Shown: positions 1-64,000 of the stretch, piece by piece
How the letters are laid out: every line of letters begins with the position of its first letter
Numbering within the stretch: position 1 is the stretch's first letter
Assembly: GCA_965649765.1 (NCBI GenBank)
Contig: OZ287755.1
Coordinates: 30,566,001 to 30,630,000, forward strand
Reading direction: 5' to 3'
Length of the DNA: 64,000 nucleotides
Source of the DNA: Bispira polyomma
Lineage: Eukaryota
The notes under the pieces: generated by a model
The model's input: only the letters and a program-made list of their open reading frames with translations
Told to the model about the DNA's origin: nothing
The model's database searches: none
Program-made: the position numbers and the translations under genes

Positions 1-938
1 TATTGTGACACAATACTAGTATTGATCCAACTCATTTGCAGACATTATATGCACTAAACAACTTCAGAAAACATGTATGTTATTTTCAATGATTTACATT
101 TTTTAATATGTTTCCTTATTGTATAAAAACAAAGAATATAAAACATATTTCTGTTTGGAAGAGTGTAACTTAAATGTTTTTCTAAAATTATCCCTGTTTT
201 TGTGTTGTTTTTTTAAAAAAACTAATTCATTCAAAGTAATGCTGATGTTTTCTTTTTTCTATTCATGTACAATACTTCAGTATTGATCCCTTCTTGGTAC
301 ATAAATTGTGTCACGTTTGTGAAGCATGTACTTTGAAAATATTACCCATTTTAGTTATAATTTTACACACTGCTATATGTATTGCATGTCTCAAGATACC
401 TATTAAAATGACACATAAATTATAAAATTAGTATATAATTAAAATATATGTCATTCTTTATTATTTGTCCTCATGAAAATGTAAATATGTTATCAATAAA
501 TTGAGTTTAAGACCACAAAGAAAAAGTTGTGCAGTTTCTGAGAAGCCGGAGCACACATAACGTGGTTTAGCGGCGATCGTTTTTTGTGTTTACGTCACTA
601 AAGCTTTAAGGGGCTAGTAACGTAAACACATAAATACGTCGGGATAAAGCATGCTATGTTTACAAAAGTAATTTCTAGTCTGTATAACAACTATGGTGCA
701 TTTACAATTATAATTAAGTAAAGCTTTTTATCATTTTTACATGTCTAAACAATTTTAAATTTTAATACTTTGACAAAACTATACAAACAGCCATACAACG
801 ATTCTTATATTGTGATGTCACACAATTTTAAGTCATACAATCGTCGTATTTGTACACAATTTTCACAATGAAGCCTTTCAATTGTGACACATTACACATT
901 GATTATAGGTTTACAGTTTATATACATATACCCATAAT

Positions 939-2186
939 ATGGGACGTATTAAAAAGACACCTTCGGACGTAGCAAAGAGTACGGGGAAAGGACGGCCAAC
1001 AAGGAACACAGTGCAAGTGGAACAGGTATCAGACAGTATAATTAACAGTCTTAATTTGCCATGTTATCAACCCGACAATTCACAGTTTGCGTCTCCAATA
1101 CTCGCAACAGGTACACAGGCCCAAGCTACAGCCACGGCTCATTTGTTCTCGGATTGTCCAGAACAGTTCGGCCAATGGGGTTTCCCTGTTTCCACTGCAC
1201 CGACGGCAAGTAGTGAAATAACCCTCATGATGTCAGTACTTCGACGGCTGGAGGAGTCAAACTCGGAGATTACTCGGAGACTTAACCAGATGGAAGCCCG
1301 TGAAGCTTCAAAGGTGGCAACCCACGTACAGCCGAGTCAAATCCAATCTACAGGGCCACTCACCAGTAACCAGGTCGGGACACTCAACACAGTCCCTGCG
1401 ACTGGGGCGAATCTTCAGCTACCCAATCCGCTCCAACCACCCAGCACAGGGCAGCAGCAATATACCAAGGACGGGATTGTTCCAACAGTGGAAACTCTGA
1501 AGTCACTACCTGATGTGCAGTTGATGGTGAATCAATGTCTAGCACAATATGAGTCGCACGCCCAGTGCGCCCTAGCCCAAGGTAAGCGACAGAAATCAGG
1601 GCGTTTTAATAACACGGACATCGCGTCAGCAGAACCTAAGTTTGGATGGGCCAATGAAGGCTGGGTCGGTGGGGCGACTCGCAAGCGGCCTATGTATGAC
1701 GACTTGTCACTTCCCCAGTGGGCTGCAGGACAGTTAGCAAATGCCCTTCAGGTCACAGATCCGGTAGCTATGAAGGCGATGGTAGAGCAGGTGATATTCT
1801 CGCTTCGGGATGCAGCTTCCCTGCCATGGGAAGTTGTGCGCACTGCGTGGTCCATGAGTATGCATGAGGTCGAAGCTGAGCGCTTGGGATGGAGTGACAC
1901 AACTCAGTGGGCACTAAACCGTATTCTGCCCTCCCAGACGGCGATGGTGAATGGAAACACGACTTTCTCATCCAATTCTAACTCCAACTCCCATAATTCA
2001 AGTCAAGGGCGAACAATTTGCAAGCTATTCAATGCAGGAAAATGTTCTCATCGGGCTGACCATGGCCAATATCGCCATCAATGTTGGCATTGTGCCACAG
2101 TTCTCAAGAAAGAAGCAACACATCCGGAATTCAAATGTTATCGGGCGAATTCGACCAAACAGGCAGAAGGAGCAGTCAATAATTAG
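939..2186 (+). CDS. Gag-like ORF1 of YR retrotransposon with C-terminal Cys/His zinc-finger region
   Basis: 415-aa ORF ending CKLFNAGKC...HQCWHC...HPEFKC; the same C-terminus is at 16763-17155; lies upstream of RT. Confidence 0.85.
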   Translation: MGRIKKTPSDVAKSTGKGRPTRNTVQVEQVSDSIINSLNLPCYQPDNSQFASPILATGTQAQATATAHLFSDCPEQFGQWGFPVSTAPTASSEITLMMSVLRRLEESNSEITRRLNQMEAREASKVATHVQPSQIQSTGPLTSNQVGTLNTVPATGANLQLPNPLQPPSTGQQQYTKDGIVPTVETLKSLPDVQLMVNQCLAQYESHAQCALAQGKRQKSGRFNNTDIASAEPKFGWANEGWVGGATRKRPMYDDLSLPQWAAGQLANALQVTDPVAMKAMVEQVIFSLRDAASLPWEVVRTAWSMSMHEVEAERLGWSDTTQWALNRILPSQTAMVNGNTTFSSNSNSNSHNSSQGRTICKLFNAGKCSHRADHGQYRHQCWHCATVLKKEATHPEFKCYRANSTKQAEGAVNN

Positions 2187-2216
2187 GACATTTGCCGACG
2201 ATCAAGAAACGGGACA

Positions 2217-4568
2217 ATGGAAGAGCATGTTAAGGGCAGTAATAGTAAAAGGAGTTTAGGAACTTTTAGAGATTTAAATAGTGATTACTTAAGTTATAAC
2301 AGTTTAACAGTTTCTAGTATGTATGATAACATATTGAACCAAGAAAGGTTTTCAGAAACACTTGCTTATGTAGAGACACCTCTAATAGATGTTGGAAATT
2401 ATATTGACTTTAATGAACAGTGCAAGGCAGATGACAATGCTTTGAATGTGGACATATCTGTCAGTAATGACAATTGTGTTTGTGAAAATCATAATGTACC
2501 CTTTCAGATACATGAGGCTGCCAACAATGTCCCCAAGGTAAAACTGGTTACTGCCATTGTGCATGAAAATATTACATATTATGATTCAACTGAGAAGTCA
2601 CAAGCTCTTGTTTATAAAAATTTTAGTCAGGATCAAAAATTTAGGGAAAGATTTGGACACGCATATGTACAACATATGGAAAATGTAATTGATGAGCTAA
2701 TTAAGAGCAGTGAACAATCTGAGAAGAAATTAGGTGGAAATGTTAACTTAACTTAACTAACACATGTAATCTTGGAAACAAGGTAAAAAATCTCATGACG
2801 TCGTGCGACTTCTCCAACCAAATTTTTCAGGCGCTGGGGCAAGAAGTTGTCCCAAGAGTCCAGGGCAGTAAGAATGTCAAATTTCCTCCAAAAACTAAGG
2901 GTTTCTTAGCAATTTCTGATACAAAATTTGAATTTATTGGTCCAGATAGATTACCAGTTCACATTACAACAGTTGATCAAATAGTAGAGATAGCTGAAGT
3001 TATCAGAGATTTTGGATGCCCCAATTATAGGGGAGCACGTATCCCACTTAAATCTGGTCTTAAAATTGAAGGTTGGTGAAAAGGCACTGGAAGATTACCC
3101 TGATAAACTTTTGTTACAATACCTGAAATTCAGGTTTCCGTTATCTCTTACTCAACCAGATACACTTAAGGTTAAGGGAACCAAGAATCACTATGCTGCC
3201 CTTCAACATAAAACAGCAGTAAGGAATTACATCAATAAAGAAAAAGCCAATGGAGCTATGTTAGGCCCAGTAAGCACTGTAAAAAGTGAACATTACCACT
3301 GTTCCCCACTGTTAACACGTCCAAAAGATTCGGATAAGCGAAGGGTCATTCTGGACTTGTCATTTCCACATGGTGAGTCAGTAAACGATAACGTGAATAG
3401 AAAAGAATTTGATGACATAGAATTCAACTTAAAATTTCCTAATATAGACGATATTGTAGATGAAATACGCAAAACAAAAGATGCAAGAAGTATTAAAACT
3501 GGACGTAGCCAGGGCGTTCAGAAATTTGAGAGTGGATCCAGTATAAACTTGGAAGGCGAAAAATACATAGATCCTGCGGTAGCGTTCGGCTGGGTCCACG
3601 GCTCAGCCGCGTTTCAGCGTTGCTCTGACGTAGTAGCTTTCAGAATGAGGAAATTAGACCATAGATGTTTCTGTTACATCGACGATTCAGAGAAAGCATT
3701 TGCTGATTTATATAACCTCGTTGAATCCCTAGGATTTCCTATTAATCTGGATAAGCTTTCGAAACCTGGCAAGCAGGTCACTTGTCTTGGAATAGACATA
3801 GATATCGCTAAAGGTATTATTAGCATTACTGAAGAAAAAATTAAGGAAACACATGACATATGTGTACAAACGTTGAAGAAACAGTGGATTTCTAGGTCAA
3901 AATTTCAGTCTGTTTTGGGCAGACTATTATACATTCATAAATGTGTCAAGCCAGCGCGTATTTTCATTAATAGGTTACTGATGGCTTTTAGAAATAACGC
4001 TAATGCCAAACGTTTAAAAATTTCTGAAGAAATTAAGGCAGATCTAGGCTGGTTTGTTCGGTTTCTTCCCAACTATAACGGGATTACTTACATTGAACCC
4101 GTTGTCGATAGAGTAAATGATGTTTTTATAGACGCCTGCTTAGGGGGCGTGTACATGAACCAGGTATATGCATCACCCCTGTATAATATTTATGGACAAA
4201 AATTGATGATTGTACACATAGAAATGCTTAACATACTGCTAGCCATTCGAGTATGGGGCGTTCAGTGGGCGCACAGGAAGGTAATTATGAACTGCGACAA
4301 CATGGCTGTGGTTCTGGTCGTCCGCAGTGACAAAACTAAGGACAAATTCTTAGCACTTTGTCTAAGAAATATATGGCTCTTAACAGAAACTTATGATATC
4401 ACACTTGAGGTTAGTCATATCATGGGGAAAAAGAACTGTATAGCTGACACATTATCAAGATTATATTCTGAGAGTCCTCCAAGAGTTAGGGAAATTGAAA
4501 TACTAAGGCAAAACTACATATGGCATAACGTGCCCATACACTTCTTTAATGTGAACTTTGATGTGTGA
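2217..4568 (+). pseudogene. pol (variable N-terminal region + RT + RNase H), frameshifted
   Basis: SPLLTRPK..RVILDLS, AFGWVHGS, YIDD, TCLGIDID; RNase H DAC..EMLN..CDN..HIMG..N..AD.LSR; split over ORFs 2217, 2795 and 3012. Confidence 0.92.
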
Positions 4569-4574
4569 TTTTAG

Positions 4575-5550
4575 GTTCCACAAAGATTACACAGACTTAC
4601 ATGGAATCAGCCTGGAATAGACTAAATACAGCTCTACGTCCAAAAACATTAAATGCTTATACAAACCAGTTTAAGACATTTGTGGCATTTACATGCTTTG
4701 CAGGCATTCATACTATGAACACTCATGTTGTTATTGCATTTCTAGAATATTTAGTGCAAAATGGAAATTTACCTGGAGCTGTGAACAATTATGTAGCAGC
4801 TATCAGATTCATGGCCAGAAAGTATGGCTGGAATATGGACATATTTGATAACAACACAATTTCAATGTTTACGAGGAATTTAACACACAATTCACAGTTT
4901 AGACCTCAGCCAAGAGGCATTTTTAAAATTCAACATTTAGGGCTGATTTCACAGGGCTGTGTCATATTGCAAGATCCAATTCTTTTTAGATTCATTTTTC
5001 TGCTGTCAATCTTTGGGTTTCTGAGAATATCCAATGTGGCCCCTCACTCTAGGGCAAAATTTGATTCATCACGACATTTATTGCGACAGGATGTAATTTT
5101 TGGCCCACCAGGGGCTCACATAATTATTAAATTGGCCAAAAACTTGCAAACCAGAACAAAAGCCCATGTTATACAAATTCCTGAGCTTACAAATCGGGTA
5201 GCTTGTCCAGTTACAGCACTCAAGGAACTTTAAGTACAAGAGATTTGAACCCTAGTTCACCCCTGTTTGTAACCAAAGATCCACCACACCACCCAGTTAT
5301 TGAAACTCATGTACGTTCTGCTTTATCCTCAGTTTTGGAACATATTGGCTTTCCAACAAATTAACATAGTTTCCACACTTTTAGAAGGTCTGGGGCCACC
5401 TTTGCTTTTAATAATAATGTTTCACTCCAAAATATAATGGCTCATGGGCTGTGGAGGTCGTCAGTAGTGTGGACATATTTGCACAAAACTTCACAGGCTG
5501 CCTCCACGGTTCCTCTCACCTTTGCCTCTGCTTTCCCTCCTCACTTTTAG
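4575..5550 (+). pseudogene. tyrosine recombinase of E1
   Basis: FGFLRISN (catalytic R). After the stop at 5233, FHTFRRSGAT...HGLWRSS..WTY supplies the HxxR and Tyr motifs. Confidence 0.92.
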
Positions 5551-6491
5551 TTTGGCTTGGGTATTTCAAAATATCTGCAAATATTTTTAAAATCTTTACA
5601 TTTTACCCTGAAACTGTATATAGATCACTAACGTGTAAAATAAAATATCTCAAACATTGACCTTCAGCAACACAGTAGGCCACTACCTAATAACCTTTAT
5701 ATGACCTCTATTCCTAACTAGGACAACTGTATATGCTACACAACTTTAGAAAAGGTGTATATTATTTTGTATGATTTATTTTTACAAATATGTTGTCATA
5801 CTTTATAAAAAACATGAATGTATTGTTACATTTTGTAAAACATTTGTCAAACATTGTTAAATTTGGAATATATTAACTTTATGTATTTTAGAAAAGTAAG
5901 AGAGTTTATTGAATTTTAAAGAAAAAATAAATCATACAAAATAATGCTGAAGTCTTTGTTTGTCGGTGGTGTGTAAGATTGTAGTATTGATTCATTAAAT
6001 TTTTTATGTGAAATGTGTCACGTTTGTGAAGGATCTACTTGGAAAAATAGTCATATTTTTCTTACAATTTTATGCTTGTTAGATATAATCGTTTTTCTGA
6101 AAAATTGTTAAAACAAATATTAAAATTGAACTTTAATTGTTATATAATTACTCCTTTATCATTTTACTTATAATACAGTAAAACTCGTGTTTAAAAATTG
6201 ACTGAGGTCTTAATAACAAAAGTAGTGTAGGTTTAAGACAGTTTTTCTTTTATAATATGGGTTTAGCGGAGTGTTTGTATGGTAACCCCTGGGGTTAGCA
6301 AGCTTATTGCTGCCCCCTTTTAGAAAACTCAAAGCGACCTCAAAGCTAAAAAATTAAGATTTCCTGCTTCATTTACTGTAGTTTTTTATTTTTATCTTGT
6401 TTTACAAACTGTTACATTCTATGTGATAATTCCGAGAAAACACTGGATATCAAGAATTGTACACTAATGACTAGACCAGCTACGTGTCGGT

Positions 6492-7060
6492 CCTGGTCAC
6501 ACCTACACGTTCTAGAGCTACGTTTGTGTCATGTTGTGTTAATTGTGTGAATGTTTTGAAATGTAGCAGGAAGTGGGGATAGCTTCTGTGATAGTCTTGT
6601 TACGTTGTGCAACGGATGATATCGCCCTGGAAACGTCCCCGGTTTGTCTTTTGCATATACTGTTTCTAACTGTTTGAAACATTACAGTCACACCTCCCAT
6701 CCACATTTCTCTGTTCATCCCGGAATGTTTCCAAAAGTAGCATAGACGTAGCAATAAGTAGCTCTATATAGTAGTAGGTAGCGAGGAAGTCCCAGTAAGT
6801 AGTGAGATTGTCTCCAATCGTCTCCGCTAGTCAAAAACGTTTCACTAAGTTGCAGAACGCACCAGTAAGTGGCAGTATAGTAGCTCTACATAGCAGAAGG
6901 TAGTGATATCCTACCAGTAAAGTGTTAGATTTTTACCCTCGCTTCATGTGTACAATCGACTACCCCTTTATGGAAATGATGTTACTTTAATACAATACTA
7001 CCACGTTTTCAGTGTATATTGCTTAGGTTCGTTGGGGGCGTTAACACATGTGTGACTAGG
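6492..7060. mobile_element. non-autonomous DNA transposon (MITE), same family as 40123-40728
   Basis: termini CCTGGTCACAC / GTGTGACTAGG; internal sequence collinear with 40123-40728. Confidence 0.8.
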
Positions 7061-7574
7061 TCATTATGCTAACTCAGCTTTGAGTCTTGCTCATATTGTC
7101 TTTCACTTTCGGGCAAAAATTAGAAGGTCATACCTAATTCAATTTTATTTTGGTGTCAATTTATTGAATCTTTCTGCAAAATTCCTACCCCTGATTTTTA
7201 TATGAGCACATATCAAAGCATAGGGTTCTGATTATGGCACCTTGTAAAACATTTGACGGTTACAATTATATGTACACAACTGTGCATTGTGCTCATCTTA
7301 TGGTAAGTCCTACCCTTATCCAGCTAAGGACTGTAGAATAGGACAGAAATTTAAAAAAACGTAGGCAAGGTTTAAATGCAGTGCAAATTAAAAAAACAGG
7401 CATCTGGACATTAATGTACAGAAACGGGCAAATGATACCAGTTAAAATTGTGTATATGTTTTTTCTAGAACTGTGGGGAATAGCACACAGGTAAATGTTC
7501 AGAGTATGAATTGGAGGACTCATGTCTGTAGGTTTAAAAACAAAAGCTATGTACAAGTTTTGAAGCAAGAAAAG

Positions 7575-7830
7575 TTGAATTTGAATTTGGATATTTAACG
7601 TCCACTCTAGTACCTTTTAGTAGGTTATATTGGGACGGGTAGTTGGAAATGCTGGAGGAAACACTGCATACAGTCGGTCAAGGTTCTGCAGAGAAACCAG
7701 CGGCCCACAGTAAGGAACTACCACCTTTCCCACATAGGCATCAACGGGATTCGAACTCATGCCGTCCAGAGGTGAGAGACCAGTGATTGTGAAGCGCAGT
7801 GCTTGCTAACCACTAGGCCACCGCGGCCCC
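7575..7830 (-). mobile_element. tRNA-derived SINE
   Basis: box A TGGCCTAGTGG and box B GTTCGAATCC on minus strand; (CAAATT)n tail; 15-bp TSD TTGAAGCAAGAAAAG at 7560-7574 and 7831-7845; homologous to 37993-38248. Confidence 0.93.
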
Positions 7831-7944
7831 TTGAAGCAAGAAAAGAGGTAAATTTGAATCCTGGGGTGAATTTCTATGGCGAAGTAAACAGAAATATAGC
7901 CAAGCTCTAAGAAGCCCAGTTGGCAAAAAAAAAATAGTATTATC

Positions 7945-8405
7945 ATGTATTATTATTATTATAGATTTTTAACGCGCTTTATTGATGCTAGGCATCTTCT
8001 AAAGCACAACAGCAGAATTATTGGTCTAATGTGGTGTCACATGTAATAACAATGCAATCCAGAGTATTGTCGTTCATGTGGTAAAACACCAAGTTAGCCG
8101 GTTGACAAAAGCCCACAGCACGTCCTACACATATACAAGTAAAAAAGCAGTGAGCAAAAAACATTGACACTTAGCAATCAATTTTGCACCTCTTTGTGAA
8201 GGCATGAATACAGTGGTCGAACAAGGTGGACATAATAGCCACACACACAAGGGAGGCATTAAAACCCCCACGTCTTCAAGTGTCGACCCCATTCATGAAG
8301 ATAATGCAATGAAAGTGACACCACGTTGACAATGGTGAACACTAGGGGACAAACCCTTTTACTCTGGCCAGCGCTGCACAATGTAACCACTCAACCATGA
8401 GGAGG
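7945..8405 (-). mobile_element. probable second tRNA-derived SINE with LINE-derived 3' tail
   Basis: minus-strand head TGGTTGAGTGG...GGGTTTGTCCC; 3' end GATGCCTAGCATCAATAAAGCG..(TAA)n matches the LINE tail at ~56775-56825. Confidence 0.6.
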
Positions 8406-9372
8406 ACAAGTATTACCTCCAATTACAAATAAAACCGAAACACACTGACATTATGGTATGGGCATGGGGTAATGACTTGTTTGAGATGTTTGAGCTGTTT
8501 TATCCCACAGGGTAAGCTAATGTTGGCTCATAATGACAACAAAAACGTAAAACATTAAAATATTTTGGCAATCACACCAGGTTCTGCTAATTCTGCTAAT
8601 TCATTCGGAAAAATATTTATATTCCGCCACCTACCTTTCATTCGGCCACTTATATTTTAGTAAACATACTTCTCATTTAAGGTAACCTTAAATTAAACTG
8701 GTTAACATAGATTAAGATAACTAAACTAAAATTAAGTCAGCCTTAAATCAATATAAAGATAACTAAACTAAATTTAAGTTTACTTAATTCAAGTTAACCA
8801 TAAAGTTTCTTTTATGGTGGCCTTAATTTATAGTCTGTAAAGAAATCTCAGAACTAACTGATACTATTAAACTAATATACCCCAAATGCTGTTTTCAATG
8901 CATCCAAGGTCAAATCAGACATGGTCATGAGAGAGGCATGTACCTTACTAACCCGTTAAATAAGTGATTCATATAAAAACCAGAAACATATTTTTACTAC
9001 TTATCTAGCAATTTTAACAGACAATAAGTATAAAAAATTACATCGCATTAAACAATTAACTTAACTTGTACAGTTTTGCAACACTAAATCATCAGTGTTG
9101 CAACAGGAGGTATAACAATAACAAATTGGTAGACTTTATTAGTTATAGCTAGTTTTATGATAAACGTAATATATATCCTTTAATGTGATATTTCTGGAGA
9201 AAATTAGATATGTGGTAATAGTAAAATTAGTGGAAACTAAAAACATATGATGTAAATACCAACTACATTGGCACACAATAAAGAGCACACCTACACCAAA
9301 GTGTCATCAAAACATGAAATCTATCCCTGGATCCTTGTACTCCTATCCGACCATTCATGATCCACCCCTCTG

Positions 9373-10368
9373 CTAAATTTTATGTAAATCACTTTCATTA
9401 GTTTTGTGTAGTCCTGGTGTATGTGGCATAAATATAATTTCCTTGGAAAAGGTAACCTTATCTGAACTACATTTGGGTAAATGTAATGTTGTGATACAGT
9501 AAAATTTAATCCAAGTATACTTTATTCTATAAAAGACAAAAAAAATGAAGCACAAACCTAAAAGCCAGTAAAAAGTCCAGATGGTAACATTCCAATATGT
9601 CGCCTCCACAGAATAGCCTTTATCATGCCTGCTTATCTGTTTGTACAGTAAATTGGATTGTAGATTTTACTTATATTTTTACAGATCAACATGAATTTGC
9701 ATTCTATTTCATTAAATTAAAAGATTTGATTCTTATTCCACAAATAGTCTGTAACATTCACTGTGATTTGGACGTGTACATAATGTGTGGAGTAATTTTC
9801 TTATAATTGTTACAATATCAACATTTAAAATATAAACTATTCATGATTTGCAAATTTGATACCTTCCATGGTTTGTAAAAAATTAACATTGCTGAATAAT
9901 CTCCTACCTGGGGGAGATAATGTGTCAGGTGAATCAGGTGGCAGGCCAGTAACAAAATAATCAAGAGGAGATATTTAAGACAACATATAATATAAATATT
10001 TTATTTTAAATATTTCTATAGTTTTTATAAATTTAGCATCATGCTTTCTTCAATGTTGACTTTCTGAGGAGTTTGGTTTGTGCTGTTTTGAATGTGGCAT
10101 CTGAACCTGTGTAAACTTCGTAATAAGTGTATGTAACTCCAAAATGAAAAATAAGCTCCACATGTTCTCAGACACAAGTTAAATCTGTAGATGTGAAACA
10201 ATAACTAGTTCTTGTACCTGTGTTCCTGTGCCATTCATCTTGTCCCATTGTTCACTGTTGTATTTTACAAGATACTTACTGCCTTGTATGGTAACCAAAA
10301 CTCTTACCAATGTGAACAACACAAGTCCAGCACACAAACCTAAAATAAACTTCCTCTTCTCCATTATA
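9373..10368 (-). pseudogene. decayed gene for a possible type II membrane protein, family unknown
   Basis: acceptor-like TTATTTTCAG just before the ATG; MEKRKFILGLCAGLVLFTLVRVLV signal anchor; frame breaks soon after. Confidence 0.35.
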
Positions 10369-11099
10369 GCTGAAAATAACTGTATTGTATTAGTTTTTTA
10401 TTTTACCTATTCAATAAGAACTACAACTACAGCCGTGCTTAACCAATTAATCTCAAATTATCAGATAAACTTCACCTCCCGTATTGCCACAATGTATGAC
10501 ATTAGTGATATTAGACATTATTATTTTATTTAAAGATGTTTATTGCCAATACATCCATAGAATATTTACGTTGACCTTAACTTCAGTAATGTCTTAAGCT
10601 TATTTACATTTAAGATGACCTGTGACTTAAGGATACTGAAGGGTGGTACAACCACAGTTAACTAAAGAAAAATGTTTTTTGTATAATGCAAGTTAGCTGA
10701 TTAATATTAACATAACACTGATACATGTGCTTTACTATTAGAGGAGTATCAAACTGAGGGAAAACGGTCAACAAGTAGACAAAGCTTTTGTTGGCATTAA
10801 GAGAAAGATCAATTTGAGTGTTATTAGCATGCAAGTAGTGTTTTAACATTGTTCATTATTGATGATTGAACTGATGGGATGTGTGCAGAGGGTACAAAAG
10901 AAAAGCCCCCATGACAGACCTCTGGGGTCCTCCAAAATGTAGATTGAAATAAGATGAGTAGTGATCATCAAAGGATTGTCCAACTTGGTCCAAAACTCTT
11001 TTTAAGGGCATACTTGATGCTAAGTGTCTTCTTAAGCTCAACATTATTTGTTATTATAAAAGGGAGAGGGGGGAAGAGGCTTGGAGGAGAAAGATGATT

Positions 11100-12420
11100 C
11101 TGTAAACTTATAGTGACTGGTAAATTGTTCTATGGGATGCCTGGTAAGAATGCTGAAACACAACAATGAGGCAAGTTATCGGGGCTGCCAAAGGTTTACA
11201 GCTTTGTATGTAGTAATGTTGAGCTTGAAAATGATGCAGTACTCGACAGGTAACCAATAGAGCCTTTTAAAACAAGGAGTCGTACTGACGTGAGATCCCA
11301 CATGGCACACAACTCTGCACAGGTGATTCTGGATTGACTGTAACCTTTGCCACTTGTACTTCTTTAGTTGATGAACTACAGAATTGCAGTATTCCAATCG
11401 ACTGCTGAAGAGCACATTTGCCAAGGAGGCTAATAGGAAACAGTGATTTGAAGTTATCACTGTCGTTTTAGTGCCGAATAGTATCAATTCAGTTTTGTCA
11501 GGATTGAGTTTGAGTTTGGCCAATTCGTCCAATCTTGTAGAGTCAAGACATCAGCCAAGCATGCTGAGTTGATCATGTGTCGTTAATGATAGGTAGATTT
11601 AGGTGTCATCGGCATACATGTGATATTTGATATTGAGTTTATTAACACCATAACTCGGAGGAGAGGTGTAAAGAATAAATAGGAGTTGCCCCAAGATGGA
11701 TCCCTAGGTAACTCTATCAGGTAAGTCAAAAGAAATAGACAAATTTGATTTAACATTTTATGGTTGATGGTATCAAAAGTTGCTGACAGGTCCAGCAGTG
11801 TCAGAGCATTAATTTCACCTTCATCAAAAGCAAGTCTGTTGTCATTACATATATATAATCGTGCACTTTCAGTTGGGTGGTGTTTTCCATCGGCACACTG
11901 CTGTATGTTGGTTGCATGTTGTGTTTGAACATGTTCCTTCATTAATCAACAGCCTTTTCAATAATTTTGGAAATATAAATTAGTTTAGTTTTATCAAGGT
12001 AATGGTAATGGTAATTATGGAAGTAGAGGGTGTAACAAAAGTAGTTTTAAAAGATAAGATAAGAATTCAAGACAATAGGAAAGAACAGAAGCAGAAATGG
12101 GATCTACATCAGATGATTTGAGAGGGGATAAGGTGATAAGTTTAAGTACATGGCATGACAGTGATTGCGCTTAAGAACATGGTAAGAAGGGTTTGAGGGC
12201 TACAGTTTTAGCACAATCCTAGGCAAGGGTTTATGTCATTACTGATGGAAACGCCAACACTTTGCAGTGAAAGATGTGGGCAGATTGATGTAACTTTGCA
12301 AGGTTTTGTTCATTAAGGTAGTCGTATATTGGTATTGCAACAGTTTCCTTAATCAGTTGATAAACAAGGTTGGAGATTGGTCTATAATTTTTGTTGGCTT
12401 GTTCTTGCCAATAAATACAA
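11100..12420 (-). mobile_element. L2/CR1-group LINE RT remnant
   Basis: NYRPISNL, LLDLSATFDTINH, LKLNPDKTELILFG, RLEYCNS and WLPV in broken frames. Confidence 0.85.
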
Positions 12421-12743
12421 TTTATTATGTTGGTAATAGGAGTGTCCAGACATTCTGTCAGTTGTGTAGTGGTAACAGTTGTGTAGTGGTAACAGTTGTG
12501 GGTTCGATTTTCAGCCTTAGCCATTATGTCGGAAACTTGGCAGTATACTTTGCTGAATGCTGGTGGTTTGCAGTGCAGAATTTATTGACCAATTATCCTG
12601 TACTGCTTACCTCAGCCAATAAACTTCCTGTCTCAATATAATACTTAACCTGACATTATACTGAAAATAACATAAATACAAAATAATAATCTTACCTCTG
12701 TGTAAGTTACAACTAGACAAGTACATGTAAAATGGAATCCTCA

Positions 12744-12745
<2 letters not shown>

Positions 12746-12778
<33 letters not shown>
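12746..12778. repeat. (TA)n microsatellite
   Basis: direct inspection. Confidence 0.95.
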
Positions 12779-12781
<3 letters not shown>

Positions 12782-13009
12782 CCCTCAGTTTCTGGTCATA
12801 TTACACTGTATGTGTCCCTATGGTTTGAAGACCTATGTATATTAGTGCTGCCAAATATAATTTACACACAATATAAACACATCTACGTTTCTATTTATCT
12901 ACCAAGAGGCACCCTGCTACCATAACTAGTTTCACTATTTTAATACACGTCCATTCTAGTGATTGGTTCTATTGTTAACACTTCTGAATCAGTATATTAT
13001 ATCAAACAG

Positions 13010-14360
13010 ATATAATGATGAAAACAATTATCGCCCTATTGCCCTGGTCACTACTTGTTCTAAGCTGTTTGAGTTATTCCTGTTAGACAATATAGACATG
13101 TATCTGTAGACAACTGACAACCAATTTGGCTTTAAGAGCAACCATGCCACTGACATGTGTATTTACGCAATTAAAAGTACCATTGACTATTACAGAAAAT
13201 TAAATAGCCCTGTTTTTACTTGTTTTTTAGATGCCTCTAAGGCCTTTGATCGTGTCAATCATTGGATATTGTTTAATAAACTAATCAAACGTAAGATACC
13301 ACTATTACTTGTACGAGTCATTGCTTACTGGTATAGAAACCAACTGTTCTGTGTCAGATGGGGTACTCATGTGTCTGACAGTTTTAGTTCATGCAATGGT
13401 GTAAGGCAAGGTGGGATTCTATCCCCTAAGCTGTTTAATATTTACCTAGATGATCTGTCTATTGTATTAACTAAATCAGGCATCGGTTGCCATGTCACTA
13501 CCTGTGTTAATCATCTCTTTTGTGCAGATGATCTCTGTCTTCTAGCACCTACTGCGATGGGGTTGCAGCTACTTATGAACCAGTGTTATGACTATGGCTT
13601 AAAACATGATATACTGTTTAATGCAAAAAAATCTCATTGTGTAGTGTTTAAACCTAAAAGGTATAAATTAAATTGCCCTACAGTGTCTCTTGCTGATACA
13701 CCCCTGTTAAACGTTTCATCTGTAAAATATTTAGTTCTTCTAACTGACAGTTTTCAAGATGATGAGGAAATTACGAAACAAACTAGGGGGATTTATGCTC
13801 GTGGAAACACACTTCTCAGAAAATTTAGTCAGTGCTCCACCCATGTCAAAATTGAATTACTGCAGGCTTATTGTACTAGTTTTTATTGCTGTCCTCTATG
13901 GACAAGTTACAACATAACAAGTTTTAACAAAATTCGAGTGGCATACAACAATGTTGTTCGTAGGTTACTGGGATATGGATACAGAGACAGTGCCAGCCAT
14001 ATGTTTGTAAACAATGATGTAGATTGCTTGCGTGTTATTCTGAGAAAAAGTATATACAGTCTCAAAGTGCGCATAGAAACGTCCAATAACAATATCGTGA
14101 AGGCCTTGTGCAATAATTTTTATTTGAAAAGTGGCACAATAAGTAAATCCTGGCAAAAAGCCTTATATACATCAAGCTGATATATTTTGATCAGATATGT
14201 CTTTTATCTTGTATGTCATATATTTTAAAGCCTTTCATACAGAACCTTTTTACTAGTGTACATATTTATCATGTTTTTGTGTGATGCTATTTTATCTTGT
14301 ACTAATTATATTTTAATATGGGCCTTGGGCCTGAAATAAAGTCTATCTATCTATCCATCT
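13010..14360 (+). mobile_element. 5'-truncated RTE/RTE-X-like LINE; RT ORF 13155-14180
   Basis: NYRPIAL, FLDASKAFDRVNH, GVRQGGILSP, FCADD; 3' end AATAAA followed by (CTAT)n. Confidence 0.9.
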
Positions 14361-15976
14361 ATAAACAATTGACACATCATCAATGCAGCAGGTATTATAT
14401 GAAACCCAAGAGATATAGATACATATACCAAACAGATATGATACATAATCACCTCACCAATAAACTCAACACGACTCAGGTTATATAAATCACTTGTAGC
14501 CCATTCAAACTGCATACACACACTTATGTGATATGTATAAGGCAAATAAATATACGGTACCATAACTTTGAAGTACAGACTCAAGTAAACAAGTAAAAGT
14601 CATTTGGGGAAACAAGGCCACAAAGTCACATTTGACATAATATGTTGATAAAGGACTTACATGACACGATTTGTTAACTTATTATCTTGAATCTAGATCA
14701 GTAGATTAATGGCTTCGCTTGTGAAATGGAATTGATTGTGATCTGGATCAGTGATCTGTTGATCTTTCTCAAGAGATAGTTCAGCGGATTCAGATTAAAT
14801 GGATTACCCACAATTCATTGCAAAAATGATGGGAAAGACACACAAAAGTTGCACACACTCAAATATTCAAAATGTACACTCAGAACAGCAAATGGACTTG
14901 AATCTATATCATTGGTAGCCATTTTGAAGCTAAAAGCCAACTTTTTGCATTTTCCAACGAATCTAGATCATAATCTAGATTGCAAAGATTTAACAGATGA
15001 TCATCTGTGAAATATGCCTATTGATAGTGTCGGGGTCAAGCGACTAGTTCCTTGACCCATACATTTTGAATGCAACCAAAATTCATCGTCATTTATCCCT
15101 AAAAGGCAAAACCAAAGTAGTATCCCATGTAGATTCTTCCAGATGGGAACGTGTCCTCACAGAGGGGATCGTGTGTTAAAAGGGCAGCATTACGTCCATG
15201 TATGTTCAAATTGTATGTACTTTTGTGTATTTCATAATCACCGACAAAGCACTGAAAAAAAAAAGAATTAGGGCACTGCCAAGCTTTAGTACACAAAGCT
15301 AAATAAAATATTGATGATTTTCAGGTTAGAACTGTAAATAATGAAAATAATGAAAGTATAATGTTTTGCAATGGAGACAAACATACTGATATAATTGTGT
15401 ACATCTAACAATGGCAGTGGCAGCAATAATAAGGCCACATCACAAGGAAAATCCAATGCACAAGTTGTGCAATTGAATTTGGGCAAAGGTCAAAACAGGA
15501 CTTTACACAGTCAAAATTATATAAAGCCTAAAAGTATCTCCAATTATCACTCAGAAAAAAGTTTTTGCAAAACCCAATTTTTTTCATTGCATTTTCATAA
15601 AGAAATTCCTTAACCCATGTCACGCAAATTAGGGGTTGGGAAAAATAAGCTAAAAGGTTGACGCCCAAAGGTGACATAACGGGAACAATGGTTCAAAGAA
15701 ACTCCTTCACACCTCAATTACAAACAGTGCAAAACGTCATAAAATGCGACAAAAAATCAAACTAAAAACATAAGTGTGGAAATTAACAATAGATTTCTTC
15801 CAATACAGAAGTTATGTGACATCGACGGGGCATCGGGAATACAGTCTATATATAGATGAGGAAAACCCAGACCAAAAATAATAGCAAATAAAGAAATTGT
15901 TTCAAAATGCATTCGTACTCATTTCAACAAACCTCATGACCTCGATGAGGTATAAGGTTATTATGATAGACGAAAA

Positions 15977-16189
15977 TGTATAGCACAAACACATAAGGGT
16001 TCTGATAATTCAGTTCAATAGTTAGTTTATACCTTAACCCTCAGGGAATGAACCTGACACTAAAACTTCAGGAGCATTTACTAATCAATAACCAATCACA
16101 TTCATTCCACCAATTGCTGGAGCACAATTCACAATTGGGGGGGGGGTCATTCATATTGAGACCACATCACATGAAGGAACACAATAGAA
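15977..16189 (+). repeat. E2 terminal repeat A1
   Basis: near-identical to 20776-20984. Confidence 0.95.
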
Positions 16190-19100
16190 GTGTGACAAAA
16201 TCAACCTTTTAGGCATCCATTTTATACATGATTTTACATTTTTAGTCTTTATTTATTTGTGTGTTTATATTTTTTAATTGTGCAACAAGCGTTAATACTA
16301 TGAAACATTTAAGAAAAACACCATCTCCAGGATCAAAGCCCGCTAAAGTCAAGAAAACCACAGCCAAGGCTAAAAACACTACAATTCAGGATCAGGTAAA
16401 CGGGAGTTTTATATCCGATTCAAGTTCAGCCGGATCTGAGTTTAACCAGTATGCTGGCTCCAATCCTATTCACACGGATGTTTATCACGCTAATCAAGCA
16501 CTCGGATCACTTGCTACCACTACAAGCGGGCCGGCAGGCGACACAGCACAAATGCTGGAAATCTTGAAGAGATTGGAGCAGTCTAACACGGACTTAGGCT
16601 GGCGCCTCCACAGGGTGGAATCCTGAGAGTCTCAGAATTCCACGCCCTTACTTTCATCAGTACCTAACATGGGGGCCACTGGGGTTCCTATCCCACGTAC
16701 TCAGCCATTACATACAGTACAAGACTCACAAACTCTCCCAAGGGCCACCAACGTTCACGACTATGCCAGAGACGGAATCGTCCCAGGGGTGGATGCGCAT
16801 ATGCATGAAGTCGAGGAGGGGTGGATGCGTATGTATGCATGAAGTCGAAAAGGGTCGTCTCAGGTGGGACAACACCATGCAATGGTTGCTAAATCGGCTT
16901 AGTTTGTCCCAGATGGCTATGGCGACTTCTAACACATCAGGCAAGCATAACTCAATGGACGGTAAATCTTTGAAAACGATTTGTAAACTCTTCAACAGTG
17001 GCAAGTGCTCGCATAATTCTGACCATGGCACATACCGGTATGTGTGTTGGCACTGTGCCACGGCACTACATAAAGATAGCCAACATCCAGAATTTAAGTG
17101 CTATCGTTCCAATTCGTCCAAGCAAACCGACAGTAGGACTCTGCAAAACAGCTAGGTAATTTACCGACAACCAGTAGATCAGCACAGGGACGTGTATAAG
17201 TTGAGCGGAAAGGTGGTAAATAAAAAAGATCTGAGAATTAGGAACAGAAATCATGAATTTAAATTGTTTATTAATGTTTCGGGAAGTCGGACAGATGTAA
17301 ACAGTGTTAATGCTACAAATTGGTGTCAAAATGATGATACTGGAGAAAGTACAAAAGATGTAATTAAAGTGGTCAATGGTCAATCAGACCAAATAAATGA
17401 CACATTATTTAAAGGTAGTGATAAAAATAGAAATAGAACAGTGAATAGGTATTTAAAAGAACTGATTACTATTTGTCATGTAAATGTTAAATCTAGTGTT
17501 GGGATGAGAAAAGTACCAAATGTGAACTCCAGTGTTGATTATGTACGGAATAATGTGAATTTGTGTAATGCAAATGTTAAATCTAGTGTTATGATGAGAA
17601 AAGTACCAATGGAAACACGAGTGTTAAAAATGTATTGAATGATGTGAAATTAAATATTTCAGGCACAGACCCAACAGTATTTACATTTATTAAGCACGAT
17701 TCTAAGGCCCGTTTTCAGGAAGAACAACATAGCTGTGACAACAGACGTGTCAACATATTTTAGGATTTAAGGTACACTAACCAAACTAACACTGGAGTGA
17801 ATCATAATGTACACGACCACAGTACAGGTTTTAAGGCTTGTGTAGATACAAATGTTAATCAGAAACAATCGGGTTTTAGTGTCATGGTGGTCACTGCCAA
17901 GGTTTCTAACGGGTGGCACTGTCAGGGGATGGGGAAATATTTTCCAATAGTACATGTGGAAACAGATAATGCTGAAATTTCGGCATTTTATTGGCAACAA
18001 CCAAGTGAAGATCGGGTGCATTATAATTACATAAAATGCCAGGATTTGCTACATATTCCACTTCACATTTCTTACACCATGGAACAAGACTTGGCAGTGT
18101 ACAACCAAATTCAGCATCATGAATTTCCGAAATTTCTCCAGTCAGCAAAAAGGCTAAGGATTTTAATCTCCCTGATAAGGATAGGGGATTTATTGCTCTC
18201 TTGGCTACAGATTTCACTTTTTATGGCCCAGATAGGGATTTTAAAAAATTTGACAATATTGATGCGTTTATTGAAGGAGCAAACATTATTAAGGACACAG
18301 GCTGTTCTAATTACAAAGGGGCTCGGATTCCTTTGCTCTCTGACTTAAATGTTGAGGCTTGGGAAAAATTGCTCAGCGACTATCCTGATAAGTTACTTTT
18401 TCAGTATCTCAAATTTGGATTCCCACTTTCCCTTACTGATCCTGATCAACTTAAAATTACTGAAGTTACTAACCGCCATTCTGCTCTTCGCTAGGATATA
18501 TATACTGGACGTCACCAGAGCCTTTCGTATCTTAAGGGTGGACCCAGTCGACGCCATGAAGCTAGGTATAAAAGTTAAGTGTAATGGCTACATTGATCCT
18601 GCAGTTGCGTTCGGCTGGGTCCACGGCGGCGTTCTAGCGTCTCTCTGACATCATGTGCTCTGTTACATCGATGACTACATTGGTATATCCCCCAGGAACG
18701 ATGCAGATAGGGCTTTTCATGATATAACTGATCTGGTGACCTCATTAGGCCTTCCTAGCAAACAGGACAAGTTATCTGCCCCTAATACTAAAGTAACGTG
18801 CTTAGGCATTGATATTGACTTGAATGAGGGCGTTATCAGCATAACTAAAGAAAAAATAAAGGAAACCTATGACACTTGTTTACAAATAAGTAACAAAACC
18901 TGGATCTCGCGGAAAAAAATTCAATCTATTCTAGGTAAGCCTCTCTACATACATAAGCGCGTGAAACCTGCACGCATTTTTGTCAATAGACTTCTTGTAG
19001 CTTTTAGGAGTAACCCACTGACAAAAAGATTTAAGGTTATTGAAGAGATTAAGGCAGATTTGCAATGGTTTGTCATTTTCTTACCAACTTTTAACGGGGC

Positions 19101-20578
19101 TACTTACATAGAACCACTAGAAAAAACCCAAGGAAATGAAGTGTTCATAGATGCTTGCCTTACTGGTTTAGGCGGCATTTATGGCAAACAAATATATGCT
19201 GTCCCTTTTCATAAAAAAATAACCTTAATCTCACAATAGTTCACTTGGAGATGTTGAACATTCTGATTGCTCTCAGATTATGGGCAGTCGAATGGGCACA
19301 CTCTTGAATAAAAATAAACTGTGACAATATGGCAGTAGTGCTGGTTGTCAGTTCTAGTAAGACTAAGGATAAATGTCTCGCTCTATGCCTCCGGAACATA
19401 TGGCTGTTGTCAGCCAAATAAGATATCACACTCGAGGTCCAACACATTAGGGGCAAAAAGAACGTCATTGCAGACTACCTTTCTAGAATATATTCAGAAA
19501 ATCCAATAACTGTTGACATTAACAATGATGACTATAAACACCTCATCTGGAATCATATTCCACTAGCTTATTTTAATATAAATTTTACATTATAATTTAA
19601 GGTGCTTCGACTGTTACACAGCCACTTATGACTTCAGCATGGGACAGACTTAACACTGCTTTTCACCTAAATACTGCATCAACATACAGTAATCAGTTTA
19701 AGACTTTTTTAGCTTTCAATTACTTTGCTGGGATTCAAGCAGTTGACACACAATCATTCCTCGCTTTCCTAGAATATTTAGTACAAAATTCCCAAGGCTA
19801 TTGCAAACTATATTTCTGCTATTAATTTTATGGCTGGGAAATTTCATTGGGATTTGGCTATATTTGAAAACAACACGGTTGCTTTATTTATGAGAAGTTT
19901 GTCCCATAATTCACATTTCAGACCTCAGCCTAAAGGCATATTTAACGTTAAACATATGGCTCTTATCTCGCAGGGTCGCGACATACTTTCTGATCCTGTG
20001 CTATACAGGGCCAACATTCTCCTTGCTTCCGGGTTTCTTCGCATATCCAACATTGCTCCACACTCTAGGGCTACTTTTGACCCCTCCAGACATTTCTTAA
20101 GAAAGGATGTCATATTTGGCCATCCAGGGGCCCACATTATTCTCAAGTGGGCCACAAACCAACAGGATAGGTCCCAGTGACATGTAATTCAAATCCCCAC
20201 GGTTAAGAACATCATTCTGTGCCCTGTGAGGGCCCTACATAGATTACTCTCATCTAGACACCTTCTTGACTCTGCACTTTTGTTTGCAGAATCTCACCAT
20301 CCAAACTTCTCAGTCATAGACACTCACGTGCGTTCTGCACTCACTTCTGTGTTGACACATATAGGCATTCCACACAAATCACACACATTCCACACATAGA
20401 GAAGGTCAGGTGCCACATATGCCTTTAATAATAATGTTTTTTTTACAAAATATCATGTCTCATGGACTGTGGAGGTCATCAGCAGTTTGGACCTACCTTC
20501 AAAAAACACCACAAGCAGCCTCCACAGTCCCCCTTACCTTTGCCTCCTCTATTCCCCTAAATTTTTGACTTTGGGTTT

Positions 20579-20984
20579 GGGTGTTTTTAAAATCTGGATA
20601 TTTTAAAATCCTATTATACTACATTCATTGATAACATTACTTATTTTACTAATATGTACAGTAATAAAAACCTCAAACCTAGTTTTAGTCCCGTGTTCAT
20701 ACTTGCAAACTTCATTCAACTTTTTAGTTCTACAACCTAACTTTGGCCTTGACCTAATACTTCACTAGTGAACTGTGTATAGCACGAACACATAAGGGTT
20801 CTGATAATTCAGTCCAATAGTTAGCTTATACCTTAACCCCTAGGGAATGAACCTGACACTAAAACTTCAGAAGCATTTACTAATCAATAACCAATCACAT
20901 TCATTTCACCAATTGCTAGAGCACGATTCACAATTGGGGGGTCATTCATATTGAGACCACATCACATAAAGGAACACAATAGAA
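20579..20984 (+). repeat. E2 internal B1-A2 junction repeats
   Basis: B1 20579-20775 abuts A2 20776-20984 (GAACTG|TGTATAGC). Confidence 0.95.
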
Positions 20985-21080
20985 AAGTGCCCACCGCCAC
21001 CCCTTCTTCCACCAATATCCCTTATTAATAATAAGGTTTTCTTAAGGCACTTGATTAGGAACAACTCTGTTGTTTTTGTT

Positions 21081-21236
21081 AGCAGCAATGTGGACTCGTG
21101 ACCGTGTGGAGGTATGGTTCCCCCTTGGTAACTACCCCTTGGGTGGGCTCCAGGGAGGATTATTAGCTCTGCAGGTGGAACCTTCCTCTGCTAGGCGACT
21201 AGGTGCCACAAGTCACGAGCCCCCTGCATTGCTGCT
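21081..21236 (+). ncRNA. candidate structured RNA motif in the A2-B2 spacer of E2
   Basis: nested stems AGCAGCAATG/CATTGCTGCT, CTCGTGAC/GTCACGAG, TGTGG/CCACA, GGTTCC/GGAACC; CTAG-GCGA-CTAG GNRA hairpin; homologue with swapped outer stems at 48438-48595 (-). Confidence 0.75.
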
Positions 21237-21535
21237 TAGGCATTGAAACATAGCACACACTTTTAAGGATATTTATTTTATGATACTTTAGTCTTGCATA
21301 CCTAGGGCAGATTTAAAGGATTACTGCAGTATGTCTGTTAGATAGTCCCATTTTCATATGCAATAATTATATGTTTTACATTGATGCCTCCTGCGCGGGT
21401 TTTTTCTATATTTATTTTTGATATGGTAATAACCAGTAACATATGGTCAGTGATGAATTATTGGTTTATACACTTTGGAAGGACTTGTTTAATTACGTCT
21501 TGTGATATTTCTTTTTTATTTTCTGTACTTTGTAC

Positions 21536-21733
21536 GGGTGTTTTTAAAATCTGGATATTTTAAAATCCCGTTAAACTACATTCATTGATAACATTATATA
21601 TTTTACTAATATGTACAGTAATAAAAACCTCAAACTTAGTTTTATTCCCGTGTTCACACTTGCAAACTTCATTCAGCTATTTAGCTCTACAACCTAACTT
21701 TTGACTTAACCTTAATACTGCACTAGTGAACTG
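21536..21733 (+). repeat. E2 terminal repeat B2
   Basis: near-identical to 20579-20775. Confidence 0.95.
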
Positions 21734-22029
21734 AATGTCACAATGCACTTGTACTCTACAAAATGGCGGTCCCCAAAATTATGCCCTTAGTTGAAGTTAA
21801 ATGTTAATATTTCAAATAGGAGTTTAATCAACCATTAGTTTAAGATGTAGCTAGCTATGCCTATTGTTCAATTACCGTAATATATTTAATTTTAGTGACT
21901 GAGGGGTCATGCCATTATTGTTGGCAGTGACTATCAAATTCTGTTTTGAGGAGAAATCTGATTTAGAGCTTTGTGGAAAACCAAAATGTAAAGGACTAAT
22001 TTGTAAAGCATTTCACAGCCCCGCTTACA

Positions 22030-23690
22030 AAGACTGGAGGCACAAAATATAGACAAATTTGGATTTATTCAGTTTGGTGAATTCTCGGTAGCAATTCATG
22101 ACATCAGAAACAAATTAAGGGCACTACATTAGAATAGCATGAATTTGTTTACATTTTAAAAGTTCCCAATTTTCAGGGTATACAATTTGTAGTTACCTCC
22201 CAATTATCCACAAATGGGAAAAACACCTTTTGCATTCGGTTATTGGAATAAACAGCTTTCCATGTTAATCAGATAATAATTTATATGGCTACCCATTAAA
22301 ATTGTTTTCGGAAATAACATTGTCCCATTTTGATAAAAATCACAAAACAGCTCTGGATTACCCTGAGGACATTAAAGCTTATCTGAAACAAAAAATAGAA
22401 TTTGAGGCCATTCTTGGTCCCTTTACCCAAACTTGCATATATGAATTATACGTATGCTTCCACAGGACTAGTAACATACACGTATTTAGACCCCTTGGTG
22501 CTAACTCTTCCTTCTATAGATATCATCACTGAACAGATTCAGAAAATAGGAAGAGAATATAAGATAGATATCAGTATCGCGTTAAAAGTAAGAATTGTAA
22601 CAGTAGATCTAGCTGGTTACTTTTTGCTAGGCCTAAAACTAGATAATTACTATATAGGTGCTTGTCTTCCGTTTTGATTTTGGCACAGAAGTGCCATGTT
22701 TTAGCATCTCAGCCACACAGTACGTTTTATAATGTGCAATGTCACAGCTATTATGTCACAAATTATACTGATAACTTAATCAGGTATGGTACGTCACCTG
22801 ACAGTCAAAAATCTTTTAGTATCCTGTATGACTTACTACAAGAACTGTGTTTCACCCCGAGTACTAATGAGCTTTTACAACCAAAGCAAAAAGGTAGTTT
22901 GCCTGGAAGTATTAATTTCACTGTTTCTGCCCCAGATGATAAACTAAAAGATACCATAAAGACATGTGCAGCCTGGCAAGGCAGAAACAAATGCCCCAAA
23001 CGTGACCGACAGTCTGGGTTCACTCCTTTACATCTTCAATGTGTCAAAGGCTCAAGAGTATTCTTAAATCGTATGTTGGAAACACTTATAAATGTCACTA
23101 GTAGTAACATCATTGACTAACACATAGAATTCCATCAAGACTAAAACTGGTTCTCTGAATTCCTTTCAAAGTTTAACGAAGTAGCCTTTTTTAATAAATT
23201 CAATGGAACTAGATCCATGTTTGGAAGGTATAGGTGGTCCACGCAATAATATGATGTTTACTAAACATCTACCAATGGGCTACAAAAACCTGAATATAGC
23301 ACACATCGATATGTTAAATATACTGGTAGCTGTAATATTGTAAAACAATTAATGGCAGGAAAAAAACTGTGTTTTGTGGCAATGAGGCAGGAGTAACAAT
23401 ATTAAACTCAGGTAGAACCAAAGATCGCATCATAGCTGCAATAGCAAGAAACATATTGATAGAGGTAACCACAAAGGACAGAAACCTCAGAACAGTTTAC
23501 ATTTAGGGAAAAACAAGCCTGCTTTCTAGGTGGTCTCTTCAGATAGATAGCGACATAAAGTTAAAACAATACGTACATAACCTACAATGGCTCCAGGTAG
23601 ATGATAGTATGTTAGACATCATTTGGTCTATCTAATTGTATCACCATCACTTCTCCATTTCGCCTCACAGGCTGCTTCCAGGGCTCATCA
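22030..23690 (+). mobile_element. highly decayed YR retrotransposon RT/RNase H remnant (E4)
   Basis: NHKTALDYP..AILGPF, LPSIDII, KIDIS, CLPF, RVFLNRML and MLNILVA fragments. Confidence 0.8.
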
Positions 23691-23913
23691 GGGCCCGTAT
23701 TCTTAAACATATACTTAGCTTAAAGTCATACTCAACTCCAATTTGGATTCTCTATAACTCTAGATACAGCAAAAAATATGTAAAATCTGACTTCATGTCT
23801 CTATTAAAATGAATGGTCACATGTATAGGTTATTTCCATGTACAAGGATTTCCACATAGCCTATATTTGAATTCAGTATGAGTTTAAGCTGAGTATAAGT
23901 TCGAGAATAGGCC
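23690..23913. mobile_element. MITE with ~40-bp imperfect TIRs (PIF/Harbinger-like ends)
   Basis: GGCCCGTATTCTTAAACATATACTTAGCTTAAAGTCATACT vs AGTATGAGTTTAAGCTGAGTATAAGTTCGAGAATAGGGCC. Confidence 0.75.
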
Positions 23914-26264
23914 TTTATACTACGCCAAAAGAATTGCAAATCCTTGTGTATGCGATTAATGTGGCGACAGAGCATTGCTCCTACAATGTCACCAAATTAG
24001 CTTCAATTTAAATCTTCTCACATTATATGACTTCCAAATTACCTGATCATGATAAAAGATAAAGTTTTTAATATCTTTTTAAATCATTTTTAATGGTTGG
24101 GACAGCCTTGAGAACATGTCCCTGTGTATCTTTATAATTTCCTATGGGGGTCTAATTATGCGTGCCTCGGGCTTACGTTGTAGAAGCTTCACTAGAATGG
24201 GGCGATCCCTACACATTTCCTACACATTTATTGCAATGGTGGTGCATTGCCACCTCGATCCTTGCATGTTTTGAATGTCCACCCCTGCTGTGAACGATCC
24301 CTTGCAAAAAGTTCAGTTTTAAACTAAATTTCTAGAAAGATTTGTGCGGTACTGTAGAATGCAATTCTTCACCCTATGTTCTTGTATGCATTTTATGTGC
24401 ATGCAACACTTACTAAACTCGTCCATAGGGCAATTGAACCAACCAAATTTTTACAGCGTTTTGACACAAATTCACAGGCATCTCGTTCGTTGATTGCTTA
24501 AGTATGATCCACCTTTAACTCACCCATTCACACATGAAACGGTACCCCCTTATTCTAACTGCTCCTTTTTACAAGACCGAGACTTCCCAACCAACTCCAA
24601 AAAGTTTTGTGATATATTTTATACCATGGCCAACTTTAGGTTTTTAGAATGGATCCTGAAAATAATGGAAATACATCACTCTGTACAGCACAAACTAATG
24701 TTCGTGATTTGTAAACCTGTAGTAAACATATTTCAACGTCAAAACTTAATAGAAAACTGAGTCTCACCAATCAATATATGAGTTTCTTACACCAGATGAA
24801 AAAAATTATTCAGTGGCATAAAACACTTTGCAGTGAGCTGCAGTGTGGTTTAATAGGGTCTTCTTACAGATGAAAAAAAAATTCAGTGCTATACATTCCA
24901 CCCCAGCCCCATAAGATGCATGTCATAATAACAGGCACTGGGATATATATATATATATATTTTTAAAGAGTCATATTATTATTACTAAAATGTTTGTAAA
25001 GTAACATGTTATTATAGATGAGTACACTAGACATTTAGAAATATACTTTTTAAATTACTCTACAAAGTTACAAGATTACTATGAATATACTTTTTAAAAA
25101 TACTATATAAAATTAGTATATGACTAGCAATACTTTGATTTTCTAATAGATAGTACCTCTTATACTTTAATGGAGGTACATTGTTAAAGCAATTGATTAT
25201 GATATACTCTTGAATAGATATGTGCAAAGTGAGAATCTAGCCTATAGTGCTTTACAATTTAATTAAAGTTTTATCAATTGTAAGCAGTTACTGCTTGGTT
25301 ATACGAGGACTTTGTAGTGTTATGGTTTAACAGAATAATAACTAAGTTATACAGTAACAAAACCATTCTATTGTTTTCAAAAAATTTACTTGTGCCGATC
25401 TGCCGGAACGTCTTGATATTGGCTCTTACTAAAATGACACAAAGTTTGTACACAACAAGGAGGCGTAAAAAAAAAACATTTTTAAAAGTTACAATAGCAT
25501 GCGCAATACGTGACTGCTTTGTGGGCAACAAAGCGGGAGCATGTCCAGCTCATATGTGAGGACCCTATGTGGCTGAGCATTACAGCCCATTAAGCTAATT
25601 ACATCACGCACCCTTATTTGCCAGGTCTGTAAACTTGGTTAAGCCAGTACTTGTAAAACTGTGACATTTGTTAGAAGAGCAGTGACATGACAATAGGGGT
25701 ACAATCTGTATGATTTTTACGCATAGTCCACCGTGTCACCTCCTGTCAGCATAATTTTCTAAAGTAGCCACAGATGCGAGGGGACTGCATCCACTGTGCA
25801 TCTAGTGCTCTCCTGTATGTTACCATCTGGTCTTATGTAAAACCCACTATGTCTCAATGACTTTGTTTTTCCATTCCTTCTGAAACTTGAACAACAGATG
25901 TGAGCAACATATCCCATCATGCTTATGGGTGGGAATTAAAGGGTAGGAATTCTAAATGTACCAGTAACTCTTCTGAATATTATTTTGAAAGTGAATTTAT
26001 GAGGGAAATGGAGAAAAGAGCGAGAATAGGATTGTGGTGGGCTGACGCCTCGGCGACAGTCTCCTCAGTTCTGGCACCAGGCTACTGGGGGGCCAATTAG
26101 GCCACATGGGGTCATGAGGACAACTATATAAGGGTTTGGTGCCCAACAAGCGCCATCATTAAAACAAATGCATTCTCAAAGAAAGAGTGTTTTAACAATT
26201 GGGGCTTTACTACCTTACGTTGATTTTAACTTTGGTTTTAAGCTTATTTTAAATACACCTGAAA

Positions 26265-27236
26265 ATGCCTAAAAGGGAATATCAGTGTAATGGGTGTTTG
26301 GGCAAGCATGAAAGGCCTGTTGGAAGGCGTTGTCGGTTTTACTTGGAGGACAGCGTCGCCGAGGAAGTGGCCATGGTTGATCCTGCTTCTACCAATGGTT
26401 TGTCTGATTCTGTGGGACAAATATTACAACAACTCCAGGTGTTGAATGAAAAAAAGGAAAGCATGGATCAATGTGTGCAAGTCACGGAGGCAGCGCTGTG
26501 TCCACCCAGCACCAATACGGCATGAACAAACCCTTCTATACCTAGTATTAGTGTTGCAAAAGTATCTGAGCCAGTAATAGAAACCGTGATTCCATCCCTA
26601 GAATTTTGCGTTCAAATGATCAAATACAGGCCCAGGTAGACCAGCGTTTAGTGCAGTTGCAGCAACTCAATGAGTTTACCGGAGGTAAATTAAAGTCACA
26701 GCGTGGTGGTGCTGAGGCCCCTATTAAGAAAAGCATTGATTGGCCTCAGAATTTTGTACTGTCGGGAGTGAAAAAAACCAGGCCCACGTACGATGATTTA
26801 ACATTAGTGCAATTTACTTCAGGATTTGTTTGATGCATACAGGAGCAAAAAACTTCGGAAGTACGGGAAGCAATGCTCGAGTATCTTGCCAATTTGATGG
26901 ACGACGCCCACAATTTCTCGTGGGAAGCAGCCAAGGCGTCTCACGCTACTTTGCTTACTAATATGGAACTTGACCACCTTAAGTGGACGGACGTTGACAA
27001 AGTAGACCGTGTCCGTAGAGTTCACGCTCAATGCCATATTCCAAACAGTACAAAAAATTCAGGCGCTTCAAAGTCCAATTCCAAGCCAAAAAGTCTGTCG
27101 TTTTTTCCAGGAAGGAACTTGTAAGTTCAACACTAGCAACCGTACTTCCAGACAGTTGTTCAAACACTGCTGCGAAAACTGTGATGGCTCACATCAGACT
27201 AAACTATGTACTAAAAAATCAGTAGTAAAAAACTGA
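26265..27236 (+). pseudogene. gag of E3 (N-terminal CxxC-H-RP-G-C motif, C-terminal zinc-finger region)
   Basis: CNGCLGKHERPVGRRC; KSQRGG..WPQNF..RPTYDDL; CRFFQEGTC...HCCENC..H; several stops and frameshifts. Confidence 0.88.
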
Positions 27237-27758
27237 GTGGCCACTGCAGTACTGCAGTGGACCCTAAACGTCAAAATGATGTGATATATTCTAGATTGGT
27301 GTACAACTCTAACTTTAAAGATTTTAAATTGTGTGATAAATTGTATGTTAAATATCTCATGTGTAACAGATATGTAAAAAGGTCCTATAGGGACATGGTA
27401 GTGGATGGGAAAAAAGGTAATTCTCGAGTCCATACTAGCCGACCCGTGGTGGGCGACATTGGGAGTAATAGCAGGGACCAAAACCCTCTGTTAGGTGTAA
27501 ACATAAAGTTGCCAACAAGTTGGCTGTGTCGAAAAAGAACAAACCAATGTTACAAAAAGGTGTGAAGTACACACAACAACTTCTCAATCAAGCCTCCCTC
27601 AAGGCGGACATGTCAATAACCATTCAATTAGCCAAGTTTCCCGTTCTGCTTATGTCACAAAAAGTGTGAACTCGGGAAAGGGGGATAGTCGCCCTAATTA
27701 TAGGGGCCTTCAGTTACCTGTTATTACTCAGCTTAATGCTAATGTGTAGGCTGAATAC

Positions 27759-29230
27759 TTGCAAGGTTATTGGGATTGGAAACTCCCTTTGTTAATCAAG
27801 TTTGGATTCCCCCTTGATTGTGATGACGTACACGAGTTTAAATCAGAACGTAATAATCACTCCTCAGCTGTACAATACCCACAACATGTGAGCCACTATT
27901 TGCGTGAGGAATGCAAATTGGGTGCTATGTATGGCCCTTTTGCCACACCTCCTGTTAACAAGTTACATACTTCCCCATTTATGACCAGGGATAAATCCAG
28001 CTCGTCTAACCGCAGAGTTATAATTGATCTCAGCTGGCCAGAAGGTCATTCGGTTAATGCTGCAGTATCCCCTAACTCGTATTTGAACAGAGAATTTATA
28101 CTCACATATCCATCGATTGACACTATAACAAATCAAGTTATAGCCAGGGGGAGGGGTTCTCTAATCTTTAAAGCAGACATCAGTCGCGCCTTTAGACATG
28201 TGACCATGGACCCTAAGGATGTCAATTTATTGGGACTTTATTGGGATGGGTACTATGTGGACGGCTCCCTCCCCTTTGGCTACAAGCACGGCTCAGCAAT
28301 ATTCCAGCGAATTTCAGACAGCATCCGGTTCATAATGAAGGGTGAAGGACACCATATATTGAACTATATCGACGATCTATTATGCTGTTCTACTGCCACA
28401 AAAATATACAAAACCTATTATCGCCTGCAAAGTCTTCTGGCAGAACTAGGTCTTACTCTGAGCCAGAAAAAGCTAGTCCCTCCAGCAACTCGGGTCACCT
28501 GTTTAGGAATTGACATAGACACAGTAGACTTTATCACCTCAATACCGGCTGAAAAGCTGGAGAATATACAAGTTATGTGTGATGAATTGGCGAGTAAAAA
28601 GTACTGTACAAAAAGAGAGCTCCAGTGTTTGCTGGGTTCTCTTTTATACATATCAAAATGTGTGAAATACTCCAGGTTCTTTCGTTCAAAATTTCTTCTG
28701 AATTTCGTCAAGACTTGCATTGGTTCAGGTCATTTTTGAAAAAGTACAATGGAGTGTCTTTCTTTTATCATAAACCTGTGAGTGCCACTTTAGAGTTGGA
28801 TGCTTGCCTAAAAGGAATGGGTGGAGTTTATGGGAAACAGGTTTATACACTGTCTCTGCCTCAAAATATGCATCACCACAACATAGCCTTCCTGGAAATG
28901 TTGAACATTCTAGTGGCATTAAGGTTATGGGCCCATCTCTGGAAAGGACAGAAAATCCTCCTGAAATGTGACAACCAGGCGGTGGTTAGTGTCCTTACTC
29001 ATGGCAGAACGCATGATTCTGACTTAGGCCTGTGTTCCAGAAACATTTTCATAGTGGCTAGCCACTTTGATGTTGAATTAAAAGTGATTCATATACTAGG
29101 TCAAAACAATACTGTAGCTGACTTGCTGTCTAGATGGACCAACTCTACACAGGACATTAATTGATTACATGCAGGTGACGTCCAGTGGTGTCCAGTGACT
29201 GAAAAACATCTGCTACTTAATGTGCATATA
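27759..29230 (+). pseudogene. RT/RNase H of E3
   Basis: SPFMTRDK, RVIIDLS, LPFGYKHGS, YIDD, LDACL, EMLN, CDNQ, ADLLSR. Confidence 0.93.
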
Positions 29231-29275
29231 TGATGACTGTTTTACACAATGCTACTGGTAGTGTTCTTTTTTCAG

Positions 29276-30205
29276 ACAAAAACCCAGTACAACAACTATT
29301 ATATAAAAAGGCAACAGAGAAACTACACCTGGCTTTCTGCAGATCCACTGCAAGATCCTATAATGCAATGTATAGAGTCTTTCTGGCCTATGCTGCCTTC
29401 ATGGACATGCAGTTAAATCAGGTGACTGTGTTTGACCTTTTGTTATTTCTAGAGTTTTTACAATTCAATAGTGTAAAACCAGCCCACATGGCTAATTATC
29501 TATCTGCCATTAAAGCTAAGTCAATAATTCACAATGTAAACATTCATGCATTTAGTGACCCCTGTATTGCATACTACCAGAAAGCAGTGCAGATGGCTGC
29601 TCCTCTGCATGTTAAGTTGAAAAAAATAATTGACATTCCAACCTTGGGAAAAATCATCCAAATATGTCATACCACATATATGGGCCTTGTCTTCAAAGCC
29701 CTTTACTTGCTTAGCTATTTCTCCTTCCTCAGACTGTCAAATCTGGTTCCACATTCTGTTAACCAATTTTCTGCTCTAAAACATTTGGCAAAAGCTGACG
29801 TCATGATTCATCATCAAAAAGCAGTACTTCTCATAAAATGGTCCAAAACAATGCAAAATAATAAACAAATTAAACTCATTACTGTCCTTAGATTGGTACA
29901 CTCTCCATTGTGCCCTGTTCGTGATCTAGAAGATATTTTAGCACTCACCCCTTCTGGACATAATTTCTCCCTTTTTCAATTTAGAACTAATGCACAATGG
30001 ACTCCCCTGACTGATTCCAAGGTTCGAATGCATTTCAAAAATATCCTTACTAGACTACGATTACAAGATTTAGGACTTACCTTCCACGCTTTCCGGCACC
30101 TGGACGTCAGATTGCGTGTGGAGGTACGTCACTGACACTGTTGATGCTGGCCATCAGGTGGCTGACACCTTTCGAAAACAGCTCTCTTCTTCCTTACCTT
30201 CCTAG
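29276..30205 (+). pseudogene. tyrosine recombinase of E3
   Basis: FSFLRLSN, WSKT, CPV, FHAFRH; WTSDCVWRY follows in a shifted frame after a deletion. Confidence 0.92.
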
Positions 30206-30982
30206 CCCTACTACATTGGAATTTGGCTGTTTCTAGTCATTTTCTAGCCTTTGTTCATGTATCTTTTTTTAAAGAACTTCTTTCTGTAGCAGTAATTGAA
30301 ACATTTCTATATGACTTGCTACCAACTTAGCGTGTGCTTAACTATTAAACAGTAATTGTAAAAAACTAGTACCTTACTTAAATACTACTTAAAGTATAGA
30401 GGTTTGCTTTACACTGTTAACTAGTAATCCAAGGCTTCTTGTCTTATAGTAATTAATTGTGTAAATTCAACTTAACTTTTTCACTTTAAGGTCACCTTTG
30501 TCATAGTAAATTAACTTGGACAATGAACTTTCTTTATCTAAGGTGACCTTACCAAATCACTTAGCAACGCTAAAACATTTATTTAAGGTGGCCTTAAGTC
30601 ACCATGAGTTCTGTAAATAATTGTTTCTAATTCTGGTGACCTTAAGATGCCTGTAGATAGTTTTAGTCTAACCTGTAGTTTAACAGTAAATGTTTTACCG
30701 CATTCTGTAGTATTATTATCTTGTCTTCTTGACCTCTGACCCCTCTGGCCTGGGGCTGGGAAATGTGGTGGGCTGACGCCTCGGCGACAATCCCCTCAGG
30801 TCTGGCACCAGGCTACTGGGGGGCCAATTAGGCCACCTGGGGTCACGAGGACAAGTATATAAGGGTTTGGCGCCCAACAAGCGCCATCATTAAAACAAAT
30901 ACATTCTCAAAGAAAGAATGTTTTAACAACCCACCCTTACCCTCCCATTTAACCGTTTGTTATAGTTTCAGGATGTGGTGCA

Positions 30983-31173
30983 AACAAGAGTGACAGCCGA
31001 CAGTGCCATCGTCAGTGAAGCTTATGGTTTAGCTAGCTTCTATGCACACTTGTGGTCCAGATCCTAGAAAAATTGTGTTAGGTAAGGGGCTATATTGCTT
31101 AGCCAAGTAAGGACACCTGGAGAAGCTAGAGGATCTTTGTAAATAACCTCGCCAACACGGTTTACCACTTGTT
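30983..31173 (+). ncRNA. candidate structured RNA in the A2-B2 spacer of E3
   Basis: closing stem AACAAGAGTG..AGCCG / CGGTT..CACTTGTT; CTAGCTTCT/AGAAGCTAG; TCCAG/CTGGA; GGCTA/TAGCC; single copy, so no covariation support. Confidence 0.5.
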
Positions 31174-32366
31174 AAGGTTCAAGGTTAAGGCCAGAGAGAC
31201 AATGTTTTAGACGAAACAGACATTTACGTTAAGATTTTTACTCTTTTATTTCTACAATTTACATGTAAAAGTGATTACTATGTTTATACACAATATTAGA
31301 ATTTTATACTTTGGCTTGCCTGTGTGTAAGTTTTTATATTCAAAGTCACTTTTACCTGTGTTAATGTTAAATATTATTCAAATCTTAGTATTGCTACCTC
31401 AGTGACGCTGTTTCTAGTCATTTTCTAGCCTTTGTTCATGTATCTTTTTTTAAAGAACTTCTTTCTGTAGCAGTAATGGAAACATTTCTATATGACTTGC
31501 TACCAACTTAGCGTGTGCTTAACTATTAAACAGTAACTGTAAAAAACTAGCACCTTACTTAAATACTACTTAACGCATAGAGGTTTGCTTTAAATTGTTA
31601 ACTAGTAATCCAAGATTACTTGTCTTATAGTAATTAATTGTGTAAATTCAACTTAACTTTTTCACTTTAAGGTCACCTTTGTCATAGTAAATTAACTTGG
31701 ACAATGGACTTTCTTTATCTAAATCACCATAAGTTCTGTAAATAATTGTTTCTAATTCTGGTGCCCTTAAGTTGCCTGTAGATAGTTTTAGTCTAACCTG
31801 AAGTCTAACAATAAATGTTTTACCGCATTCTGTAGTATTATTATCTTGTCTTCTTGACCTTTGACCCTTCTGGCCTGGGGCTGGGAAATGAGCATAGTTT
31901 GTAATAGTTTATTACTGGAGCAGGCTGGTATGAGATAGCCAGCACTTTAATGCTGGTTCGCACATTCAAGCCCAGCCCCATAATATTCAGGCCATGATAA
32001 AAAGCACTGGGATATATAAATTTTATTAAAATATTCATATTAATATTACTAAAATGTTTGACTAGCAATTTTAAAATAGATTGTAGCGCTTAGACTTTAG
32101 TGGAGGCACATAGTTACAGCAATTGATTATGATATGATATGATATATTGTTAGTCTAGTCTTACAAAATCTGCCAGATCTCTTTCTTATATGTTACAGAA
32201 TCCCTAAAATTGCAGAGACTAAAACTGTTAAAAACAGTAGCAAAAGTTGTACTGATAAAAGTGAAATGAAGTTTGACGAATCTAACAAAGCTAGCCATCA
32301 CCACGGGAGAAAACTGAAAGTGGTCAATATGTTTCAAGCAACTACAGAAACAACTACAGAAACAAG

Positions 32367-32700
32367 ATGAACGTATCAAATGACAGGAAGAATGCTAAAG
32401 CATGGAATATATTTCTGCCGTACCATCAGCCCAGAGTTCCCACGAGGCTGCATCGCAATCCAAACAGTCTGACGAACTTGCCGTCTTTTGAGGACCTGAA
32501 AATGGACTCCAAGATACAGGCAGAAGTTCAACGGAGGATTGGAAACTACGATGGAACCTCCAGACTGGAAAACAATAGTCTTCTTCTTAAGTCAGGGAGA
32601 TATAGGGCTAGTACCCATAAGGTAATGATCCCCGTTAATTGGCTACAAGATTACTGCACAGTCGTGCAAACAACCTACCAATGATGACATGTCCGTTATT
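32367..32700 (+). mobile_element. YR-retrotransposon gag fragment
   Basis: LPSFEDLK..IQAEVQRR..LKSGRYR..VNW, similar to the central gag of E1 and E3. Confidence 0.65.
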
Positions 32701-33534
32701 AAAGGGTGATGCCAAAAACAAAAATAGGCAAGCTGATTAAAACCTTCATTCACAAAAATTTTTGTCACATCAGAAATGGGCCTAGTATCAATATTAGTAC
32801 AACAGATAACATTCCCAGCCATACTGAATTCTCATCCGACACTAATCTAGGTTTTTATTTTTTATAACGGCTAGAGATCACGTGTATAGGCGATGATTAT
32901 TAATATAGTGTCCATATCTAGTTCAAAGAGGTTAATATTTTAGAACTGATTGCCCAAACGGCCACCTCTGTTGAGTGAAAAAATTATAGTTAAATCATTA
33001 TATATGTATATATACAAATCAATGTGTCAAGAACTGCTACATGTAAGAATAAAAACATATCAATTTATCCCCTAGGGGTCATAAAAGTGTCCTTAAAACA
33101 AAACTTAAAAAAACCTTACTACAACTTTTTGAAGCTATTACAGATATTCTAACAACTTTAGTTATTAAAGTAATACCTTTTAATATACAACACAAAATAC
33201 AGAAAATTTACCATCAGGAGCTCAGTTACACCTTCACGTCATTATGAGGTTAAACCTTACCAGTGCATTAGATTACAAGAAGAATAAGATGGTCAGAAAG
33301 CGAAGATTTTTGTCCAGGCAGATCCTTATGGTTGTATATTTTTAGTGTAACTTAAAATAACCTCGGAAGTGAACAAGATTTCCCAAGAGCTAAAGACATG
33401 TATCCCATCAAACAAGGATGTTGTTGAGATTGAAAGAAAGTTACACCTCTGGTAGGTTTCGAGTTGTGCATCTACCGCTCACAAGTTAATAATGCGCCCA
33501 TATACACTAGGATATTATAATGTGTATTAATAAA

Positions 33535-36500
33535 TTGTAATTGTAATTAGAAAAAAGAGAGTAATCCAAGGGTCGAGCACCATACAGCACACCGGGGGAT
33601 GATTGACACTAAGGTGGGTATGGTATGGTGTACAAGTGGGTTTTAAGCTGCTTTCTAAAAGAGGCTAGTGAGGGGGACGCACAAATAACATCAGGAAGAT
33701 CATTCTAAACAAAGGGAGCATCAAAAGCAAAGCTGTGACCAAACTGTTTAACTGACTTTTAAGTAGACGGGTGAAACTTTATAACTACAAGGAAATTACT
33801 ACCACTCTGACTGGGCCTGGTATTATAAGAACTACTGTAAGAGGGAAGATATGAGGCAAAATACCTTGAAAAACCAGTGTGAAGAAACTTATAAACAAGT
33901 GTAGCTGTTTTAAACAATGAACGCTGTTTAACTGGGAGCCAATGCAATTTCTTAAGAACTTGAGTTATACTGGTGTATCGACTAGTATTTGACACAATTC
34001 TAGCTGCACTATAAATTAAACTTTAAAAGACTCCTACAAAGTGAATTGCAGTAATCCAGTCTACTACTGACAAAAGCATTGGCGACAAGTATAGAAGCAT
34101 CATAAGTGAGAAACCGCCTGACATGCCTTAAGTCCCTGAGTTGTTCAAAACAATTTTTGCAGACTATACACCCAGGTTCTTGACAGAATCAGCTGGGCTA
34201 AAAGAGCTACCCAAGGATGTCAACTGGAAACCATGCTTTCAACTTCTCCCTCTGTTGTTTTTAGCCAAAGATTATAAACTCAGTTGTCGGGATTAAGTTT
34301 GAGTTTACCAGTTGACATCCACTCTTTCACATCGTCAAGGCACCTGTTCAACTGTTCAAAGGCAGTAGATGTATTTTTATGGGATAAGTGTACATGAATT
34401 TGGGTATCATCTGCATAAAAATGAAACTTAATACCTTTGTATTTGCTAATCACCAATCTGAGAGGGGCAGTGTACAATGAAAACAACAAAGGACCAAAAA
34501 CAGAACCTTGGGGAACACTGAACAAGAGTTTACAAAGATCGAACAAAGTAGAGCCAATTTTTATCAACTGATAACGATCAGTTAAGTAGGATTTGAATTT
34601 GAATTTGATAGACAGTCGAGCTGTCTCAGTCGAATGACCTGTTTTATATGCAGACTGGTATGGGTTACAAAGTAGAGCCAATTTTTATCAACTGATAATG
34701 ATCAGTTAAGTAGGATTTGATTTCATTTTTGATAGACAGTCGAGCTGTCTCAGTCGAATGACCTGTTTTATATGCAGACTGGTATGGGTTGTCTAAGTCG
34801 TAGATATGATCTAACAGCAACCACACTTTCAACCAGTTTTGATATGAAACTAAGACCAGATACAAAGATCTTTAGGTTATCAATTGGAAGAGAAGCCTTC
34901 TTAATAAGAGAAGTAACCACAGCTGTTTTAAAACCATCAGGTACATGTCCCTCGGTAAGTGAAAAGTTTACAAGCTTTCTAATGGATGGAAGTAATATAT
35001 CACCACATTATTTGATGAGTGATGTTGGCCATGGATCCAACATGCAGGATTTTATAGGCGAATTTCTAATTATTTTATTGACATCATCTTCAGAGACTCT
35101 AGTAAAGGCAGTAATTTTAGGAGGATCACAAAGAGGGTCAAAATCAATTTTAATTCCAGAAACAACAAAAATATCTCTAATTCTCTTAATTTTGTTTGAA
35201 AAAAAAGGAAACAAACTTGTCAGCTAACGACTTCATGGGAAGGGAGTGCCACATTGGTAACCATATTAAGGGTCTTGCAACAGTTTTCTAGAGTTGTGAC
35301 TGTTATCTTAGATAAGTTTGCTATAATACTCTGACGTATCCTTGTTAAAAAGTATGTTACACCGAGCAATCTGGCGACGAAGTCGACTACTATTAAATGG
35401 ATTCTTGGTCCTTCACCAACTTCTTTCATATTGGTGCCTGAGAGACTTTGCCCGTCAGTATGAATCAGAAAGCCAATGCACAGATTCTTTCTTTGACATT
35501 CTAGATACAAGTGGTGCATGCTTATCTAGTACATTATCCAAGTCATGTACGTATTGTTTACAAAGTTTGGCTACAGAATTAGCAGTTGACTTAACGAAGG
35601 AAGTATCCTTGAGATCAGTGCGGAGGTCAGACATGTTTGTATGGTGATACCTCCTATAATGCACTGTATTTGGAATATAAGCCACCTGTCAGGGAGAGGC
35701 AACTGAGTATTTGACTAATGCATGATCCGATATAAAATCGCAGACTTTTGACATCCACAATAGTATCCTGGGCACTAGGAGATAAAATGAGGTTCAGAAT
35801 GTAAGCATGCAGATGGGTAGGTTGTGTAACACACTGTTTTGGATCACACGAATCAAGAAAGATCATAAATTTATGACCGTCACCAACTGGTGCATCAACA
35901 TGGATGTTAAAGTCAGCACAGATATGATATGAACTGTTAATAGATGACAGGAAACCAACAAAAGACATGAATTCTTCTAAAAAATTGCAGGTACATGATC
36001 CTTGGGGCAATAGACGCAGCCAAACAACAGCGGTCATGAAGCCCAATTGACACCACCATGTGATAGACAGAAGATTCTATTTTATATAAAGGTAGTATTG
36101 CAATGGGTCTAGGGAATGGGAAGTAAAAGCCAAAAACCTTTAAATGTGTTTAAATTCCACTGTGAAAGAGTGTTCAGTAGATTCTACTATGTATTTGGTT
36201 GTGTGTGTGGCCCAAATAAGTAACATGCAGTACAGTACAGTAGTAGATAATGCAGGATTTATAAAAAAATTAATGTTGTATCTGGGCATAAAGTATTGAT
36301 TTTCTAAAGACTGTTCACCAAAAGCAGAGGGAAAGGTCAACCAAGTATCTGTGAGTGTATTTGATTAATTCTCGATGACTTAGTGGTCTGTATTTGACAT
36401 ACAGTAGAGTAATGCATTTATTCTACTGTGTAAAGTGTGTGTGTAAAGATATTCAACATATTGCTAGAATATTTGGTGGTATTTTAGTAAGGTGTAATGT

Positions 36501-36720
36501 CATAATATTACTTGTATTTTAGGTTATAATTGTACTTAAACTTTCTCTGAAAGTTAGAGTAGATTCAGAGCAGTAAGGCCAACCAATCAGAATGCTCCCT
36601 GGTATATTAGTATTGGTTAAATCTGGAAACCAGAGTAAATTCAGAATAGGGCTTATAAAATAGGAGTAAACTATATCATTTTCGGAGTTTAGCTTGGAAC
36701 TACCTTGAGTGAGCATCAGC
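33535..36720 (-). mobile_element. L2/CR1-group LINE ORF2 (endonuclease + RT), decayed, with internal ~120-bp duplication
   Basis: DFNIHVD, PTH..LNL, YQSAYKTGHSTETA (twice), VPQGSVFGP, YADD, LKLNPD, LHWLPV. Confidence 0.9.
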
Positions 36721-37992
36721 TGTAGATTTTAGATAACCACTGCACATAATTTTACTTCCACTTCACTAATACTTAATTTGAACAGCTCCATATAGCTAAC
36801 ATCCCTTTTAGTCCACTATTAATAGCAGACATGAATTAACTATATTTGGCTCCAATTTACTGTAACATAGTAAAACTGTCACAAGACTGAATATCATCAA
36901 TTATTAGACAACTTATAGACATTTAAATGTGAGTGAATTTTTGTATTTTATTTAATTAATTATTGCTACCGTTTTGCCTCGGTTATAAGAATTGTTTGTC
37001 CCAGTTAGCATAGAATATACATGTTTAATGTAATCTGCTGTAGTTATAAAATATTTGCAAAGACTTATAGTTGGACTACATATTCAGTGGCCCAGCAATA
37101 ATTTCCCTGTTCATAATTTTACTGTAGGCTGTAGCATTTAATTTGAACTGGCTACGTTCTTTTGCACTGCTGGATAGTTTATAATATATCAGTTAACTGT
37201 GTACAACGTTGCTCTTAAAAACATTACTATACTAAATACTGAAAAAGTATTCAACTTGTACATATATGTTGACATATGTAAGAATAGTACAAATCAATGT
37301 AAATAAACTAGACTGTTAAGTCACCTTTGACACAATACACTTTGTCTACAATATTTTAGTGTATTTGATTTAACCAAATCAAATTCATTGAGTACCATAG
37401 TCACTATTGTATATACTGAAGTGGCTTAGGTGTTGCTATCTCTGTCAATATTGAGGTCTCAATTACTGAAGCCATCAATAAGTCGTGTTGAAGCTAAGTC
37501 AATACAAAATATCATACAAATAATTATGCAGTATCTCTGCAATATCAAGCCCTCTGTGTCCATATGTCATTAGGTCATGTATAAATATGTTTTTTTATCC
37601 AGATGCTCAGAATACTACAACAAAGAGAACATAATTACCTAGATATGTATCTATATAACTCAACTGATTCTGTAAAAGAACACCTAAAGGTACCAGATCA
37701 TTGATATGTTGAACATGCACTCAAGCAGTTTAGTGGTAGAGCTTGATGTAATGAAGAGGTTAGGGTCCAAATTAGTGTTCTGTCCTAAAAATGGAGTACA
37801 GTTATAAATGTCTTACGCAAAGGACTTAATACACCTATACACCGACTATGTGACATGACAGTACAAAATATTTGAATTTAGAAGACATGTACAACTACAT
37901 AGACTTCTCCCGACACTACACTACACAGCAATTTAACTTGGCGAAATCTCTAAAAAATGTTGTGTCATAACATTATCTTTTATGTAATATGT

Positions 37993-38248
37993 GGGGTGGC
38001 CTAGTGGTTAGCTAGCATTGCGCTTCACATTCACTGGTCTCTCACCTCTGGGCGGCGTGAGTTCGAATCCCGTCGATGCCTATGTGGGAAAGGTGGTAGT
38101 TCCTTACTGTGGGCCGCTGGTTTCTGTGCAGAACCTAGACCAACTGTATGCAGTGTTTCCTCCAGCGTTTCCAACTACCCGTCTAGGTACCAGAGTAGAC
38201 GTTAAATATCCAAATTCAGTGGACGTTAAATATTCAAATTCAAATTTA
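37993..38248 (+). mobile_element. tRNA-derived SINE (same family as 7575-7830)
   Basis: box A and box B, CAAATT tail, 12-bp TSD TATGTAATATGT at 37981-37992 and 38249-38260. Confidence 0.93.
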
Positions 38249-38471
38249 TATGTAATATGTAGAAAAATTATCAAAAGATAAAAAACATATATTACATGGA
38301 TTATGTATGGCTGTATTGTGTTGGATGTATATAGTACTGTCGTGCTGTGACATGTCTTCTGTAGTGTAGTGTATACACATTATAGATTGTACACACACCA
38401 AATTAGTCATATGCAACTTTCACAAGTGTTTTTAGGATTGGTGCTTACACCTATTTTTTATTAAGCTTAAG

Positions 38472-41400
38472 ATGCCACTGGATAGCCTTGTTAAAAACAT
38501 CGCATACTGCTCCAAATGTGATATGAGACACCAAAGACCAATTGGTGCTAACTGCCAGTATGCTTCAGAAGGGGCCTGCAACAGTCCCTTACCTGGGTTT
38601 CCTTGGGGCATAAGACATCCGCTTCTAGATGACCAGGTCTCCATAGAGTCAGCACAATTTACACAACGTGCAATTTATCGAACCAGTTCAGTTAAAAGTA
38701 GTACTGCCAACCACAATACTGTGTGCAGATAATAATAAAGGATTTTGCTTCCCCAAAGTTGATCACACCGAAAATGGAACACTCCATAAGCATGGCTGGG
38801 CTCACTGTTTTAAAATGGTTAGTTAATATTTTGGTCATTCTGAATCACGGTGCAATCACAGACAAACTGTATCCTAGGCAAAAAAGAGGAAAATCAGTAG
38901 CCTACTCGTTTAAGAAACCAAAAATTAAAACCTATACTAGGACATTTTAGAATTCAGAATGTACGCATAAATCTAATGACAAACAATGTACTAGTATAAG
39001 TAGAAACAAGTTTAGTTGTGTTACTGTACTTAAATGCTTAAATGTTGATACCATGTTAAATACTGCACATATACCTGTTAGCAATAATATTCCTTGTGCT
39101 GACGATTCAGATGACACATTTTGTGCCAAAGTTATAGATCAGGTCTCTGATTGTACTGATGACGGGTTAACACATGACTATCAAAATGAGTCTCGTAGTG
39201 TTGCACATAATATTGTAGAAACAGAAGTTTCTGGTGTTTTTGTAGATGAAAATATTTGTGATAATATATCAAGTTCACAGGACAACGTAATTATAAGTGG
39301 CATCCCGTATATTGGAAATGTTAGTAACAGACACTTGAATACACAGACATAGACATTGTAGACAATGACTAAAAAGAAATAAATAACTATGACATGGGCA
39401 ACATCGACACTGACAGTCTTGTTGATATTTTACCTATGTTGCAAAAAAAACCCGCCAGGTAACCATCTTGAAATATTTGGTGAACACAATGGTGAACTCA
39501 ATTGTATTCTGCCAACCACATCCCCTTGGTATCAAAGCGTGATTTTGGGTTCAGAAATTTTGCCAGTACTGAATACTGCTTGTCTAGTACTTAGAGCGAA
39601 CTAGATGTTCATGATTTTAAAAGTGGGTGATAAGAACGCATAAAATTGTGAAAAATACTGGTCACCATTACTACTTAGGCAGGCGAATTAAAGTTCCTTC
39701 AAGCTTTAACATTCCAGTTATGTTCAACTTGTTAAGAAATTATTGTGATCCTATTATGCTCTAGTATGTTATGTTTGTCTTCCCACTGTGCGTTGAATAT
39801 GCTACCCTGGAATTTAATGAAACGATAGCTTATCATGCTTCAGCCACTCAATTTCCACACAATGTGCAAAATTTTATTGATACAGAAGTCAGACACAAAG
39901 CGCTAGCAGGGCCTTTTAATGAAAAACCCATCACACCTTTGTACTTGTCGCTCCTCCTTTCTCACCCTAAACAGGGTTCGAGTCTTAGGGTTATCATGGT
40001 GCAGACCTTTTTTCTGTCCCTCGATATTGAAATTGGATCACTGTCTAGGTGCTCTTGTGCCTTAAAGTCAAATTATAATTACAATCATTAACTTGTCACA
40101 CCCATATGGGTCTTCAGTAAAAGCCTGGTCACACATACACATGCTAGAGCTATGTGTGTGTGACGTTTTTAACTGTTTTGAAAGCTAGTATTAACGTAGT
40201 AGAAGGTAATGCCTAAATGAAGATCCCTGCTGCGTTCGTTCCGGAACGTTGCTTAACGTATGATATCGTTCCGGAAATGTCTCTGTTTGGTCCGCTGTCA
40301 CAATCATTTCAAACTGTTTAAAATAATCGTGGCCAAGCTCTCTGTTTCTCGAGGACGTCTCTACTTGTATAAGTAACATAACGTAACATAACATAGAGTA
40401 AGTACAAGTAAGTAGTGAGATTGTCTCCACTTGTCTGTATTCGTCATGGAGAGTTTCACTAGATAGCAAAATGCAGCAGAATGCAGCCGTAAGTAGCAGT
40501 ACAGTAGATCTACATAGTTGTAGGTTGTGATGTCCTACCAGTAAAGTGTTAAAATTTTTGCCCCCGCTATGTGTGTCTCAGTACCAATATTGTCACAAAA
40601 CGTCAAAAAACGTCACAATCGACTCTGCCTTATGAAAATGATGTCACTTTGACACAAAACGACCACGTTTTCAGTCAATATTGCTCTGTTACGTTGTGGG
40701 ACGCTAGCACGTGAATGTGTGACCAGGCCATTAACAGTAATGTGCTAGATAGCATATATGATACACGTGAATTTCATATGTGGATGACATGATTCAGGAA
40801 ATTGCAGCAATTGGCCCTGATGGACGTCTGTTCAAAGTAGACGTCAGCCTCGCCTTTCCCAATATAAAGACTGACCAGTGTACATATGATGTAACCACTG
40901 GAAGAATCAGTATTTCATTGACACCAGTACAAGCATGGATTGAGTCACATGCAGCGTTTTGTGGACTTAGTGCGTGGCGTCCTAGCCCAACAGGGCCACA
41001 TTGTTAAAGGGTATATTGATGACGTTATAGGGAATGCTCCCACAGACACAGTCGATGCGGCTTTCATGTCCCTGGTCAGTTTGCTCAATTTCTTGGTCTT
41101 CGTTTCAATACTAAAAAGGTAGAACTCTCTAGTGCTACCATAACTTGCATGGGTATAGTGGTTAAGTGCCGGGAAAGCAAAAATAAGATACCAGCTGACA
41201 AGTTGGAGGAAATCAAAACCTGTTGTACAGGGTGGATCAGGCTACCAAACAGCAATTGCAATGTGTGTGTGGTTCCAGCTCATCTGTTTGTGAACAGGAT
41301 GCTGGCCATCCTGAGAGCTGCTACAAGCAATGTCATTGAGGTCGATAATTATTTTCATAAAGATATTTCATGGTTCCATACCTTTCTTGACAAATTCAAC

Positions 41401-42830
41401 GGGGTTGTGCTGATACATAAAATGGCCATCCCTGACGTCACCACCAGCATAGACGCATAGACGTGCTATTTGGGGCACTAACGTTCAGGCAACAACTATC
41501 CTTCTTGAACTGCAGAATTCATGTACCATAGTGCATTTTGAAATGATGAATATTTTAGTCATGCTAAATTTATTGGGTCACCTATGGCTTGGGATATTTA
41601 TTAAAGTCGGGTGTGACAACTGGGCTGTCATACAGGTGCGGGCATATGGTCACACTCGGGACCACACATTGATGGCATACGCGAGAACAATCTAGCCAGC
41701 AAGGACATTAATTTTAAGGTCATTCACATTCCTGGTAAAGATAATGACAAGGCAGGTGTCCTTTCCCATTGGTTTAATGGCACTGTTACCTTAGATATTA
41801 ACAGCAACTCCACCATCATGACTGGTGGCCAGTTTCTGAAGAAAAATTCATACCAGACTTTTCTATTTAACTAGGTTCACCTATGCCTTCCAAGTTACTG
41901 AAGCAAGTCCAGCAGAGAATACTTCTAGCCTTTAGACCAAGGACATGTACCGCCTATTCAGCACAGTTTTGCACTTATTAGCGTTGGCTATATATTGGAA
42001 CATCGTGGATTTTACTTCCCTCAGTTATGTGTTAGTTTTCATAGAATTTATTACCCCCCGGGACTCTCTCACCTCACAATCTAAAATTATCTTTCCAGTT
42101 TAAAATTTTAATTCCAAAATTTTTAGCTTGACCATTCTGTTCTCAGTTATTTCAAAGTTACAATTTTCTTGAGATCAATTTCTTTGATTTCAAAGTATAC
42201 TCCTCGAGTGAAAGGCATTATCACAGTTCGCATGCTCAAGCAGCTAGAACTCAAGTGCCAGTCACTAAAAGATGGATGTGTTTATAAAGCTTTGTTCTTG
42301 GTTTCTTTTTTGGTACTTTTCAGAATTTCAAACATGCTACCTTCAAGTTACAAAGATATTTCTAACCCTCGGTTTTTGACTAGATCCGACATTATCTTTA
42401 AACCTCTGGGCCACCATTTGACCCTTAAATGATCTAAAACTATGCAAAAACACAACAAATTTCCAATAATAAAACTCCCATTATTATTGGATCCTGATAT
42501 TTTCCCTGACATATGTTTAAATTTTATTCTGCTAACTGCTTCTCATCCTCTGTTTTTATTAAAAACTACCCTGGGCAGTCGCCCACTACTTGCTAGCAAA
42601 GCTCGACAGGTCTTAGCTTCTCTCTGGACCGCCTTAGGTTACAACTCATCAGCTTTGCCTTTAATAATAGAGTCATGTTTGAGCATATTAGGCTCAACGG
42701 CAACTGGAACTGCAATTTTGGCGTACCTCGAAGAAAATCAATCATCCAACAAAGTAGCCAACAACCTTCAACAATTATTACAGTACCAGTACTTTGGGCT
42801 TGGGAGCTTTTTACCCCATATCTCTTAGAT
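38472..42830 (+). mobile_element. decayed YR retrotransposon E5
   Basis: CSKCDMRHQRPIGANC gag motif; ALAGPF, FKVDVS, YIDD, FVNRML; YR AFRPRT and FRISN. Confidence 0.88.
40123..40728. mobile_element. MITE inserted into the RT of E5
   Basis: TIR GCCTGGTCACACAT / ATGTGTGACCAGGC with TAA close to both ends; RT reads LSHPYGSSV before and NSNVLDSIY after. Confidence 0.88.
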
Positions 42831-43261
42831 GTGTAGATTTACTAAAAATACCAAAAAATGTGTGTAGATGATATATGCCCAAAAGATTTAATAAATGTTT
42901 GTAAAATTAAATTCATTGTGTTGGCTTCTTTAATTTTACTTTCACCTTTTGACCTTCATCTCATTTTGCCATCTTTTCTTTGGTCATCTCTGACTTGATT
43001 GAAATTGTACTGCCGATTACGTAATATGGTTCTGGCTTTAGATAAAAGACAAGATTTGTCTTTTTGACAAAGTATTTTTTGGACCGATTGTTTCTTGTGT
43101 GGGTTTGTTTTTGTGCACATTTTGTGAAGGCTTCACTTCTTACTGTTAACTGGTGATTCCTGCCAACTGGGAGCACTCCATTATGTATTCAAGTGAGAAA
43201 TGTTACAAGTGAGAAACCAGATGTACTAAACAGTCCTCAGTGTGATGGCCTAATGAAAGCC

Positions 43262-43442
43262 NNNNNNNNNNNNNNNNNNNNNNNNNNNNNNNNNNNNNNN
43301 NNNNNNNNNNNNNNNNNNNNNNNNNNNNNNNNNNNNNNNNNNNNNNNNNNNNNNNNNNNNNNNNNNNNNNNNNNNNNNNNNNNNNNNNNNNNNNNNNNNN
43401 NNNNNNNNNNNNNNNNNNNNNNNNNNNNNNNNNNNNNNNNNN
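43262..43442. other. assembly gap (N run)
   Basis: direct inspection. Confidence 1.
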
Positions 43443-45127
43443 TGCGTCTGTAGATGCTTGCATGCATGTGTGTGTGTGGCAATCGAGAACTTTCTGTTAG
43501 AAAGAGCAAAGTGAGAAATGTGGTTTGAAATACATCATTACTCATGTTAAATTATCTTCCTGTATCAAAATAACTAGTAAATTTAAACACATAGGTTATT
43601 TTTTCTAAATTTTTAATGTGTTTTTGGGAAAACAGTTTGCAGATAACTAGAGTCACAAAATGACACACAACCAATAACATCCAGCAAGTAGCGATAAAGG
43701 CCCTATAACAGGGGTATAAATGGAGTATCAGTTTGTATCAGTTTGTATCACAGGTACTTTCGGGAAGCAGGTCTGAGTGTCTATTTCTTACATACATCCA
43801 GCTCATTTGGTAATTAATCAAGGTTAGGCCTTAAAATGACAAATGAAAATACAAATGATGGGTTGACATTCCAGGAAATCGTGCATTTGTGTACCACTTA
43901 GCTTTAGCAGAATGTCAATGTTTTGCTATAGTTGTGTGTACCACTTCGCTTTAGCAGAATGTCAATGTTTTTCCATAGTTGTTTACTATTGCGAATCAAA
44001 GTGCTGTAATATAGTACGTGAACACTGTAGTAGTGTATCACTCACCTTTGATAACAAGACTTGTCTTTTAAAAAAGACTCAGGCGCACAGTGTGAGCAAT
44101 ATTAATATGACACCCATCAGTTTGGCCAGGTCAATAGCTTCCAACCAATCCATGAAGACCTTACATATTATTTCCAGCATGGCAGTAATTTCAAACTTGT
44201 TTGAAGTTGATACAGTCGATGTTTGTATAGTCGATGTTTGTATAGTCGATGTTTGTATAGGATAACATTTTTCAATGCATTTCACTTTTTGTTGTTTTTT
44301 GTAATATTCACATGTTACCTTTACTTAATTATTGTAACTTGTAAATATTTAATTCTTAAATTTACTTAGGGTACAAATAAAATATGTATATAAAATTCAG
44401 CATTAGCCAATGATGTTTGAAACTCTCCTTTCACTTCCAATCAGGGATTCAATTTCCTCATTTTAAATAGTCTGACATCCTGGAAACATCTACAATTGAA
44501 AAAAAAAGATTTACAGCTTTTTCTATTAAGGTCTCCATATCAAAGACGACATTAGCAGAAGAACCCCAGCAAGGAACCCTCAATTATGTATTCAACAAGA
44601 GATGCTATTAGTGCGAAGTCAGATGTACTAAACAGTCCCTGCTTTGATTGCCTAATGAAAGCCAATACTTCCTGCATATTCCCATCTGTGTTTTGTAGTG
44701 AATTAGGCACTTTGAGATAGTAACAGAAACATGTTGCAGATGGTTAAAAGTAAAGCATTAGTGGTACCAGTGTTTATTTTGAGAACCCCTGCAGACACAT
44801 TAAAGCCATCTTGTTTGTTTTAAATCAACTTTACTGTTGTAACGATTTGTTTGCTATGATGCTATAATTTTTGCTTCTATTTTTTTTGGCGTATGTGTTT
44901 TCATTTGCAATTTTTTAAAAAAAAACTACATAAAAAAGCTATCTGCCAGATGGTAACAATAAATGTCATCTTTAAATTTACCCCATTTTTTTTTAATTTA
45001 GAAATTGCAATAACATCGAAAATATTTCAGTGATAATGTAGTTTCGATAAGGTAGTTTTCAAATTTTCAGGAAGTGTAAAAACAAGCTTTACAGCAGAGT
45101 CATCCTCAAGGACGAATTGTGAGAACT

Positions 45128-45778
45128 TATATGTATGAAATATAAACTCCATAGTAGTGGTGGCTTAATATTGTCAGTGTTGGTAGGGTCTATTTTTAGT
45201 AGTATTGGCAGTTTATAACTCAATATTTTGACTTTTAATAAAAAATATTGACTTTATATTGGTAGTGTTGGCAGTTTATAACTCAACATTTTGACTTTAA
45301 ATAAAAAATATTGACTTTATATTGGTAGTGTCGGCAGTTTATAAGTCAATCGTTTTACTTAAAATCAAAAAATTAATTTATATTGGTAGTGTTAGCGAAC
45401 AAACCCAGTAGTGGTGGTGAAAAAAACCCAGTGGTGTTGACGAAAAAACCAGTAGTGTTGACGAAAAAACCAGTAGTGTTGACGAAAAAACTAGTGTTGG
45501 TTAAAAAAAATAGTAGTGTTGGTCAACTTTTTTAGTAGTGGTGGCGACCTTTTTTATTGGTGATGGCGAAAAATAAACTTTATATTAGTAGTGTTGGCTG
45601 TTTCTGACTACTGAATAAATTCGCCAACACTACTAATATGAAGTCAATATGTTGGGTTAAAAGTGAAAATGTTGAGTTAGAAACCCCCAACGCTACTAAT
45701 AACAAAACCCCTTCCCACATTGACACTAAATAAAACACCACCAATGTGGCCGCTAATACACCTTTTCGTATATATGAC
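45128..45778. mobile_element. foldback/MITE-like element with internal ~59-bp and ~21-bp tandem repeats
   Basis: TTGACTTTATATTGGTAGTG units, GTAGTGTTGACGAAAAAA units, and an inverted copy of the long unit at the right end. Confidence 0.65.
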
Positions 45779-46775
45779 TATTTTCAGTACTTATTACCAT
45801 CTTTGTTAGTTGTTTTTTTTTCCAATATTTTAAATACAGTCATCATCCTAATATGTAGTGTGTGTATAAAGGAATGACATTTGTTTGTTCACACTCAATG
45901 CTATGAGGCAGGTATGTCTACAATGCCAGTAATGTAAAGTCCCTGTAATACAACTTTGGGGTATGTATTCTCCAAACAAACCCAGGCTCAACTCAGACTA
46001 AAGCTTAAATCTTAAATGCCCAAAAGGTGCCCATATGTCTAGCTGGGGTAAAAGTCAAGTGAAACTTTGACTTTATACTTTTAGTCAGTGCTGTCAGCTG
46101 TATTAAAATAAATGATTACAAGTATAGATTCATTCTATCCACCATGGCGTCCACATAGCAACACATAGAGTTTAAGCTTGAGTTTGTGATTGTTTCTGTT
46201 GTGAGCCTCACCAATCAGAAGTAGACATGTGTTAATAGATGTGAGCATTCCTTGTACTTCCCTTGTACGTCCCTTGTCTCCCCCTCTCCATCCTGTCTGC
46301 TGCCGGGTGATGCCCAGTACTAATTGAATGAGGAATCCATTTGCAAATACATAAAGTTTGTTCTGTATTCTTTCGCAGAGATTTACGAGTTGCCTCTAAA
46401 CATAGTTGATAGTTTAATCTCAGCAGAAATGAGAAATCTGTGCAAAGCTATAAATATGCCTGAAAGTTAGGGTGTTGTTTACCCAAATCACGTCACTTCT
46501 GACCAGTATTTATACCTAGGTTGGAAATAGTCTTTGATAATGAAACTACATTTATATCCATTACAATACCTATTGTGTTACAGCAACTATTTTCTGAAGT
46601 TTTTTTCAATCTTTGTCCATCTAGTGCGCCAGCCAGATTCAATATTAAGGAGAGTACATTCATCTTTAGTCAAGAAAGTTTATATTCATTGAATTACGTT
46701 TAATATTAGTGAGAAGCCAATACAGATCAAATTATGCTGCATGCTCTGGGTTTTTTTCCAAATTCACATGTCTTG

Positions 46776-46820
46776 TATATATATATATGTGTATATATAT
46801 ATACACACACATATATATAT
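46776..46820. repeat. (TA)/(CA) microsatellite
   Basis: direct inspection. Confidence 0.9.
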
Positions 46821-47289
46821 ATACATATACATATATATATAATTAAAAATTGTAAAAATAAATATTTGGTTTTGACGGAGTGGAAATTGGGACATGTGAC
46901 ATGAATAAATATCAATGTAAACAGTCAGCTGACTTATATTAAAATTTAGTTATATTTGACTGGTATTATATAGTATAAATAGTATAGTAATAGTATCGCA
47001 CCGTCAGCACACAGAAATACAATCTATGTGGCAAAGGGCGTTTAACATAAATGAAATATATCTTTTAATGTTTGAGGTAATAAGTAGTAGTAGCAAAAAT
47101 GGCCTTCTGTGACGTCATGGAAATATACAAACGCGTTTGGGTGGCTGTGGGCATCATAGGCCACTGTTTTTGGTATTGATAGAAACATTGGACTCCAATT
47201 ACGATTATTCTTACATTAGTTTCGGAGGTTATACTTCATGTTGACAAATATTTGCAATATGTGTTTTAACAATATATTTCTTAGCAAAT

Positions 47290-48060
47290 TATTGGCGGTT
47301 TATAACTCAATATTTTGACTTTAAATCCAAAATATTGACTTTATATTGGTAGTGATGGTGGTTTATAAGTCAATATTTTGACTGTAAATCCAAAAAGTTG
47401 ACTTTATATTGGCAGTGATGGTGGTTTATAAGTCAAAATTTTGACTTTAAATCCAAAATATTGACCTTATATTGGTAATGTTGGTGGTTTATAAGTCAAT
47501 ATTTTGACTGTAAATCCAAAATATTGACTTTATATTGATAGTGATGGTGGTTTATAAGTCAATATTTTGACTTTAAATCCAAAATATTGATTTTATATTG
47601 GTAGTGATGGTGGTTTATAAATCAAAATTTGACTGGTGGTTTATGAGTCAATATTTTAACTTTGAATCCAAAATATCGACTTTATATTGTAGTATTGGCA
47701 AAAAATACAGTAGTGTTGGCGATAAAAACAGTAGTGTTGGCGAAAAAACCGTATGTTGGCAAAAAAACACATTAGTGTTGGTACAAAAAACAATGGTGTC
47801 GGTAAAAACAATAGGTATTGGTGCACTTTTTCAGTAGTTTTGGCAAATTTTAGTAGTGTTGGCGAAAAAAGAAAGAACAGTAGTGTTGGCAATTTTTTTC
47901 AATAGTGTTGGTGAAGTTATTCAGTTGTGTTGGTGAACACCACTGAATATTTAGCCAACACTACCACTATAAAGTCAATATTTTAGGTTCTAAGTCAAAA
48001 TATTAAGTTAAATACCACCAGCACTACTAATAACAGTTCATATAAACATACCAACGTATT
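47290..48060. mobile_element. second copy of the foldback/minisatellite element, with more ~59-bp units
   Basis: same units and same inverted right end as 45128-45778. Confidence 0.7.
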
Positions 48061-48437
48061 AGTATCAACATCTACTACAGTAGTCAGAAACAAATATATT
48101 TCTGAATTATGAATCATATCATTAAATATTAATCTTGAATAGTTACCATTGAAAACAGTGTAAAAGAGGTCAAACCCCTTCACTAAAACAATTTTAGTTG
48201 TATTAATTCAAATCTTTTAAGCACAAGTACAAAGTCATGTGCAATCATTAGCTACAAGATTCACCCATACTGAACCATAATCTTTCCTTAACACTTGTAG
48301 TGATGGCAATATTCAGCAAGACAATATTCAGCAATCTCTGATGCTGTACTATACTATTCTAACTTCTAACCGAGATAATACAGCCAGTATATAAGTACTC
48401 AAGTCAGTATTATAAAACCCACCATCTCTAACGATAT

Positions 48438-48595
48438 CCACCTTAATGGTTAGAACCCAGCTCCTGCGGCACCTAATCGCCTAGCAGTGGAGGTTCCCAA
48501 CTGCAGATCTGAATTCCCTGGTAGTCCACAACAGGGGGTAGTTACACCTTAGAACCAACACCACACGGACCTGGGTTCGAATCCATTAAAGGTGG
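48438..48595 (-). ncRNA. second copy of the spacer RNA motif, probably in an ORF-less YR-element remnant
   Basis: reverse complement shares CCGTGTGG..TGGTTC..GTAACTACCCC..GTGG.CT..CCAGGG..AG.TCTGCAG..GGAACCT..CTGCTAGGCGA.TAGGTGCC.CA with 21081-21236; upstream C-rich tract CCCACCTCCTCCCCTTACC as in E2 and E3. Confidence 0.75.
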
Positions 48596-50389
48596 TACGC
48601 GAGCTATCTAGGTGAAGGTCGAGATGAGCGTTAACCATTGATAACAACTTCATATAGCCATCTTATTGACTAACTTGTATAAGTTGTTTCTACGAACATG
48701 CTCGTGTCTATTCGCAGGTAATAACAACATACTATTGCTGTGGTAAGGGGAGGAGGTGGGATAATTTCATGTGGTGTGCTTTCTTCAGAGCCACGTTTCA
48801 ATATGGGGTTCTAAAAAGGTGGGAAAAGCAGTATGGCTCGACACAAAGAGAATGGCTGTATGTGTGGGTGGATTGACAGAATAAAGTTATGGTCAACTCA
48901 TCCCCCCCCCCTTAAAGTAGTTATATGTAAACATTTTTGTATTTGTGGAAAACTGAAGTAGTGCTTGCTAATATATTCTCTTATTTCTATTTTTGCTGTG
49001 CCATGTTGTGTAATCGGTGGTGTAGAAAGGACTTTACAATACTAGTTTGTTGGGAATATTGTAAGATAAATCACTAGCTATTAGTGACCTCTTTTGATAT
49101 CACATGTATAGTCTGAACACAGGTCTAAGTCTCTATTTCTTGCGTAAATCCAGATCATGTGGGAAATCATCTTGATGAGCTCTTCAATTATTCATGTTTT
49201 CACGTAAAATCCAAAGTAAAACCGTAAAGGCCAGGTAAGCAGTATAACATATCGTGTGTTGGATTGATCATTAGCTTGAGGAAAATTGAAGAGAACATTA
49301 ACACGCTTTGCCGTGTAACCTTATTTATTATGTAAAATTATGATTTCTATAAAATTTCCATAAAAAGCTTTGAGTTCCAACTCTTTTATTTAATGATTAA
49401 AAATAAAATTGCTAATATGCCACTGAAAAATATTAAGGATGGAATATACTGTTTGTACTCTCCGAATGCATTACAAAAATAATTCTTAGGCTATTTGACA
49501 CAAAACAATACTAAATTGATTTACATAAATTTGGTGGGTGGAAGGAACATGGGACAAAAAATAAGTATTAAATTGGTGATTAGTTGCGGCTCCTTACTAA
49601 CAGTAGGCACTATATAGGGTCCCTTATAGTTCTCGTATGTTTTCCAGATACAGTCCTTCTTGCAAATGTTATTTTATACATTTACTGAAGAAATATCACT
49701 CACACCTCCATAAGTCACCGTAATAATCTGAAGTGACGGTAATATGACTTTTACGATTCTAATGTAAGTCTGACAAAAAAGCAGTAGAAATGTGATGTGA
49801 TGAGTTGGGCATTATTTCTAGTTTTCTTTGAATCTGTCTCTTTGAATCTGGTGTAGGGTGACCCCCTGGTATTAATTGAATCAGGAGTCCATTTACAAAT
49901 GTTTTTGCGTTATGCATTGATGACATAGACATAGTGGTACTACTAGAAAAACTGCCAAAATAATGGGTACCACAACCAAATATTCCATATCTAGTTATTG
50001 ACTTATTCATTCATACAGGCATTGTATATCTGTTACAATGATCTAACAAAGAATAATCAATAAATTCTATATCATCACATATAATCCATCAATTCTATAT
50101 CATCACAAAATAAACTTACAGTTATGTTATTTCCACAAGATACTATTCCATCCCCAATGTTTGAAATAACAGTGCTTTATATCTTTGCTTTATATCAATA
50201 TTTTAATATTGATGGGTTTATGGGAATTAAACAGACGTTAGACCACAAAAAGTGCATGTTTATGTTTGCTGCAGAAAGACCGAACAATTGTACTGGAATA
50301 TATTTTAAAAACTTGATAAAGTTTTATGTTGAACAAAGGAACCAAATGGTTAGATCTCAAAGAACAATGTAAATTGTAAGTGCAATACT

Positions 50390-50645
50390 ACTGTGGCATG
50401 GTGGGTAACTTACTCACCTTGTAACAAAAAGGATCTAGGTCCAATCCAAGCCCAGGGCTACCAGGTACAGACCGATATGAATTGGCTGGGATGACCAATT
50501 AATCCGTCATTGGGTCCTATCCCTAATGGCAGGATAAATAACTTTGAGTATTTTGTAAATGATCATCATGAAGTATCTTTGTTCAGTTAGGAGAATGACA
50601 GATACCAGTACTAGCAGTCCCCAACACTCCCAAGTTAATAATAAA
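50390..50645 (+). mobile_element. probable degenerate tRNA-derived SINE
   Basis: TGGCATGGTGG box A-like and GGTCCAATCC box B-like motifs at tRNA spacing; (TAA)n end. Confidence 0.45.
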
Positions 50646-52101
50646 CTCAAAGAGATAATATAATTTATTATATCAATTGTATAAAATATATAAAATACAC
50701 TTCTAATCTACCGACTATTTACATATCTTTAAAGGCTACGTAATATGAATTAATGAATACAATGTGTAAAATTTTAAAAGTAAATGTCATCTTGAACAAA
50801 AGTAAGTTTAAGTTTTAGCTTAAGTTATAAATAAATGAGTTTTCAGTTTAAGTTTGACTAGTGATCTTAAACTGATTTTAAGATTACCCTTAGGTAACAC
50901 TTTAAGGTTGCCCTAACCTGAGGGCCACTAAGGTTAACATAATGTCATAATTTAAGGTGACCCTAATCTGAGGGGCCTTGATAATTTTGAGATAATGGTT
51001 CAAGTTGACCTAAACTTGCACAACTTGTTTAAGCTACATAAAATCAAGCCTCAAACCCATATGACAGGTATTGGTACTAGTTGCTTATTCTTGCCAATGG
51101 TCAACAGAGGTACCCAGTACTTTGAACATGAGAAAAAAGGTAGATATATGAATTAAAATACAAACAAGTATGAATACCATAGAAACTTTTCTTCGTGCTA
51201 AATACAGCTAAATGATACAAATAATGTTCAGACTATTTATTACCCTATTCTATTTATTACCCTGCCATGTCTGTTGGTTTCTATGTTTTTGTGGCAAGGA
51301 TTTTTCAAAAGCTGACAGATTATATCATATTGGATGTTTCTCTTAGACATAGATTAACCTCATATTTTGTGAAATCATTTTTTATCATTAAATATCCTTA
51401 TTATAATCCAGAACAGTAGCACCTGACTCCACGATTTATTTCATGTTTTTAAAAAAAAGCTGGCATTCCACATATGAGACAAAAATGTGATAACTTGTTG
51501 GCGATTGTCTCCATGGTTTGTGTGCAGTCGCCAAGAAAGAACCTAAAACAAATGTGGCCTTGCAACGCCATTGTTGACAATATGACGACACACAGGGACA
51601 CAGATGGGACAGGCATGAAACCAGAGTGAGACACCATTTCTATTAGGCATAGATTGTCTTTATATTGTGTGAACTCAATTTCTATTATTAGCTGACATTA
51701 AAGATCGTTATTTTAATCCAGTACAGTAGCAACACTAGGAAACAAAAATGTGATAATTTGTTCCGATTGTCTCTATTTCTTATTTTTGCAATCGCCTAGA
51801 AAAAAAACCTCACATGAAGGAAGGAATGAGATTTAATCCCACATTATTAAGAGACAAGTGATTAACCACCCTTTTTGTCTTTTTGAAGAGTAAGCAATAA
51901 TGTATATATTTATCAGATACACCTCTTCTGGTCAATAGTCATTAAACTATTAATATATAGACATACTATTTACATTACCCCCACCAAGATTTTGTGTATG
52001 GCGGACATGTGATGAAGCTAGAGCCATGTAATGAAACCATGAAAAACAATCAGTATTGTACACACAATTTTTAAATAGAGTACACCGTTGACTGTAAACC
52101 A

Positions 52102-55100
52102 TTAATCATTCTTAGATCCTATATAATTCCAATGAGCTCTGGAGCTGCAGGTATTAATTGACTGCTGAATTTCTGCAGTTTGCTGTAGTTGCAGGTTATA
52201 GCTAAAGCTCCCAATTAAACTGCCAACCCATAATGGCGGCATTTTACTGCTTTTTGACTGCCAAGACACATTCTCGTTAATGTCCCATTTTAGGTGGAGA
52301 CAGAATGAACAAGATCTTATTGCATTACTTTGGTGGGTCATTTTTTTTGTTTCTTTTTTAGAGGAACTATTTTTTGTTGTAGTTGATGTAAAAATTGACA
52401 AACCAAAATAAATATAATATAGATGGTAATATGTGAGAAAAACCAAAAAGCACTTAATCTCCATATTATGCAGGTTTTAATAATTACTGTTACTTTTTAT
52501 GTATATATGTTTTGAAGTGTTTTTATCTTCATAACTTCTGCTTACAGTTTTTTCCTACTAAAACCTTTTCAAGCATGCCCAACTGTGATTTATTGATCAG
52601 TTTTATATTTAAGGCATATATTTAAAAAAATATTTTGGATTGCTTCCTTCAGATAGTATGCCATATAGAAGTACAATTAGACTTATTAAGATCACTAATA
52701 TCCCGGCATATATGTTCTGCAAGGTGCTCTCCTCACAGTATATATGTCCATAGTAAGTGACTGTTGTTGTTGTGCATTAAATTATACAACACGAAGTGCT
52801 AAAATGGTCAAATGTTTGATTATAAGAAGTAATGCTAATGCAAAAATAAAAAAAACTTTCAAAGCTATCAATTATGGATTTTAGAACAATGCCTGAATGG
52901 ATCTTGTAAAAGTAAGGTTTACTTATTGTTTTCAAGTTTAACTAAGGATAACCAAAGCTATGTGTTTGTATTTTAGTATTAGTTTTAGTTTGCAATGTTT
53001 GTCAGATCATCTTTGAGTCACATTACCTCAGCCCCAGATGTCCAAGTAAAAATATAACGTGTTTACCTTTGTTGTGTTTCTGATGAATGTAGAGCAGTGG
53101 TTTTAGGCATATACGATTTCATTCAACAATTGCCAACGGCTGCCAAACATGACCTATTTGTCATATAAGTATTCAATCAAGTTGAATTGTTCATCTCATA
53201 ATGTTTGTTGTAAATAGATGTAGATGCAGTTTTATTATTTACAAAAATTCTGTTTGAAAGTTATTTCAGTTAAACCAAGAAAAATAAAGGCCCAAGAGAT
53301 ACAATCTACCAGGATAATTTTTACATAAAATTGTACTTTGTCCCATTTTGAAATATCCTTGTTGGGTGTTCAGTTAGGCTATAAATACTTTGAAATAAGA
53401 CCTCTGAGATACCCTTTGTCAGATAAGCTCATCACTAGAACATACAGACAAAGGGTGAAACACAATATTTGCATCAGTCAAGGAGGTTATGATTTTGCCA
53501 ATTCCCGTGGACTGGTTGGTTAATAAATTGATTTACACAAACAAGCTGGTGTAATGGGCATGAGGCAGGGACAAATCCATTTTTAAACGTTTTTTTACAT
53601 TGGGGTGCCACTTTTAAACATATATATGACGAGACAATATGTGACCATAATGTGGTCTGAGATTGAATGTACATTTAAATAATATTAAGAATATGAAGGG
53701 GTTAAGTATAGAATAATCCCTGTATGATCTGCTATGTTGTCCTGCTAAATAAAGACCAAAAATTAAGTTATTTGATTGGTAAGGGATAAGTATTCATCCT
53801 CATATGCTTGTTTGCTGCTGTAGTTTACATGAACAGATTTAACTTCACTTTTACATTGTTAGAAACAACACTACTGATGATATGTAAATTATTGAATCGC
53901 ACATGGCTCTGTTAAATAGCTCTGTGGTTAGCTTTGTAATATGTAGACATTTCACAAGAAGCTAAATTACATTTGTGGCACAATGTTGGACAAGTCTTTT
54001 TTGAGTATTTTGGGAGATTCTAGACTGGAGAAACTATGAGGTAGTACTGCACTTGTCCCACCTCTAGATTTTATGGCACCTTTTCATTTAGATATCATTA
54101 GACGCAACCCTGTAATGGATACTAAGTGCTCTTATACTGTAAACTAACAAAATTATGCTCAGTGAAGGAGACAATGGAAAGTATTTATGTTTTACCAATA
54201 TGGTAAACAGATCGTAGATTTAAAATTACATTGATATGAATAGATAATTTTAAAATAATATTCTTTACTTTATGTTCTCTTTTTTGATTTCCAGTTCATT
54301 ATATTAGATTCATTATTATATTAAATTAAAAAAACATGTTTCCAAAACAAACAGTGCAGTGAAACATTATTGTATACATTTTATTACTTTACCACTATTA
54401 TCCACATATTTGTAAGCAAAGCCATATTAATTTTAAATTCTTGTTGCTATCGTGTGAATTACACCTACTTTTGGGAAAGGTTGGCTATTGATTTGTTATA
54501 AAATTTCTCCAGTTTATGGTACCTGCAGGTTACAGCCAAAGCTCCCAATTAGAGTGTCAAGTCTAAATAGCTGCAATTTACTGCTGTTTTCTGTCAAGAC
54601 AATTTCCAACATCTTGGTATAAGAAAACATTGCCTCAAGAAAGCAATTAAGGATTGACAGTAACTTTACGGTTAGATTTAGATTTAAGAAGCAATAACAG
54701 AGGAATGGGCCCAAGAAGAATGTATTAACGGTTGAAGAGGATTTGGGGAGGCGGTGAATCCAGATTGTTTTTAATTTTTGGCACCTGGATGGAGTTATGT
54801 GCTCTACTAAAACTTTCCACTTTCTTACATATGTCTGTAGATAGATGATAGTCTTCATATAATGATGTCCAAGCTTCAAGTAAGTTCTACTATAGATGGT
54901 TTATGGTTCCAAATGTATGACATCACTGCATATGTGTCTGCTATGAATTCTGGAAAATAGTCACCCCTTAGTCATTTCAGTCAATACAAAGAATAATCTT
55001 AAATTGGTTCATATTATTGCATGTTGGGATACCTCTAGTTTGTACTCATAATGTTTAACTATGAAATATTTTAGTACTGTATGTTGAAAAGACGAACATT

Positions 55101-58100
55101 TAGAAGAATTGTAATACCAATTTACCATTGCATGTAAAATAAGGGGGCTAATGTTTTTAGCGTGCATCAAATTAAGTACATCTAAAATTTCTGTCTCGTA
55201 AATCTTTTTATTTTTCACTGCTGCCTTCGAGTTTTGGTTAAACATTACACCTTTTTTTAAACTATTGTTTCATTTAGTCATAATCCCCGGGTAAATAGTA
55301 TATGAATCCCTCTGCTGAATGCTCACTGTGGGGACATCAGCATTAATCCAGGTCCCCAGCATCCAATCTCAAGATCTCAAGATCAGTACATTTAACGCCC
55401 GTTCCTTGCAGAATAAAGCGCCTGCGGCTATTGATTTAGTCATAGCCCAGGACCTGGATATTGCTGCCGTCTCCGAGACGTGGCTCAGCAGTAGGGACAC
55501 CACATCTTTTTTGATTAATATAACTCCTCCGAGTTACAAGTTTTTTCAGTTTCCTAGGTTGCACAAACGCGGAGGAGGAGTAAACATCTTTGTAAAAATG
55601 CTCTTTCCATTTTAAAAAAATCAGTCGTACTCGTTTTATGAATCCATCTCATGCAAAATTTTAAAATGGTTGTCACTCATTCCTGGTTTCCCCTTTTTAC
55701 CAACCACCCATCCCTTTTTAGCTACCTTTACTCAAGAGTTTTCTGAATTCCTAGAGACCCTAAACTGCCTCCCATTTGAAGCTATCATCCTTGGTGATTT
55801 CAACATCATAAAAAATACTGTAACAAAAGATTTCAACAACCTCTTTGACACTTTTGGGTTCTCACAGTTTATCTCCAGTTTAACCGACATCCACAATCAC
55901 ATACTTGATGTGGTTGTTGCAAGACCAAATTCAAATCTCCTCAGTGAATCATGGGTAACTCATGGGATTTCGGATCACCTAGCAACCTCTGTCTATTTAA
56001 ATTTGCAAGTACCTGTCTCACAAAAACCTTGTGTGATAAAATACAGAAACATCAGAAAATCAATATGAACAAATTTAGAGAATATAAACATCCTGGAATC
56101 AAATATCATAAAACATCCATACAAAAACGCTGATAGCCTTAGCGTTCAATACAATCACTGCCATTCTACTATCCTTGATAAACATGCGCCTTGGGTATCT
56201 AAAACCCTTCCCCCAACAAACCCCCATGAATGGACCCACACCGCCATTACAGAGGCCAAAAGACGCAAGCACCAGCTTAAGAGTCAATGACGCTGTACTA
56301 AATCCTACTTTGACAGTTACCGTATCACTACAAATAATTTCAACAGGCTAATATCTGATGCCAAAAAGAAGCATTACGACTCCATCATCAGTGAAAACCA
56401 GGACAATCCCAAAAGGTTATGGGCCTTCATAAACAAAATTCCACATCAAACATCCGAGAAAGTTCTCCCCATAAATCACTGCCTTACATTTTTCACCAAA
56501 AAATTTGGAAAAAATTCTCTCCTATTTAATCTTGTGAATTAGATTCTTTCCCAGCGGGATTTAGAGCATTCTCAACTGCAGCTCCATTGTTACAGACCAG
56601 TCTCCCAGTTGACCTCAGATCATTTGACGCACTTATCGGTTTTAGGAAAAAGCTTAAAACCTATTTTTTTAACCTAGCCTAGACATCTTAGCTTTCCTCG
56701 TGCAAGCTGCCACTTCATTCTTTATGACTTTGCTATGTCCATGGTTGAATTAATGATTGTGCTATTGCCCTGTAGACGATGCCTAGCATCAATAAAGCGA
56801 GTTAAAAATTGATAATAATAATAATGCATTGCACGCAACCAGTTAAACAGTCTGTACTATTTTTTCGGGATTTAATAGACTTAGTTGCTAACATCACTTC
56901 ATTGGTCAATTCAGTGTGCGTTTAATAGTGCGTTGCAATCATGAAATTAAAATACTTAACTCTATCTGTCCAGAAAGATTTGGCTGTAATATTGTAGTAT
57001 TTTTAATAAAAGCATAATTCAGAACTTTACCATTTTTATTGCAAAATATCAACATGATAGATAGGCAGCTTGATTATCTATTCAAGAAAATTATCCAGAA
57101 TATACTTATTATTTATATATAAATTTGATTATATTTGCTACTTTTCACAGTAAAATGCATTACATTTGTTGCTTGAATAAAACCAAATTTGTTCTTGCAA
57201 ATATGTAACTGAAATGTATCTGGTAATAAAGAATATTATATTAATAAATAATTTGATATATAATTTAGTATTTTAAGATTAATACACATATAATGCAGTA
57301 TTATGGTGTATTCATGATCACTGCACCGAACCATTATTTGTGGCAGACCCCAGTAAAAATTATTCTTTCAACAAAAATCTCATATAATGACCTCATTTTT
57401 AGAAAATCTCTTGGAGCTCATTATTGCATACCCATGGAGATCCTAGCACTGTACAATCACATGACTAATCCCCTTGGCCATGTTTTATTGGCAATGAAAG
57501 ACAATATTTCCCACCTGAGGAAATTTGCCATATCTGAAAAACTGATCAAGGCAGTTCGAATAAATGATTTTAAGTTGCCTATAAACTACTCAAAAATATA
57601 CAAAAATATATTCTACTAAAGGATTATTGATTAAATAATACATTTTCCAAAAATTGCCAAAAATAGGTTTAATAATTTTTGTATTGATTCACTAATCAGC
57701 TTTAGAGTTTGTAATACAATCATTAAGGTTTGTATTTATTGGGGTATGGTAATTTCTAGCAGGTCATTTTTGTCATAACAGGCTGATTTATTTCTGTACT
57801 AAAAACCCCTGACCATAGCTTCTCACCAGGAAAGCAATATGATTTAATCTACTGGGTCCTCTGAGGTGTAATAGGCATTAAAACCTGGCAATTAGAGGTT
57901 TTTAAATGGAGAACATATAGTTTTCCCTAGTCTTTTGTAACAATGTATTTTAATATATATATAGTTTATTTGTACTTTGAGTATGAATAAACTATATATA
58001 CAAATAAAGCTATACCAGGACAAACGGGTGTTCATCAAGTGTGCTCTATTATGTAGTATGCAACACACATGTGGCAATTATCTGTGCTAGATAATCTATA

Positions 58101-61100
58101 ATTATTATCTCAGTCTAGAAGGAATATGTTTGTTGTTGCTTACTTTGTTTGTCACCAGGATTACACAAGAGGGGATATGAGTGTCAAAGTGTTTGTCCCA
58201 GATAATGTGTCAAAGCACCTTTATAATATCAGAATATAAGCTGTTTCTTAGGGCCATACTCAGGCCAATATGGCTTGAAGGCCCTGAGAATTTTCAGAGG
58301 GCCATATCCAACTTTCAGAGGGCCATAAAGGGTTTTATTTTATGTCACGTGATCACATTTTAATCAGAATGATTGCCTGATTCCCTGCCGATGTAAAATA
58401 AAACAAATGATAGTCGGAAATGTCAGTTCTTGCACTATATGGTGTTCTTTGATTTAACAATAATTTCCGGAAATAACTGTTTTGAAACAAGATCTCATTT
58501 TGTCATTTTAGCTTAAAGAGATAAAGGAAAAAAACTGTGAATACTTCTTTGTTTGCTTTCTTTGAAGCATTATGTCTATACTGTTTTGTTGTCAAAAATA
58601 TCCAATTATGTACAACAGAACCTAGATATTGTGTAATATATCATGCAAGTCAATCAAGAATCCATTACATTTTTAATTTTTGTGGACTGTGGCTTTTTGT
58701 GGCCTATGGGACCTTGGTGGAGGTATGTTCTTTGAGTTCCTTCATAATTTTAGCTATTTTACTACCACAGTTGAATGGTAAAATGTATGTAGGTAAAGAT
58801 GAATTTTACTGAAAATCCTAAAAATTACATTTTATTTCCGTTGACAGTTCTACGTATACAGTTATAAGCACCTATATTATTCAGTTTATCACCAGTCTGA
58901 AAGGACACACATGTAAGGACACACATGTAAGATAGCTATTTAGGGAACACCATACCAACTTTAGATTATTCACAACCTTATATTTTTAGTGTCTTTCTCT
59001 ATTTTGTTCCCACTATTTCTAACTCTTGTTACTTAAGTTACCAAATAAAACAGCATGCCCTTTTAGAATTAGTATGTACATCCATCATTCATTACACCAA
59101 ACCCTATTTGAAAAACATTGTTCTGTGACATCAGTGCAGTTCCAGGGAGACATTATATCTTTCATAATGTATTCACCATCATTTTTATCATCTGGTGACA
59201 AATTGTTTTCTGACAAAAATGTCTCCCAGTAGAAATCACGAGTATCAGCATCATATACAGAGATTTATAAAATGAGCCTCAAGTTAAGGAAATACTCTGC
59301 TGGGTTAGTCAATGTAAGCTAATGATAATGAATATTTTAGAGTCCTTTATCAAAACTTGTTTCATACAAATAATTGGTATTCTTCTTTAATGTGTTTCAA
59401 TAATGCATGTTCTAACTCTTTTATAGGAATAACCCATGACAAAGCTCGGTATACGATAATTTTTACCACGATTGGAGCCTTAGTGTTTCTACGCTCCAAG
59501 AGCCAAGCTTTGGAATGGGTTATTCCTATTCTTACATGACAAATTAAAATTATTATTCCTGATTCCAGCGTTATTTACTTAATAATTTTGTTATTAAATG
59601 AACTATATCTACTGGGGATTCAGTGCACTTCAGGCGTACTTAGTCTATTTCCGTCTAAAGGTATACGGTTATTTTTACTGAGGCTGTCGGCCAATCAGAA
59701 TCGCGGACACAGCCGTGTCATGTTAGAATATCACATAACACTAAAGACAGAGACTTAAGAATGATAATTTATCAATGTGACAATGGTACTTAAGCTTGAC
59801 ACTGGGGGTACAACCCAATCACAGAGGACCACCATTTTAAGTAGCCAATATGTATACATATCTATCTGGGAGCCCTAAACTGCGACTAGACCCTCTACAT
59901 TCTTAATTGTATCAAATTGTAATTTGTATTGTTAACTCATTTTATTGATGTGATGCATCTTCTAAAGCACAACAACGGAATCATTTAGCTAATAGAGAAG
60001 TCCATAATATATAGCTAGCTCAATGGTGGGGAAGTGTACAGGGAGGGAACTAAGGGAGTAAACAAGTTCAAATATATAGGTTTTAAGTTTTGTGCTAAAC
60101 CCAGAAAGTGACTAGGAGACCATTCCATAACATAGGGGCCAGTTCCCAGGTAGCAGTCCAAGGGTTATCATTCATTTATGTTAACACAGAAAAAGATTAC
60201 TGTACATGTTTATTAGTGACTAGATGGTTAGAATACTTAGATTACTATATACAGTTTAAGCATGTGGGGCATAAGGTGACCTTAGATAAGTTAAATGAGT
60301 TTAAGGTAACCAGAAAGTCTAAAGATAGGGCTACCATAACTTGCACTCTTAGACTGAGTTTAAGGTAACCATAAGTTAAAGGGTAATTTGAAGATAAATA
60401 AGGGGTAACGATTGAGAAAGCTCTAGATTTATAAACAATTGTGTTCCCACCAAAACACAGTGACAGATTAAACTATTATGAACACTTAAATAATAATAAA
60501 AAATTATATATTATGTGTTTAATACTACAATGTTATCAATAACAGGGTTGAATTTTAGGGAAAATGTTAAAATCATTTTTATTGATTCCTGAAAAAAGTG
60601 ATCTTTTTCAAATTTTAAAGCGTATAAACTATAACATTATTTTAGTGAACAAGCTTCATATTTAATGTAGCTATGATTTATATTTTTCACACCTTTACTT
60701 CAATTGAAGTTAAAGTGTAATGCTAAAACCCTTGTAAATTGTTTCAGCTGCTTTTTATAATAATAACTTGATATTAAACAACTATGTTTTACCCAATTAT
60801 TGCAATGTTTATAAAAACTTTAGAGTATTCACAATCTAGATGGATTTATTCCATAATAATTATAAAACCAGAACTGATACTGAAGAGGTTAAGTTTTATT
60901 TGCTTGTAAAACATTGGCTTAGTATATCATTGCTAGGGAGATATCATATATTTCATCATATTTTGGCCATTCCTTTTTAGCTTCTGGTGACAAAGTGTTC
61001 CCCAACAAAAATGACTCCCAGTAGAAATCACAAATGTGCGTCAGAAACAGAGCTTTGGAGCAGAAGCCTAAATTATGGCAGTACTCTGTTTTGTGAACTA

Positions 61101-61146
61101 TTGTATTCTTTTTGTAATTAATTATAGTGGAACTTTTATTATCCAA
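52102..61146 (-). pseudogene. cluster of decayed paralogous coding fragments of unknown family (interrupted by other repeats)
   Basis: LIGSFSYNLQL (~52200) vs LIGSFGCNLQV (~54530); DFYWETFLSENNLSP (~59220) vs DFYWESFLLGNTLSP (~61010). Confidence 0.45.
55290..56826 (+). mobile_element. L2/CR1-group LINE with endonuclease, large internal deletion and intact 3' tail
   Basis: FNARSL, SETWL, GGGV, GDFN, LDVV, SDH; jumps to the ORF2 C-terminus (FRKKLKT); AATAAA and (TAA)n tail. Confidence 0.88.
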
Positions 61147-61946
61147 ACTTTTATGATAACCATATATGAGGTTTTGTAATCAAGAGCACTTATATATATA
61201 AAAAATATATTCGTGTTACTTTATAATAATTTTAGCTATTACATCTTAAGAACCTTCTATTATCCAAACAAGTTCCTAACCTAAATGTCTTGCAACTGTA
61301 TATTTAAACTTAGTTTTCTATTTGTTTTGTCTCAACTAGAACCTATTGCGGACTTTTAATATTTTCAAATATGTAAATTTATATTTAAAAAATACATCTC
61401 ATGTATTAACCGAATTTGATATGTATAGTTATTAACTATAGATTACAATTGTGTGGTAATCCTTCCACGACAAAAGCCATTACCATCATCTATATATCAA
61501 AAAAATACATTACTTTTACAAAACAACAAAACAAATACAGTCTAGGTCATGGCCAAAGCATTGATTTTCTATTGAGAATACATTTGTATGCTGATGACAT
61601 CAAAATTTCTTCTCTTCTCCCTGACATAACAAGACTACCTATCATATTTAGAGGCCTGTCATAAATTACATTTAAACATTAAAGAATCTGTTGTTTTTTT
61701 TATTTTGTTTATAGCGTCTCTTTCCTTGGACAATGTCGTTTTTTGCCAAATATATAGATTACTATACATAAGTTAATACCTAAATACTTATAATACATAT
61801 TGTATTTTGTCAACCGAAAAAAAGTTTAAATGTACATAATAAACAAAATTCATAAAAACAACGATAATGAAATGCTCATCATTAACACATTAAATCTTGG
61901 CTTTTACTACCCTATTTTATTATTTTAAACTGTTAACTTGTTAAAT

Positions 61947-64000
61947 ATGCCTCCTAAAAATGAGTTCTCTTGTAGTGCGTGCTTGGGGAGACATGAACGG
62001 CCTGTGGGAAAGCGTTGTCGTTTTCAAATGGAAGACAGCATTGCCTAGGATGTGACCCCCGTTGATTCTGCTAATTCAGATAACATGTCTGATTCAGTAT
62101 CCGATCAAATTCTACAGCAGTTACAAGCTATGAATAAAACATTGGAGAGTATGGATCAACGGGTGCAGGTCACGGAAGCGGCGCTGTGCTCACCCAGCGC
62201 CAATAAGACACGTATGACTTCTTAAACCAATGTTAGTGTTGCTAGTGTATCTGAACCAGCAGTAGTTGAAGCTGTGGTCCCCTCATTAGAGTTCTTACGT
62301 ACAAACAAAAACCTGCAGTCGCAGGTCGATCAGCGTTTAGTCCAGCTACAACAACTCAATGAACTAGCAGGAGGTAAACTTAAGTCCCAACGAGGTGATG
62401 TCGAGGCCCCTATAAAAAAGCATGTGGATTGGCCACAGAATTTTGTCCTATCCGGTGTAAAAAAAGACTTGGCCCACTTATGATGACCTTTCACTACTTC
62501 AGTTTACCTCGGGATTCGTGAGATGTATACAAGAGCAAAAAACGCCGAAAGTACGGGAGGCAATGTTGGAATATCTCGCAAACCTCATGGATGACGCCCA
62601 TGATTTTTCTTGGGAAACCACTAAGCTTCTCATGCCATTTTACTTACAAACATGGAGCTAGACCGTTTAAAATGGACGGACGTGGATGGAAAAGGTGGAC
62701 CGTGTCCGCAGGACCCACGCCCAACGCCATGTCGCCCCGAGTGCGAATGGTTCTGGCTCGTCTAAAATAAGTAATAACAAAGGTAAAAGTCAAGTTAAAA
62801 CCCAAGAGGTCGTTTGTAGGTTCTTCCAAGAAGGAACGTGTAAATTCAATGCCAGCCACCGTACTTCTGGGCAATTTTTTAAACACTGTTGTGAGAACTG
62901 CGACGGCTCTCATCAAACCAAGTTATGTATAAAGAAAGGCGTTGCAAAAAACTAAGTGGCCACTGCAGAAATGCAGTGGATGTAAAAAGTTCAAAAACCA
63001 AAGTGTATTCAATACCAGTGTATAACTCCCAGTTTAAGGATTTTCAGTTATGTAAAAAATCTAGACATTCAATGTGTTTTAGGGAGGGCCAGTCCTATAG
63101 GGACGCTGTGGCAAAAGGGAAATGTTATTAAAAAAATTATCAACCTCCTGTTGACGGTACTGTGGAAACACACACTATGCATTGTACCAGTAAAACCAAA
63201 ACCAAGACTTTCACAAAACCTTTAAATAGAAGTGTAAAAGAGGGTGTGTGTTTTCCCAAGCCAGCACAGAACAAAACGGGCTGTCGTGTCAAAAACAATT
63301 CAAGTAAAACAATTCTCCCTGTCTCCACTCCAAAGAATGTCAACTCGGGTAATAACTGTTATGTAAACAAGAGCCTTGGCTTTGTGTTGCCCCTTTAAAA
63401 TAGATTTACCTCATTGTGTTCAAGTGAGGGGGATGGGAATATTGCTGTGTGTGGCCCATGTGTGACCACTACAGAGAAAAAATGTGTTAAAAAAGTTAAT
63501 GTTAACAAAGTGGGCTCTAGAACCCCTGAAAGTGTAAACAAAGCTATGTTAACTGATTGTGATGACAAGTATGCCTTGGATGTACCAAGACGTCCTGATA
63601 AAAGGCAGAAACTGAATAAAGCCAAAAATTGTGAGACTTATAAATTGTGGGATGTCCAGAATCCAGAATTTATCCCCCTTAGCCACTGGGGGGTCCCCGT
63701 GTTAGACAACTCTGGCAACAAGTTGCCTGCACACTCACTAACCCTGCATGAACGTCTGCAATTGGATGGGGGACCTAATTATAGGGGCCTCCAATTACCA
63801 GTCACCTCCGAGTTAAAAGCCTCTGTATGGGCGGGTTACTTGCAGAATTACTGGGATTGGGAGCTACCACTTCTAATCAAGTTTGGATTTCCCCTCGATT
63901 GTGATCTACATGTATGGGCCTTATGCTGCTCCACCACTTGAGAATTTGCATACCTCCCCCTTCATGACCCGGGATAAATCAAGTTCAAATAAACGTAGAG
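61947..64000 (+). mobile_element. YR retrotransposon E6 (E3 family), runs off the window end
   Basis: CSACLGRHERPVGKRC, QVDQRLVQLQQLNE, CRFFQEGTC, YWDWELPLLIKFGFPLDC. Confidence 0.93.

Follow-up and report, generated by a model that had tools for sequence, protein, structure and literature searches.

Conserved splice-like sites in Ngaro-like retrotransposons predict a tyrosine recombinase fused to the N-terminal part of Gag

The window, that is, the whole stretch of 64,000 nucleotides of Bispira polyomma DNA that we analysed, carries decayed Ngaro-like tyrosine-recombinase (YR) retrotransposons (order DIRS), and all the features given below lie on its forward strand. The first copy, E1, opens with a split direct repeat, A1 (46..365), so decayed that it matches A2 at only 66% in self-blastn. 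The N-terminal part of gag follows (939..1581) and makes up the predicted coding exon 1, with 214 codons and one additional nucleotide. It runs to a predicted phase-1 donor, AAG|GTAAGC (1579..1587, cut 1581|1582; preceded by a C), placed in a glycine codon before a KSG motif. The predicted intron (1582..4574, 2993 nt) holds the C-terminal helical domain of gag, the Cys/His finger, the gag stop and the whole of pol. The gag stop is a TAG followed by G (2184..2187), with the next ORF in the same frame, and is a candidate for readthrough; pol itself (2187..4568; RT and RNase H) is disrupted by stops and frameshifts. Its stop, TGA 4566-4568, lies 6 nt upstream of the exon start, next to a predicted phase-1 acceptor, TGATTTTAG|G (TTTTAG|G; 4560..4575, exon start 4575). 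The tyrosine recombinase (4575..5550), which is the predicted exon 2, carries a premature TAA at 5231-5233, upstream of its H-x-x-R and Tyr residues. Repeats B1 (5558-5729) and A2 (5730-6072) close the element (5558..6072, self-blastn).

E2 (15977..21712; repeats A at 15977/20776, B at 20579/21536) belongs to the clade of E1; it has lost its donor through a deletion and retains the acceptor TTTAAG|G at 19602, where five of the six family members have CAG in place of its AAG. E3 (26033..31890; repeats A at 26033/30764, B at 30226/31407) is from a distant family and has both the donor GGAG|GTAAAT (26684|26685) and the acceptor TTTCAG|A (exon start 29276), which would bound an intron of 2591 nt. 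It has stops within exon 1 and the heptamer A_AAA_AAC at the end of gag (27227-27233). E5 (41860..42900) consists of an acceptor, AACTAG|G (exon start 41875), and a decayed YR, with no donor region. E6 is only partly included (62283..64000), with the donor GGAG|GTAAAC (62373|62374) and A_AAA_AAC at 62946; its acceptor, TTTTCTAG|AT, lies beyond the end of the window at the equivalent of position 65298, in the predicted place and phase.

An earlier note on this DNA had reported seven phase-1 sites, three donors in the gag frame and four acceptors in the YR frame, and all seven are indeed where it put them. The phase of the donors carries little information, since a GT within a GGT glycine codon is in phase 1 by construction. 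Both sites occur within the window in E1 and E3 only, and both of these copies are broken. Further, a lone site is within chance, as the forward strand of the window has 31 occurrences of AGGTAA and 79 of a T-rich YAG. What goes beyond chance, judged from the sequences, is conservation at homologous places across families.

This conservation was studied in 100 relatives from the same genome as the window, selected in a way that favoured open YR frames, whose families are interrelated and form 6 clusters at 50% YR identity. The assignment to Ngaro-like elements rests on repeat layout, gene order, YR residues and the missing methyltransferase. Split direct repeats of the form A1...B1 A2 B2 are found in E2 and E3 (the set in E1 has decayed) and, at 95-100% in self-blastn, in the relatives L003, L038 and L075. 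The genes follow the same-strand order gag, RT/RNase H, YR, with YR beginning where pol ends. The catalytic R, H-x-x-R, H/W and Y of the recombinase are found in relatives, whereas the E1 copy ends too early, and the L038 YR has a PF00589 match over the cut-off. No methyltransferase family was found after RNase H at E<=0.1 in five long pol ORFs, and the L038 pol ends 35 residues past its RNase H match. Pfam scans of the listed ORFs gave no SGNH hydrolase either. A DIRS1-like element, with inverted terminal repeats and an internal complementary region, does not fit elements bounded by direct repeats only. PAT-like DIRS elements combine split direct repeats with a methyltransferase, according to passages of PMC4157794; the repeats are present here but the methyltransferase is not, and a PAT lineage after loss of the methyltransferase may be an alternative class.

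The donor glycine was chosen by a rule that uses protein sequence only, as the first Gly 3-9 residues before KSG. Its codon is GGT in 82/83 loci and 33/34 families. The background share of GGT among Gly codons is 33%, that of A|GGT|A is 3.9% of 1900, and of the other Gly-Lys pairs 45 of 159 have GGT. Position -2 is A in 30/34 families, although seven different amino acids precede the glycine, while +5 is G in only 17/34. The earlier note had placed the donor at a conserved Gly-Lys; the glycine stands but the lysine does not (26/34 families), and what is kept is a next codon with an initial A, which is +3 of the donor (32/34). In 56 other conserved control columns the share of the modal codon is 0.26-0.61. 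If the glycine is instead taken strictly by HMM column, GGT drops to 24/32 families, because it is the preceding Gly that aligns there in the E3 clade. The AG|GTR donor of a spliceosomal GT-AG intron is conserved, with its GT in 33 of the 34 families.

The acceptor lies at the place where YR homology begins. An AG lies exactly 62 or 65 nt before the YR anchor, both distances being phase 1, in 92 of 101 loci (91 of them YAG) and in 36/36 families. The tract before it has a T content of 53%, compared with 30% upstream, and AG is depleted at -20..-3 (5 versus 34.5 expected). The T-rich tract, the YAG and the AG-poor zone of a spliceosomal intron are found in all 36 families. A YTRAY branch point is present in 16/36 families, which is no excess over shuffles (mean 12, maximum 21). 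All 75 loci with both sites have them spaced 2.6-4.0 kb apart. Metagenome contigs (18 loci in all) have a phase-1 YAG in 11/11 anchored loci; two of the metagenome loci, L101 and L103, have the homologous donor, and L106 and L107 have their candidate phase-1 donor at a later position in gag.

Could such motifs be kept for a reason other than splicing, be it a constraint on the protein, a structure of the RNA, a role in packaging or a promoter inside the element, or be unused relics? A T-rich AG is frequent in AT-rich DNA, and the search for processed copies described below gave none. However, it is at synonymous positions that the constraint acts, and the sequences kept are precisely AG|GTA and a T-rich YAG|G; no such order is seen in the other synonymous columns. 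Both sites are also present in a young family, whose copies, at least 40 of them, are 98-100% identical. In our opinion, this explanation is very improbable.

No ATG is conserved in the recombinase: counted from the acceptor, the first one in frame comes after 1 to 228 codons, and that of family 8 (codon 68-79) falls within the SAM-like domain (17-86). It is nevertheless conceivable that the acceptor is real and is served by another donor, for example that of a 5' leader exon in the manner of env, with YR using an ATG of its own and the mid-gag donor belonging to a different splice. Indeed, 8 families have an ATG 2-3 codons past the acceptor and 4 have one at a distance of 9 codons, and gag of E1 has further AG|GTR sites. 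But an early ATG is missing in many families, and a non-coding leader needs no fixed phase, while the acceptor is in phase 1 in 36/36 families and the conserved mid-gag donor matches this phase in 33/34. We consider this arrangement unlikely, if a little less so than conservation for a reason other than splicing.

The explanation found in print is a frameshift for YR, a proposal that a passage of PMC13003380 quotes from Poulter and Butler 2015; a passage of PMC3783388 notes YR merely as in frame or frameshifted. By this account, ribosomes translating pol would slip into YR by a programmed -1 frameshift at its end, and the likeness of the motifs to splice sites would be fortuitous. It is true that YR is in the -1 frame relative to pol, with a short overlap, in 20/33 families, E1 among them, and that recoding seems to operate at gag-pol in the same elements, with the slip site A_AAA_AAC present at 11/21 gag ends. 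However, it is present at 0/33 pol ends, and other XXXYYYZ heptamers occur in some overlaps only, depending on the family. The YR frame is +1 or 0 in 11/33 families and tied in 2; the overlap of pol and YR is just 4 nt in families 1, 9 and 23, and there is none in families 15, 16, 17 and 24. Neither a fixed frame nor a conserved slippery heptamer in the overlap was found, and a frameshift leaves the codon constraint at the donor unexplained. On the other hand, where a pol stop ends 6 nt before a phase-1 acceptor, a "-1 overlap" is a mere matter of arithmetic. The published model fits the data poorly, and we give it hardly any chance. Given that matching splice signals are kept across very distant families, YR is likely made by splicing rather than by a slip of the ribosome.

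Hence we infer, as the earlier note did, a spliced RNA that omits the C-terminal half of gag and all of pol and would encode a Gag(N)-YR fusion. Synonymous sites are under constraint at the donor, the acceptor keeps a fixed phase, a conserved ATG is lacking and the frame between pol and YR varies; all this points to such a fusion, and we regard it as highly probable on this comparative evidence. The conserved mid-gag donor would be joined to the conserved acceptor just behind pol, removing about 2.6-4.0 kb with the gag C-terminal domain, the Cys/His finger, RT and RNase H. The fusion would use the gag start codon and comprise roughly 140-320 Gag residues and 320-340 YR residues. Unspliced RNA would serve as the template for reverse transcription and would yield Gag, plus Gag-Pol via readthrough of the stop in the E1 clade or a -1 frameshift in other clades. 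The most speculative step is that the N-terminal helices of Gag may carry the recombinase into the particle or to its target.

In a model of the L038 gag, two helices are predicted before the donor (74-109, 185-214), and the donor comes two residues after a helix is predicted to end, within a linker modelled at low confidence. The fold matches no Pfam family and gave 0 Foldseek matches at E<=0.001; in ESM Atlas it falls into unnamed clusters only, and the best VIA match (Z 6.4) is to generic helical bundles. Calling this gag "capsid-like" is unsupported by Pfam, ESM Atlas, Foldseek or VIA.

Products of the predicted splice were sought in DNA and protein. In the young family 8, none of 60 exon-1 and 55 exon-2 motif matches abut: they form 48 exon-1/exon-2 pairs, each at least 3.3 kb apart, and of 20 unpaired matches fetched 19 continue unspliced and one is a chance match. 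The missing processed copies are weak counter-evidence, because spliced RNA may escape packaging. None of the 15 joints listed out of 34, which are on flat, DNA-like contigs from three runs, matches both donor and acceptor of L038. Searches of protein databases returned no Gag(N)-YR fusion protein; we read the protein matches as single ORFs called on contigs. Two single ORFs that join Pol and YR, P0121 and P0122, were rejected as true products, as they look like decayed copies, one with an internal deletion in YR.

If the fusion is made, the real enzyme starts with Gag sequence and is some 460-650 residues long, a point relevant to anyone expressing the recombinase or studying its choice of target. 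The elements would then keep pol inside an intron and combine splicing with readthrough or frameshifting in one RNA. For a YR without a start codon, one conserved splice junction would take the place of the frameshift proposed in print. We tentatively extend this to Ngaro elements in general, with somewhat less than an even chance of being right: a spliced Gag(N)-YR, the "-1 overlap" as a by-product, and an N-terminal Gag module that tethers or targets the recombinase. Such a module could explain why ORF1 of the Cafeteria Ngaro elements seemed, in a passage of PMC8547959, to determine their preference in integration.

The layout in the window is shared with known Ngaro-like elements, as described in passages on Xenopus DIRS-53_XT (PMC9210276), Cafeteria Ngaro1-4 (PMC8547959) and newt Bou1 (PMC13003380). 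The gag donor and YR acceptor present here are undescribed in the passages on Ngaro-like elements examined. "Splic" is absent from the searched passages of PMC3783388, PMC8547959, PMC9210276 and PMC3266345, the searched passages of PMC6681497 and PMC4157794 concern unrelated matters, and the titles and abstract starts searched gave no description of a splice of gag onto YR. In the plant Ty1/Copia element EVD, according to PMC5580714, a conserved alternative splice yields a subgenomic Gag RNA from one transcript, and the product of this splicing with early termination is Gag alone. The splice predicted here, in contrast, would leave pol out and give an integrating enzyme with half of Gag attached to it. 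In the subgenomic env RNA of retroviruses and Gypsy elements, an intron removes pol and exposes a downstream ORF, with a donor that usually lies in the leader or the first codons of gag. The donor described here, however, is preceded by 140-320 codons of gag, and it is a recombinase that follows the predicted intron.

Six plus-strand element remnants (E1-E6) lie within the window (G000:C8:30566001-30630000), itself part of a genome of 1.035 Gb, taken to be that of an animal, across which searches for the tyrosine recombinase (YR) gave more than 10,000 first-look candidates. Complete elements carry gag, RT/RNase H and the tyrosine recombinase, direct repeats of the form A1...B1 A2 B2 flank them, and a domain scan of five long pol ORFs of relatives detected no methyltransferase family. 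By the definitions in the available text of PMC9210276, PMC3783388 and PMC4157794 this layout is Ngaro-like, the class being set from layout. The family of locus L038 (family 8; G000:C4:30583299-30589099 and others) has at least 40 copies with 98-100% identity and identical split repeats, and is a very recent expansion.

Other repeats share the window. ORFs resembling fragments of non-LTR retrotransposon RT or endonuclease, as judged by eye, occur at 13110-14180 and 55616-56068 and, on the minus strand, at 11176-12581 and 34280-36076. Tandem arrays of 63-nt and 21-nt units with inverted copies occupy 45133-45505 and 47220-48048, and are possibly a non-autonomous DNA transposon or a satellite. 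A further repeat is common to 6852-7038 and 40476-40700 (82-84% identity), its second copy being inserted in E5 pol.

The earlier note proposed that YR is made from a spliced RNA, and read as phase-1 splice sites three donors in gag (after 1581 in E1, 26684 in E3 and 62373 in E6) and four acceptors at the YR start (exon starts 4575 in E1, 19602 in E2, 29276 in E3 and 41875 in E5). On re-reading the window sequence, all seven positions and phases are correct. Both sites fall inside the window only for E1 and E3, with predicted introns of 2993 nt and 2591 nt respectively; the donor region is absent from E2 and E5, and the E6 acceptor lies beyond the window end, at the predicted distance and phase. 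The E1 YR has a premature stop upstream of H-x-x-R and Tyr, and the first exon of E3 is interrupted by stops. By themselves the window sites prove little: the plus strand of the window has AGGTAA at 31 places and a T-rich YAG at 79.

We turn to relatives of the elements. One hundred loci were hand-picked from three genome YR searches (150, 133 and 150 matches), open frames and diversity being favoured; with the six window elements they make 106 sequences, which fall into 37 clusters when YR is grouped at 80% identity and 6 when it is grouped at 50%. YR identity between the 80% clusters is 22-79% (median 34%). The note had held the sites to be conserved across divergent families, and this is borne out on both sides of the predicted intron.

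An in-frame gag anchor was present in 84 of the 106 sequences, 22 being left out for a frameshift, a deletion or no match. The donor residue was picked by protein only, the rule being to take the first Gly that stands 3-9 residues ahead of the KSG motif, and E6 was entered as a separate family; E4 (32295-32684), an isolated piece of gag from another family, has no such Gly. The Gly codon is GGT in 82/83 loci and 33/34 families. Position -2 is A in 30/34 families, across Gln, Thr, Gly, Ser, Ala, Lys and Arg residues, and +3 is A in 32/34, across Lys, Met, Thr, Ile and Asn; +5 is G in only 17/34. As controls, Gly is encoded by GGT in 33% of cases, the context A|GGT|A accounts for 3.9% of 1900, and GGT is found in 45/159 other Gly-Lys pairs and 10/25 for the KSG Gly, while the modal-codon share is 0.26-0.61 in 56 other conserved columns. 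With a strict HMM column donor GGT drops to 24/32, because the Gly-Gly of the E3 clade aligns one residue off.

At the other end, the YR anchor is present in 101/106 sequences, and in 92 of these (91 of them YAG) the end of an AG falls precisely 62 or 65 nt 5' of it, both distances being phase 1. Most members hold this AG in 36/36 families, whereas an AG at 66-74 nt is the majority state in none. The preceding tract is T-rich (53% vs 30%) and AG-poor (5 observed, 34.5 expected); the branch point was not above shuffled sequences. In the alignment, between-clade similarity starts at about the acceptor site. Reading in frame from the acceptor, an ATG is first met 1-228 codons 3' of it, and both predicted exons are open in 42 of the 75 loci carrying both sites.

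In our opinion it is very probable, judging from these sequences, that YR is made from spliced RNA as a Gag(N)-YR fusion. Against this, no processed copy of family 8 was seen among 60 exon-1 and 55 exon-2 motif matches, and no such fusion protein in the protein databases searched. The three sequencing runs compared with the L038 locus resembled DNA.

An alternative is that YR is reached by a -1 frameshift from the pol end: the available text of PMC13003380, quoting Poulter and Butler 2015, has the YR start overlapping pol in -1 and probably reached in this way. Among the 33 families in which the pol end could be placed, the YR frame is -1 in 20, +1 or 0 in 11 and tied in 2; some of these assignments may be blurred by decay of the copies. 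A pol stop that finishes 6 nt ahead of the exon start, as seen in many families, forces a -1 appearance, and A_AAA_AAC is found at the pol ends of 0/33 families. The accessible part of PMC3783388 describes YR as in frame or frameshifted across all fungal Ngaro groups.

Gag ends, rather, are probably the places of recoding in these elements, A_AAA_AAC being in frame there in 11/21 families. The seven families of the E1 clade end gag in TAG, with TAG-G in 15/16 loci (window 2184-2187; also L003, L006, L007, L019, L032, L033, L035 and L038) and, in the loci displayed, a following ORF that continues in frame, a candidate for stop readthrough. Outside this clade A_AAA_AAC goes with a pol mostly in -1 (11/14 families). 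One group may have two gag-pol strategies, predicted readthrough in the E1 clade versus predicted -1 frameshifting. In L017, L019, L038 and L075 about 350-500 open, poorly conserved pol N-terminal residues separate the end of gag from the conserved RT region.

As to the predicted spliced product, L038 Gag was modelled from 12 sequences (mean pLDDT 54, pTM 0.30). Two helices, 74-109 and 185-214, are predicted with confidence; the donor Gly216 and a linker of low confidence come next, and past the linker a helical domain (262-347) and a low-confidence Cys/His tail; structure searches gave no outstanding fold match. If this model holds, the splice would separate Gag modules at a boundary. ORF1 appears to set Ngaro integration preference (PMC8547959); in our view, joining YR to Gag(N) could explain this effect.

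Beyond this genome, we considered 18 metagenome loci, with YR 27-44% identical to L038 among full-length matches. A phase-1 YAG lies 53-65 nt 5' of the anchor in 11/11 anchored loci. Four (L101, L103, L106 and L107) have a whole gag: L101 (AAG|GTAATT) and L103 (CAG|GTAATA) carry the homologous donor, and L106 and L107, which belong to a remote group whose gag differs, share a phase-1 AAG|GTAC further downstream, which suggests from sequence comparison that the donor can shift position with its phase kept. Indirectly, 21 of 120 database YR proteins extend far enough, and 18 of these have I-S-G/D, the translation of ATTTCAG plus the free base, at the acceptor position.

A prior description of a gag-to-YR splice was not found in the main text of the YR-retrotransposon literature available to us. 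A partial precedent is possible, since spliceosomal introns were reportedly mentioned by Goodwin and Poulter in 2004 for certain DIRS1 and Ngaro elements. The nearest analogy found is the spliced Gag RNA of Copia, as described in the available text of PMC5580714.

What the first reader, a model, noticed from the sequence alone, without database searches (positions are those of the whole stretch)
21081..21236. Conserved, covarying structured RNA in the A2-B2 spacer of a split-direct-repeat YR retrotransposon
Seen: this GC-rich island in AT-rich DNA folds into nested stems: P1 21081-90/21227-36, P2 21095-102/21212-19, P3 TGTGG/CCACA, P4 GGTTCC/GGAACC, an inner CCTTGG/CCAGGG hairpin, and CTAG-GCGA-CTAG (GNRA loop). 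The same core lies reverse-complemented at 48438-48595. There the two outer stems have unrelated sequence but still pair (CCACCTTTAATGG/CCATTAAGGTGG, GAACCCAG/CTGGGTTC). Three core substitutions there give G-U pairs on the element-sense strand. Established: split-direct-repeat YR elements lack a tRNA primer-binding site, and their priming mechanism is poorly defined. I do not recognise this fold as hammerhead, HDV or twister. Inference: a dedicated element RNA module, which could be an RT-binding/priming or packaging signal (as in retron msr or hepadnaviral epsilon) or a new ribozyme. It may be transcribed separately from the B1-A2 junction.
Basis: partly seen in the sequence, partly recalled or inferred. 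Interest (0 to 1): 0.92.

Follow-up and report, generated by a model that had tools for sequence, protein, structure and literature searches.

The report
Conserved RNA rod in Ngaro retrotransposons
A 160-base stretch in the non-coding tail of tyrosine-recombinase "jumping genes" folds into an RNA rod that diverged families of this genome have kept by compensating mutations. It matches no known RNA family, and its job is untested, though it is most likely a handle by which the element's RNA is recognised for copying.

Summary
Window 21079-21238 (+) and 48437-48591 (-) are two copies of one GC-rich, strand-specific structured module. They fold better than all 200 shuffles (z -4.6 and -3.4).

- **Abundance:** a covariance model matched all 150 candidates it scored in this genome. 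The exact 18-nt core occurs 622 times, against 0 for its reversed control.
- **Structure:** across six families the two outer stems and a third helix covary. G:U pairs outnumber A:C 35 to 9, so the coding-sense strand is the folded one.
two inner stems fail (TGTGG/CCACA and CTAG-GCGA-CTAG). GUGGAGG/CCUCUGC plus a GGCG/UGCC hairpin with an A-N-U-N-G-G loop fit better.
- **Context:** the rod always sits after the A repeat and a C-rich tract and before B. Three families are full Ngaro-like elements with the recombinase gene upstream. Three are solo A-rod-B units, including the 48-kb copy. It is not a free SINE or MITE.
- **Conservation:** it is the best-conserved DNA between families whose recombinases are only 38-50% identical.
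- **Searches that found nothing:** Rfam, tRNA scan, papers, RNA runs, and nine related elements of another genome.

Function is inferred only. I favour a cis recognition handle on read-through genomic RNA. This scan has already reported the same rod three times on other DNA of this genome.

The parts
15977..16195 (+). A1 repeat, the left end of the element; gag region follows
   Evidence: Direct repeat with 20776-20989. The left boundary is seen.
19791..20402 (+). Remnant of the tyrosine-recombinase ORF of this copy
   Evidence: tblastn with the 301-aa ORF3 of the neighbouring element gives E 4.5e-15. The R box and H-x-x-R are seen in relatives.
20580..20775 (+). B1 repeat. It holds AATAAA at 20663-20668 and ends in the junction CACTAGTGAACTG.
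   Evidence: Direct repeat with 21537-21733, 92% identical. The sequence was read.
20776..20989 (+). A2 repeat
   Evidence: Aligns with A1 up to 20989 and then diverges.
20990..21013 (+). C-rich tract that starts the spacer directly after A2. It is present 50-170 nt upstream of the rod in all six families.
   Evidence: It also opens the spacer of the rod-less element at 30930.
21079..21238 (+). The structured RNA rod (family A copy), whole model match
   Evidence: CM R1 scores 171.8 bits, E 4e-52. Fold z is -4.6.
21081..21103 (+). 5' strands of the outer stems P1 (21081-21090) and P2 (21092-21103)
   Evidence: Covarying helices 1 and 2: 13 of 21 pairs have changes on both sides.
21106..21112 (+). 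P3 5' strand GUGGAGG, which pairs with 21185-21191
   Evidence: 99.1% of cells paired and 3 pairs covary.
21116..21121 (+). P4 5' strand GGUUCC, which pairs with 21177-21182
   Evidence: Conserved with no covariation; 78-88% paired.
21123..21155 (+). Central hairpin region: CCUUGG (21123-28 or 21137-42) with CCAGGG (21150-55), around the invariant AACUACCC
   Evidence: The two registers are 89% and 81% paired; unresolved.
21165..21174 (+). Invariant AGCUCUGCAG segment
   Evidence: Alignment. Genome-wide variants are; CA to UG keeps the pairing with UG through G-U.
21185..21191 (+). P3 3' strand CCUCUGC
   Evidence: At least 13 sequence variants of this strand occur among the genomic copies.
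21194..21207 (+). P7 hairpin GGCG / UGCC with hexaloop A-N-U-N-G-G
   Evidence: 99.2% paired. The two N positions vary freely in 622 copies.
21211..21236 (+). 3' strands of P2 (21211-21224) and P1 (21227-21236)
21239..21536 (+). AT-rich remainder of the spacer
21537..21733 (+). B2 repeat, the right end. AATAAA lies at 21620-21625 and the end is at CACTAGTGAACTG.
48432..48597 (-). Second copy of the rod (family B), with its own outer stems
   Evidence: CM scores 113.4 bits. Fold z is -3.4.
48032..48961 (-). Solo A-rod-B unit that holds the second copy. The A-like part is 48762-48961. There are no ORFs and no B1 upstream.
   Evidence: Homology boundaries at query 606-631 and 1406-1560 in four other loci, plus an A pair 4864 bp apart elsewhere. 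There are no ORFs of 100 aa or more within the unit or next to it (nearest at 52102) and no flanking direct repeat.

Best explanation
**What it is (shown).** It is a 160-200-nt structured RNA domain that is an integral part of one clade of Ngaro-like, split-direct-repeat tyrosine-recombinase retrotransposons. It lies in the only unique non-coding segment between A2 and B2. It is folded on the coding-sense strand. Its variable, covarying closing stems (P1-P3) hold a core of about 35-40 invariant bases.

**How it most likely works (inferred).**
- Both B copies carry AAUAAA. Only transcripts that read through B1 contain the B1-A2 junction that the split-repeat replication model needs, and only those transcripts contain the rod.
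- The rod would therefore act as a cis recognition handle that marks the replication-competent genomic RNA.
- It would be bound by an element-encoded protein (reverse transcriptase and/or Gag).
- That binding would select the RNA for packaging and recruit the polymerase for first-strand cDNA synthesis. The 3'UTR structures of R2 and stringent LINEs do the same for their own enzymes.
For: **Structure is real and is RNA-sense**
- z is -4.6 and -3.4.
- An alignment made without any structure gives 18 of 49 predicted pairs with both sides changed.
- On 32 distinct sequences 92% of cells pair, against 43-49% when partners are slid. 122 cells have double changes against 41 in shuffles.
- G:U outnumbers A:C 35 to 9.
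- The sense MFE is 8-17 kcal/mol better than the antisense MFE in all six families.

**Integral to the element**
- The recombinase ORF lies upstream and B1/B2 flank the rod in families A, D and E.
- The A block lies about 240 nt upstream in A, A2, C and E. A1-A2 pairs are 5.7-6.6 kb apart.
- The C-rich tract precedes the rod in all six families.

**Strong constraint**
- Rods are 77-81% identical in DNA where recombinases are 38-50% identical in protein.
- In comparisons with the more distant families B and D, the rod is the only or the best-aligned DNA segment.
- 622 exact cores occur against 0 in the reversed control.

**Position logic**
- AATAAA lies in both B1 and B2.

**Points to an element-encoded partner**
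- A distant Ngaro lineage in the same window lacks the rod.
- Nine related elements of another genome lack it. Two of them carry a different covarying hairpin module between B1 and B2.

**The open question**
- How YR retrotransposons start cDNA synthesis is stated as unknown in PMC7192593.
Against: - There is no RNA or protein-binding evidence of any kind; no RNA run was listed.
- The rod is about 400 nt upstream of the presumed poly(A) site, not at the RNA 3' end where initiation would occur.
- It lies outside the intron proposed elsewhere in this scan. It would therefore not distinguish unspliced from spliced RNA.
- Near-invariance of many core bases across families with very different proteins fits a conserved host partner or catalysis as well as, or better than, a co-evolving element protein.
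- Read-through of the B1 AAUAAA is assumed, not shown.
Confidence: 0.4

Rival explanations
1. It is a host-factor-binding RNA element in the 3' non-coding region. It would promote nuclear export or stability of the intron-containing genomic RNA, in the manner of the MPMV constitutive transport element, the IAP RTE or the MusD transport element.
For: - It is a rod of similar size, placed between the last ORF and the terminal repeat, as in those retroelements.
- Earlier notes of this scan propose a conserved intron in these elements. If that holds, unspliced RNA would need an export route.
- Many invariant core bases across families with 38-50% identical recombinases suit a conserved host partner.
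- An adjacent C-rich tract is present in all families and could bind poly(C)-binding proteins.
Against: - On inspection of the alignment, there is no pair of identical internal loops in twofold symmetry as in the CTE.
- A distant lineage in the same genome lacks the rod. Related elements in another genome also lack it. A universal host factor would not predict that.
- The splice itself is unverified, and binding cannot be tested here.
Confidence: 0.2
2. It is a new class of self-cleaving or otherwise processing RNA that trims element transcripts. For example, it could produce unit-length RNA from tandem or circular templates, or create a defined 3' end that folds back as a primer.
For: - The architecture is typical of ribozymes: variable covarying helices around an invariant junction core.
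- Ribozymes are known in other retroelement orders.
- Tandem B-A-rod-B-A-rod-B arrays exist (L059).
- The primer of YR elements is unknown.
Against: - No known ribozyme model matches even at E 10.
- No hammerhead, HDV or twister core motifs appear in the alignment.
- I saw no copies truncated at a common internal position among the loci examined.
- Cutting inside the spacer would remove B2 from the RNA, which the split-repeat model needs.
Confidence: 0.1
3. It is the functional core of a separate short non-coding RNA transcribed from the A2 copy of the promoter-bearing A repeat and ending at the B2 poly(A) signal. Solo A-rod-B units would make it too. It would act in trans as a regulator, decoy or helper.
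For: - A2 is a full copy of A1, so any promoter in A is duplicated.
- Solo A-rod-B units exist in three of six families.
- The rod is the only strongly conserved content of such a unit.
Against: - No transcript evidence exists.
- No Pol III boxes are conserved across families, and there is no tRNA-like fold.
- Solo units are equally expected from A1 x A2 recombination, like solo LTRs.
Confidence: 0.1
4. It acts at the DNA level, either as an imperfect palindrome or cruciform, or as a hairpin in single-stranded cDNA. It would serve the tyrosine recombinase or second-strand synthesis.
For: - It is a long inverted repeat.
- DIRS-1 is reported to amplify through single-stranded cDNA (PMC7192593).
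Against: - G:U outnumbers A:C 35 to 9, and the sense strand folds 8-17 kcal/mol better. The first cDNA strand is antisense.
- The likely recombination site is the B|A junction, which contains an 8-bp palindrome. That junction lies elsewhere.
- The invariant loop bases are not symmetric.
Confidence: 0.05
5. It is an unrelated SINE or MITE that happened to insert into the spacer of one element family.
For: - Many genomic matches to the 48-kb copy share only about 200 bp, with sharp edges at query 975-977 and 1171-1176.
- The minus strand of copy B contains a B-box-like GGGTTCGAATCC.
Against: - In all six families the rod sits at the same place after the A end and the C-rich tract.
- Where flanks are detectable they are the A and B repeats (e.g. 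C4:23991508 with C4:23991784).
- Flanks simply diverge faster than the rod: A is 74% identical where the rod is 84%.
- The outer stems vary while the core is fixed, the reverse of a MITE.
- There is no tRNA-like fold, and the B-box-like word occurs in one family only.
Confidence: 0.03

Closest known systems
3'UTR RNA structures of non-LTR retrotransposons recognised by their own reverse transcriptase (R2 3'UTR; stringent-type LINE 3' stem-loops shared with partner SINEs)
   Same: - It is a conserved, lineage-specific structured RNA in the 3' non-coding part of a retroelement.
- It is kept in non-autonomous or ORF-less derivatives; here these are the solo A-rod-B units.
- Different lineages carry different modules at the same place.
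   Different: - Those elements use target-primed reverse transcription, and the structure reaches the RNA 3' end.
- Here the host is a tyrosine-recombinase element with split direct repeats, and the rod is about 400 nt from the presumed poly(A) site.
- No binding has been shown.
Constitutive transport element of Mason-Pfizer monkey virus and the IAP/MusD RNA transport elements
   Same: - It is a rod-like structure of roughly 150-230 nt.
- It lies between the last gene and the terminal repeat of a retroelement that may need to export unspliced RNA.
   Different: - No sequence similarity exists, and no duplicated symmetric internal loops were seen.
- Host-factor binding is untested.
- The rod is absent from sister lineages in the same genome.
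Hairpin near the 3' end of DIRS-1 mRNA, noted by Poulter and Goodwin as a possible primer of reverse transcription (cited in PMC7192593)
   Same: - It is a structured RNA near the 3' end of a tyrosine-recombinase retrotransposon.
- It has been discussed in connection with the unknown priming step.
   Different: - The DIRS-1 hairpin spans 14 nt (positions 4792-4805) at the very 3' end of the mRNA.
- This is a 160-200-nt multi-helix domain with an invariant core, internal to the spacer, in Ngaro-like elements and not DIRS1-like ones.
Self-cleaving ribozymes of retroelements (HDV-like in R2/L1Tc, hammerheads in Penelope-like elements and retrozymes)
   Same: - It has covarying helices around invariant junction bases.
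- It is embedded in a retroelement's non-coding RNA.
   Different: - No Rfam ribozyme model matches even at E 10.
- No cleavage evidence exists.
- It is larger than the small ribozymes.
Retroviral packaging / dimerisation signals (psi, DIS)
   Same: - It is a cis-acting structured RNA with conserved loop sequences.
- It includes a conserved 6-nt palindrome (CUGCAG) in an apparently unpaired segment.
   Different: - It is located 3' and not in the 5' leader.
- Family-level variants of the hexamer, such as CUGUGG, are not palindromes, so kissing-loop dimerisation is not supported.

Membership tests
Ngaro-like split-direct-repeat tyrosine-recombinase retrotransposon (the host element) | A1 ... 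B1-A2 ... [quoted passage not shown] | tested here: met
   - A is 15977-16195 and 20776-20989. B is 20580-20775 and 21537-21733.
- The same B1/B2 pairs flank the rod in families D and E.
- The definition is taken from PMC4157794.
Ngaro-like split-direct-repeat tyrosine-recombinase retrotransposon (the host element) | Reverse transcriptase / RNase H ORF | tested here: met
   - The neighbouring element hits RVT_1 (E 5.5e-11) and RVT_3 (E 2.5e-6).
- This element has tblastn matches at 18496-19487.
Ngaro-like split-direct-repeat tyrosine-recombinase retrotransposon (the host element) | Tyrosine recombinase ORF (R ... H-x-x-R ... Y) | tested here: inconclusive
   - A homologous ORF lies upstream of the rod in families A, D and E.
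- An R box (FLRxS) and HAFRH are seen.
- Pfam gives only Phage_int_SAM_5 at E 0.04, and PDB gives nothing.
- The catalytic Tyr was not located, because the copies are broken.
Ngaro-like split-direct-repeat tyrosine-recombinase retrotransposon (the host element) | No methyltransferase domain (which separates Ngaro from DIRS1/PAT) | tested here: inconclusive
   No methyltransferase hit appeared in the five ORFs scanned, but the ORFs are fragmentary.
Any Rfam 15 family, including hammerhead, HDV-like, twister, hairpin, SRP, 5S, tRNA | Covariance-model score at or above the family's gathering threshold | tested here: not met
   - The whole window gave 0 matches at gathering thresholds.
- No match overlapped the rod even at E 10 in four family representatives.
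tRNA-derived SINE / MITE | tRNA-like head or terminal inverted repeats conserved within the family, and insertion independent of a host element | tested here: not met
   - ARAGORN found 0 genes.
- The outer inverted stems vary while the core is fixed.
- The position after the A end and the C-rich tract is constant in six families.
- Target-site duplications were not examined.
tRNA primer-binding site of LTR retroelements | About 18 nt complementary to a tRNA 3' end, beginning TGG, and conserved | tested here: not met
   The TGG-containing segments of the rod are not conserved beyond 6-7 nt, and family D lacks the TGG (alignment).
Retroviral dimerisation initiation site | Loop palindrome whose variants remain palindromic | tested here: not met
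   CUGCAG is the majority form, but the recurrent variants CUGUGG, CAGCAG and UUGCAG among the 278 pattern matches are not palindromes.
CTE-type RNA export element | Extended stem with two identical internal loops in twofold symmetry that bind NXF1 | tested here: inconclusive
   No duplicated symmetric loops were seen on inspection of the alignment. Binding cannot be tested with these tools.

The most novel reading that the evidence does not exclude
The rod is a catalytic or self-priming RNA. It would be either a new class of self-cleaving ribozyme or an RNA that supplies the primer for first-strand cDNA synthesis. Either reading would answer how tyrosine-recombinase retrotransposons, which have no tRNA primer-binding site, start reverse transcription.
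Probability: 0.12. Interest if true: 0.9.

Novelty: new variant of a known kind. Interest (0 to 1): 0.62.

Why it matters
Tyrosine-recombinase retrotransposons (DIRS, Ngaro, PAT, VIPER) are the least understood order of retroelements. The literature read here states that the start of their reverse transcription and its primer are unknown (PMC7192593).

No paper in the searchable library links Ngaro elements with an RNA secondary structure. No Rfam family covers this one.

A domain with about 40 invariant bases, three covarying helices and more than 600 copies is a concrete handle for experiments on that open question. It could be tested for binding, cleavage or export.

It is also a well-populated candidate for a new RNA family. 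The finding that another genome's Ngaro-like elements hold a different covarying module in the same spacer suggests that the spacer is a general site for such signals.

Tried and rejected
1. **Rfam.** No match at gathering thresholds on the window, and none at E 10 on four representatives.
2. **ARAGORN.** No tRNA or tmRNA.
3. **RNA evidence.** No RNA run was listed for 20560-21720.
4. **Cross-species search by pattern.**
   - The metagenome scan gave one hit. It is a chance match in GC-rich bacterial coding DNA: only the 16-nt hairpin aligns, at 10 bits.
   - The viral contig scan gave no hits.
5. **Cross-species search by protein.**
   - Recombinase and RT queries found relatives in only one other assembly, ENA ERZ22147071.
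   - The model found no rod in nine of its loci. All nine were searched with default filters, and four of them also with filters off.
6. **More copies from the genome.** I did not try to read whole rods through long-gap patterns.
7. **Kissing-loop dimerisation through CUGCAG.** Rejected, because the variants are not palindromic.
8. **tRNA primer-binding site inside the rod.** Rejected on the alignment.
9. **Loop-to-junction pairing (ACUAG with the CACTAGTG junction).** Rejected. Family E changes the loop but keeps the junction.
10. **Pairing of the C-rich tract with G-rich rod loops.** There are 7 complementary bases in family A but only 4-6 in the others, and both partners are of low complexity. 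Not pursued.
11. **A structured RNA in the spacer of the second element (30930-31406).** The whole spacer folds no better than shuffles (z +0.2).
12. **Literature.** No paper holds both 'Ngaro' and 'RNA secondary structure'. Broader searches gave nothing relevant.

Full report
**1. The observation**

Window 21079-21238 (+) is a GC-rich island. Its GC is 0.56, against about 0.36 for the surrounding kilobase.
- As RNA it folds to -78.3 kcal/mol. Shuffles average -59.3, giving z -4.6, and none of 200 shuffles folds as well.
- The reverse complement of 48432-48601 folds to -67 kcal/mol, with z -3.4 and 0 of 200 shuffles as good.
- The two copies share a core of about 110 nt. Their outer 25-30 nt on each side differ in sequence yet still pair.
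  - A1 is 15977-16195 and A2 is 20776-20989.
  - B1 is about 20580-20775 and B2 is about 21537-21733.
  - The B|A junction reads CACTAGTGAACTG|TGTATAGCAC.
- The spacer begins with a C-rich tract (20990-21013) directly after A2. The rod follows about 65 nt later, and B2 starts about 300 nt after the rod.

**2. How common it is**

A BLAST of the 156 nt against the window's own 1.04-Gb genome found about 20 near-identical copies, plus several groups at 77-81% identity.
- I built a covariance model (R1) from nine sequences of six families. It matched all 150 candidates that were scored in the genome.
- The exact core GCTAGGCGA-N-T-N-GGTGCC occurs 622 times, and its reversed control occurs 0 times.
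All structural work therefore rests on six families: A, A2, B, C, D and E.

**3. Structure and strand**

An alignment made without any structure (MAFFT plus RNAalifold) already gave 18 of 49 predicted pairs with changes on both sides.

On 32 distinct sequences aligned to the model:

| Measure | Observed | Control |
|---|---|---|
| Cells that form standard pairs | 92.4% | 43-49% when 3' partners are slid by 1-3 columns |
| Cells with a change on both sides | 122 | 41 in shuffles (0 of 500 reach 122) |

It is broken in families C and E, and at one pair in D.
- The alternative GUGGAGG/CCUCUGC is 99.1% paired. Three of its pairs covary: G-C to A-U twice in family D, and A-U to U-A in family B.
Among the first 100 of the 622 copies listed, I counted by eye that roughly a third carry combinations that cannot pair.
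- The hairpin GGCG/UGCC with an A-N-U-N-G-G loop is 99.2% paired.
- GGUUCC/GGAACC is conserved without covariation.
- The central hairpin with CCAGGG can be drawn in two registers, 89% and 81% paired, and is unresolved.
- G:U pairs outnumber A:C mismatches 35 to 9 in one representative per family.
- The sense strand folds 8-17 kcal/mol better than the antisense strand in all six families.
- A recurrent family-level change of the invariant CUGCAG to CUGUGG keeps its predicted pairing with UG only through G-U wobble.

The folded strand is therefore the coding-sense RNA.

**4. Context**

- **Full elements.**
  - Families A, D and E have a B1/B2 direct-repeat pair around the rod, with spacings of 957, 1038 and 1045 bp.
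  - They also have a homologue of the recombinase ORF upstream.
- **The A block.**
  - A conserved block of the A repeat lies about 240 nt upstream of the rod in families A, A2, C and E.
  - In several family A copies and one family E copy, a second block lies 5.7-6.6 kb further upstream. These are full-length A1-A2 pairs.
- **Solo units.** Families A2 (L050), C (L021) and B (the 48-kb copy) have A upstream and B downstream, but no B1 and no ORFs. They are solo A-rod-B units.
  - Such units are expected from A1 x A2 recombination, like solo LTRs.
  - They could also arise from separate integration of a small circle.
- **The C-rich tract.** All six families have it 50-170 nt before the rod.
- **Matches limited to about 200 bp.**
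  - Many genomic matches to copy B cover only about 200 bp, with sharp edges.
  - Where flanks are detectable they are the A repeat at lower identity, 74% where the rod is 84%.
  - The pattern therefore reflects faster divergence of the flanks, not a free short element.
- **Conservation relative to protein.**
  - Recombinases are 70-74% identical between A and E, 38-50% between A and D, and about 50% between D and E.
  - In comparisons with the more distant families B and D, the rod is the only or the best-aligned DNA segment.

**5. What it is not**

- No Rfam family matches at gathering thresholds.
- No Rfam match overlaps the rod at E 10 in four representatives.
- ARAGORN finds nothing.
- A tRNA primer-binding site, a palindromic dimerisation loop, and pairing with the B|A junction were each examined and not supported.

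**6. Distribution**

- A second Ngaro-like lineage in the same window (26033-31890; RT 34-36% and recombinase about 26% identical) has the C-rich tract but no rod. Its spacer as a whole folds no better than shuffles (z +0.2).
- Protein searches found relatives in only one other assembly, ENA ERZ22147071. Recombinases there are up to 56% identical and RT up to about 50%.
- Nine of its loci show the same B1/B2 architecture where intact, but no rod.
- Two of them (L062, L068) instead carry two tandem copies of a different module between B1 and B2:
  - an 8-bp covarying stem with a conserved UUGACCC loop;
  - followed by an invariant 23-nt stretch.
- The spacer thus appears to be a place where different lineages keep different structured modules.

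**7. Mechanism (inference)**

- Both B copies contain AATAAA.
- Under the split-repeat replication model, the RNA must contain the internal B1-A2 junction to rebuild complete ends. Only RNAs that read through B1 qualify, and the A2-B2 spacer is the one unique non-coding segment that only they contain.
- A recognition signal placed there would restrict packaging and cDNA synthesis to competent templates.
- Lineage-specific modules fit an element-encoded partner, as in R2 and stringent LINEs. I therefore rank this reading first, at 0.4.
- Several points argue against it:
  - the rod is not at the RNA 3' end;
  - it does not discriminate spliced from unspliced RNA;
  - its many invariant bases across diverged families would suit a host factor (export or stability, 0.2) or catalysis (0.1) equally well.
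- A separate A2-driven transcript (0.1), a DNA-level role (0.05) and an unrelated SINE (0.03) follow.
- PMC7192593 states that the start of cDNA synthesis in DIRS-1 and its primer are unknown. It mentions only a short 3' hairpin as a candidate.

**8. Novelty and standing**

- No paper in the searchable library holds both 'Ngaro' and 'RNA secondary structure'.
- The same rod has already been reported three times by this scan on other DNA of this genome (s1-581962, s1-590168, s1-590174), with the same conclusion that it is real and of unknown function.
  - the corrected inner helices;
  - the copy count;
  - the solo-unit reading of the 48-kb copy;
  - the poly(A)-signal argument;
  - the negative test for a dimerisation palindrome;
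  - the absence from a second genome, whose elements hold a different module at the same place.

**9. Limits**

- Only six independent families could be read.
- The model-fitted alignment leans towards the model's structure.
- No RNA data and no protein-binding data exist.
- The identities of the host organism and of assembly ERZ22147071 are unknown to me.

Noticed in passing
window 20763-20785; 21721-21733; 15977: The B|A junction reads CACTAGTGAACTG|TGTATAGCAC and contains the 8-bp palindrome CACTAGTG. The same junction occurs in family E. It is a candidate core site for the tyrosine recombinase.
   Followed up: partly
L059 (G000:C8:41323155-41326317): A tandem array B-A-rod-B-A-rod-B with a 1038-bp period and 99.8% identity. 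It could come from unequal crossing-over, or from integration of a multimeric or rolling-circle product.
   Followed up: partly
L062:5446-5622 and L068:4370-4547 (ENA ERZ22147071): Related Ngaro-like elements of another genome carry a different conserved module between B1 and B2, in two tandem copies. It has an 8-bp covarying stem with a UUGACCC loop, followed by an invariant stretch that includes a UUCG loop.
   Followed up: partly
L064:5312-5390 (ENA ERZ22147071): An 80-nt GC-rich hairpin sits 30 nt after B1 of another Ngaro-like element, with a C-rich tract further downstream. The region folds with z -2.2.
   Followed up: partly
window 30930-30950: The rod-less second element also opens its spacer with a C-rich tract (CCCACCCTTACCCTCCC) directly after A2. 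The tract is therefore more widespread than the rod.
   Followed up: no
window 3087-5230, 18496-20402, 22284-23536, 27759-30132, 39732-41802, 63840-63999: At least six RT/RNase H/recombinase-type retroelement remnants lie in this one 64-kb window. Only one of them carries the rod.
   Followed up: partly
window 45133-45505 and 47220-47900: Arrays of a 63-bp satellite and a 21-bp repeat flank the solo A-rod-B unit. The 63-bp satellite also forms kilobase arrays elsewhere, e.g. G000:C1:60440656-60442460.
   Followed up: no
window 16137-16146 vs 20937-20942; L050: A poly-G run inside the A repeat varies in length between copies, from 6 to about 14 G.
   Followed up: no
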